Part shown: one piece after another, positions 1 to 43,593 of the stretch | Layout of the letters: every line of letters starts with the position of its first letter | Position numbering within the stretch: position 1 is the stretch's first letter | Source of the DNA: Betaproteobacteria bacterium | GTDB lineage: Bacteria > Pseudomonadota > Gammaproteobacteria > Burkholderiales > Casimicrobiaceae | Length of the DNA stretch: 43,593 bases | Direction: 5' to 3' | Assembly: GCA_013298455.1 (NCBI GenBank) | Contig: JAAFHR010000001.1 | Span: 1 to 43,593 of the forward strand | Program-made: the position numbers and the translations under genes | Notes under the pieces: model-generated | The model's database searches: none | What the model saw: the letters and a program-made list of their open reading frames with translations, nothing else | Told to the model about the DNA's origin: nothing

Positions 1-81
1 ATGCAGCACGCTTGATGTTGCTGCGAACAAGATTACCGCTGCCGTGGAGACACTCAATCTCGCTATTTGCATCGCTCGCAT
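1..81 (-). CDS. 5' end of a probable secreted protein (truncated by window edge)
   Basis: ATG at 81 preceded by AGGA; open frame MRAMQIARLSVSTAAVILFAATSSVLH runs off the window and looks like a Sec signal peptide; not in the ORF track. Confidence 0.55.
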   Translation of the reverse strand, partial: MRAMQIARLSVSTAAVILFAATSSVLH

Positions 82-191
82 GAAATTTCCTGTGTAAAGA
101 CGTAAGTTGCTGTGCCCCCCGACCAGGCTATTCTAATCGACAGACTAGTACAACTAACTATCCCAGCTGAGTGGTCAATTGAGGGCGATGC

Positions 192-221
192 AAAAAAAAG
201 GCGAGCCGCAGGCTCGCCTTT
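192..221 (-). terminator. Rho-independent terminator after the surface-layer gene
   Basis: Minus strand AAAGGCGAGCC-TGC-GGCTCGCC-TTTTTTTT, about 30 nt after the stop at 254. Confidence 0.9.
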
Positions 222-253
222 CAGGGTTACTGACACCGAAGTGTCAGCTTGTC

Positions 254-1855
254 TTAGAGTCCGCGCTGAATACGTGGATCAGACACAGAACGCGTGAAGC
301 GATGACCGTAAGCAGCCGCGAAGCTGGTAGAGGCGTTAGCCGTCTTCAGCTGTTGCACTGCGAAGCCAACTACTGGCAATCCGTAGTAAGTTGTTGCGTT
401 GCCCGTTGAAGGCGCGGCCGTGCTCTGGAGGTTGACGATCATCGTATTGCTGTTGGCCAGCATGTGGTACGAAGCCGATCCAGCGGTTCCACCTGGTGGG
501 AACGTCAAAGTTGCCCAGCCGCCCTCTTTGCCCGAACCATCGGCTACAGTTACGCCTTGGTTTTGAACAGCGTTGACCAGGTTAAAGAAGTTCTTCGAAC
601 CCAAAACGTTTGACTTCGCTGGATCCTTGATCTTACCGAAACCGAGCACGTTTGCTTCGTAGCACAGTGATGCATTAACAGTCAACAGCGAACCGCCGCC
701 GTCGCCCGCTCCTGCCGCACAGTCGGCTGTGTCGCCTTCTGGACGTGGCGAGAAGTCGTCTTCGGTAACACTGGTCGCCGAGTACTCTTCACGGTCAAAG
801 TCAGCCACAGAGAAATCGTCTTTCGACGTTTTCTTGTTCCAAACGCTTTGGAATGGCGCGATTGCCTTAGTCAACGACGTAGGGTTCGTGTAGAACCGCT
901 TCGTTGGCATCGTCAGAACCCAATCCGTACCAATGAGGTTGGAATTCAAATGCGCGTACTCATTCATGACCTTGTCGACCATGAGCGTTGCCGTGACAGA
1001 GTCACGACCTGCGTTAGCGCCAGTCCAGTTCGAAACGTAAACGTTTGAGCCGATCGACACGACCGAGTTGTAAGCACCCTTAAGACCACCGGCCAAGTTT
1101 GGATCGACCGAACCAGGCTGCGTGTAAATGACGTCTTCGTTCCAGTCAGCAAAAGCAACGGCGTTGTAGCCGCTGTTTGTGCCAGCACCTGGATTTACGA
1201 TGCTGCCAGAGCCAAACAGGCCACCGGTAGGATCATTCAGGGCCTTACTTGCTAAGACGGCGGTATGACCGACCAACTTACATGCTGGAGTCCAGCTGTT
1301 TGCTGAGGTGTGCTTTACGTCTTTCCAAAGATCTGATTCTGAATCGATATCGGCCATCTCGAGCATTTCGAGGTAGCCTTCGTTGGTGCGATCCAAGCCA
1401 GCATTCGCGCCGCCGTCGATCTTGTAAGCATCGTTACGGAAGGCAACGCCGTTAGGCTTGTCACGGAACGAAGGATTGGTGCAGCTACGATCGCTAACGT
1501 AAAGCGCTGCGCCGCCCACCGTTGGGGTGATGCCGGGAGCAAAGTACGAGCTCGCCGTCGCGGAAGCAACCAAGCCCGTCCATACGTCTTTCGGCGAAAG
1601 GAACAGGTTGAAGTCCAATACCTCTTGCGAGTTCTTGCCTTCAAGGAAGCGAACTTTAACGATCTTAGCTTGATCCGAAGTGTTTACTACAGACAGAAGC
1701 GTGCTGTTGCCATCACGGACGGTGTAGTAAGGATAAATCAGCGCTTGACCGATACCATCTGCGTTAACGTAAACCGCGTTTGCGGCACCTGCCAACGCAA
1801 ATGCACTTGCGCCTGCTACCGCTACCGCGAGCGATTTTTTCTTAAATGTATTCAT
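254..1855 (-). CDS. Putative S-layer / major cell-surface protein (NpdA-like family)
   Basis: Sec signal (MNTFKKKSLAVAVAGASAFALAGAANA|V); motifs GQALIYPYYTV, VVNT, KVRFLEGKNSQEVLDFNLFLSPKDVW, TDWVLTMPTK, GLPVVGF typical of beta/gammaproteobacterial surface-layer proteins; A/G/S/T/N-rich; strong RBS and terminator. Confidence 0.75.
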   Translation of the reverse strand: MNTFKKKSLAVAVAGASAFALAGAANAVYVNADGIGQALIYPYYTVRDGNSTLLSVVNTSDQAKIVKVRFLEGKNSQEVLDFNLFLSPKDVWTGLVASATASSYFAPGITPTVGGAALYVSDRSCTNPSFRDKPNGVAFRNDAYKIDGGANAGLDRTNEGYLEMLEMADIDSESDLWKDVKHTSANSWTPACKLVGHTAVLASKALNDPTGGLFGSGSIVNPGAGTNSGYNAVAFADWNEDVIYTQPGSVDPNLAGGLKGAYNSVVSIGSNVYVSNWTGANAGRDSVTATLMVDKVMNEYAHLNSNLIGTDWVLTMPTKRFYTNPTSLTKAIAPFQSVWNKKTSKDDFSVADFDREEYSATSVTEDDFSPRPEGDTADCAAGAGDGGGSLLTVNASLCYEANVLGFGKIKDPAKSNVLGSKNFFNLVNAVQNQGVTVADGSGKEGGWATLTFPPGGTAGSASYHMLANSNTMIVNLQSTAAPSTGNATTYYGLPVVGFAVQQLKTANASTSFAAAYGHRFTRSVSDPRIQRGL

Positions 1856-1936
1856 CTTAGATTTGACTCCTCTGCTTGAGATTTTGAGTGATCACTATAG
1901 AACCAACAGCAATAGTTATTTTGTGGTACTGAGCGA

Positions 1937-1966
1937 ATGATACACGAGGCTCGCTGCGGCTGTCTA
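1937..1966 (-). promoter_or_regulatory. Putative sigma70 promoter of the surface-layer gene
   Basis: Minus strand TAGACA-18 nt-TATCAT; RBS AGAGGAG at 1873-1867. Confidence 0.45.
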
Positions 1967-1970
1967 GTCT

Positions 1971-2423
1971 TTATTGCCTAACAAAGAACACGTCGCCTTC
2001 TTCCAGCACCCAACGCTCCTGAGCCGGAACAGCAACCTGCCGCCCGCTTACCCGCTGCATCGCTACCGTTACCATCACCTCTAGGTTTACGGTACAGCTT
2101 GTCGCAGCGCACTTTACATCGACAACTTTAGCATTTGCCGCGCGCAACGAATCCACGTGGCGCTTGATCATCGCCTCGGGATAGTCGATTCGGGATGCCT
2201 TGGAATAGAGCGCAAACGCAGCACTGGTGCGGCCTGCGATCGCATCTGCCCAACGCTGTGCAGCGCGCTCAGCGGTGCGCTTTTCCCACTTGGCAGCATC
2301 ATCGGCCATGGATACTGGCACCGACGTGCAACCAGAAAGCTGAGCAACCGACGCAAGCGCCACGAGCGCTGCAATTAGGGTTGCACGTGAACAATTTTGA
2401 GTTCCAATGTGTGTTGTGTACAT
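1971..2423 (-). CDS. Lipoprotein of unknown function between secretin and S-layer gene
   Basis: Hydrophobic stretch ending in lipobox LSG|C; ERAAQRW...ERWVLEEG pattern; starts 14 nt after the gspD stop. Confidence 0.8.
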   Translation of the reverse strand: MYTTHIGTQNCSRATLIAALVALASVAQLSGCTSVPVSMADDAAKWEKRTAERAAQRWADAIAGRTSAAFALYSKASRIDYPEAMIKRHVDSLRAANAKVVDVKCAATSCTVNLEVMVTVAMQRVSGRQVAVPAQERWVLEEGDVFFVRQ

Positions 2424-2437
2424 ACAACAGTCCTGAG

Positions 2438-4786
2438 TTATTGTGAGCTCTTTTGCTGCGTCACGCCGCCCGCATCGAGCCGAAGCGAACGCGCGAAGTC
2501 AGCCGGAATGGCCGGAGTGGGCGGTTTGGCGTCTAAGCGCAAGTTTTCTGCGCGCCGAGCCGCTTTGACTTCAGCCGACGACGGCTGATCGAGTGTTCCG
2601 ACGGCTGGCAAGAGCATCTCGATGTTTTGCATCTTTCGTCGCAGCTCGTCAACGGCGTCGCGCGTGTCCTCAACCGTCGACAGGATTCGGGGGGTGATTA
2701 GCATCACCACTTCCGTGCGCGAGTTGTTCCAGCGTTGTTTGCCGAAGAGCGCGCCAAGCACGGGAATGGTCGACACAATAGGCAATCCTTCGGAGCCTAC
2801 CCCGCCGGTCTCTGTGAATAGGCCTCCCATGAGCATGGTGTCGCCGTTGGTGACCATGACGTTGGTTGACTGTGAATTCTGGGTGATGGGTGGGTTTGGG
2901 TTGTCGCCTTTTGCGACCCCGGGGGAGCTGTTTTGCTGTTGAATTTCGAGAAACACATTGTTGCCACTCACGCGCGGCGTCACGGTAAGCGTCAGCCCAG
3001 TATTTATGTATTGAAACGAATTAATCGCCGACGTGTTGGTCGTCGCAGCAGCCTGCTGTGTTTGAACGGAAATCTGGCTACCGTTTGTAAATGTGACTTT
3101 CTGATTGTCCAGAGTGACCAGAACTGGCGAAGCCAACGTGCGCGCCTGACTTTTTGCCTGTAGCGTATCAAGTGTCGCCTTAACGCCCGCCGCCGCACCA
3201 GCGCCTTGCCAGACGTAGCGAAAGCCGCTGGCGCTGTTGGATCCAGCGCCAATGTTTGACGACAATTGATTGAGAGTAGATCCCGGATTCTTCAGGAAAT
3301 CGGCGGCAAAGCCAAAGCTCACGGAGTTGTCGAGCGTGACCTCAGCGATCTGCACCTCGATAGCAACCTGCTTGGGAGCAGTATCAAGTTTCTTGATTGC
3401 TGATTCAATTGCCGAGTACTCACTCGGCGTCGCAACGATCAACAGAGCATTTCGATCCTTGTCTGCGATCACTGTCGCATTTCGCGCGAGCCCAATCTGA
3501 CCTTGCCCCGCCGCTGCCGAATTTGCGGCGGTCGGTCTTGGCGTGCCAGCAGCAGCCACGTTTCCTGGGGTCACAATCGACTGGCCGGCGATAGGGCTCT
3601 GCGGCGCACCGATCACACTCTGCTGCTGACCGGGTGCAACGGTCGCTTGCGCTGCGGTTTGTGCGCGTCCGGACAGCGCTTGCTGCAGCACAGCTTGCAG
3701 CTTTTCGGCCTGCGTGTATTGCAACGTGTAGACGTAAAGGCGCGCACCTCCACCCGCATCGTTACCGCTATCGAGCCGCTCAATCAATCGCTGCGCCTCC
3801 TTGACGACGTCGGGGTTGGGAGAAATCACCAATAATGAGTTCATCCGTTCGATGGGAATGAGACGAACCAACCCGGCCAACGGATTAGCGTTCGCCGGAA
3901 ATATTCGCTCCCAATCCTGAACCACCGTTTTTACCTCTGCGCTCTGTAGAGGGTAAATCACAAACGACATGCCAGACAACAAGTCAACGTCAAACATCTC
4001 AGCGACATCGACCAAATGTCGCAACTCATTCTCAGTGCCAAAAAGGAACAACAGATTACGAACTTCGTCTACTCGGATCGCAGCCTCGGGTTGCTTCGCA
4101 AATGGTTTGATGAGTCGCTCAAGCTCTTTTGCCCCGATGTACTTGACCGGCAGGATGACAACGCTATTACCCGGCCCCAGCACCCGCGCGTTCACCCGCG
4201 GAATCAGATTCCCCGGAACAGCCTCGGCAGCGGGAAGCACTTTCCAGAAGCTGCCGTCACGCACCAGCGCGAAATTGGCGCTGCGTAGCAACATTTCGAG
4301 CGTAGGAATGAGCTCGGACCGAGCTAGCGGCTTTGGCGTGCGTACCGTAATGGTGCCGCTTACCGACGGATGCAAGATCACGTTCTCTTGAAGGGTTTTC
4401 TCGAGGATATCTTTAATTAGCTCCCGAAGATCGCCGTTCTCCAAATTCAAACTGATAGGCGCACCGTCAGTGGCAGGACGAGCGGCGCGCGCGCGCGGAG
4501 CCTTGACGAGCTCGCCCGTGCCAAGCGAGACATAAGGCTCGGACTTGCGCGCCGTGTCAGTTGGAGCCTGCGGCAAATCGACTGGAGCGACTATCGGTTG
4601 ACTCGCTACAGGCCTCGGCGAAAGGTTGCTCGAACCCGGAGCGGGCTGCACGGTGTCTGCCGGCGAAGACGCGCAACCGACGAGCTGCACGATGAGCGTG
4701 ATCGTGATTGAGAGGAGGAATCCGCGCGAGAAGCGCGGGGTTTTCCGCGACAAGTCGCTGAAAACGGGCGGAAGACTAGGCATCAT
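2438..4786 (-). CDS. gspD: Type II secretion secretin GspD (XpsD-like, with lipobox)
   Basis: N0 motif SLNLENGDLRELI, N-domain repeats, secretin core (QVAIEVQIAEV, GLPIVSTIPVLGALF, TEVVMLITPRI); LVG|C lipobox. Confidence 0.95.
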   Translation of the reverse strand: MMPSLPPVFSDLSRKTPRFSRGFLLSITITLIVQLVGCASSPADTVQPAPGSSNLSPRPVASQPIVAPVDLPQAPTDTARKSEPYVSLGTGELVKAPRARAARPATDGAPISLNLENGDLRELIKDILEKTLQENVILHPSVSGTITVRTPKPLARSELIPTLEMLLRSANFALVRDGSFWKVLPAAEAVPGNLIPRVNARVLGPGNSVVILPVKYIGAKELERLIKPFAKQPEAAIRVDEVRNLLFLFGTENELRHLVDVAEMFDVDLLSGMSFVIYPLQSAEVKTVVQDWERIFPANANPLAGLVRLIPIERMNSLLVISPNPDVVKEAQRLIERLDSGNDAGGGARLYVYTLQYTQAEKLQAVLQQALSGRAQTAAQATVAPGQQQSVIGAPQSPIAGQSIVTPGNVAAAGTPRPTAANSAAAGQGQIGLARNATVIADKDRNALLIVATPSEYSAIESAIKKLDTAPKQVAIEVQIAEVTLDNSVSFGFAADFLKNPGSTLNQLSSNIGAGSNSASGFRYVWQGAGAAAGVKATLDTLQAKSQARTLASPVLVTLDNQKVTFTNGSQISVQTQQAAATTNTSAINSFQYINTGLTLTVTPRVSGNNVFLEIQQQNSSPGVAKGDNPNPPITQNSQSTNVMVTNGDTMLMGGLFTETGGVGSEGLPIVSTIPVLGALFGKQRWNNSRTEVVMLITPRILSTVEDTRDAVDELRRKMQNIEMLLPAVGTLDQPSSAEVKAARRAENLRLDAKPPTPAIPADFARSLRLDAGGVTQQKSSQ

Positions 4787-5547
4787 TGTGTTTGACCAAA
4801 CCTCGCGCGACGACGCGCTTCGATGAACGCATCGGCGTTCGCTGTGGTGTGCGGCATGCCGTTGGGCAGCGGCCGTTCTGAAATCAGGGCGTTCACGTCG
4901 CGACCGGCGGCCGGTACCGGAGCGGCCGGGGGCGTCACAGCGAGTTGCGGCGAAACGACGGGTGGCGCAGCGGAGGGGGGAGGCGCGGTCGCCTGCGGCG
5001 CTGAAGGCGGTGCTGGGGGTGCCGGCGCGGGTCGCTGAGGTACGCGACCTGAAGCAGTAAATTGGGGTAGCTCAAGTTCGTCGGTCTCGCCAGCAAACGC
5101 CAAAACGACACGGTTCGCGCCAATCGAGCGCACGGATAACTCGTTGAGAGTATCCCCCACTCGAACGCTTCGAACTCGATTGGTCTCCTTTTCGCGCAAT
5201 TGCGCGTATGGCGCGTTGCCCGCATCGATCACACCGATAACTTCGTACAACCCCCTCCGAATCTGCGGCTTCGGGGGTTCTGGGGCGACGGCGACGGCCG
5301 CTTGCGTGGGCGCGGGGCGGCGTGTGGGATTGAGCAATGGCCTCTCGGCGATTTGTGCGTAGGCGCTGGCGTCGGCTGAGAGTTTGAAATCCGGCAAAAC
5401 GGCGGCGCCGTCAGGCTTGGCGTTGGGCGCACGAAGGTTCACATCGGGCTCGGCGAGGCCTTGGCCCCAGTCGGTTGCCCAGCCGAGTGCGCCGAGTAGT
5501 GCTACAGCGAGAACGGTGAGTAATTTTTGAAGCGTGGTGAGGCTCAT
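4783..5547 (-). CDS. gspN: T2SS protein XpsN/GspC-like
   Basis: N-terminal TM helix, ERPLLNPTRRP motif, HR-like beta domain, Pro-rich tail; lies between gspM and gspD as in xps operons. Confidence 0.65.
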   Translation of the reverse strand: MSLTTLQKLLTVLAVALLGALGWATDWGQGLAEPDVNLRAPNAKPDGAAVLPDFKLSADASAYAQIAERPLLNPTRRPAPTQAAVAVAPEPPKPQIRRGLYEVIGVIDAGNAPYAQLREKETNRVRSVRVGDTLNELSVRSIGANRVVLAFAGETDELELPQFTASGRVPQRPAPAPPAPPSAPQATAPPPSAAPPVVSPQLAVTPPAAPVPAAGRDVNALISERPLPNGMPHTTANADAFIEARRRARFGQTQ

Positions 5548-6170
5548 GATTTCACCGGTGTCGAGGCTGTGCTACCCGCGCCTTGGGAGGGCGTTCTCGG
5601 TACAACTTTTGCACCGTAGGCCTGTACTTCAAGTTGAGCGGACACCTCGGGCTCTTGATTGGGCTGGGGCTTGAAACCGCGCGGGACGGTCGCTCGCAAG
5701 GTCAGGTTTTCAATGAACAGATACGGCAGCGCGGTCTCGATGGCGTAGAGCGTTTTCTGGACGTTTGCTGGCGTGCCATTGAAGCCGATGTTGAGCGAGT
5801 ACACGCGGTAGCCGGAGTCCTCTCTCACCGTGGCAGGCTGAATCGAAGTGAGCCGCGCGCCATTGGATTCGATCATGGGCCGAACCAGATCGGTGAGCTC
5901 GGCACCTGCTGCGGTGGGGATCACGTTTTTGAGGTAGAAACGAGCGCCTTCGCGGGCTTTTAGCACGTCGAGCGCCCGTTGATGTTCGGGCTTATGCGCG
6001 GCCAACTTTTGATAGCGCTCAATCTTTTCTTCGGCGGCGGCGCTGACCCGATCGTAGCGCTGATGCAGCACGTACGCGGGCCATGCGATCGCCGCAACAA
6101 CGGCGCAGACGCACAGCAACGCTAGCGCCAGCGCCAAAGTTCGCCCTTTGCTGCCGGTGGGCAATATCAT
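5544..6170 (-). CDS. gspM: T2SS protein GspM (XpsM-like)
   Basis: Single TM, coiled coil, LYAIETALPYLFIENL motif; 4-nt overlaps with neighbours. Confidence 0.85.
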   Translation of the reverse strand: MILPTGSKGRTLALALALLCVCAVVAAIAWPAYVLHQRYDRVSAAAEEKIERYQKLAAHKPEHQRALDVLKAREGARFYLKNVIPTAAGAELTDLVRPMIESNGARLTSIQPATVREDSGYRVYSLNIGFNGTPANVQKTLYAIETALPYLFIENLTLRATVPRGFKPQPNQEPEVSAQLEVQAYGAKVVPRTPSQGAGSTASTPVKS

Positions 6171-7549
6171 TGTTTTCTCTCCGGCGCTGCGCCAGGTGTC
6201 ATCGCTGCGGGGCTAGGCGCGGGCGCGACTTTCGTGCTGTCTGCTTTTGTACTGGTTGCGCCCGAAGCCAACGGAGCTGGCACAGCGGGGTTCGGCGGCT
6301 TCGCGCCGTCTGCAGGGGATTTCGGTGCGTCGGCTGCGGTTGATTTTGGGGTCTCAGGGACCTTACCTGCAGTTAGCGGCGCTCCCGCCGCACTGCTCGG
6401 GGCGACTTGCATCGGCGTACCAAGTAACGTGGCGGAATCGGCCAAAGTCATGCCCGCTGGGGCTGCGACACTCACCAATTCACCGGCGAAATGAAAGCGT
6501 TCGGCGTTCGGCGCCACACGAGTCATCGCGGCTTTCAACACCGGCTCTTTGAGCAACGATGATTCCTGAACGATTTGCAAAAGCTTCGCGCCGCTGCCGG
6601 TTTCGCCCTGCACGATCACTTCGCGCGTCTTGCTGTTGGCTTGCGGTTTGATTTCGAATGACTGCGCCCAGGTGTCGTCGGGCAAGCGCTTGCCGATGTC
6701 TTCGAGCACTTGCACGGCAATCGGAGTGGCGTGCTTGCGTTTGAGCAACAGGTTGTATTCACCGAGCTGCTTATCGAGCTGGCGCTGAATCACCGTGGCG
6801 GTTTCAGCTTCAGCACGAGCCGCCGTTTCCATGGGCATTAGCGCGATCACATACTGGCGCTTTTTAAAGATCGGGTACGCCACCAGAGCAATTACGAGCC
6901 CCAGGCAGAGCAGCGCCAGCAGCGGGGTGAGCCAGTTCGATTTGGTTGCGTCCGCGGGTTGCTTTCGTGACAACTTAAACAAGTCAATGCCGTGGTCAAC
7001 GTCGGTCGTTGAGAGCGCGAGTCGATCGACGCCTGCGCCCAACTCGCGTGCCTCTTTGATCATCGCATCGACCCGCGCCTTGGGCGCAGCGAGCACCTCG
7101 GCCACACAAATGCCTTTGGCATTGTCACGGCGTAGCACTCGAAAATCATAGTACAGGTCGTCGGGCTTGAGCGGCGTCAATCGATCAAGCTCAAAGGCCA
7201 ACACTTGCGCGAGCCGATCCTCAACGGTGATCGGAAGCGCTACTTCACGCCGGAATCCGTTTCGCTCGCCAATGAGCAGCGTGGCGGGCTTGAGTTTCGA
7301 GGCGTCGCCCGAGAGCAATTTGTTACGAGCGAGCGGCGCGCTATCGCCAAAATCCGCGCCGCTGGGCCAAATTTTTCCGTCAGCTATCGACAGCAGCAGC
7401 GGCCGCGCGCCACGCTGAGAGCGCTGACGGATGCCGCTTGGGATGCATTCGATCAGATGTTGCTTCCACCACTTGAGAAAATGCGCCCCCGATGCGGCGT
7501 TATAGCCGTCGCTCACGGGCAGAGCCGCGTTGGGTGGCACGCTACTCAT
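6167..7549 (-). CDS. gspL: T2SS protein GspL (PilN-like periplasmic domain)
   Basis: FLKWWKQHL and FELDRLTPLKPDDLYYD motifs, central TM, LPDDTW PilN-like motif; Pro/Ala-rich tail. Confidence 0.85.
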   Translation of the reverse strand: MSSVPPNAALPVSDGYNAASGAHFLKWWKQHLIECIPSGIRQRSQRGARPLLLSIADGKIWPSGADFGDSAPLARNKLLSGDASKLKPATLLIGERNGFRREVALPITVEDRLAQVLAFELDRLTPLKPDDLYYDFRVLRRDNAKGICVAEVLAAPKARVDAMIKEARELGAGVDRLALSTTDVDHGIDLFKLSRKQPADATKSNWLTPLLALLCLGLVIALVAYPIFKKRQYVIALMPMETAARAEAETATVIQRQLDKQLGEYNLLLKRKHATPIAVQVLEDIGKRLPDDTWAQSFEIKPQANSKTREVIVQGETGSGAKLLQIVQESSLLKEPVLKAAMTRVAPNAERFHFAGELVSVAAPAGMTLADSATLLGTPMQVAPSSAAGAPLTAGKVPETPKSTAADAPKSPADGAKPPNPAVPAPLASGATSTKADSTKVAPAPSPAAMTPGAAPERKQ

Positions 7550-8526
7550 CGGGTCGAACCCTGAGCGGGCTGAATGACGCTGTCACCTGCAACGCTAGGG
7601 CGGGTGGCCTCGCGGCCACGTTGCCAGAGGTAAAACTGCGGGCGGGCTTCAGCGGTTGTATTGACGCGAACGGAGGCTTCGCGCGTGGCGCGAAGGCCGT
7701 CGGCAGATCGCGCCTCGGCGGAAATGCGCACAGAGCTTCCGCCGGTGGCGAAGTAAGGGCTAGAAAACGGGATCGCAGGTACGGAGATGCCCTCTTGCAG
7801 CGCGGCGTCTCGCTCAGACACCCACGATTGCACGAGCGAGGCATCGAGCCCGGGCACCATAGAGAGCAAGGCGCCCGAGGCCGTCATGGGATCGACACCT
7901 GCCGAGCGCGATTGCACTGTCAGGTAGGGCGCTACAGCCGAAAAAATCTGCGGGGTCACACCCATCACGTTTTGTAGTTCCTCGATTGCGATAAAAAAGT
8001 CGTTACTGGGCACAGTTTTCTTGCCCGAGGCACGGTAGTCGTCGGCTTCAGCCCCATTGGGCCGCTTTAGATTATCAGCGTCCGTCCAATCTTTGACGGC
8101 CGCCACGATGTTCACCGCGTCCTCTTCGGCAACCCCGGCGCTGGCGAATACATTTTTGAGTAGCGCTTCGGCAGCAAAGTTCAAATCGATTTTAGCAGCC
8201 TCATTGCGGGCTGAAACCGCGATTTGAAAGCCGTTTTCGGTCATTTCATGCGTCATTCCGTTGGCTTTCCACTGGGCCAGTGCGAGCGTTGCGTCAGCAG
8301 CACGGGGGCGAGCGAGCTCAAAAAGCATCCGATGAACAGCGCCATCCGCCGCAGCTTGTAGCTTTGCAATCATCAGCGCGTTAGCGGTCATCTGCGTTGA
8401 TAGACGCTGCGATTCGCTAAACGGCAGCGCGATCAGCGATAGAAAAATCACGAGACCGAGCACGACCAGGAGCGCAATGCCGCGCTGGGCTTTGCGAGCA
8501 ATCCGGCGAAGACTAATACTCATCAC
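7546..8526 (-). CDS. gspK: T2SS minor pseudopilin GspK
   Basis: QRG|IALLVVL prepilin site lacking E5; KIDLN, DWTDAD, GAE, EELQNVMGV motifs. Confidence 0.92.
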   Translation of the reverse strand: MMSISLRRIARKAQRGIALLVVLGLVIFLSLIALPFSESQRLSTQMTANALMIAKLQAAADGAVHRMLFELARPRAADATLALAQWKANGMTHEMTENGFQIAVSARNEAAKIDLNFAAEALLKNVFASAGVAEEDAVNIVAAVKDWTDADNLKRPNGAEADDYRASGKKTVPSNDFFIAIEELQNVMGVTPQIFSAVAPYLTVQSRSAGVDPMTASGALLSMVPGLDASLVQSWVSERDAALQEGISVPAIPFSSPYFATGGSSVRISAEARSADGLRATREASVRVNTTAEARPQFYLWQRGREATRPSVAGDSVIQPAQGSTR

Positions 8527-9269
8527 TGCCGCCTAACGCTGCCATCGATTTGGCAGCGCTGCTTGCTGAAATCGAAGTTACAACCCACCGCTTGGGTGAT
8601 TTTGAGCGGCACTACCAAATCGGGCCAGCGATAGCCGCCGGTTTCGGTCACGCGGATTTTCACGAGCGATGGCATCCGCGAGATTTCGTCCCAACTCTCC
8701 ACCCAGTTGCCGCCGTCGGGCTGCAGCACGGGATCGTCGCCCGGATCAAAGTACGACAGCGCCAAGGTATCGATCCGATCTGCCAAAACAATGGCTTCGC
8801 CCGATTTCACATCGGGCACGTCTTTGGTCTCCGGATCTTGTGGCAGGCGTTGCAACACCAACTGCCGCTTCTGCGCTAGGTCACGCACCGAGAGCTGCCA
8901 CCAAAGCACGCCGCCCTCAGCGATGTAGGACGTGACCGGCGCAAGGTAGGTGATGCTGTCGCTGCGACCATTGAATTTCAGGGGCTGGTTGAGCTCGCGC
9001 CGCCACCGAAGCGGCAGCGTGTTGGCGATGTGTTCGCTCAGAAACGCGTGGGTGCGGGTGTACTGTTCGCTGCGCTCGTTCGATGTGGTGGTGGCCGTTG
9101 TGCTCTGCTCGGCGTTTCTGACCGTGCCGAGCAGGATCGTGGCCAAAAGCGCAAAGAGGATCATCGCAGCGAGCACTTCGATGAGGGTGAAGCCGCGTAG
9201 GTGTTGCGCGCTGCCGCTCCCACTGCGGGTGAAAAACCTTACGGCCGTGTGATCGTTCACCGCTTTCAT
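8523..9269 (-). CDS. gspJ: T2SS minor pseudopilin GspJ
   Basis: RG|FTLIEVL prepilin site; W..SW...MPSLVKI...WP C-terminal motif; operon position. Confidence 0.88.
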   Translation of the reverse strand: MKAVNDHTAVRFFTRSGSGSAQHLRGFTLIEVLAAMILFALLATILLGTVRNAEQSTTATTTSNERSEQYTRTHAFLSEHIANTLPLRWRRELNQPLKFNGRSDSITYLAPVTSYIAEGGVLWWQLSVRDLAQKRQLVLQRLPQDPETKDVPDVKSGEAIVLADRIDTLALSYFDPGDDPVLQPDGGNWVESWDEISRMPSLVKIRVTETGGYRWPDLVVPLKITQAVGCNFDFSKQRCQIDGSVRRQ

Positions 9270-9706
9270 TGCGCGAGGAGCGGCCTGGGCACGGCACGCA
9301 AGGTGGTGAGTTCGACCGAGCGCTGTTGATCAGTCGCTGAACGCGTCGCAGCGTTACCTGCGACGACTTTCGCGGTAACGCGCTTCAACAAATATGGAGG
9401 ACGAATCGGGTTGCCGGAATCCTCGAACGGTTCATCAACAACGGTGAGCGTCCAAGTCATGTTGTCGCCCGACGAACCTGATTCAACGCCTTCGGTGAGC
9501 GGTTTTTCAATCCCGGCGCTCGCCAATAAACTCTGAGCCAGCGTGCTCGCTCGCGACAAATCCGCAGCAACGCCCGCCGCTCGAGTGCCGCCCGAAAAAA
9601 CGCCAGCGAGTGCGGTCAAACACATCGCCGCAATCACGACCGCAACGATCACTTCGATCAAGGTAAAGCCTGATGCTCGGCGCGGCGAAACCATGGGCAA
9701 GCTCAT
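9266..9706 (-). CDS. gspI: T2SS minor pseudopilin GspI
   Basis: SG|FTLIEVI prepilin site; ELTTLR C-terminus; operon position. Confidence 0.88.
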   Translation of the reverse strand: MSLPMVSPRRASGFTLIEVIVAVVIAAMCLTALAGVFSGGTRAAGVAADLSRASTLAQSLLASAGIEKPLTEGVESGSSGDNMTWTLTVVDEPFEDSGNPIRPPYLLKRVTAKVVAGNAATRSATDQQRSVELTTLRAVPRPLLAQ

Positions 9707-10215
9707 GCGTCGTCAATGGCAACGCGTCCCGTTAACCAATCCACATCAATGCGAAATTCGCGCTCTTTGTTCTTGAGCGTCACTCGACCGCCGGTTGAGC
9801 CACCATCAGGATAGAAACGAATCGAGCCGCGCTTTTCATCTTTGGTCTCGGCCACTGTGGTCGTTAATTCCAGCGCAATGCCCTCGGGTAGCTTCGACTT
9901 TTTACGAGCGTCGGCCAATTGAAACGTACGTGATTCGAAATCGAATTCAACGCCCACGTCGATGCGTTTGGCAACGGCCTCGGTACGCGCGAAGCGAAGC
10001 ACCTGCGCCACTTGACGCGCCGCCGCGCGATGCTCAGCGCCGGTGACACCGGATGAAAAAAGCGGTGGTGATAGCGCTGCGACTAACGCCAGAACGATGA
10101 TGACCGCCAAGAGCTCCAACATCGTGAAGCCGCGCACTCGTTTGTGCGCAAAGCGCGCCCCCCTGAACGCCCCAATAAACGGCGCTTTCAGAGCATATCG
10201 GCCTGCGAAGTCCAT
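9703..10215 (-). CDS. gspH: T2SS minor pseudopilin GspH
   Basis: RG|FTMLELL prepilin site; IRFYPDGGSTGG and VDWLTGRV motifs. Confidence 0.9.
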   Translation of the reverse strand: MDFAGRYALKAPFIGAFRGARFAHKRVRGFTMLELLAVIIVLALVAALSPPLFSSGVTGAEHRAAARQVAQVLRFARTEAVAKRIDVGVEFDFESRTFQLADARKKSKLPEGIALELTTTVAETKDEKRGSIRFYPDGGSTGGRVTLKNKEREFRIDVDWLTGRVAIDDA

Positions 10216-10266
10216 TTTATAAGGCGTTCAGCGTAGGCGGTTTTAGCGTGTAACAGCACAAAACCG

Positions 10267-10713
10267 TTAGCTCTTAACGATGTCGGCGTTTTCGCCTTCG
10301 CCGCCTTCTTTGCCATCAGCGCCCAATGACTTGAGCTCAAACGGCGTGTTGTTAGGGCCAGGCACGGTGTACTTGTAATCGTTCGACCATGGGTCTTTGA
10401 TGTTGTCTTTGCGCAGGTACGGGCCATTCCAGTTGCTCAATCCGCCCGGATTTTTGAGGAGCGCTTCGAGCCCTTCTTGCGAGCTGGGGTAGCGGCCAAT
10501 TTCGAGCTTGAACAAATCAAGCGACTGCACCATTTGGCCCATTTCGGTACGCGCAGCGCCAGCTTTCGCTTTCTCGGTTTGCCCTAAGAATCGAGAGCCA
10601 ATCGTTGCCGCCAACACGCCAATAATGACGATCACCGCCAAGAGCTCCATCAAGGTGAAGCCCTTCTGGGCGGTGCGCAGCGCGCGCAGTGCGGATTTGT
10701 TTTGTAGGTTCAT
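10267..10713 (-). CDS. gspG: T2SS major pseudopilin GspG
   Basis: KG|FTLMELL, GRYPSSQEGLEAL, WNGPYL, DPW, SLGADGKEGGEGENADI; start moved to ATG 10713 behind GGAGA RBS. Confidence 0.96.
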   Translation of the reverse strand: MNLQNKSALRALRTAQKGFTLMELLAVIVIIGVLAATIGSRFLGQTEKAKAGAARTEMGQMVQSLDLFKLEIGRYPSSQEGLEALLKNPGGLSNWNGPYLRKDNIKDPWSNDYKYTVPGPNNTPFELKSLGADGKEGGEGENADIVKS

Positions 10714-10767
10714 TGTGTTCTCCAAGTCTCGATATCCATCAGGGGCAGAGGGGCTATGACTGCGCCG

Positions 10768-12003
10768 CTAGCCGTTAAATTCCGTTAATCCGAGCAATGC
10801 GCTAAGAAGCGCGTAAATAATGCCGCCAACAACCACAGCGAGCGTGACGATGAGCACCGGCTCCATCAACGCGAGCGCCCGTTTGAGCGATGTGTTGACT
10901 TCAACGTCATACACGTCGGCGACCTTCATCAGCATGCTGTCGAGCCGACCGGTTTCCTCGCCCACGGCCACCATGTGTACTGCGAGCTTGGGATACAAGC
11001 CCGTTTCCATCAATGGCCGCGCGAAACCTTGGCCCTCTTTGAGCCGCGCCAACACACCGTCGAGCGAATTGGCGAGCGCTCGATTGTCGATCGTATCTTT
11101 CACGATGGTGAGCGCGGGCAGCAGGCTCACGCCGTTGCCCAAGAGCGTACCGAGCGTACGGGCGAAACGCGCGACTTCGATTTTGCGAAACAAATCGCCA
11201 ATCACCGGCATCGTGAGCTTTCGCAAGTGCCATTTCAGCTCGCCCGCAGGTGTGCGCATCCGGCCGCGAATCAACACGATCAGCGCGACCACGCCCAGAA
11301 TAATCATCCAGCCGTCGTTACGCATAAATTGCGACATCGCGAGCAGATTCTCTGTAGCGGGCGGAAGCGCTTTGCCGAATTGCCGAAACGTTGCCTCAAA
11401 CTTGGGCACCACAAAAAAGATCATCACCAGCACGGCAATCACTGCAACTGCGACCAAAATCACCGGATACAACAGCGCCGATTGCACGTTAGACCGAAGC
11501 TCAGCGCTGCGCTCTTGAAACTCGGAGATTCGTGCGAGCACCGGACCGAGCGAGCCGCTAGCTTCACCAGCGCGCACCATATTCACATAGAGCCGATCAA
11601 AGTGTTTTGGATGCTCGGCGAGCGCTTGCGATAGCGCTTTACCGCCGCGAACGCGATCACGAATGTCTTGCATCATCACGGCCATCGGGCCGGATTCAGC
11701 GAGCGACGTGAGGAGCTCAAACGCGCGATCGAGCGGCAATCCAGCAGACACCAAATTCGATAAATCGCGAGTGAACGCGATGACTTGTTCGCGGGTGACT
11801 TTCCGAGGGCGGAGCAATTGTCCGATAAAACTTTTGCGCTCGTTTTGCGCGGCAATCGCGGCCTGTGCAGCAGGCTTGATGCCAAGCAAAATAAGCCCTT
11901 GTTCGCGCACGCGCTCAACGGCTTCAGCCTCGGTTACCGCTTCAATCTGCGCCGAAACCGATTCGCCCGACGCGCGGACGGCTTGAAATGCGAACAGTGC
12001 CAC
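10768..12003 (-). CDS. gspF: T2SS inner membrane platform protein GspF
   Basis: Duplicated GspF domains (YVNMVRAGEASG, MVAVGEETG) with TM segments. Confidence 0.96.
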   Translation of the reverse strand: MALFAFQAVRASGESVSAQIEAVTEAEAVERVREQGLILLGIKPAAQAAIAAQNERKSFIGQLLRPRKVTREQVIAFTRDLSNLVSAGLPLDRAFELLTSLAESGPMAVMMQDIRDRVRGGKALSQALAEHPKHFDRLYVNMVRAGEASGSLGPVLARISEFQERSAELRSNVQSALLYPVILVAVAVIAVLVMIFFVVPKFEATFRQFGKALPPATENLLAMSQFMRNDGWMIILGVVALIVLIRGRMRTPAGELKWHLRKLTMPVIGDLFRKIEVARFARTLGTLLGNGVSLLPALTIVKDTIDNRALANSLDGVLARLKEGQGFARPLMETGLYPKLAVHMVAVGEETGRLDSMLMKVADVYDVEVNTSLKRALALMEPVLIVTLAVVVGGIIYALLSALLGLTEFNG

Positions 12004-12010
12004 CGCTTAC

Positions 12011-13783
12011 CTAGCCTTCGCGCGTTGCACGCAACACTTCTTCGATGGTGGTGATGCCCGCGAGCACTTTGCGCAAACCGTTGTCGTACATCGGCTGCAT
12101 GCCCTCTTCGAGCGCGGCTTTACGAATCTCTCCGGCGTTGGATTTCTTCATGATCAAACGACGCAAGCTTTCGGTGAGCGGCATGAATTCAACGATGCAA
12201 ATTCGTCCGGTGAAGCCGGTGTTGGAGCATTGCTGGCAGCCGACCGGTTTGTACATGATGGGTTCGCCGCCCTGCAGCATGCGATCAAGTCCGATTTCTT
12301 TGACGAATTCTGGCGCGGGTGTGTAGGCTTGTTTGCAGTGATCGCAAAGGGTGCGCACCAAGCGCTGCGCCAACACGCCAACGAGCGTGCTGGTGAGCAA
12401 ATAGTCTTCCACGCCCATATCGAGCAACCGAGACACCGTGGCTGGCGCGTCGTTGGTGTGCAAGGTCGAGAGCACCAAGTGACCGGTAAGCGCTGCTTGA
12501 ATAGCGATTTCAGCGGTTTCCAAATCGCGAATCTCACCGATCATGATCACATCGGGATCTTGGCGAACGATCGAGCGAAGCGCGTTGGCGAAGGTCAAAT
12601 CAATTTGCGGTTTGACCTGAATTTGATTGATGCCCGCCATTTGATATTCAACAGGATCTTCGACCGTCAAAATCTTTACGTCGGGCTTATTGAGCTGATC
12701 GAGCGCGGTGTAGAGCGTGGTCGTTTTGCCGCTACCAGTAGGGCCGGTGACGAGCAAGACGCCGTTGGGTTGCGCGAGCGCCGCTTCGAAGCGAGCGAGC
12801 AAATCCGGCTCGAAACCCAACTTTTGGAAATTGAGCGCGACGCCGCCTTTGTCGAGAATACGCATCACGACGCTCTCGCCGTGCATCGTGGGCACAGTCG
12901 ATACACGCAGATCAATCTCTTTGCCTTGAATGCGCAAACGAATGCGTCCGTCTTGCGGCAAACGGCGCTCGGCAATATCCAAGTTCGCCATGATTTTGAT
13001 CCGCGAAATCACCGCAGCGGCCAAGCGCTTCGGTGGCGATTCAATTTCGTGCAGCACGCCGTCAATGCGATATCGAACGATCAAACGGTTCTCAAACGGC
13101 TCGATGTGAATATCCGACGCGCGCGCTTCGAGCGCGTTGGTCATGATGAGGCTCACCAGTCGAATCACAGGCGCTTCCGAGGCCAAATCTTTGAGCTGCT
13201 GAACGTCTGCACCGAGCGCTTCGCCTTCGAATTGCGCTTCTAAATTGCCATCAGAGAGCTGTGCGACTTGCGTGCGCCCGCCGCCGTAAAGCCGCTCAAT
13301 CGCAGCGTCGACTTCGGAGCCCACAGCGACTACGCGCTGCACCTTGCGGCTGGTAACGAGTTCAAACGAATGCAGCGCGAAATCGTCGTACGGATCGGCC
13401 ACGGCGAGCGTTAACGCATCGTGGCTTTCCTCAACGGGAAGCGCACGGGCATCGCGCAAAAAGCGCGGCGAAATTTTCTCTTCGAGAATCGGGATTTCGG
13501 GGAAGGCGGAAGCTTCGACGAACGGCAAGCCAGATTGTGCGGCGAGCGCTTGTGCGATGTCTCGGGCGGACACCACGCCAAGCGTGGTCAGGAGCGAGCC
13601 GAGCTTTTCGCGGGTGCTGCTTGAAGCTTGCAGTCGAAGCACGCGATCAAGTTCTGCCGGATCAATTTTGAGGCGTTGCAGCAGAATTTGCCCGAGCGGC
13701 ACCCGAGCGCGGGGTTCTTCGTGCTGGAACTGCGGTTCGATCTGCGTTTCTGTGTCGGCGATTTCCACCCGGCGGCCTTGCAT
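12011..13783 (-). CDS. gspE: T2SS ATPase GspE with extended N-terminal (MshEN-like) domain
   Basis: Walker A GPTGSGKTT, EDPVE, RQDPDVIMIGEIRD, His box, CxxC...CxxC zinc motif. Confidence 0.97.
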   Translation of the reverse strand: MQGRRVEIADTETQIEPQFQHEEPRARVPLGQILLQRLKIDPAELDRVLRLQASSSTREKLGSLLTTLGVVSARDIAQALAAQSGLPFVEASAFPEIPILEEKISPRFLRDARALPVEESHDALTLAVADPYDDFALHSFELVTSRKVQRVVAVGSEVDAAIERLYGGGRTQVAQLSDGNLEAQFEGEALGADVQQLKDLASEAPVIRLVSLIMTNALEARASDIHIEPFENRLIVRYRIDGVLHEIESPPKRLAAAVISRIKIMANLDIAERRLPQDGRIRLRIQGKEIDLRVSTVPTMHGESVVMRILDKGGVALNFQKLGFEPDLLARFEAALAQPNGVLLVTGPTGSGKTTTLYTALDQLNKPDVKILTVEDPVEYQMAGINQIQVKPQIDLTFANALRSIVRQDPDVIMIGEIRDLETAEIAIQAALTGHLVLSTLHTNDAPATVSRLLDMGVEDYLLTSTLVGVLAQRLVRTLCDHCKQAYTPAPEFVKEIGLDRMLQGGEPIMYKPVGCQQCSNTGFTGRICIVEFMPLTESLRRLIMKKSNAGEIRKAALEEGMQPMYDNGLRKVLAGITTIEEVLRATREG

Positions 13784-13874
13784 TGTTTATTTTCGGGACA
13801 ACCCTGAGATTCTAGTTGGGCGGGAAGGTTCACCTACAATCTCGCCGTTTCACTCCATTTTCGACCGGAATTTC

Positions 13875-14039
13875 ATGAAAAAGTACATGTGCCTGATCTG
13901 CGGCTGGATTTACGACGAAGCCGAGGGTTGCGCCGACGACGGTATCGCCGCGGGCACCAAGTGGGACGACGTGCCGATCAATTGGACCTGCCCGGAGTGC
14001 GGCGCGAGGAAAGACGATTTCGAGATGGTCGAGATTTAG
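13875..14039 (+). CDS. Rubredoxin
   Basis: 54 aa MKKYMCLICGWIYD...WTCPECG; two CxxCG motifs; TACAAT at 13835-13840 upstream; the longer ORF from 13344 is a shadow extension. Confidence 0.95.
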   Translation: MKKYMCLICGWIYDEAEGCADDGIAAGTKWDDVPINWTCPECGARKDDFEMVEI

Positions 14040-14049
14040 CGCTTCGCTA

Positions 14050-14087
14050 AGGACGAGAGGACGAAGGACGACGTTTCGCTAGGACGC
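14050..14087 (+). repeat. Short tandem AGGACG(A) repeats
   Basis: AGGACGAG AGGACGA AGGACGA ... AGGACGC, with TTCGCT(A)AGGACG occurring twice. Confidence 0.55.
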
Positions 14088-14281
14088 GAGCAGACTTCGT
14101 TGCTTGATTTTGCTTTTGGCTGATTGAGTGGGCGCTTTAAAGAATAAGGGCTTTATCTCATATTATTGGTCTATCAAAGCTTCGCTTCATCGGCTTGGAC
14201 GCCACAACTCGGTTGACGTTCATTGAAAAAGTTGGTTTGGATGTTTGTCGCCCGGTGTCTGATCGTGACGACGCGATGCTT

Positions 14282-14354
14282 GTAGGCGACGACCTGGCAT
14301 CGCTTCGTGGAATGACGAGCACGCCCACGCAAGCGCGCCCAGGTGCGCGCCTAC
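14282..14354. repeat. GTAG-family REP inverted pair (REPIN-like)
   Basis: GTAGGCGACGACCTGGCATCGC on + and GTAGGCGCGCACCTGGGCGCGC on -, between convergent genes. Confidence 0.55.
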
Positions 14355-14361
14355 CGCGCAG

Positions 14362-15243
14362 CTAGGCGATCAGGTAGTGATCCGCGAGCAGCGCTGCAAA
14401 GAGCAGCGACAAATAGGTGAGTGAATAGCGAAACACCGCTTTTGATTTTTGATCGGTGTAATCGTTTTTCAGATTCCAGACGAGCTGAATGAATCTGAGC
14501 CCTAGGATCACGGCAGCGGCGGCGTAGAGCCAGCTGTTCATTCGAATCGCTACGGGTAGCAGCGAGACGCCGAGCAAAATGAACGTGTAGAGCAGCATGT
14601 TGAGTAGCGTGAAATCGCGACCATGCGTGATCGGGAGCATTGGCAGGCCCGATTTTTCATAATCGTCGACTCGGTACAGCGCCAGCGCCCAAAAATGCGG
14701 CGGCGTCCAAGCGAAGATGATGAGAAACAGGAGGAGCGGCGGGGCGCTCACGTCGTTGGCGACCGCTGTCCAGCCAAGCACCGGCGGCATTGCGCCCGCC
14801 GCACCGCCGATCACGATGTTTTGCGGTGTGTTGGGCTTCAGGTACAGCGTGTAAATGAACGAATAACCAAAGAACGTGGCCAAAGTGAGCGCCCACGTTA
14901 AGACGTTGGTCGTGACGATCAAGACAGCGCTGCCGAGGGCGCCAAGGATTAACGCAAAGATCACAATTTGCATCGTTGAGAGCGCGCCCGAGGCCGACGG
15001 CCGCCAATCGGTGCGCTTCATTTTGGCGTCGACCGTCGCTTCGAGTAAGCAATTCATCGCGAAGCTCGCACCCGCCAGAAGCCAAATGCCGATGCAGCCA
15101 CCGACCACGACCGACCAAGGCGGAAACGCTTGATCCACGAGCAGCATGCCGATGAATGACGTGAACACCGCCAAGAGCGTGACGCGCGGCTTGGTGACCG
15201 TCCAGAAGTCGCGCCAAGAGGATTGGGATGTGGGATTAGACAT
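14362..15243 (-). CDS. cyoE: Protoheme IX farnesyltransferase (heme O synthase)
   Basis: TKPRV, DAKMKRTDWRP, LKPNTPQNIVIGGAAGAMPP, WTPPHFWALA; start set at ATG 15243 because the longer ORF begins in a repeat. Confidence 0.96.
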   Translation of the reverse strand: MSNPTSQSSWRDFWTVTKPRVTLLAVFTSFIGMLLVDQAFPPWSVVVGGCIGIWLLAGASFAMNCLLEATVDAKMKRTDWRPSASGALSTMQIVIFALILGALGSAVLIVTTNVLTWALTLATFFGYSFIYTLYLKPNTPQNIVIGGAAGAMPPVLGWTAVANDVSAPPLLLFLIIFAWTPPHFWALALYRVDDYEKSGLPMLPITHGRDFTLLNMLLYTFILLGVSLLPVAIRMNSWLYAAAAVILGLRFIQLVWNLKNDYTDQKSKAVFRYSLTYLSLLFAALLADHYLIA

Positions 15244-15292
15244 GGGCAAGCTCCGAGTGGCGCGCGTCGCCGTGAGTTGCCGACCGTGAAGT

Positions 15293-15392
15293 CCCCTCCC
15301 CTTCAAGGGGAGGGTTAGGGTGGGGATGGTTTTTGGTTCGAACGCCGCAGAAAACCATCCCCCTCCCAGCCTCCCCCTTGAAGGGGGAGGGG
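15293..15392. repeat. Palindromic REP/MITE-like element (CCCCTCCCC-TTCAAGGGGAGG family)
   Basis: About 42-bp imperfect inverted arms 15293-15334 and 15351-15392, each with an internal hairpin. Confidence 0.85.
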
Positions 15393-15434
15393 CAGCGCGG
15401 CGCTACTCTGCTCATTGCGTTCGCCTGCATCATC

Positions 15435-15962
15435 CTATCCAATTCTCGACGCCTTCATCAAGCGACCCAAATCGCGGTTGAGCTTTTTGATATCAGCGTC
15501 ATTCGGCCACACCATCACTTGATTGCCCAGCGGGTCGATCAGTAAAACACCTTTGTTGAGCGCGGCGCGGAGCTCGCCCGACATCTGCGATGGCACGGCC
15601 ATGGGCATCACATCCGGATGCGTGACTTTGAGCGCCGCTTCATTGGGATTGGCGACGAGTGCGACGCGCACGAGCCGTTCGCGTTCGCGGCCGAGCATGG
15701 TGCGGGCTTGGCGGGTGACGAAGAGCGACTGCTGGCAGGCTTCGGCGCAGACTTCGGGCTCGAAGTGCACGAGCCGCCATTTGCCTTTGAGCGCAGGATC
15801 AGCAAACAACACGCCGACATCGGGCAGCGGTTTAGTTTCTAGAAGCGTGCCGTAGCTCTGACCGCCCTCGGGTTTGTAGAAGTAGTAGGCCGTCCAGGCC
15901 GACACAAAGGGCGCGGCGCACACCAGCGCGACGAGCAAAATCATTTTGTTGGGGGACTTCAC
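15435..15962 (-). CDS. Membrane-anchored thioredoxin/SCO-like protein of cox operons
   Basis: TM helix, YGTLL, LKGKWRLV, CxxxC (CAEAC), LIDPLGN, DLGRLMKASRIG; GTG start overlapping the SURF1 stop (GTGA). Confidence 0.8.
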   Translation of the reverse strand: MKSPNKMILLVALVCAAPFVSAWTAYYFYKPEGGQSYGTLLETKPLPDVGVLFADPALKGKWRLVHFEPEVCAEACQQSLFVTRQARTMLGRERERLVRVALVANPNEAALKVTHPDVMPMAVPSQMSGELRAALNKGVLLIDPLGNQVMVWPNDADIKKLNRDLGRLMKASRIG

Positions 15963-16729
15963 GATACAGGCACTTTCCGAAAACTCATCACGACAAACAA
16001 CACCGCTGCGAGCACGGCAAAAGCGTACCACTGCACTTGATACGCACGATTTTTTTCAAAATTCAAACCGGGCGGCGCGCGCGTTGCACCGAGAAACCCG
16101 TCGCCGCTGGTTTGCTCCAACACGAACGGCGCGAGCGCTACGCCGACTTGTTTGGAAAGTTCGGCGAGGTTGATGTAGTTGAGGCGCTGGCTTTGGCCGT
16201 CGTTGTCGGCGGTGCCGGGATTTCGTGAGACTGGCACATTGATTCGGCCGGTGATCGCGACGTTGCCGTTGGGGGTGTCGACCTTGGGCAGTGTGGCGTG
16301 ATTGCCCGCCGCCGCAAGCCAGCCGCGATCAACGAGCACATGACGCGTGCTGCCGCCAGTTTCGACGGCCAGCACCTGAACAACCGCGTAACCCGCCTTG
16401 CCGTCTTGGATTCGGTTGTCAACAAACAGTGACGTCGCGCCCACAAACCGCCCGTTGGCGACGACGGACTGGTAGCGCTGGGCGGTGGCTGCGTCGGGAG
16501 TTTGCGGCGCTTCGGTGAACGGCATCGACGCGGCCGAACTAGCGGCGTTGAGTTGCGCTTGTTGCGCAATTTTGTAGTCTGCCTTACCGCCTTGCCAGTT
16601 GCCTAAGTGAATCGTGATCGCGGCAAATGCGGCAGCGACGAGCGCCCAAATCCAACGCGGGCGGAAGACGCGCTTGGTGAGCGGTGCTCCGGCACTGGGT
16701 TCGATACTGGCGTGATCGTTGGCGTTCAA
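15959..16729 (-). CDS. SURF1 family cytochrome oxidase biogenesis protein
   Basis: LGNWQ, LVDRGW, YQVQWY motifs; two TM helices. Confidence 0.93.
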   Translation of the reverse strand: MNANDHASIEPSAGAPLTKRVFRPRWIWALVAAAFAAITIHLGNWQGGKADYKIAQQAQLNAASSAASMPFTEAPQTPDAATAQRYQSVVANGRFVGATSLFVDNRIQDGKAGYAVVQVLAVETGGSTRHVLVDRGWLAAAGNHATLPKVDTPNGNVAITGRINVPVSRNPGTADNDGQSQRLNYINLAELSKQVGVALAPFVLEQTSGDGFLGATRAPPGLNFEKNRAYQVQWYAFAVLAAVLFVVMSFRKVPVS

Positions 16730-16750
16730 TCGGGGTCCTACAATGGCGAG

Positions 16751-16957
16751 ATGCGTTGGATAGTTATTCTCAGTTTGGTGGCGATCGTCGTTTCGATGGC
16801 AAGCGCTTTGTATTTCATGTACAGCGACGGCGGCAAGGGCGGCAATCGCATGTTTCGCGCGCTGGCGCTTCGAGTGGGGCTATCGGTCGGACTCTTTGTG
16901 TTTCTGATGGTTGCGTACAAACTCGGCTATATCGGCCCGCGCGGTGTGGGAAGTTAG
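16751..16957 (+). CDS. Twin-transmembrane small protein (DUF2909/HIG1-like)
   Basis: 68 aa MRWIVILSLV...RALALRVGLS...LGYIGP; inverted gene between coxC and SURF1, a conserved arrangement. Confidence 0.88.
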   Translation: MRWIVILSLVAIVVSMASALYFMYSDGGKGGNRMFRALALRVGLSVGLFVFLMVAYKLGYIGPRGVGS

Positions 16958-17140
16958 CGGTTTCCTTGATCGCCTTTGGCTTTTAAAGCCTCGTGTCATA
17001 AGGGTTTGAAGCCTATTCGATCCATTTTCGAAGCAGCGCCATGTATCTTTGCAGCCCTTATTGAATATGGCTTGCGTTCGTAAAGCTGTGCGTACAGCAT
17101 TGAGATATTCTGCGCTTTAATAAACGCCCCACCGACCAAC

Positions 17141-17167
17141 AAAAAAGCGGCGAATTCGCCGCTTTTT
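17141..17167. terminator. Bidirectional Rho-independent terminator
   Basis: AAAAAAGCGGCGAATTCGCCGCTTTTT palindrome between convergent DUF2909 and coxC. Confidence 0.88.
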
Positions 17168-17188
17168 CATTCGTAGTCAGTCGTTCGA

Positions 17189-18049
17189 TTACATCATGTA
17201 AACAACGACGAACAAGCCCAGCCACACGACGTCAACGAAATGCCAGTACCACGCGGCCGCTTCGAAGGCGAAGTGATGCTTTTCGTCGAAATGGCCGCGC
17301 ATGCAGCGAATCAAAACAACGGTGAGCATGATCACGCCAACGGTCACATGAAAACCGTGAAAACCGGTCAGCATGAAGAACGTTGAGCCGAAAATGCCTG
17401 AGGTGAGCTTCAGATTCAGGTCGCTGTAGGCGTGGACGTATTCGTAAACTTGGAAGCCCAAAAAGATGCAACCCAATACGATGGTTGCTGCAAGCCAAAG
17501 GATCAATTTGCTGCGCTGGCCGGCGAGCATGGCGTGGTGCGCGATGGTCAGAGTGATACCCGAGGTGAGCAGCAGCGCGGTGTTAATCGCAGGAATGCCC
17601 CATGCGCCCATCGGCGAAAACGGTGAATCGATGTAGGGGCCCGTGGTTGGCCATGCGCCGCCGAAATTCGGCCACAGAAGCTTCGAATCGATGCTGGCGA
17701 GATCAGGCACCGAATGGAGTCGAGCAAAGCCGAGCGCTCCAAAGAATGCAGCAAAAAACATCACTTCGGAAAAGATGAACCAGCTCATGCTCCAGCGAAA
17801 CGACAGATCCACGTTTTTGCCGTACAACCGCGCTTCGCTTTCCTTGATCACCGCGCCAAACCAGCCGAACATCATGAAAAACAAAATCGCGAAACCGACG
17901 GCGAGCACCGGAAAGCCGCCGTCGAGCTTGTTCATGGTCATCACCGCGCCGATGGCGAGCGTCAAAAGCGCAACGCTACCCACAATCGGCCAGATCGAAG
18001 GCTGCGGGACGTAGTAATGGCCGGGGGCGGAATGGGATGAAGCGCTCAT
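17189..18049 (-). CDS. coxC: Cytochrome c oxidase subunit III
   Basis: WFIFSEVMFF, TGFHGFHV, WYWHFVDVVW. Confidence 0.97.
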   Translation of the reverse strand: MSASSHSAPGHYYVPQPSIWPIVGSVALLTLAIGAVMTMNKLDGGFPVLAVGFAILFFMMFGWFGAVIKESEARLYGKNVDLSFRWSMSWFIFSEVMFFAAFFGALGFARLHSVPDLASIDSKLLWPNFGGAWPTTGPYIDSPFSPMGAWGIPAINTALLLTSGITLTIAHHAMLAGQRSKLILWLAATIVLGCIFLGFQVYEYVHAYSDLNLKLTSGIFGSTFFMLTGFHGFHVTVGVIMLTVVLIRCMRGHFDEKHHFAFEAAAWYWHFVDVVWLGLFVVVYMM

Positions 18050-18089
18050 AGTGGGTTCGCTTGGACTGGGTTACTAATCGGTTCGGGGC

Positions 18090-18686
18090 TTAGCTGGCGC
18101 TCGGAGCGAGCGGCGCAGCAGAGGTTTTGGGTGTATCGAGTTTGCCAGCGGGCGCGGTATTGACCGCAGGTACGCCGCCGGGCATTTCGAAGAAAGAGTA
18201 CGACAAGGTGATCGTGTTGATGTCTTTCGGCAACTCGGGATCAACGATAAACACAACCGGCATCAAACGCTTTTCGTTGGCGAGAAACGTTTGTTTTGCA
18301 AAGCAAAAACATTCAAGCTTTTTGAAATGTTCAGCGGCTTGAGTCGGGCCGTAGCTTGGGATGGCTTGTCCGGTCATGTCGCGCGCCGTAGTGTTGCTGA
18401 CTTCGTAGACGACGGTGGTCAGCTCGCCGGGATGGACATTGATCGAGGTGAACTCGGGTTTGAAATTCCACGGCAGATTCCGTGTGTTGGCATCAAACTC
18501 AACCTTGATCGTGCGCGATTTGTCGACCTGCGTGTTTTTCACGGCCTCGGGGCGCATGAAATCATTGACACCCGTGACTTCGCAAATCTTTTGGTAGATC
18601 GGCACCAACGCAAAACCAAACGCAAACATCACGACGGTAAACACCGTGAGTTTTTTGAGCATGGTTTGATTTTCGTTGAACAGCAT
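18090..18686 (-). CDS. ctaG: Cytochrome c oxidase assembly protein CtaG/Cox11
   Basis: LVPIYQKICEVTG, KLECFCF copper motif, TLSYSFF. Confidence 0.96.
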   Translation of the reverse strand: MLFNENQTMLKKLTVFTVVMFAFGFALVPIYQKICEVTGVNDFMRPEAVKNTQVDKSRTIKVEFDANTRNLPWNFKPEFTSINVHPGELTTVVYEVSNTTARDMTGQAIPSYGPTQAAEHFKKLECFCFAKQTFLANEKRLMPVVFIVDPELPKDINTITLSYSFFEMPGGVPAVNTAPAGKLDTPKTSAAPLAPSAS

Positions 18687-18698
18687 TGCGATCTCGGT

Positions 18699-18839
18699 CT
18701 ACTGCGCCATCATGCGAACGTACCAGATGGAGAGCGCGATGCCAAAGGCCACACAAGCGAGCGCAATGCCCGTCATTCGCGTGCGCCGCTTGAGGGCAGC
18801 AGCACGTGAAGGATCAGAGATTTGAGCGTGCGATGACAT
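18699..18839 (-). CDS. 46-aa single-TM cytochrome oxidase small assembly-type protein
   Basis: MSSHAQISDPSRAAALKRRTRMTGIALACVAFGIALSIWYVRMMAQ fills the ctaD-ctaG gap; not in the ORF track. Confidence 0.7.
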   Translation of the reverse strand: MSSHAQISDPSRAAALKRRTRMTGIALACVAFGIALSIWYVRMMAQ

Positions 18840-18848
18840 GCGCGTTGA

Positions 18849-20444
18849 TTACTTGACGATCGGTGGCGTTTCGAACGTGTGGTACGGCGCGGGCGATGGT
18901 ACCGTCCACTCCAGACCCTCAGCACCATCCCATGGCTTGGCTGCCGCCCGAATGCCGCTCTTGCCACGAATCATTCGAATGACGATCCAAATGAAGTAGA
19001 GCTGCGCGGTACCGAACGCAAACGCACCGATCGACGAGACTTGATTCCACTCGGTGAACTGCATGTTGTAGTCGGGAATGCGACGCGGCATACCGGCGAG
19101 GCCCAAGAAATGCTGCGGGAAGAAGGTGACGTTAAACGCAATGAGCGACCACCAGAAATGAATCTTGCCGTGCTTTTCTTCGTACATCCAACCCGTCCAC
19201 TTTGGACCCCAGTAGTAAACGGCAGCGAATGCAGAAAACAGCGCGCCAGCGACCATCACGTAGTGGAAGTGCGCAACCACGTAGTAAGTGTCGTGGAGTT
19301 GAATATCCACTGGCGTGAGCGAGAGCACCAAGCCTGTAAAGCCGCCCATGGTGAAGAGGAACAGGAAGCCCAAGCAGAAGAGCATCGGCGTTTCGAGTGT
19401 GATCGAGCCGCGCCACATCGTGGCGAGCCAGTTAAAAATCTTTGCGGCTGTTGGCACAGCGATCAGCATCGTGGCGTACATGAAGTAGAGCTGACCGGCC
19501 ACTGGCAAACCAGTGGTGTACATGTGGTGCGCCCACACGATGAACGAGAGAATCGCGATCGACGCCGTTGCGTAGACCATCGATGCGTAACCAAACAAAG
19601 GTTTGCGCGAAAACGTTGGGATAATCTGCGACACAACACCAAACGCTGGAAGCGCGATGATGTAGACCTCAGGGTGACCGAAGAACCAGAAGATGTGTTG
19701 GAACATCACTGGATCACCGCCACCAGCCGCGTTAAAGAACGTGGTGCCGAAATGACGATCCGTGAGAAGCATGGTGACCGCACCGGCGAGCACTGGCATT
19801 GTGGCGATCAAGAGGAATGCCGTGATGAGCCATGTCCAAGCAAACATCGGCATTTTCATCATCGTCATGCCGGGCGCGCGTAGGTTCAAAATCGTGGTGA
19901 TGATGTTGATCGAGCCCATGATCGACGAGGCACCCATGATGTGCACCGCGAAAATCATCATGTCCATGCCCATGCCAGCTTGGATGGAGAGCGGTGGGTA
20001 GAGCGTCCAGCCGCCAGCAGCTGCGCCGCCGGGCACGAAGAACGAACCGATCAGCAAAATTGCAGCCGGTGGCAACAACCAGAACGACCAGTTATTCATC
20101 CGCGCAAACGCCATGTCAGGCGCGCCGAGTTGCAATGGCAACATCCAGTTAGCGAAGCCCACAAACGCTGGCATGATCGCGCCGAAAATCATCACGATAC
20201 CGTGCAAGGTGGTGAGCTGATTGAAGCGCTCAGGTTGCAAAATCTGCAAGCCCGGCTGAAACAGTTCGGCGCGAATCAACAGCGCCATGATGCCGCCCGA
20301 GATAAACATCACAAAGCTAAACCACATGTACATCGAGCCGATGTCTTTGTGGTTGGTCGTGGTGAGGTAGCGCATCAGCCCCGTGGGGTGATGATCGTGA
20401 TCGTGTGCGTGGTCGTGTCCGTGGTCTTGGGGAACGCTTGCCAT
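18849..20444 (-). CDS. ctaD: Cytochrome c oxidase subunit I (A1 type)
   Basis: TTNHKDIG, GHPEVY, VWAHH, VAHFHY, MPRR motifs. Confidence 0.98.
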   Translation of the reverse strand: MASVPQDHGHDHAHDHDHHPTGLMRYLTTTNHKDIGSMYMWFSFVMFISGGIMALLIRAELFQPGLQILQPERFNQLTTLHGIVMIFGAIMPAFVGFANWMLPLQLGAPDMAFARMNNWSFWLLPPAAILLIGSFFVPGGAAAGGWTLYPPLSIQAGMGMDMMIFAVHIMGASSIMGSINIITTILNLRAPGMTMMKMPMFAWTWLITAFLLIATMPVLAGAVTMLLTDRHFGTTFFNAAGGGDPVMFQHIFWFFGHPEVYIIALPAFGVVSQIIPTFSRKPLFGYASMVYATASIAILSFIVWAHHMYTTGLPVAGQLYFMYATMLIAVPTAAKIFNWLATMWRGSITLETPMLFCLGFLFLFTMGGFTGLVLSLTPVDIQLHDTYYVVAHFHYVMVAGALFSAFAAVYYWGPKWTGWMYEEKHGKIHFWWSLIAFNVTFFPQHFLGLAGMPRRIPDYNMQFTEWNQVSSIGAFAFGTAQLYFIWIVIRMIRGKSGIRAAAKPWDGAEGLEWTVPSPAPYHTFETPPIVK

Positions 20445-20509
20445 GGTGTACTGCTCCTAAAACTATTCTGTGTGCGGGTTCGCTTAGATCGTGATGTTGA
20501 CCGTGTGCT

Positions 20510-22075
20510 TTAAGCGCCAGCGCTAATTTCTACGCGGCGGGCGGACTTGTTGTCAGCACCACCGGTGATTTCTTCGGGCTTTTTCATGTTGATCCGGGCG
20601 GTGTCAATGCCAGCGGCTTCGAGTGCTGCGCGAACGGCCTTCGCGCGCTCTTTGGCGAGCTCGAGATTGGCCTCGCGGTTGCCCGTTTGATCGGTGTAGC
20701 CCGTCACGTTGACCTTGGCGTCGGCTTTGCCTTTAAGAAACGCGATCGCCGCGGCGATCGATTCCTTGGCGTCAGCAGGTAGCTCTTTTTTGCCGGTTGC
20801 GAAGAAGATTTTGGCTGGAAGTCCACCTGCCGCAGGTGCGGCAGCGCCAGCTGCGGGAGTCGCTGCGGCTTCCGGAGCAGCTGCCGTGGTGGTGCCAGCG
20901 GGCAACACGCCGCCATTGCGTGCTTTCGCGAAATCAAGCGGCTGCGCGAATTCGGCGGCCTTGTTTGACCACGAAGAACGGGTGTAGGCCATGACACCGG
21001 CCAAATCTTTGTCGCTCAGGTGCTTAAACGCTGCCATGGCGGTGCCCGCTTTGCCGTTCAAGAGCAACGCGATTTGTTCGGCTTTGCCGCCGTTGACTAG
21101 CTTGCTGCCGTCAAGCGCCGGAAACGCGCCAGCACCCTTGCCGTTGGGCTGGTGGCAGCCTTGGCAGCCGCCCACGCCTTCATAAACGGTTTTGCCATGA
21201 GCCACCAATTCTTCCCGGGTGTAGACCTTGGTGTCGACTTCAACAACGGCGGCGGCTACTTTGCCAACGCCATATTTGTCCTTCTGAGCCGCGAGCCATT
21301 TATCGTAGTCAGCTTGCGTTTTTACTTCGACAACGATGGGCATGTAGCCGTGCTCTTTGCCGCACAGCTCTGCGCAGTTGCCGCGATAGATACCGGGGCG
21401 ATCTGCGCGGAACCACGCATCACGGATAAAGCCTGGAATCGCGTCTTGCTTGACGCCGAGCGCTGGCACCCACCATGCATGCAAAACGTCGTTGGCAGTA
21501 ATCAACACGCGCACTTTTTTGCCAACGGGCACCACGAGCGGGTTGTCGACCTCGAGCAGGTAGTTTTCGCCTTTCGTTTCTTGCCCTTTGATTTGGGCGA
21601 GTGGCGTGGCGAGGGTGGAGACGTAGCCGAAACCGTCGTGGATGTAGTCATAGCCCCACTTCCACTGGTAGCCCGTCACTTTGATCGTCATCTCGGGTGC
21701 GGAGCTGTCACGCATGTCAAGCACAGCCTTGGTTGCGGGCCACGCCATCACGAGCAAAATCAAGAACGGAATCACCGTCCAGATCACTTCAACGGTCGCG
21801 TTTTCATGGAAATTGGCGGCCTTGTGACCCACGCTCTTACGGTGCTTGTAGAGCGAATAGAACATCACGCCAAACACCGCCACAAAAATCACCGCGCAAA
21901 TCACAGTGATCAAGGTGTGCAGATGAAACATCTGCTCTGCAACGGCTGAGTTGGGGGTTTGCAGGTTCATCTTCCAGTCGGCGGAGGCGGCGACCGAGGC
22001 GAGCGCGGCGGCGGCGCCAACGATGCGGCGACGAAGCGTCGCAGACTGAGGAGTGTTGGATTGTGTGTGTTGCAT
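20510..22075 (-). CDS. coxB: Cytochrome c oxidase subunit II fused to cytochrome c and OmpA-like domains
   Basis: CuA motif DVLH...CAELCGKEHGYM; CQGCH heme c site; C-terminal IFFATG, GYTD..G....NLELAKERAKAV, RRVEI OmpA-like motifs. Confidence 0.96.
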   Translation of the reverse strand: MQHTQSNTPQSATLRRRIVGAAAALASVAASADWKMNLQTPNSAVAEQMFHLHTLITVICAVIFVAVFGVMFYSLYKHRKSVGHKAANFHENATVEVIWTVIPFLILLVMAWPATKAVLDMRDSSAPEMTIKVTGYQWKWGYDYIHDGFGYVSTLATPLAQIKGQETKGENYLLEVDNPLVVPVGKKVRVLITANDVLHAWWVPALGVKQDAIPGFIRDAWFRADRPGIYRGNCAELCGKEHGYMPIVVEVKTQADYDKWLAAQKDKYGVGKVAAAVVEVDTKVYTREELVAHGKTVYEGVGGCQGCHQPNGKGAGAFPALDGSKLVNGGKAEQIALLLNGKAGTAMAAFKHLSDKDLAGVMAYTRSSWSNKAAEFAQPLDFAKARNGGVLPAGTTTAAAPEAAATPAAGAAAPAAGGLPAKIFFATGKKELPADAKESIAAAIAFLKGKADAKVNVTGYTDQTGNREANLELAKERAKAVRAALEAAGIDTARINMKKPEEITGGADNKSARRVEISAGA

Positions 22076-22125
22076 GAAGATTACGACTGCTATCTACGGT
22101 TGCGTGTGTATTGCTGCTGTGTTGT

Positions 22126-22575
22126 TTAGGCTTGGATTGCAGAGCGAAGCGCTCGCGCGGCGGCTCGTTGCTCGGACGCGCAGAGAAACTCTGCGAGCGA
22201 CACCGAACGCCCCGACTGGCGCAGCCGAACCCCTCGTTCCCGACCTCGGCCATCGGTTTCGATATCGACCTGCACCCAACCGCGCGTGAACGAGAATCGC
22301 TCGAAACGCTGGTTACGGCAACGGGTCACCGACACCTCTGACTCTGAAACCTCAATTGCGTCGAAATCCTTGGCTTGGCGTTCAATCCACCAAAACGCAA
22401 ATCCGACGCATCCCACTTCTAAACCAGCAAACGGCACCACGACCCAAGCGCCCAAAAGCCACCAAAGAAAAGCAGCAAACGCAGCTGAAACAGCTGCAAG
22501 GGCACAAAAAACTGTCATTCGTAGACGGCGATCACTCGCAAACCTACGCCGCCATTCGATTTTGATCGCGCTCAT
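22126..22575 (-). CDS. DUF2244 family membrane protein
   Basis: GAWVVVPFAGLE, two TM helices, LAEFL...ARAL; usual position upstream of coxB. Confidence 0.8.
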   Translation of the reverse strand: MSAIKIEWRRRFASDRRLRMTVFCALAAVSAAFAAFLWWLLGAWVVVPFAGLEVGCVGFAFWWIERQAKDFDAIEVSESEVSVTRCRNQRFERFSFTRGWVQVDIETDGRGRERGVRLRQSGRSVSLAEFLCASEQRAAARALRSAIQA

Positions 22576-22668
22576 ACATCCTCGCCGATCTACCGTTGGA
22601 TTCGCGCAAAACGCACGCGAACCATGCTGGAGAACCCCCGAATGTTAGCAAATCGGGCGGGCAAGCCC

Positions 22669-23646
22669 TCAAGTTTCAGCACTTCCGGCGGCCGCCGTAG
22701 CCCCCAGATCCCGCACGACGGAGGCCAAAGCGCACGACGCCAGCCGCGCGTAGCCCGAATCGGCGCGACTGGTCAAAATAATCGGCACTTTCGCGCCAAG
22801 CACGACACCCGCACATTCAGCGCCGGCCATGTAGACAAGGCTCTTGTACAAAATATTTCCCGAATTGAGATCGGGCACAACGATCACATCTGGGTCGCCC
22901 GCCACCTCAGAGACGATGCCTTTAATCGCCGCAGCCTCCGCAGACATCGCGTTATCAAAGCCAAACGGCCCTTCAACCAAAGCGTTGCCAAATGCGCCCG
23001 AGCGTCCCATTTTTGAGAGCGCGAGCGCATCGAGCGTAGCGGGGATCTCGTTGTTGGGCGTTTCGACGGCAGACACAACCGCAACTTTTGGCCGATCAAC
23101 GCCGAGCTTTCGCATCAACGAAACGGACGAAAACGTGGCGGCGGCTTTGGTTTTCAAATCAGGCGCGATGTTGACCACCGCATCGGTGATGGCGAGCAGC
23201 TTGTGATAGCGCGGCACATCGAACACGAAGCAGTGCGACATGCGCTGAGAACTTCGTAAACCGCCCTCGCGCGCCACCACTGCCGCCATCAGCTCGTCAG
23301 TGTGGAGCGAGCCCTTCATCAACGCTGCGAATTCGCCGTTGGCGCACGCCTTTACAGCTACGTTCGCGGCTTCATTGGGGTTGGAGCCCGTATCGATGAT
23401 TTTCAACTTTGCATCAAACAGCGCGCTTCGCCCCGATTCTGCTTGCATACGGCCAATAGCTGCTTGGTCGCCAAAACAAGTGAATTTGATGATGCCTTGC
23501 TCGGCCGCCGCTATGGCCGCCAAGAGCGAGGCTTCGTTGCCGGGGAACACCAGCGCCGTGGAAAGCGGAGTGAGCGCTTTGGCGCTGGCGATCAGCGCGT
23601 CTAGTCGGGGATGGGCAGACACCGAATTGCTGAGGGCTTGCGCCAC
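22669..23646 (-). CDS. pta: Phosphate acetyl/butyryltransferase (Pta)
   Basis: LMKGSLHT, TDAVVNIAP, GPFGFDNA, GNILYK, PIILTSRAD; GTG 23646 chosen to avoid overlap with the regulator; linked to xsc. Confidence 0.85.
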   Translation of the reverse strand: MAQALSNSVSAHPRLDALIASAKALTPLSTALVFPGNEASLLAAIAAAEQGIIKFTCFGDQAAIGRMQAESGRSALFDAKLKIIDTGSNPNEAANVAVKACANGEFAALMKGSLHTDELMAAVVAREGGLRSSQRMSHCFVFDVPRYHKLLAITDAVVNIAPDLKTKAAATFSSVSLMRKLGVDRPKVAVVSAVETPNNEIPATLDALALSKMGRSGAFGNALVEGPFGFDNAMSAEAAAIKGIVSEVAGDPDVIVVPDLNSGNILYKSLVYMAGAECAGVVLGAKVPIILTSRADSGYARLASCALASVVRDLGATAAAGSAET

Positions 23647-23650
23647 CGCG

Positions 23651-24460
23651 CTACCAGTCGAGGGTTTGGCCAATTTGCTCAGCGGCTTCTCGAAGTGTGG
23701 GCAGAAACTCAATGGCTTGAGCGACACTCATTCGAGCCGTTGGGCCATGCACCGCGACCGACGCAACCACACGTTCTTGATCGTTAATCACCGGTACGGC
23801 AAGGCAGCAAATACCCGCAAGGTATTCCTCGTTGTCGACTGAGTAACCATTTCGGCGAATTTTTGTGAACTCGGCCTCCAGCTGCCGCAGCGTAGTCAAC
23901 GTGGTTCGAGTGTGCGCAATGAGCGGCGCGCTGGTGAGCAAACGATCACGCATTCGCTTTTGCGAATGGGCGAGAAAGAGCTTTCCGCTGGCGCTGGCGT
24001 AGAGCGGCACTTTGGAGCCCGCATGCAGATTGATTCGCAGTGGCCATGATGATTCGACACGATCCAAGTACATGACGTAATGGCCGTTGGGAATCGCTAA
24101 ATTGCAGGTCTCGCCGAGCTTTTCGACGAGCTCTTCCAAAATCGCCCGACGCGCTGAGCGATGCGGTGAATGCAGCAACACATTGGCCGCCAAATTCGAC
24201 AGCCGCTCACCGGGCACATAGCGCTTGGCGTCTGGCTCACGAAGCAGCATCCCCGCCTCTTCAAGCGTGGTCAAAATGCGAAACACCGTGGGCTTGGGGA
24301 GCTTCACCGCTTGCATGATTTCGGTGAGGCTGACCGACTTTTCGCTGTTGGCGACAAATTCCATCACGGTCAATGAGCGAAGCGCGGCAGAGCCCGCTTC
24401 ACGTCCCTGGTGACCGTCTTCGGGCTCGTGTTGATCGGCAGCGTCGGTGGTGTCGTGCAT
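23651..24460 (-). CDS. IclR family regulator (SauR-like)
   Basis: HTH LPKPTVFRILTTL, GETCN, ASGKLFLA, GYSVDNEE; divergent from xsc-sauST. Confidence 0.92.
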   Translation of the reverse strand: MHDTTDAADQHEPEDGHQGREAGSAALRSLTVMEFVANSEKSVSLTEIMQAVKLPKPTVFRILTTLEEAGMLLREPDAKRYVPGERLSNLAANVLLHSPHRSARRAILEELVEKLGETCNLAIPNGHYVMYLDRVESSWPLRINLHAGSKVPLYASASGKLFLAHSQKRMRDRLLTSAPLIAHTRTTLTTLRQLEAEFTKIRRNGYSVDNEEYLAGICCLAVPVINDQERVVASVAVHGPTARMSVAQAIEFLPTLREAAEQIGQTLDW

Positions 24461-24497
24461 GTAAATTCCTTATTTCGAACCATTATGCAACTTTGCA

Positions 24498-24524
24498 AAA
24501 AACGAAACTGTCAGGTTCGTTTTT
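24498..24524. promoter_or_regulatory. Putative IclR/SauR operator palindrome
   Basis: AAAAACGAAACTG-T-CAGGTTCGTTTTT, 12 of 13 positions symmetric, in the divergent promoter region. Confidence 0.6.
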
Positions 24525-24651
24525 GAACGCCCTTACCCGTAACTGACGTGCGATATGCGCACACTTCATCCCACCAAACCCTCGTAACCCTCGGTCGCAC
24601 CCACGACCCCACTGATCTCGCTCACATCGCGAGACGCAAAGGAAAAAACTC

Positions 24652-26493
24652 ATGGCTAAACGTCCTGTCGCACCGAAAACTCCTGTCGCCAAAGCCCCAA
24701 AAGTCAAGGTGGATCGTCGCGTCACCGAAGGCAAAACGCGGATGACACCGTCCGAGGCGTTTGTCGAAACGATGGTGGCGCAGGGCGTAAAGCACATGTT
24801 TGGCATTGTGGGTTCGGCCTACATGGATGCGCTCGACTTGTTTGAGACGGCGGGCATTCGCTTTGTTTCTGTGGCCCACGAACAAGGCGCAGGTCACATG
24901 GCCGATGGCTATTCGCGAGTGTCGGGGCAACACGGCGTGTGCATCGCGCAAAACGGCCCCGGCATCACCAATTTTGTGACCGCCACTGCCGCCGCGTTTT
25001 GGGCGCATTCGCCGGTCGTGGTCATCACGCCTGAAACGGGCTCTATGTCACTCGGTTTGGGCGGTTTCCAAGAGACCGATCAATTGCCGATCTTTTCGAA
25101 AATCACCAAATTCCAAGCGCATGTCAACAACAAAGCGCGGATGGCCGAGCTCACCGCCCGCGCCTTTGACCGCGCTCACATCGAGCTCGGGCCCACGCAG
25201 CTCAACATTCCGCGCGATTATTTCTACGGCGATATCGAATGCGAGATCCCAAAGCCCATCGTGATCGAGCGCGGTGCGGGCGGCGAAGCGGCGCTCGACG
25301 AGGCAGCGGCACTCATTGCCAAGGCGAAATTCCCGGTCATCCTCTCGGGTGGCGGTGTGATCATGTCAAACGGCATGGACGCAGCGGTGAAGCTCGCCGA
25401 AGCGCTTGATGCCCCTGTATGCAATAGCTATTTGCACAACGACAGCTTCCCGGCGAACCATCGCCTGTGGTGTGGTCCGCTCGGCTATCAAGGCTCCAAA
25501 GCCGCGATGAAAATCATCAACAAAGCCGACGTGGTGATCGCGCTCGGCACACGCCTTGGCCCGTTTGGCACGCTGCCGCAACACGGCATGGATTACTGGC
25601 CGAAAAACGCCAAGATCATTCAGATTGATGCTGATCCAAAGATGCTCGGCTTGGTCAAGAAAATTTCGGTCGGCGTTTGCGGCGATGCCAAGGCCGCAGC
25701 GCTCGCCTTGGTGATGCGGCTCAAAGGCAAACAGCTCGTGTGCCGCAGCAATGCCGACGCTCGCATGAAAACGCTAGCCAAAGAAAAGGCGGCGTGGGAG
25801 AAAGAGCTCACCGGTTGGACCCATGAGCGCGACGCCTACTCCGTCGAAATTTCGAAAAATTCGCCGTACATGCACCCACGGCAAGCGCTTCGAGCGCTCG
25901 AGGAAGCCATGCCGCCACGCGCCATGGTCTCGACCGACATCGGCAACATCTGCTCAGTGTCAAACAGCTATCTGCGTTTCAACGAACCACGCTCGATGTT
26001 TGCCGCGATGAGTTTCGGCAACTGCGGCTACGCATTTCCCACGATCATCGGCGCGAAGCTCGCGGCGATGGATCGCCCCGCAATTGCCTACGTGGGCGAC
26101 GGCGCGTGGGGCATCAGCTTCAACGAAGTGCAAACCTGCGTTCGTGAAAACATTCCTGTCACAGCGATCGTCTTCAACAACGGTCAGTGGGGCGCAGAAA
26201 AGAAAAATCACGTCGACTTTTATAACCACCGCTACTTGGGCGTGTCGCTCGACAACCAACCGCATTGGGCAAACGTCGCTATCGCCATGGGTGCCGAAGG
26301 CATGCGAATCGACAAACTCGAAGACGTCGGCCCGGCCCTCAAAGCCGCCTGCGAAGCCCAGAAAAAAGGCAAAACCACGATCATCGAAATCATGGTGACC
26401 AAAGAGCTGGGCGACCCATTCCGCCGCGACGCACTCGCGCTCCCAACGCGCCACTTGAAGAAGTACAAACACACTGAAATCAAAGCGAAGTAG
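24652..26493 (+). CDS. xsc: Sulfoacetaldehyde acetyltransferase
   Basis: MTPSEAFVET, HEQGAGHMADG, YLHNDSFP, ThDP motif GDGAWG...NN, WGAEKKN, ELGDPFRRDAL. Confidence 0.96.
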   Translation: MAKRPVAPKTPVAKAPKVKVDRRVTEGKTRMTPSEAFVETMVAQGVKHMFGIVGSAYMDALDLFETAGIRFVSVAHEQGAGHMADGYSRVSGQHGVCIAQNGPGITNFVTATAAAFWAHSPVVVITPETGSMSLGLGGFQETDQLPIFSKITKFQAHVNNKARMAELTARAFDRAHIELGPTQLNIPRDYFYGDIECEIPKPIVIERGAGGEAALDEAAALIAKAKFPVILSGGGVIMSNGMDAAVKLAEALDAPVCNSYLHNDSFPANHRLWCGPLGYQGSKAAMKIINKADVVIALGTRLGPFGTLPQHGMDYWPKNAKIIQIDADPKMLGLVKKISVGVCGDAKAAALALVMRLKGKQLVCRSNADARMKTLAKEKAAWEKELTGWTHERDAYSVEISKNSPYMHPRQALRALEEAMPPRAMVSTDIGNICSVSNSYLRFNEPRSMFAAMSFGNCGYAFPTIIGAKLAAMDRPAIAYVGDGAWGISFNEVQTCVRENIPVTAIVFNNGQWGAEKKNHVDFYNHRYLGVSLDNQPHWANVAIAMGAEGMRIDKLEDVGPALKAACEAQKKGKTTIIEIMVTKELGDPFRRDALALPTRHLKKYKHTEIKAK

Positions 26494-26500
26494 CCGACTT

Positions 26501-26521
26501 GTAGGAGCGGTTCCACCGCGA
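26501..26521 (+). repeat. Single GTAG-family REP
   Basis: GTAGGA-GCGGT-TCC-ACCGC-GA just after the xsc stop. Confidence 0.55.
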
Positions 26522-26697
26522 CCGTTTGCTCAAGAAAGCAGCGAAAGCGGTAGAACTGCCTCAACAGAATCCACTCTGCTGCTTAGCTAAGCGGACACCC
26601 ACTTACGTCGGAACAACCCCAATGGCTTCGAAAGCCTAACGACGTAGCATCACGCCACACAAAAACGTTCCGCAACGGAACCCAACAAGGAGGCTTC

Positions 26698-27669
26698 ATG
26701 CATCTACTCAAACATTTGGTGGTCGCGACCTGTGCGCTTGTTTCGGCTACGGCGTTCGCCCAGGCTTGGCCGAACAAGCCCGTTAAGCTGATCAATCCGT
26801 TCCCAGCGGGCGGCGGTACCGACACCTTTGCGCGGCCGCTTTCGGCGCAGCTCACCAAGCAAACGGGTCAACAATTCATCGTTGAAAACATTGGCGGCGC
26901 AGGCGGCACCATCGGTGCGGCGCAGGCAGCCCGCGCACCCGCAGACGGCTACACCTTTCTGATCGGCGCTGTCCACCACGCCATTGCGCCGTCGATGTAT
27001 CCGAAGCTCTCATACGACATCGAAAAGGATTTCGTGCCGGTCACGTTGCTGGCGATCATGCCCTACGTGATCGTGGCGCAACCTAACAAATTGCCCAACG
27101 TCAAAACCATCAAGGATCTGGTCGAACACAGCAAGGCTAATCCCGGCAAGCTCGCGTTTGGCTCCTCTGGTGCGGGCACCTCGCAGCACCTCACGGGCGA
27201 GCTCTTCAAAACCAGTCAAAACGTGAATTTGCTGCACATCCCCTACAAGGGAATGGGTCCTGCGATGACCGATTTTTTGGGCGGTCAACTCGATGTTTTG
27301 TTCGACGGCATGAGCGCTTCGGCGGCGCAAATTCGCGCAGGTAAGGCGCGGCCACTGGGCTTAATGGCAGCCAAGCGATCCACGCAGTACCCTGATATTC
27401 CAACGATGGCCGAACAGGGCTATCCCGGCCTCGAAGTGTCGCAGTGGTTCGCGCTCTGGGCGCTCAAAGGCACACCGCCAGAGATCGTCGACAAAATGTA
27501 CAAAGAAGTGGTGAAAGCCCTTGACGACCCGATCATCAAATCCAATTGGTCGGCTGCGTCTGCGGATGCGGGCGGGATGCCACCTGCGGAGTTTGGCAAA
27601 TTCGTGAAACTCGAAATTGATCGCTGGGCGAAAGTCGCGAAGGCATCGGGCGCGAAGCTCGACCAGTAA
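26698..27669 (+). CDS. Tripartite tricarboxylate transporter substrate-binding protein (TctC/Bug)
   Basis: Signal peptide; WPNKPV, PFPAGGGTD, ENIGGAGG, DGYT, HIPYKG motifs; AAGGAGG RBS. Confidence 0.95.
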   Translation: MHLLKHLVVATCALVSATAFAQAWPNKPVKLINPFPAGGGTDTFARPLSAQLTKQTGQQFIVENIGGAGGTIGAAQAARAPADGYTFLIGAVHHAIAPSMYPKLSYDIEKDFVPVTLLAIMPYVIVAQPNKLPNVKTIKDLVEHSKANPGKLAFGSSGAGTSQHLTGELFKTSQNVNLLHIPYKGMGPAMTDFLGGQLDVLFDGMSASAAQIRAGKARPLGLMAAKRSTQYPDIPTMAEQGYPGLEVSQWFALWALKGTPPEIVDKMYKEVVKALDDPIIKSNWSAASADAGGMPPAEFGKFVKLEIDRWAKVAKASGAKLDQ

Positions 27670-27698
27670 GCGCCCGTCCGGCGAAACGTGAAAACGAA

Positions 27699-29120
27699 TT
27701 GAATTCCGTCGTTCGCGTGTCGGCCGAACAAAACACCATCAATGGCTTGATCGAGCGCGCTCGGCGCGCCCAAGCCATTGCCAACGGCTACGATCAAGCG
27801 CGCACCGATCTGCTCTGCGCAGCCGCCGCTTGGGCGATCATGGAGCCGGCCCACAACCAAGCCCTCGCTGAGCTCGCGGTGCGCGACACTGGGCTTGGCA
27901 ACGTCGCCGACAAAATCCAAAAAAACCACCGCAAAACACTCGGTTTGCTGCGCGATTTGCAGCACGCGAAATCGGTGGGGGTCATTCACGAAGATCGTGC
28001 AGCGGGCCTCACTGAAATTGCCCGCCCGGTCGGCGTGGTGGGCGCGATCACGCCGTCAACCAACCCCGGCGCGACGCCCGCCAACATGATCATCAACGCG
28101 ATGAAGGGCCGCAATGCCATCATCCTCGCGCCCTCGCCCAAAGGCTATTCAACAGCTGCACTGCTCCTCGAGTACGTGCACGCCGAATTCGACAAGCTTG
28201 GTGCACCACGTGATTTAGTGCAACTGTTACCCGCGCCGGTGAATAAAGCGATCACGCACGAGCTCTTGCAACAGGTTGATTTAATCGTCGCTACCGGATC
28301 GCAATCGAACATTCGCGCAGCGTATTCGAGCGGCAAACCGGCGTTTGGCGTCGGTGCTGGCAATGTCTCGGTGATCGTGCATTCCAGCGCAGATGTTGCG
28401 GCTGCCGCTGAGAAAATCGTTCGCTCAAAAACGTTTGACCACGCGACGAGCTGCTCGAGCGAAAACAGTGTGGTGATTGAAGACGCGGTGTTCGATGCAA
28501 TGATCGCAGCGCTCAAGGCGCAAGGGTGCGCTTTGCTAGACGAATCCGCCAAAGCACAATTGCAAGCGCGAATGTTTCCGGCGGGTCATTTGTCAGCGGA
28601 GTTCACGGCGAAAAGCGCGAGCGACATCGCAGCGCTCGCTGACCTTGGCAACATGAACGCCGCTCGCGTGTTGATGGTGCTGGAAACGGGCGTGGGCGCT
28701 GCTTTTCCGTTCAGCGGGGAAAAGCTCTCGCCGGTGCTCACGCTTTACCGTGCGAAAGATTTCGACGCGGCGGTCAAGCAAGTCGCAGAGATTTACGCGT
28801 TTCAAGGCGCGGGGCATTCGGTGGGGTTACATGCGTCCGCCGAACACGTTGAAGCACTGTCGATGCAACTCGGCGAAACGCTGCCCGTTGCCCGCGTGAT
28901 CGTCAACCAAGCGCACGCCATCGCCACCGGAGGCAGCTTCGATAACGGCTTGCCGTTTTCGCTATCGATGGGCTGCGGCACATGGGGCGGCAACAGTTTC
29001 AGCGACAACCTGAGCTACAAAAATTTTCTGAACATCACTCGAATTGCACGGCCGATTGCGCCGAGGAATGCTGATGAGACCGCGCTCTTTGCGCCGCTAT
29101 TTCGGGCGACCGGGCGGTAG
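27699..29120 (+). CDS. sauS: Sulfoacetaldehyde dehydrogenase (acylating)
   Basis: CoA-acylating ALDH motifs PSTNP, GVGAGN, SKTFDHATSCSSEN, GEKLSP, GCGTWG; KNHRKTLGLLRDL and GGSFDNGLPFSLS; context with xsc; TTG start. Confidence 0.88.
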   Translation: MNSVVRVSAEQNTINGLIERARRAQAIANGYDQARTDLLCAAAAWAIMEPAHNQALAELAVRDTGLGNVADKIQKNHRKTLGLLRDLQHAKSVGVIHEDRAAGLTEIARPVGVVGAITPSTNPGATPANMIINAMKGRNAIILAPSPKGYSTAALLLEYVHAEFDKLGAPRDLVQLLPAPVNKAITHELLQQVDLIVATGSQSNIRAAYSSGKPAFGVGAGNVSVIVHSSADVAAAAEKIVRSKTFDHATSCSSENSVVIEDAVFDAMIAALKAQGCALLDESAKAQLQARMFPAGHLSAEFTAKSASDIAALADLGNMNAARVLMVLETGVGAAFPFSGEKLSPVLTLYRAKDFDAAVKQVAEIYAFQGAGHSVGLHASAEHVEALSMQLGETLPVARVIVNQAHAIATGGSFDNGLPFSLSMGCGTWGGNSFSDNLSYKNFLNITRIARPIAPRNADETALFAPLFRATGR

Positions 29121-29171
29121 TCGTGCTTCAACGCTGGCTTCCTCTCGATGAACATGACTCAGACGAATTTC

Positions 29172-29272
29172 TTGTCATCCTGAGCAGAGCGAAGGATCAG
29201 CTGGGCACACGCTGCGCTCCCTACGAACAGGTCTGTTCGCGACCTGATGTTTCGCTCCGCTCAACATGACAA
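29172..29272. repeat. GTCAT-type REP-like inverted repeat element
   Basis: Arms TTGTCATCCTGAGCAGAGCGAAGGATCAG and (reverse complement) TTGTCATGTTGAGCGGAGCGAAACATCAG. Confidence 0.8.
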
Positions 29273-29416
29273 CTTGACTCGCCAAGCTTAGCGCTGAGTC
29301 GTCAAGAGAGTCGAGTGCGGCTCAAGTCGCTCGAATTGACCGCTGCCATTCCCGCAAGGGTGGAAATGACGGCATCAGACTCAAGAATGCCCCACCAAAC
29401 TGCTCACGTCACTCCA

Positions 29417-30946
29417 ATGCTTCCAACCTTTCACACGCTTCGCGGCGCGCTGCTTCATCACGCCAACGCGCAGCCTGACGCTACGTTTTTAGTCGCCCCG
29501 GAAACCAAGCGCACGTTGACCTATCGCGCACTCGCCGCTGAATCAGCGCATCTCGCGCAACGCCTTACAAAATGGGGCATCGAGCCCGGTTCACACGTCG
29601 GCTTTTTACTGCACAACGGCTACCAAACCGCGTCGATTTTTGTGGGCACGATGGCTGCAGGCTACGTGTCAGTGCCGCTCAATTTGCTCTCGCAACCAGC
29701 GCAGCTTTCCTACGTGTTGGCGCATTCGAAAGTGCGTGTGGTGTTTACGTCCACGCACTATGAAGCAACGCTTCGTGCGGCGGTGGCATTGCTCGCGGCG
29801 GAGGTTGCAGCGACGATCCGGGTTGAGGTGATTGACTCGGATTTGCCGAGTGAAATCCCGCTCGAAACAGCGGCGACCTTCGCGGCGGAACCGCTCCTAC
29901 GGAGCTCTAGTCCGGCACTTTTGATGTACACATCAGGCACGACCGGCAAGCCCAAAGGTGCGCTGCTGACACACGCCAATGTGCTTCACGCCGCGCAATC
30001 GGTCATCGCATGGCATGGCTTGAAGCCCAGTGATCGCGTGCTTTCATCGCTACCGCTCTATCACATCAACGGTCAATGCGTGGCTACGATTGCGCCGTTT
30101 GTGAGCGGCGGCAGCATCGTTGCGCCGCATAAGTTTTCAGCGAGCGCTTGGTGGCATTGGGTCGCGGCGTTTCAGCCCACGTGGATCAACGTCGTGCCCA
30201 CGATCATCGCGTATTTATTAAACGCCGCAGACGGCAAATCATCGCATCACCCGAGCGTTCGCTTCGCACGATCCGCATCGGCCCCGCTGCCGCCCGAACA
30301 ACACAAAACGTTCGAGCAAACGTTTCACATCGGCGTGATCGAAGCGATGGGCATGACCGAATGTGCGTCAGTCGTGTTTTGCAATCCGCAGGACGCAAGC
30401 GAACGAAAGTACGGCACGCCAGGCCTACCCTGCGGCGTTGAAGCGCGAGTCGTTTCAACCGACGACGGACGCGTTTTACCAACAGGCGAAACCGGCGAGC
30501 TGCAACTTCGCGGCGACAACGTGATGCTCGGCTATTTCAACGATGCCGAAAAAACGCGAGAAGCGCTCATCGAAGACGGCTGGCTCCGCACCGGCGACGT
30601 CGGTCATCGCGATAGCGACGGCTTCTATTTCGTCACCGGCCGAATCAAAGAGCTCATCATCAAAGGAGGTGAAAACATCGCCCCGCGAGAAATCGACGAA
30701 GCACTGCTTTTGCATCCGGCCGTGTTGGAAGCCGCCGCAGTCGGCATCCCCGACAAAAACTACGGCCAAGACATCATGGCTGCTGTCGTGCTTAAAGACG
30801 GCGCAGTTTGCAGCACTGCGGAGTTAACCGCGCATTGCATCGAACACCTCGGGAAATTCAAAACGCCGAAAGAGTTTCGCTTCGTCAACGATCTGCCGAA
30901 AGGGCCATCCGGGAAGGTGCAGCGGTTGAAGTTGCTAGAGGGCTAG
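29417..30946 (+). CDS. sauT: Sulfoacetate-CoA ligase (AMP-forming acyl-CoA synthetase)
   Basis: YTSGTTGKPKG, LPLYHING, RSASAPL, GWLRTGD, KELIIKGGENIAPREIDE, LPKGPSGKVQRL; follows sauS; start uncertain (29387 or 29417). Confidence 0.82.
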   Translation: MLPTFHTLRGALLHHANAQPDATFLVAPETKRTLTYRALAAESAHLAQRLTKWGIEPGSHVGFLLHNGYQTASIFVGTMAAGYVSVPLNLLSQPAQLSYVLAHSKVRVVFTSTHYEATLRAAVALLAAEVAATIRVEVIDSDLPSEIPLETAATFAAEPLLRSSSPALLMYTSGTTGKPKGALLTHANVLHAAQSVIAWHGLKPSDRVLSSLPLYHINGQCVATIAPFVSGGSIVAPHKFSASAWWHWVAAFQPTWINVVPTIIAYLLNAADGKSSHHPSVRFARSASAPLPPEQHKTFEQTFHIGVIEAMGMTECASVVFCNPQDASERKYGTPGLPCGVEARVVSTDDGRVLPTGETGELQLRGDNVMLGYFNDAEKTREALIEDGWLRTGDVGHRDSDGFYFVTGRIKELIIKGGENIAPREIDEALLLHPAVLEAAAVGIPDKNYGQDIMAAVVLKDGAVCSTAELTAHCIEHLGKFKTPKEFRFVNDLPKGPSGKVQRLKLLEG

Positions 30947-31113
30947 CGAATCAGACCCGCGTGCGAAGTAGGGATCCACTCCGAAAAACACTAACTGGTG
31001 TCCGCAGTATCGACGAACTGACAATTTGATTCGCTACGGATTTGGCAGCTGGCAAATCCGCGGAACCGGTCGGCGACTCCTTAAGCATTGAGCGCCCGAG
31101 TTTCAACAAGTGT

Positions 31114-34100
31114 TCAGGGAGTGACGCGTCGCCACCAAATTCCAAAGTCGTTGTTGGTATCGGAGTTGTCTCGAAAGTAACAATCAGTAGGAGCAAAGCT
31201 GATGGAAGTCGCGTTGGGGGGCACTACGACTTTTACCCAGTATCGTGGTATGCCAAAGTCTTGAGCAATCTCCGATGTGTAGTTAGTGAACCCACCGCAC
31301 GGGCTAGCCGTCGTAACGTAGAACACATTCGAGTTTGGCGCAGGAAAAACGGGGCCGCCGCCTGAATTGAACACTGCTCCCATATTGTCTGAGAGATCAA
31401 GTGCCCCGCCATTGCTGTAGAAACCAGCGACGCGCACCTCGATAGCATCGCCCGCCGCCAGACCAAGCGAAGCGATGCTCACAGTGGTCGCCGCATCCGC
31501 TATGTCGGTTGGGTGCGTTGGTAAGTAGCTCCCACGTGAATTGACCCAGATAAATTGCGCACGCTCAACGTTATGCTGAAACTGCGTCAACGACGGATGG
31601 AATTTCTCGTCACCCTGAAACTCCAGTTTCAGTTGCTGTGACTGGGCGGGTGCGGGAAGAGAGGCAACGCACGTGCCTTCGCCGTTGGCTCCCAGCGTTA
31701 GTTCGCACAGTAAAGTCCCGGCGGCGCTGCTTACCCTCACGGTACCGGTCGGCACGCTCGTCTCATACAAGCGATCATTTGCCGCAGCCAGACGCTGCAC
31801 CCTCGCCCGAATGACGAACGAAGACTCGTTGAATGAGGGATTTTCAAAAGTCGATGCCGTGGTCACGGAGTTAGCGCGGATTTCGCACTTACCGAAGGGC
31901 CACGTCCGCGAAACGAGCTCGCCCTTAGCAATCTCCCACCTGTTTTTGAACGGAGGAATGAAATTGGCGAAACCCGTGAAAGTTGAATACCCCACCAATG
32001 ACCAACCTAACGAGGCCTGAAGCTCCAAACAGTACTGGGGACTGGCCTTCATAGATGCGAGAGAAGTTGCCACCTTGACTAACGCCGGCGCTACCTTGCC
32101 AGTCATACTGCCTTCAGCGATCAATGCTGCGGTCAATCCTAGATACGCATTGCCAAGCAGCGCCAGTTCGACCCCAACCTCGAGCGCGAGCGAAACACTG
32201 GTAGTTGTGGAAATCGGTACGATTCCAATGCTGGTAGCGCTATCAACAATCGTCCATTTCTCACTGTCATCGGCGGGTGACAGCGACCTCGGGCCAACGA
32301 TCTGCGTCACGGCTCTTGGTGGCTGTTGATTGCCTAGCTCGATTACGATCTGTGTCGCATTAGAGAACGAAAAGACCTTGCCGACTAGGTCAACTTTCGC
32401 ATCCACTGCGATGCAAAGCGGTACTTTGACCATGAAAGCACCCGCCGCGGCGGTGATTGGAAAACTGAATTCCCCAAGCCGTACGCGCTTCACTTGCGCC
32501 CTCGGACTGCCCGAAGAGCAAACGTCGTCGGGGGCGGTCGGGGAAGCTTCCCCGCTGACCTGGAGCGCGATTTCACCCTCCAGTCGAATTTGGATGGTTC
32601 CACGACCCGTGTTCTTGATCGGATCCCAGCGACTCAAGTCCCGCGATATGCCCACGGCGAAATAGCCTGGCACATTGACAGCCTTGTAGAACTCGGAACT
32701 AAACACAAAGTCGCACCTTCGCCCAAACTGCAATCCACCACCGGCTTGGATAACGCACCCCTTTTCGTTAGCGGCCGTTGACACACCGCCCGGCACCTTC
32801 AGCGCGCTAGGGGTCTTGAGAACGGGATCCTGCGAAGTGAGCTCAAGGGTCGCGAAAAGCTCATCTAATGCCGGCGGTCCTATCCGGAAGCGCTCGTGCG
32901 CGCCATTTGCAGTAAGTCCCATTGAGCCCAAAAGCTTAAACGCAGTTCGATCAACGATTACTACATCCCCCACCGCGTAGCCTCGATTGATAGGCGCATC
33001 AAGCATGTCAATCGCAGGACGAACGAAGTTGTTGACTTCGGCCGGTGTCGCTTGTTTCACGCCAGTCTGCAGTTCCCACTGCGCTGAAATCTGTTCTGAT
33101 TCGATAGGATCGTTACATCGACGAAGCCAACTCTCTATGGCGGCCACATCAGTTCTCGCGGAGCTCGAAAGGTCGAGCCCCTGCACGAGCGACTGTCCTG
33201 AGTATCCCATGAGAAATCGCTGAATGATGACTCCAGCGATCTCTGCTGACACGGTGCCAGCACCGGTCACGTCGAAACCGAAGCCCGACAGTACCTCGCG
33301 TATCGAAGCATCAGTCACAACGCGAGCGGTTGACGTAGTCCCACCCGCCGCGAGGCCGTTAGACAAGTTGCGCAAGTAGCGGACGATCATGAGACCATCC
33401 GTTGTTGCCAACGTACGACCGTCCTCGTCGACGTCGAGTCGGCATTCGGATGCTGCGCGCTCGTATGCACCGATGTCCACGCCGCCTCCCGCAAGTCTGT
33501 CGTATCCATCACCTCGGGCATCGAACGACAAATTCAGTGGATTTTTTCCTTTGTCAATGGCTGGGCTCGCCTCGGAAATTGCAAGCGAACGACCAGCGCC
33601 GCCGTTGAAAGAAATCGGGCGAAGCATCGCGTTCGCGACACACTGGTTGTTGTTCGACGCACACCAGAAGCCCGAGCCATCCGACTCGCCCTCGAACAGT
33701 GAATGACTAATAAAAGTCTTCGCAGTATCGAGCACGAAGGTGACGTTGCTCATTCGAGACGCGGGCGTTGCACCTGCAATGATTGAGCTAGTCACGGCAA
33801 CAATGCCATTAAAGTTCGGTGGCGAGCTAGGGTTACCAGGGTTGTACGCAGAAAGCCCGAGGGCTTCTTGATATTGCGCTTTGTTTCTCGCGATCGTGCT
33901 GTTTGCGATCGTCACGTTTACCGCGTTAGACTGGACGATAGGGTTGAAGGCTTGTACGGCAAATACGCCACCACCGCCAACCACCTCGTTACCGCTTATC
34001 GTTGTGTTCACGAACTCATAAATGCCGGGCGTCTCTAAGTAAATCGTTCCGAAGCCACCGCTGGCACTCGCCGTTCCGGTAGTCAAATTGTCTGAAACCT

Positions 34101-35721
34101 CAACACCTTGCATTCGAAAGCGATTTGCGAGTGGCGGAAGTACGGGCGCGGGGACTCCGTTCTGATCATGCGTCATGTAACTTGCTGCGACTCGGAACGC
34201 ACCGATATGAAAATCTGAAGTGTTACCAACGATTCTGCTGTCTGTTATCTCAACGTTCGTATTGTTAGAAAAACTACCGCCTCCACTACCGGCGTAGCTA
34301 TTTGAGCCCCGCTGAACGGCATTGTTTGCGACGGTCCATTTCCTAAGTCGGACGGATCCACTGTCGGAAATTTCGAAGCCGCCGGTACTCCCACTCGAGA
34401 CAGAGTTGCGCTCAATCGCAACGTCGTTCGCGACGAGGGCTAACGCGTTCACGACACGCATGCCTCCGATGAAACCGAACGCATTGTTGTCGGCGACTCT
34501 CAATCCATTCATACTCAGATCGGCCACGCTCTCAAACGTTACCCCACCGACGCCGCCATTGGACGCCACATTTGAGGAGACCTCGCTGACTGCTATGGAC
34601 AGGCGGGGCACCGACACGATCTGCAGACCACCGAAGTTTGATCCGGCTCGGTTGTCTTTAATTTGCAACGAGTTGATCGTGACCAAGCCGCCAATAGAAG
34701 CAATCCGCAATCCACCTGTATCCGAGGTGGTAGCGCGATTGCCCACCACACCGACACGATCAATTTGAACCGTTCGTGCTCTGGATACTGAACCACCGCC
34801 GAAGCTACCACTCGCCGTGTTGGCATCTCCGGCGAGCTTTCCACCGACCACCACATCGCTGAGGCTGACGTTCCCCAGCGCTCCCGAGTTGGAACCCAAA
34901 AAGAATGCGCCGCCGCCCGCCGCTGTGCTGCCACTGCCAGCAACCACTGCGTTGCCCATGAACTTTGTGTTCGAAAGCGTGACGTTTGGCAGCAGAGTGT
35001 TTGAAAGGTTGTCCCGGGCGCGCACAAAGAGCGCACCGCCAGCAGCGTTATTAACGCTGTTGTCTGCGATGCAATTGGTAAAGTTCACGTTTAGCAGCGA
35101 CGTGCTCGCAAAGCTGAGTAAGCAACCGCCTGCACCTACCGTGCGACTATTTTGGAGGTTAATGTTTTGAAGCTTGACTTCAACAAGATCAGTAGAATTT
35201 GTGGGCAGCGCGGCAAGTATTCGACGTGACACGGAAGGGGACTGCCGCAGTCCACCGTCGAGTGTGATGCGCGAGGATGAACTGCCAGGTATCGCGCCGT
35301 CAATCGTCAAGGTGCCAGTCGCCACCAACACGCTCGTCGTGTTGCTGGTACCGATGTCCATTCCGCGAGTTGCGTCTACTGTGATCGTAGCGCTGCCGAG
35401 CGACGGGGCGAAGACGATGTTGTCCACGCCTCCTGCTGAGAATGCGGTGTTGTTCGCGGCCTTGCAGCCAAACGCGCCTCCGATTGGCGAGTCGCGATTG
35501 GCTGCGTGGATAGCCATCCTCAGAGTGCATTTCTGTCCCGCCAGAGTGACCAAGTTGCCTGCTGAGTCAGTAATCGCGAGGTCAGAATCGCGCACGTGGA
35601 CGTCGTCAGCTGCGGAGTCGACAACCAATGTGGCGGCCGACACGCTTGTCGCTGCTACGCACGACAAGATACACACTGAAGCGATAGCCCTAAACCAAAC
35701 CGAATCACTCAAACTCTGCAT
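31114..35721 (-). CDS. Large secreted mosaic surface protein (CSLREA-like, beta-helix repeats, choice-of-anchor Q-like, dockerin-like, Ig-like)
   Basis: GAGGG RBS and ATG 35721; signal peptide ending VSA|AT; CTLRMAI; N..GG repeats; NGG...SPAIDKG...DARG...VDIGAYE; CRLDVDEDG..ATTDGL; PTGTV...YQ/FQGDEKF Ig-like pattern. Confidence 0.8.
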   Translation of the reverse strand: MQSLSDSVWFRAIASVCILSCVAATSVSAATLVVDSAADDVHVRDSDLAITDSAGNLVTLAGQKCTLRMAIHAANRDSPIGGAFGCKAANNTAFSAGGVDNIVFAPSLGSATITVDATRGMDIGTSNTTSVLVATGTLTIDGAIPGSSSSRITLDGGLRQSPSVSRRILAALPTNSTDLVEVKLQNINLQNSRTVGAGGCLLSFASTSLLNVNFTNCIADNSVNNAAGGALFVRARDNLSNTLLPNVTLSNTKFMGNAVVAGSGSTAAGGGAFFLGSNSGALGNVSLSDVVVGGKLAGDANTASGSFGGGSVSRARTVQIDRVGVVGNRATTSDTGGLRIASIGGLVTINSLQIKDNRAGSNFGGLQIVSVPRLSIAVSEVSSNVASNGGVGGVTFESVADLSMNGLRVADNNAFGFIGGMRVVNALALVANDVAIERNSVSSGSTGGFEISDSGSVRLRKWTVANNAVQRGSNSYAGSGGGSFSNNTNVEITDSRIVGNTSDFHIGAFRVAASYMTHDQNGVPAPVLPPLANRFRMQGVEVSDNLTTGTASASGGFGTIYLETPGIYEFVNTTISGNEVVGGGGVFAVQAFNPIVQSNAVNVTIANSTIARNKAQYQEALGLSAYNPGNPSSPPNFNGIVAVTSSIIAGATPASRMSNVTFVLDTAKTFISHSLFEGESDGSGFWCASNNNQCVANAMLRPISFNGGAGRSLAISEASPAIDKGKNPLNLSFDARGDGYDRLAGGGVDIGAYERAASECRLDVDEDGRTLATTDGLMIVRYLRNLSNGLAAGGTTSTARVVTDASIREVLSGFGFDVTGAGTVSAEIAGVIIQRFLMGYSGQSLVQGLDLSSSARTDVAAIESWLRRCNDPIESEQISAQWELQTGVKQATPAEVNNFVRPAIDMLDAPINRGYAVGDVVIVDRTAFKLLGSMGLTANGAHERFRIGPPALDELFATLELTSQDPVLKTPSALKVPGGVSTAANEKGCVIQAGGGLQFGRRCDFVFSSEFYKAVNVPGYFAVGISRDLSRWDPIKNTGRGTIQIRLEGEIALQVSGEASPTAPDDVCSSGSPRAQVKRVRLGEFSFPITAAAGAFMVKVPLCIAVDAKVDLVGKVFSFSNATQIVIELGNQQPPRAVTQIVGPRSLSPADDSEKWTIVDSATSIGIVPISTTTSVSLALEVGVELALLGNAYLGLTAALIAEGSMTGKVAPALVKVATSLASMKASPQYCLELQASLGWSLVGYSTFTGFANFIPPFKNRWEIAKGELVSRTWPFGKCEIRANSVTTASTFENPSFNESSFVIRARVQRLAAANDRLYETSVPTGTVRVSSAAGTLLCELTLGANGEGTCVASLPAPAQSQQLKLEFQGDEKFHPSLTQFQHNVERAQFIWVNSRGSYLPTHPTDIADAATTVSIASLGLAAGDAIEVRVAGFYSNGGALDLSDNMGAVFNSGGGPVFPAPNSNVFYVTTASPCGGFTNYTSEIAQDFGIPRYWVKVVVPPNATSISFAPTDCYFRDNSDTNNDFGIWWRRVTP

Positions 35722-36008
35722 GACTGTCCCTCGTTGATACCAGCCTCCATCAGATACTAACGGAAGAACTTGACGAGTGCTAGTACGATTCGCCAATCCC
35801 CGTCGCACGCAATGCGCAGCAACACTTGATGCTAGCGGCCTCTACCATAGAGCGCCCTACCTAAGCGCGTAGGAAGGAGAAGGAGATGGCCGCCTCGTCC
35901 TGACGCGCCGGGCAGACGCCTGAATGGCACGACCCGCAAAAAAACTTGCGCTGAGAACGCTGCTTTGATCAGAAACACGTCTCGATCACTTTTTTGCGCT
36001 TCTGTAAG

Positions 36009-37445
36009 CTAACCATGCCGAATCACCACCGTCTTCATCACGCTAAATCCATACAGCGCTTCGAAGCCTTTTTCGCGGCCGTAGCCGGATGATTTGACGC
36101 CGCCGAAGGGGAGCTCTACGCCACCGCCTGCGCCGTAGTTGTTGATGAAGACTTGACCGGCTTTGACGGCGCGCGCCATGCGTAGGCCGCGTCCGCCGTT
36201 TTCTGTCCACACGCCCGCGACAAGGCCGTATTCGGTGGCGTTGGCGAGCGCGATGGCATCGGCTTCGTCTTTGAACGGCATGGCGGCAAGTACGGGGCCG
36301 AAGACTTCGTCTTGCGCCAAGGCGGCTTTGGTGGGTACATCGGCAATCAATGTGGGTTTGGTGTAGAAACCCGCCGCTGGCGACTCCGGTGCGATGCTGC
36401 CTTGGGCGATGAAGCGTAGGTTCGCCGATTTCGCGTCGGACAAGAATCCATTGACGCGATCGAGCTGCGTTTGGCGGATAAGCGGGCCCACATCCAAATC
36501 CATCGCGGCTGGCCCAACTTTCAATGCGGCGATGCGTGACGCGAGCAGCGACAACACTCGCTCATACGCGCTCGCTTCGATCAACAGTCGCGAACCGGCG
36601 CTACACGTTTGTCCGGCGTTTTGAATGATGGCGTTAACGATCACCGGGAGCGCTTCGTCGAGATTTGCATCAGCGAACACGATCTGCGGTGATTTTCCGC
36701 CGAGCTCCAGCGTTACCGGAACATGCCGTTTTGCGGCGCTTTGCGCGATGATCGTTCCGACCCGCGCTGAGCCAGTAAACGAGATGTGATCGATACCGAA
36801 AGCATCGGCGAGCGCTTGACCGGCCTCATGGCCATAGCCGGTAACGATGTTTAACGCGCCGTCTGGAAAGCCGCATTCAGCGGCGAGTTCAGCGATACGA
36901 AGCAATGACAAACACGCGTCTTCGGCGGGCTTCACCACACACGCATTGCCCGCTGCGAGCGCTCCGCCCACTGAGCGTCCGAAAATTTGCATCGGGTAAT
37001 TCCAGGGGATGATGTGGCCGGTAACGCCGTGCGGCTCGTACACCGTCATCACCGCAAAACCGGGCGTGTACGGAATCGTTTCGCCGTGCAATTTGTCGCA
37101 CGCACCGGCGTAGTATTCGAAGTAGCGAGCGCAGGCCGTGGCGTCAGCTTTGGCTTGTTTGACAGGCTTGCCGCAGTCGCGCATTTCAAGCGTAGCAAGC
37201 TCATCATGATTCGCCAGAATCGCGTCAGAAAGCTTGCGAAGCAGTCGTCCGCGCTCAACCGGAGCGAGCCGAGACCATGCGCCGCCATCAGCTGCGGTGC
37301 GTGCCGCTCGAATCGCGGTTGCAATGTCGGTCGCGTTGCCACGCGCCAACTGAGCAAAGACTTGGCCGTCGCTCGGATCGAGTACGGCGATCGACTCGCC
37401 GCTGCTACCGGGGACGCGCTGGTTGTTGATGAAATGAGTTGTCAT
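36009..37445 (-). CDS. Aldehyde dehydrogenase family protein
   Basis: IIPWNYP, KPAE, FTGS, LELGGKSP, catalytic GQTCSAG, EVFGPV, PFGG. Confidence 0.95.
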   Translation of the reverse strand: MTTHFINNQRVPGSSGESIAVLDPSDGQVFAQLARGNATDIATAIRAARTAADGGAWSRLAPVERGRLLRKLSDAILANHDELATLEMRDCGKPVKQAKADATACARYFEYYAGACDKLHGETIPYTPGFAVMTVYEPHGVTGHIIPWNYPMQIFGRSVGGALAAGNACVVKPAEDACLSLLRIAELAAECGFPDGALNIVTGYGHEAGQALADAFGIDHISFTGSARVGTIIAQSAAKRHVPVTLELGGKSPQIVFADANLDEALPVIVNAIIQNAGQTCSAGSRLLIEASAYERVLSLLASRIAALKVGPAAMDLDVGPLIRQTQLDRVNGFLSDAKSANLRFIAQGSIAPESPAAGFYTKPTLIADVPTKAALAQDEVFGPVLAAMPFKDEADAIALANATEYGLVAGVWTENGGRGLRMARAVKAGQVFINNYGAGGGVELPFGGVKSSGYGREKGFEALYGFSVMKTVVIRHG

Positions 37446-37581
37446 GTGATGCGCTCAGTGTCTGGCGTGATGGATTGGCTTCGAGCACTTGTTGCAATTT
37501 CGAAACGACTACGCTTCGATTTAGCCAATGTCTCGGGGCATCACACCTATAAATACGAGATCAGAGCATAGTCGAGTGAGC

Positions 37582-38547
37582 ATGACAACAGCCCCCATCG
37601 AGATCACATTTCCAGACATCAGCCGATGGGCAATCGGCAACACCGGTCTCGACTACGTCTGGTCGTTATCAGGCGCGGTATCTGGGCCGCACGTTTGCGT
37701 CGTCGCGTTGGTGCATGGCAATGAGGTGTGTGGCGCGATTGCTGCGGATCGCTTGCTGGATGCGCTTCAGGGCGGACTGACAGTGAAGCGCGGCACGCTC
37801 TCCGTGGTGTTTGCCAACGTTGCTGCGTATCACGCGTTTGATGCGACGAAACCGATGGAATCGCGCTGCGTGGACGAAGACTTCAATCGCCTATGGCGCG
37901 AGAACACGCTTGATGGGGCGCGCGATTCGCTAGAGCTTCGCCGCGCTAGGGCGCTTCGGTCACATTTCGATACGGTCGATCACTTGTTGGACTTGCATTC
38001 GATGACCGAGCCCGCGCCCGCCATCGCACTGGCGGGCGACACCGCGAAAGGGCTGGCACTCGCGAAAGCAATTGGTTCGCCCGCCAACATCCTCATCGAT
38101 TCGGGGCACGCCGCTGGAAAACGGCTTCGAGATTACGGCACGTTTGCCGACGAATCCTCACACAAAAGCGCACTGCTGATCGAATGCGGGCAGCATTGGG
38201 AGCGCACCGTGGGCGATGTGGCGTGCGATGTGATGTGGCGTTTCTTGCGGCACTTTGATGTGCTTGACGCGGTCGATATGGCGCATCGTATGAGCACTGA
38301 CACGATCAACGAGCCACAACGCGTCATCACCATTTCCGAAGTGGTGACGGTCACAACAGAAACGTTTCAATGGCTGCGGCCACTCCTCGGATTGGAAGTG
38401 ATCGCGAGCGCCGGAACGCTGCTAGCGCATGACGGAGCGAATGAGGTTCGCACGCCGCATGATGATGCGGTGATGGTGATGCCTGTGCCCAATCCGAAGA
38501 TTGGGCAAACGGCGGTGCGAATGGGGCGCGTGATGGGCGGCGATTGA
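37582..38547 (+). CDS. Succinylglutamate desuccinylase/aspartoacylase (M14) family protein
   Basis: HGNEVCG, DFNR, LDLHS, IECG zinc/catalytic motifs. Confidence 0.9.
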   Translation: MTTAPIEITFPDISRWAIGNTGLDYVWSLSGAVSGPHVCVVALVHGNEVCGAIAADRLLDALQGGLTVKRGTLSVVFANVAAYHAFDATKPMESRCVDEDFNRLWRENTLDGARDSLELRRARALRSHFDTVDHLLDLHSMTEPAPAIALAGDTAKGLALAKAIGSPANILIDSGHAAGKRLRDYGTFADESSHKSALLIECGQHWERTVGDVACDVMWRFLRHFDVLDAVDMAHRMSTDTINEPQRVITISEVVTVTTETFQWLRPLLGLEVIASAGTLLAHDGANEVRTPHDDAVMVMPVPNPKIGQTAVRMGRVMGGD

Positions 38548-38589
38548 ACCGTCTTGGTTGAGTCAACTAAACGAGTCCGTGCGCAATGC

Positions 38590-38612
38590 AACCGAGCTTG
38601 ATCGGTTTTTTT
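38590..38612 (+). terminator. Putative Rho-independent terminator
   Basis: AACCGA-GCTTGA-TCGGTT followed by a T-run downstream of the M14 gene. Confidence 0.5.
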
Positions 38613-38706
38613 GACGCAGATTACGCTGATGACGCAGATTGTTTGGAGCAAAGCCGCCGCTGAGTAAAACCAAATCTGTGTTCATCTGCGCAATCAGCGT
38701 TAAAAA
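38608..38706. repeat. ACGCAGAT-unit inverted repeat element (copy 1, downstream of comEC)
   Basis: Three ~9-10 bp units per arm: TTTTTGACGCAGATTACGCTGATGACGCAGATT ... AATCTGTGTTCATCTGCGCAATCAGCGTTAAAAA. Confidence 0.8.
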
Positions 38707-38768
38707 TTTCTCTGGGTTTTACGCCGCTTTACCGCGAGGTCACACCGCAGCGGAACCGCAAGCAACGC

Positions 38769-41171
38769 TCACCACTCAATCGGTCTGGCATCGCTCCGAT
38801 CCGGTTGGTCTACCCAGTAGCGGTGTCGTGCTTCGCGCCACTTGGCGGGCGTTGCGAATTGGTCGTGCGATGACAGCGCGATCGCGCCGTGCAAGTCGGT
38901 GCGCAGGAGTGGGATGTTTCGATCTGCGTAACGGCTCAGCACGCTGTCGCGCGGATGTCCGAACCGATTGCGATAACCAGCATTGATGAGCGCAACCTTG
39001 GGGGCGACTGCATCAATGAAATCGGGGGTCGACGACGTCGTGCTGCCGTGATGTGGCACGAGCAGCGCGTCCGCTCGAAGCCCGGCTCCGTAGCGCTCCA
39101 CTAGCGCTGCTTCGCTCTGCGCTTCAATGTCGGCGGTGAGTAGCGCGGATGCGCCCTTCCCGGTGACCTTCACCACGCATGAGCGATCATTGGTCTTGAG
39201 TTTTGCAACCGCGTAGCTCTCGGCTTGCGGGTGCACAATTTCGAAGCGAACGTCGTCCCACATCCAGCGCTGACCGGCCTCACAGCCGTACACAGGCACT
39301 CGTTTTTCAGCGGCGGTTTTGACGATGTCAGCTTCTGCAAAAACGCTCGTCAGCATCCATGAAATCGGTGTTGATCGGAGCAAGGCATTGGCGCCGCCGC
39401 TGTGATCGATATCGAGATGGCTCACGACCAAGCCATCGATTCGAGACGATCCGCTCGCTCGCAAGTACGGCACAATCAATCGAGCACCCGCATCGGTGTT
39501 GTCGGTCCACTTCGGCCCCGTGTCGTAGACCAATGTGCGCGTTGCCGTTCGCACCACGACCGAGGTACCTTGACCGATATCGAGCACGGTCATTTCAAAT
39601 TCACCGAGCGGTGGACGAAGCGGCGCAACAACAAACAACGGCACACACCAAAGCGCACCCAACCAGCGCATCGGAGCGCCGCGTGGTGCCAGCATGAGTA
39701 GCGCGCCAAGCATCGAAAGAATCACCGCCCACCACGGCGGCGCATGTTGGTTCCACACCGGAAACGGCAAACTCACCAACCACTCAAGACCCAGCGCGAG
39801 TCCAGCGATCAAGCCGTGAGCAGCGTGTAGAAAGAGATCGACCGGAAACACGATCCACAGAAGCGTGATGGGCACGACAACGAGCGTCACCAACGGAATC
39901 GCCACCGCATTGGCGAGCGGGCCGACCAGCGAAACCTGTTGAAACAACGCCAGCGCAAGCGGCGCCAAGCCCACCGTTACCGCAGCCTGTGTGACGAGCG
40001 CGCTTTGCCACCACGGCCGCTCGCCGACGCGACCGACGGTGACGTAGAGCAACATCGCCACCGCACAAAACGAAAACCAAAAACCCACCGCCAATACCGC
40101 CCATGGGTCGATCGCGAGTACCACCACGAGCGACCAGAGCAAGATCAACCAAGGCGACAATGCTCGGTTGAGCATGAGCGCTGCCGCTGCGGTGAGCAAC
40201 ATGAAACACGTGCGTTGCGCCGGTACGGCAAACCCCGCTAAGAGCGCATACGCCACGGCGATCAGCGCCGCCGAGATCGCCGCCGCTTTCTGAGCCGGGA
40301 GGTACGCTATGAGGGTGGGTGAGCGTCGCCACAGCGCAAACACACACCATGCGATCCATCCCGCAAACAGCGTGACATGCGCCCCACTGATGGAGAGCAA
40401 ATGCGACACACCGGTGGCGTTAAAGAGCGCCCAGTCTTTTTCAGAAATCGCTCGCTGATCGCCCATTGCCAAGGCAATTAACACGCCAGCGTATCGCCGA
40501 TCTTCGAGGGCGGCTCGCATTCGTTTACGCAGCCGATCACGCAGGCGATCAACCTGATCCGCAATGCGCCCCGCATTGGCCGCAAGCCGCCGGTTCGGCT
40601 CGTCACCGCGCACACTGCCGGTGGCGCGAAGGTTGTTTTCAAGCAGCCACGCCTCGACGTCAAAACCGGCCGGATTGGCATAGCCGTGCGGCCGCTTCAA
40701 GCGAACAGTGAACTGCCAACGCTCGCCCGGACGCAGCGCGGGCAGTGGCTCGCCCTGAAGCTCCTTGATGCTCGGCTTGTACCAACCGAGTGCAATGCGT
40801 TTGGGGACGACGGCGTCTGCGGTGATCACCTTTTCAACATCAAACGCAAATCGAATGCCGTTGGCGTCGGCGTTCGGTAAATCGTCGATCACGCCAATGA
40901 GTTCGATGTCCCGACCTTCCCACAGTGCGGGCAATTGATCCGACATGCGAAGCTCTGCGCGCCACAATGAAAAACTCGCGCCGAGTAGCAACGCAACGAT
41001 GACCACGAGCGACGTACTGCGCAACCTTTCGCGACACCACAGCAGCGCACTGGCCGCGAGCGAGGCAACCAAGAGCGCGATGCAAACGAACCGCGACGGC
41101 AGCGCTGGGCTCAGTTGCGCAACGCCAACGCCAACCGCAAACGCGATCAGCGCGAATTCGGTGCGCCACAT
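38769..41171 (-). CDS. comEC: DNA internalization competence protein ComEC/Rec2
   Basis: OB-like N-domain, GVSHLLSISGAH competence domain, MBL domain (LDIGQG, YDTG, SHLDIDHSGG, PHHGS, NRFGHP); start set at ATG 41171 because the longer ORF begins in a repeat. Confidence 0.95.
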   Translation of the reverse strand: MWRTEFALIAFAVGVGVAQLSPALPSRFVCIALLVASLAASALLWCRERLRSTSLVVIVALLLGASFSLWRAELRMSDQLPALWEGRDIELIGVIDDLPNADANGIRFAFDVEKVITADAVVPKRIALGWYKPSIKELQGEPLPALRPGERWQFTVRLKRPHGYANPAGFDVEAWLLENNLRATGSVRGDEPNRRLAANAGRIADQVDRLRDRLRKRMRAALEDRRYAGVLIALAMGDQRAISEKDWALFNATGVSHLLSISGAHVTLFAGWIAWCVFALWRRSPTLIAYLPAQKAAAISAALIAVAYALLAGFAVPAQRTCFMLLTAAAALMLNRALSPWLILLWSLVVVLAIDPWAVLAVGFWFSFCAVAMLLYVTVGRVGERPWWQSALVTQAAVTVGLAPLALALFQQVSLVGPLANAVAIPLVTLVVVPITLLWIVFPVDLFLHAAHGLIAGLALGLEWLVSLPFPVWNQHAPPWWAVILSMLGALLMLAPRGAPMRWLGALWCVPLFVVAPLRPPLGEFEMTVLDIGQGTSVVVRTATRTLVYDTGPKWTDNTDAGARLIVPYLRASGSSRIDGLVVSHLDIDHSGGANALLRSTPISWMLTSVFAEADIVKTAAEKRVPVYGCEAGQRWMWDDVRFEIVHPQAESYAVAKLKTNDRSCVVKVTGKGASALLTADIEAQSEAALVERYGAGLRADALLVPHHGSTTSSTPDFIDAVAPKVALINAGYRNRFGHPRDSVLSRYADRNIPLLRTDLHGAIALSSHDQFATPAKWREARHRYWVDQPDRSDARPIEW

Positions 41172-41224
41172 TTGGATGAGTTTGATCCTCACGTCACTGA
41201 GTCTTGTACGTGCGACCGAAGCAA

Positions 41225-41350
41225 TTTTTGACGCAGATTTCCACAGATTTCGCGCGGATGAACGCAGATTTTTTGTTTCGTACAACCGCCGATCAGCGAA
41301 GAGAAATCTGCGGCAATCCGTGTGAAATCCGCGTCAATCTGCGTCAGAAA
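41225..41350. repeat. ACGCAGAT-unit inverted repeat element (copy 2, upstream of comEC)
   Basis: Four ~10-bp units per arm: TTTTTGACGCAGATTTCCACAGATTTCGCGCGGATGAACGCAGATT ... AATCTGCGGCAATCCGTGTGAAATCCGCGTCAATCTGCGTCAGAAA. Confidence 0.82.
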
Positions 41351-41366
41351 GCTGTGCTGCGGCAAC

Positions 41367-41894
41367 CTAGCGCGCCGCCGTCCAATGCCCCGACTTGCCA
41401 CCGCGCTTTTCAAGCAAGCCAATATCGCTGATCACCATGCCGCGATCCACTGCTTTGCACATGTCGTAAATCGTTAAAAGCCCAACACTCACAGCGGCGA
41501 GCGCTTCCATTTCTACGCCCGTGCGGCCGACGGTTTCCGCCGTCACGGCGATATCCACGGCACAGGCGGCGTGATCGATGCTCAGTTCGACCGACACTTT
41601 CGTCAAACCAATCGGATGCGCCAGCGGAATCAAATCGGCACAGCGTTTTGCGCCGCCGATAGCTGCGATGCGGGCGATGCCGAGCACGTCGCCTTTTTTG
41701 TGAGTTCCGGCTTCGATCAGCTCGAGCGTGGGGCGCTGCATGGAAATGCGGCCAGACGCCCGCGCCACGCGATGCGTTTCTGCCTTGGCGCCGACGTCGA
41801 CCATATGCGCTTGACCGGCGGCATCAAAGTGCGTGAGCGGTTGGCCGCTATCGCCGGTAGCGGCGGGAATTGTGGGTGTGTGCGCGTCGTTCAT
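41367..41894 (-). CDS. moaC: Cyclic pyranopterin monophosphate synthase MoaC
   Basis: [50 protein letters not shown]. Confidence 0.97.
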
Positions 41895-41938
41895 GCGAAA
41901 TTAAGGAACCGGTGACCGTTTTGGGCTATCTTAGCAAC

Positions 41939-43408
41939 ATGACAAATCGCTTTGCCTCTCTCCGATCTCGGCCGCTGGCTGCGTGTGCGCTGGTCGTCGC
42001 TACGATGTGCTTCACCGTAACGAACGCGCAGCGCTTGCCCGAATTGGGCGACAGCTCTGGGAGCTTGGTGTCGTCGGCACAGGAGCGTCGGCTTGGGCAA
42101 GAGGCGATGCGCGAGCTTCGTGGTAGCGGTGCGGTGTTAAACGACCCCGAAGTCAACGGCTACCTCAACGAGCTTGGCAAACGCATTCTCACTGCTAATC
42201 CTGAGATTCGAGAGAGCTTTGAATTTTTCGCGGTGGGCGACAACTCGGTGAACGCCTTTGCTATGCCGGGCGGTTTCATCGGCGTGAACATGGGGCTCAT
42301 TTTGCTCACGCAAACCGAGAGCGAACTGGCCGGCGTATTGGCGCATGAAATCGCGCACGTCACCCAAAAGCACTACGCGCGTCAGCTCGATGATCAGCGC
42401 AAAAACGCTTGGATGCAGATTGCCGGAATCGCTGCGGCGGTGCTCGCCGCTAGAGCAAAAAATGGCGACGCTGCACAAGGCGCGCTACTCGGTTCGCAGG
42501 CCGCACAGATTCAAAGTTACTTGAATTTTTCACGAGATAACGAGCGCGAAGCGGATCGCATCGGCTTCCAATATTTACGCAATGCGCAATTCGATGCTGG
42601 CGCGATGAGCACGTTTATGGAGCGGCTACAACGCGCCACCGGCATTAGCGATGCGGGCATTGTGCCCGGCTACCTGCGCACCCATCCGGTCACGGTAGAG
42701 CGGGTTGGCGAAACCCGTGCGCTCGCAGCGAATGCGACGATGCGATTACCGAAAGAGAACAGCGATTACTTCTACGTGAGGGCGCTGCTTCGAAGCTACG
42801 TCGGCGATGAGCAGCAAGCCATTGCGCACTTCAAATCCGCCCTGGCTGAGCGCAAATTCAGCACCGAAGCCTCCGCTCGATACGGCTTGGCAGCGGCGTA
42901 TTTGCGGGCGCGTGAATTTGCGTCCGCAAAGAAAGAAATCTTTGCGCTGAGCGCCGATGGTTTGGCGCATCCGATGTTTGCGGCGCTCTTGGGGCAGGCC
43001 TATTTGCAAAACGAAGAATTCGGTCGCGCGTCTGAGTTTTTGGAAGCTGCGATTGCGCGCTTTCCGAATCACACGCAGCTGCATTACGACTTGCCCGAAG
43101 CGCTCCTGCGATTGAAGCAGCCGAAGCGTGCGTTGGAGCGCGTTGAGGCAAGCTTGGCCAAGCGCAGCGATGATGTGCTGCTTCTGAATTTAGCGTCACG
43201 CGCCAACGCCGATTTGGGTCAAAAACTACGTCAACATCGCTATTTGGGCGAACAGTACTACCGTCAAGGCAGCTTGGCCGCAGCACTGGATCAGTTCGAA
43301 TTGGCATCCAAAGCCAGTGACGGCGATTACTACGAGGCGAGCTACGTCGAAGCCCGAGCCCGCGACATGAAACGCGAAATCGCGATCGCGGCAAAGGATA
43401 AGCGGTAG
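41939..43408 (+). CDS. M48 family metalloprotease with TPR region (BepA/YfgC-like)
   Basis: Signal peptide, LPELG, NAFAMPGG, AHEIAH zinc motif, EREADRIG, LRTHP, C-terminal TPR-like helices. Confidence 0.93.
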   Translation: MTNRFASLRSRPLAACALVVATMCFTVTNAQRLPELGDSSGSLVSSAQERRLGQEAMRELRGSGAVLNDPEVNGYLNELGKRILTANPEIRESFEFFAVGDNSVNAFAMPGGFIGVNMGLILLTQTESELAGVLAHEIAHVTQKHYARQLDDQRKNAWMQIAGIAAAVLAARAKNGDAAQGALLGSQAAQIQSYLNFSRDNEREADRIGFQYLRNAQFDAGAMSTFMERLQRATGISDAGIVPGYLRTHPVTVERVGETRALAANATMRLPKENSDYFYVRALLRSYVGDEQQAIAHFKSALAERKFSTEASARYGLAAAYLRAREFASAKKEIFALSADGLAHPMFAALLGQAYLQNEEFGRASEFLEAAIARFPNHTQLHYDLPEALLRLKQPKRALERVEASLAKRSDDVLLLNLASRANADLGQKLRQHRYLGEQYYRQGSLAAALDQFELASKASDGDYYEASYVEARARDMKREIAIAAKDKR

Positions 43409-43466
43409 CGGTTAGCTTCGTCGATATCTCTGCACAACTATCAAACCGCTGGAAAGCCCCCCGGTT

Positions 43467-43488
43467 GTCATTCCCGCGAAGGCGGGAA
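43467..43488 (+). repeat. GTCATTCCCGCGAAGGCGGGAA REP-like palindrome
   Basis: TTCCCGC-GAAG-GCGGGAA hairpin preceded by GTCA; a degenerate relative (GCCATTCCCGCAAGGGTGGAAAT) lies at about 29345. Confidence 0.7.
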
Positions 43489-43593
43489 GATGGATTCACA
43501 GTTGAAGTGCAATGTCTGGAAGTGTTGCATAAATGTCTCCGCGGGAGATTTGAAGTCCAAGCACCGCCTGGGAGTGGCGTTGTATCGTTGTGC

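What the first reader, a model, noticed from the sequence alone, without database searches (positions are those of the whole stretch)
254..13783. Candidate dedicated S-layer export machine: xps-type T2SS, lipoprotein and S-layer gene in one locus
Seen: a complete co-oriented, tightly coupled gspEFGHIJKLMND run is followed directly by a lipoprotein and a Sec-exported 533-aa protein with its own promoter-like sequence, strong RBS and strong terminator. Established: this gene order is the Xanthomonas xps order; Aeromonas S-layers are exported with dedicated T2SS components, whereas many Gram-negative S-layers use T1SS. Inference: this T2SS is specialised for exporting and assembling an NpdA-like S-layer, a little-studied betaproteobacterial system. 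No prepilin peptidase is in the cluster, so PilD would be borrowed from elsewhere.
Basis: partly seen in the sequence, partly recalled or inferred. Interest (0 to 1): 0.75.

Follow-up and report, generated by a model that had tools for sequence, protein, structure and literature searches.

The report
NpdA S-layer locus with partner lipoprotein
This stretch encodes a relative of the published bacterial coat protein NpdA behind the secretion machine that likely exports it, a layout already in print, plus a small unnamed lipoprotein predicted to bind the coat protein and likely swapped between strains together with it and the secretion pore.

Summary
Observation confirmed; the idea is right but published. 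The 533-aa protein is homologous to Paracidovorax citrulli NpdA (33% over 251 aa, profile E 1e-63). The npdA-gsp linkage and the dedicated-T2SS hypothesis are in PMC10765051, and this scan met such loci at least 8 times on other DNA. gspD lies upstream in 63 of 67 homologous loci. The genome has a second T2SS and one distant pilD. Strict dedication is unproven: 5 of 30 genomes keep this T2SS type without a detectable NpdA.

Two additions. (1) The 150-aa lipoprotein has an NTF2-like fold, precedes 71 of 73 homologues, stays with npdA when the T2SS is elsewhere, and is predicted to bind the S-layer protein (score 0.66, best control 0.00). (2) The assembly holds a second allele of the locus, likely from a co-assembled strain. 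Its inner gsp genes are close to the window's, while gspD, lipoprotein and S-layer gene have different ancestry. This looks like S-layer cassette swapping. New member of a known kind.

The parts
12011..13783 (-). gspE ATPase with MshEN domain
   Evidence: TIGR02533 677 bits, over cut-off; the only over-cut-off gspE in the assembly
10768..12003 (-). gspF; the second allele (contig C71) merges with the window inside this gene
   Evidence: PF00482, TIGR02120; last 30 bases of C71 match at about 11235-11265
10267..10725 (-). gspG major pseudopilin
   Evidence: TIGR01710 over cut-off; protein identical in both alleles
9703..10215 (-). gspH
   Evidence: PF12019; XpsH best NCBIfam hit, below cut-off
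9266..9706 (-). gspI
   Evidence: XpsI best hit, below cut-off
8523..9269 (-). gspJ
   Evidence: PRK08808 E 7e-24, below cut-off
7546..8526 (-). gspK
   Evidence: PF21687
6167..7549 (-). gspL (by position and weak PilN hit)
   Evidence: PF05137 E 7e-4, below cut-off
5544..6170 (-). gspM, xps subtype
   Evidence: PF10741, NF040576 over cut-off
4783..5547 (-). xpsN / GspC-like protein
   Evidence: NF041515 E 8e-11 and NF041470 E 8e-5, both below cut-off
2438..4786 (-). gspD secretin; first gene of the part whose ancestry differs between alleles
   Evidence: TIGR02517 over cut-off; AU test rejects grouping of the two alleles
1971..2423 (-). 150-aa NTF2-like lipoprotein, predicted partner of the S-layer protein
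   Evidence: lipobox; model pLDDT 89; NTF2-like matches Z about 11; complex score 0.66 vs best control 0.00
1937..1966 (-). sigma70-like promoter candidate
   Evidence: TAGACA-18-TATCAT, 10 of 12; count not above shuffles
1899..1910 (-). conserved leader motif before the S-layer gene
   Evidence: exact or with one change in the 20 genus genes printed as main copies, not seen in 7 orphan paralogues, by eye
254..1855 (-). NpdA-family S-layer protein, 533 aa, likely signal peptide 1-27
   Evidence: homology to P. citrulli NpdA; beta-rich model pLDDT 86.7
196..255 (-). hairpin plus intrinsic terminator
1..81 (-). start of a downstream secreted-looking ORF, cut by the contig end
   Evidence: relatives have a variable surface protein and a PPIase here

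Best explanation
The locus encodes an NpdA-family protein that likely forms the cell's S-layer and is likely exported by the adjacent xps-type type II secretion system, with the 150-aa lipoprotein predicted to bind its N-terminal domain and likely acting as its periplasmic chaperone and hand-over factor. Proposed steps: (1) the gene is likely transcribed strongly from its own promoter; (2) the protein crosses the inner membrane by Sec; (3) it folds in the periplasm, likely helped by the PPIase that follows the gene in relatives; (4) the lipoprotein holds it and delays polymerisation; (5) it leaves through GspD, with pseudopilins processed by the pilus-operon PilD; (6) it self-assembles outside. 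A second T2SS would carry other cargo. The gspD-lipoprotein-S-layer block is likely exchanged between strains by recombination in the conserved gspF-G flank. Shown: gene content, homology, linkage, discordant trees. Predicted: fold and complex. Inferred: export route, chaperone role, strain-level swap.
For: P0178 is named P. citrulli A1TUQ1/ABM34689.1, and its mature mass of 52,394 equals the paper's NpdA value. The window protein matches it at 33% over 251 aa (E 2e-26) and the family profile matches it at E 1e-63. The P. citrulli locus has the same order, a 139-aa lipoprotein homologue and a PPIase-like gene. gspD is upstream in 63 of 67 loci with at least 3 kb; the lipoprotein in 71 of 73 with at least 0.9 kb (79 loci kept of 565 candidates). 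In 401 Burkholderiales genomes, all 22 with a strong lipoprotein hit have it directly before an NpdA match. It stays with npdA where gspD is not adjacent (G104, L088, L089). Complex: score 0.66, best of 3 controls 0.00, contacts agree at least 81%, partner pLDDT at least 84; the mark was reached by 116 of 157 solved and 2 of 215 mismatched pairs, counts only rough with own alignments. Ten of 69 homologues lack a lipobox by regex, which fits a chaperone better than a lipid anchor. A second GspD/E/F set and GspG/I/J lie on other contigs. For the swap: one gspE and one xps secretin in 4 of 4 near-complete relatives; allele B runs into the single-copy peptidase that closes the locus in relatives; AU p 2e-66 (GspD) and 1.8e-4 (S-layer) against grouping A with B, while gspHIJKLM groups them.
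Against: No experiment shows export, a lattice or binding. Five of 30 genomes with a strong xps-type gspM have the full cluster but no NpdA or lipoprotein match, and their secretins nest among linked ones, so the machine can persist without NpdA. Four of 67 loci lack an upstream gspD hit. In 29 loci outside the genus the lipoprotein tracks GspD (partial r 0.53) more than the S-layer protein (0.26), the reverse of the genus result (-0.05 and 0.69). Predicted interface residues are not more conserved than average (0.49 vs 0.52; 0.35 vs 0.43). Read evidence for two strains is from one study at 2-4x depth.
Confidence: 0.7

Rival explanations
1. The lipoprotein binds the S-layer protein as a surface anchor: it is exposed on the outer membrane and tethers or nucleates the lattice, rather than chaperoning in the periplasm.
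For: Same complex prediction; lipobox in 59 of 69 homologues; one copy per genome, always before the main S-layer gene.
Against: Ten of 69 homologues lack a lipobox, including allele B. It has no evident strong RBS and sits in the gsp operon, so it is likely far less abundant than the coat (inference).
Confidence: 0.25
2. The lipoprotein is a pilotin for GspD, and its link with npdA is only gene order.
For: Outer-membrane-type lipoprotein directly after gspD; tracks GspD more than the S-layer protein in 29 non-genus loci. A GspD complex was not modelled.
Against: It stays with npdA when gspD is elsewhere (3 cases); it is absent from 5 intact xps clusters without NpdA; predicted S-layer complex; no GspD signal within the genus.
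Confidence: 0.12
3. The T2SS is a general cell-surface secretion system that exports the S-layer protein among several cargoes, so it is linked but not dedicated.
For: Five genomes keep the cluster without NpdA; orphan NpdA paralogues and large surface proteins are likely extra cargo; the published P. citrulli mutant removed both gspG genes, so it does not separate the systems (PMC10765051 passage).
Against: A second T2SS exists; GspD changes together with the S-layer gene, although linkage alone could cause that.
Confidence: 0.35
4. The second cassette (C71+C46) is a true duplication in one chromosome, or a contaminating contig from a sister species, not a strain allele.
For: Fragmented assembly, 506 contigs, 3.6% contamination; run X3 holds pieces of both; the C71-C46 overlap has mismatches.
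Against: Only one gspE, cyoE and closing peptidase. X2 has A-type contigs (2 differences where B has 83) and 6 of 30 bins of C46; X1 has the B-type gspG piece (18 differences, the B count) and 27 of 30 bins. Divergence rises smoothly away from gspF.
Confidence: 0.2

Closest known systems
NpdA S-layer protein and gsp1 cluster of Paracidovorax citrulli AAC00-1 and Delftia acidovorans Cs1-4 (PMC10765051, PMC3110197)
   Same: Homologous protein of the same length, signal peptide, no Pfam domain, upstream gsp cluster in the same order, small lipoprotein between gspD and npdA, second T2SS elsewhere.
   Different: About 26-33% identity, best in the N-terminal domain; Casimicrobium-like host (inferred from nearest named hits), a word absent from the paper's main text. 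The paper's text does not mention a lipoprotein; its Fig. S5 could not be read and may label it as one of the 12 gsp genes.
Slr4 of Pseudoalteromonas tunicata (PMC7821379) and Aeromonas VapA/AvsA with linked T2SS genes
   Same: S-layer gene next to T2SS genes, proposed (Slr4) or reported (VapA, via PMC10765051) as dedicated export.
   Different: Treated as separate protein families in the papers; homology to the window protein was not tested here.
Clostridioides difficile S-layer cassette (slpA, cwp66, secA2; PMC6254364 passages citing Dingle 2013)
   Same: S-layer gene, partner gene and a secretion gene at a fixed locus exchanged by recombination; some types add glycosylation genes, as allele B adds glycosyltransferase-like genes.
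   Different: Gram-positive, accessory Sec rather than T2SS, unrelated proteins; 13 types from over 1000 strains, against two alleles plus discordant trees here.
NTF2-like fold proteins (YchJ, PBP2a N-terminal domain, Cj 3k7c)
   Same: Fold of the small lipoprotein: Z 11.2, rmsd 2.5, 98 residues to 9vxg; many tied rows.
   Different: About 10% identity; fold only, no function transfer; no Pfam family over cut-off for the window protein, and DUF4864 only weakly in 9 of 69 members.

Membership tests
NpdA S-layer proteins | Sequence homology to P. citrulli NpdA | tested here: met
   P0178 mature mass 52,394 as in the paper; BLASTP 33%/251 aa E 2e-26; profile E 1e-63; 26% over 603 columns to the type-species copy
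NpdA S-layer proteins | Sec signal peptide of about 25 aa, mature mass about 52 kDa, no known domain | tested here: met
   Signal peptide judged by eye and alignment (no predictor run); mature 28-533 is 53.3 kDa; no Pfam or NCBIfam hit
NpdA S-layer proteins | Upstream gsp cluster | tested here: met
NpdA S-layer proteins | Forms a paracrystalline layer and SDS-resistant oligomers | not testable with these tools
   Needs cryo-EM and gels; no RNA holder listed for expression
xps-type T2SS | Complete E-F-G-H-I-J-K-L-M-N-D set with subtype-b GspM | tested here: met
   L and N assigned by weak hits and position; the Xanthomonas order is recalled, not fetched
Dedicated S-layer T2SS (Aeromonas-like) | Another T2SS exists for general cargo | tested here: met
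   GspD over cut-off with GspE/F on C467, GspG/I/J on C114; same D-E-F set in G008
Dedicated S-layer T2SS (Aeromonas-like) | Machine occurs only with the S-layer gene (one S-layer-linked clade) | tested here: not met
   5 of 30 strong-gspM genomes lack NpdA and lipoprotein matches; nested in the GspD tree
Dedicated S-layer T2SS (Aeromonas-like) | Mutant loses S-layer export but not other exoproteins | not testable with these tools
   experiment needed
T2SS pilotins (PulS/OutS, AspS; names recalled) | Known pilotin fold | tested here: inconclusive
   Top fold matches are NTF2-like; no pilotin among the rows shown, which does not exclude it
T2SS pilotins (PulS/OutS, AspS; names recalled) | Binds the secretin C-terminal tail | not tested
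   The one complex job went to the S-layer pair
Recombining S-layer cassette (C. difficile-like, by analogy) | Alternative alleles at one fixed locus with ancestry discordant from the flanks | tested here: met
   strain-level placement rests on short-read contigs
Slr4 | Sequence homology to EAR28894 | not tested
   No tool-provided sequence was obtained

The most novel reading that the evidence does not exclude
NpdA S-layers have a dedicated, so far unnamed NTF2-fold partner that binds the subunit's N-terminal domain and feeds it to the secretin. Secretin, partner and S-layer gene form a matched cassette that co-occurring strains of one species swap to change their coat, a Gram-negative T2SS counterpart of the C. 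difficile S-layer cassette.
Probability: 0.45. Interest if true: 0.62.

Novelty: new member of a known kind. Interest (0 to 1): 0.4.

Why it matters
The core is known. What could matter is the accessory protein. How a self-polymerising subunit is kept soluble in the periplasm and recognised by a T2SS is an open question, and a small protein with a predicted interface, also present in Delftia and Paracidovorax, makes it testable in culturable hosts. The cassette swap gives natural pairs of secretin and cargo on a shared inner machine, useful for mapping T2SS cargo specificity, and suggests coat switching under phage or predator pressure (inference).

Tried and rejected
Domain-level co-variation: within the genus GspD N1-N2 tracked the S-layer protein far better than the secretin core (0.57-0.58 vs 0.08-0.13; 17 loci). 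In 29 other loci this reversed (0.21 vs 0.49), so I reject it as evidence of co-adapted specificity; linkage explains the shared signal. The N/GspC signal fell from 0.59 to 0.18 when three rows were dropped. Sets used: 19 and 17 of 23 genus-level loci (incomplete loci and two near-duplicates dropped) and 29 of 66 other loci (complete gene sets only). Mantel p-values overstate because kin are not independent. No solved relative of the S-layer protein by sequence or Foldseek; best VIA-align Z 5.7 (TM1070, N-terminal domain); the C-terminal part was not folded alone. The Atlas look-ups returned nothing usable. No Rfam match in 1-16000; the leader does not fold better than shuffles. No RNA holder listed. 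Logan depth was too low and flat for copy number. The 291-aa secreted protein behind a lipoprotein-like gene in G382 is not shown to be NpdA-like (hhalign probability 0.6). The NpdA paper's supplement could not be read. Literature searches for a described lipoprotein partner found none (open-access library only). The gspM threshold of E 1e-12 was set after seeing the gap in scores.
Full report
1. Observation. The window is the first 43.6 kb of contig C1 of a fragmented 3.4-Mb assembly (506 contigs, 81% complete). The 13 minus-strand ORFs are as described. GspE, G, M and D pass curated cut-offs; the other Gsp proteins match below cut-off or by position; the 150-aa and 533-aa proteins match no Pfam or NCBIfam family. 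The RBS and terminator are clear, while the promoter match is not above chance. One pilD exists, after pilB-pilC on another contig, in this genome and once in each of 4 relatives. The nearest named homologues are from Casimicrobium, so the host is likely of that genus (inference).

2. The 533-aa protein is an NpdA homologue. A protein search gave 3203 hits among 7996 candidates scored. A 106-row profile reached 36 of 301 genomes of one Burkholderiales family and 18 of 21 in one genus of it. The hits are named cell surface protein in Delftia, Diaphorobacter, Lampropedia and Paracidovorax. P0178 (A1TUQ1_PARC0) has a mature mass of 52,394, the value given for NpdA in PMC10765051. The window protein aligns to it at 33% over 251 aa, E 2e-26, and the profile at E 1e-63. 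The model is confident and beta-rich (pLDDT 86.7, pTM 0.89), with no clear solved relative.

3. Linkage. It is, however, published: PMC10765051 describes 12 gsp genes upstream of npdA across Beta- and Gammaproteobacteria, two gsp clusters in P. citrulli, and proposes the mutant test. PMC7821379 proposes the same for Slr4. Eight earlier notes of this scan filed such loci under NpdA; I reached the identification before reading them.

4. Dedication. For: a second T2SS (GspD over cut-off, GspE, GspF; GspG, I, J on another contig) is present here, and its D-E-F set also in the complete relative G008. Against strictness: in 401 Burkholderiales genomes, 30 have a strong xps-type gspM; 22 have lipoprotein plus NpdA, 3 have a lipoprotein-like gene, in each case with a different secreted protein near it, and 5 have neither. 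Those 5 clusters look intact and nest among NpdA-linked secretins, which reads as loss of the cargo with retention of the machine. Absence means not found with these queries.

5. The small lipoprotein. It has a lipobox, a conserved cysteine pair and tryptophan, and an NTF2-like fold (pLDDT 89; Z about 11 to several tied entries). It precedes the S-layer gene in 71 of 73 loci with enough flank, in all 22 genomes with a strong hit and in all 16 Paracidovorax-genus loci checked. It remains beside npdA where gspD is elsewhere or not adjacent (G104, L088, L089). The predicted complex scored 0.66 against a best control of 0.00, with runs agreeing in at least 81% of contacts and partner pLDDT at least 84. 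That mark was reached by 116 of 157 solved and 2 of 215 mismatched pairs, roughly applicable here. The contact is between lipoprotein residues 81-95 and 113-136 and S-layer residues 51-55, 91-104, 119-121 and 216-227. This supports binding; it does not show it. Co-variation is split: S-layer-tracking in the genus, GspD-tracking outside it. Interface conservation is average or lower. I favour chaperone over anchor because 10 of 69 homologues lack a lipobox, but the margin is small. Searches found no paper describing it; the unread supplement of PMC10765051 may label it.

6. A second allele. Contigs C71 and C46 carry a second gspF'-G-H-I-J-K-L-M-N-D, small protein and 552-aa S-layer gene, followed by a 1451-aa surface-type protein, a PPIase, glycosyltransferase-like and methyltransferase genes. 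Identity to the window falls from 99-100% (F, G) through 83-92% (H-M) to 67% (N), 51% (D), 27% (small protein) and 41% (S-layer) on trimmed alignments; fourfold-site divergence rises from 0.16 to about 0.7. There is one gspE, C71 ends on bases identical to the window's gspF, and C46 reaches the single-copy peptidase that closes the locus in six relatives. Four of 4 near-complete relatives have one secretin of this type. In four runs of one study, C46 is covered in 27, 6, 20 and 8 of 30 bins; X1 shows the B form of gspG and X2 the A form of gspH-I; depth is only 2-4x and X3 holds both. Trees group A with B for gspHIJKLM but reject this for GspD and the S-layer protein, where A groups with G013. 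G020, 96% identical in GspE, carries a third type. The best reading is two co-assembled strains with alternative cassettes (about 0.8). The closest precedent is the C. difficile S-layer cassette (PMC6254364 passages); replacement genomic islands are a general concept (PMC4033161, search listing only).

7. Mechanism and verdict. Likely route: Sec export, periplasmic folding with lipoprotein and PPIase help, passage through the linked GspD, lattice assembly outside; PilD is borrowed. Gene content, homology, linkage and tree discordance are shown; fold and complex are predicted; the rest is inferred. The finding is a new member of a published system. The predicted partner and the cassette swap are the parts I did not find in print, and they raise interest modestly.

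8. Papers seen. PMC10765051: parts 1 and 4 of 7 and term passages, supplement unreadable. PMC7821379, PMC3110197, PMC6254364 and bioRxiv 10.1101/2025.04.15.648961: passages. PMC12175726: term search with no hits. The Xanthomonas xps order and pilotin names are recalled.

Noticed in passing
window 1899-1910 (minus strand): A 12-base motif about 45 bases before the S-layer start is kept across all main-locus genes of the genus printed (20) and not in 7 orphan paralogues; in related genera it is followed by a palindrome and preceded by a -10-like box. Possible regulator site or leader element; no Rfam match.
   Followed up: partly
L039, L040, L041 (G004, G023, G022): An N/GspC-like gene sits between gspD and the small protein; G022 has two copies, one before and one after gspD, as if the incoming cassette brought its own.
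   Followed up: partly
L202, L203, L204 (G326, G382, G217): A lipoprotein-like gene lies near a different 291-305 aa secreted protein, 8-14 kb from an xps-type gspM, with a PPIase-like gene downstream in two of them; candidate unrelated S-layer family.
   Followed up: partly
L023-L030 and G446, G464, G533, G726: Orphan NpdA paralogues, often in tandem and up to 5-6 matches per genome; the genus ones checked lack adjacent gsp genes and the small protein.
   Followed up: partly
G117:C13 27693-28681 and G338:C1 880665-882122: The NpdA gene appears split over frames or has stops while the lipoprotein is intact; pseudogene, phase variation or assembly error.
   Followed up: no
window 13872-14039 and 14362-22075: A rubredoxin gene and the cytochrome oxidase cluster form the fixed left flank of the locus across the genus.
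   Followed up: partly
window about 14280-14355 and 15290-15390: Short repeats with many copies on other contigs and many loose read ends, REP-like.
   Followed up: no
window 31114-35808: 1564-aa protein with a choice-of-anchor Q domain and paralogues on other contigs; possible surface adhesin.
   Followed up: no
L042 (G020): GspG is only 65% identical to the window's while gspE is 96% and gspH-M about 80%, suggesting a separate pseudopilin exchange.
   Followed up: no
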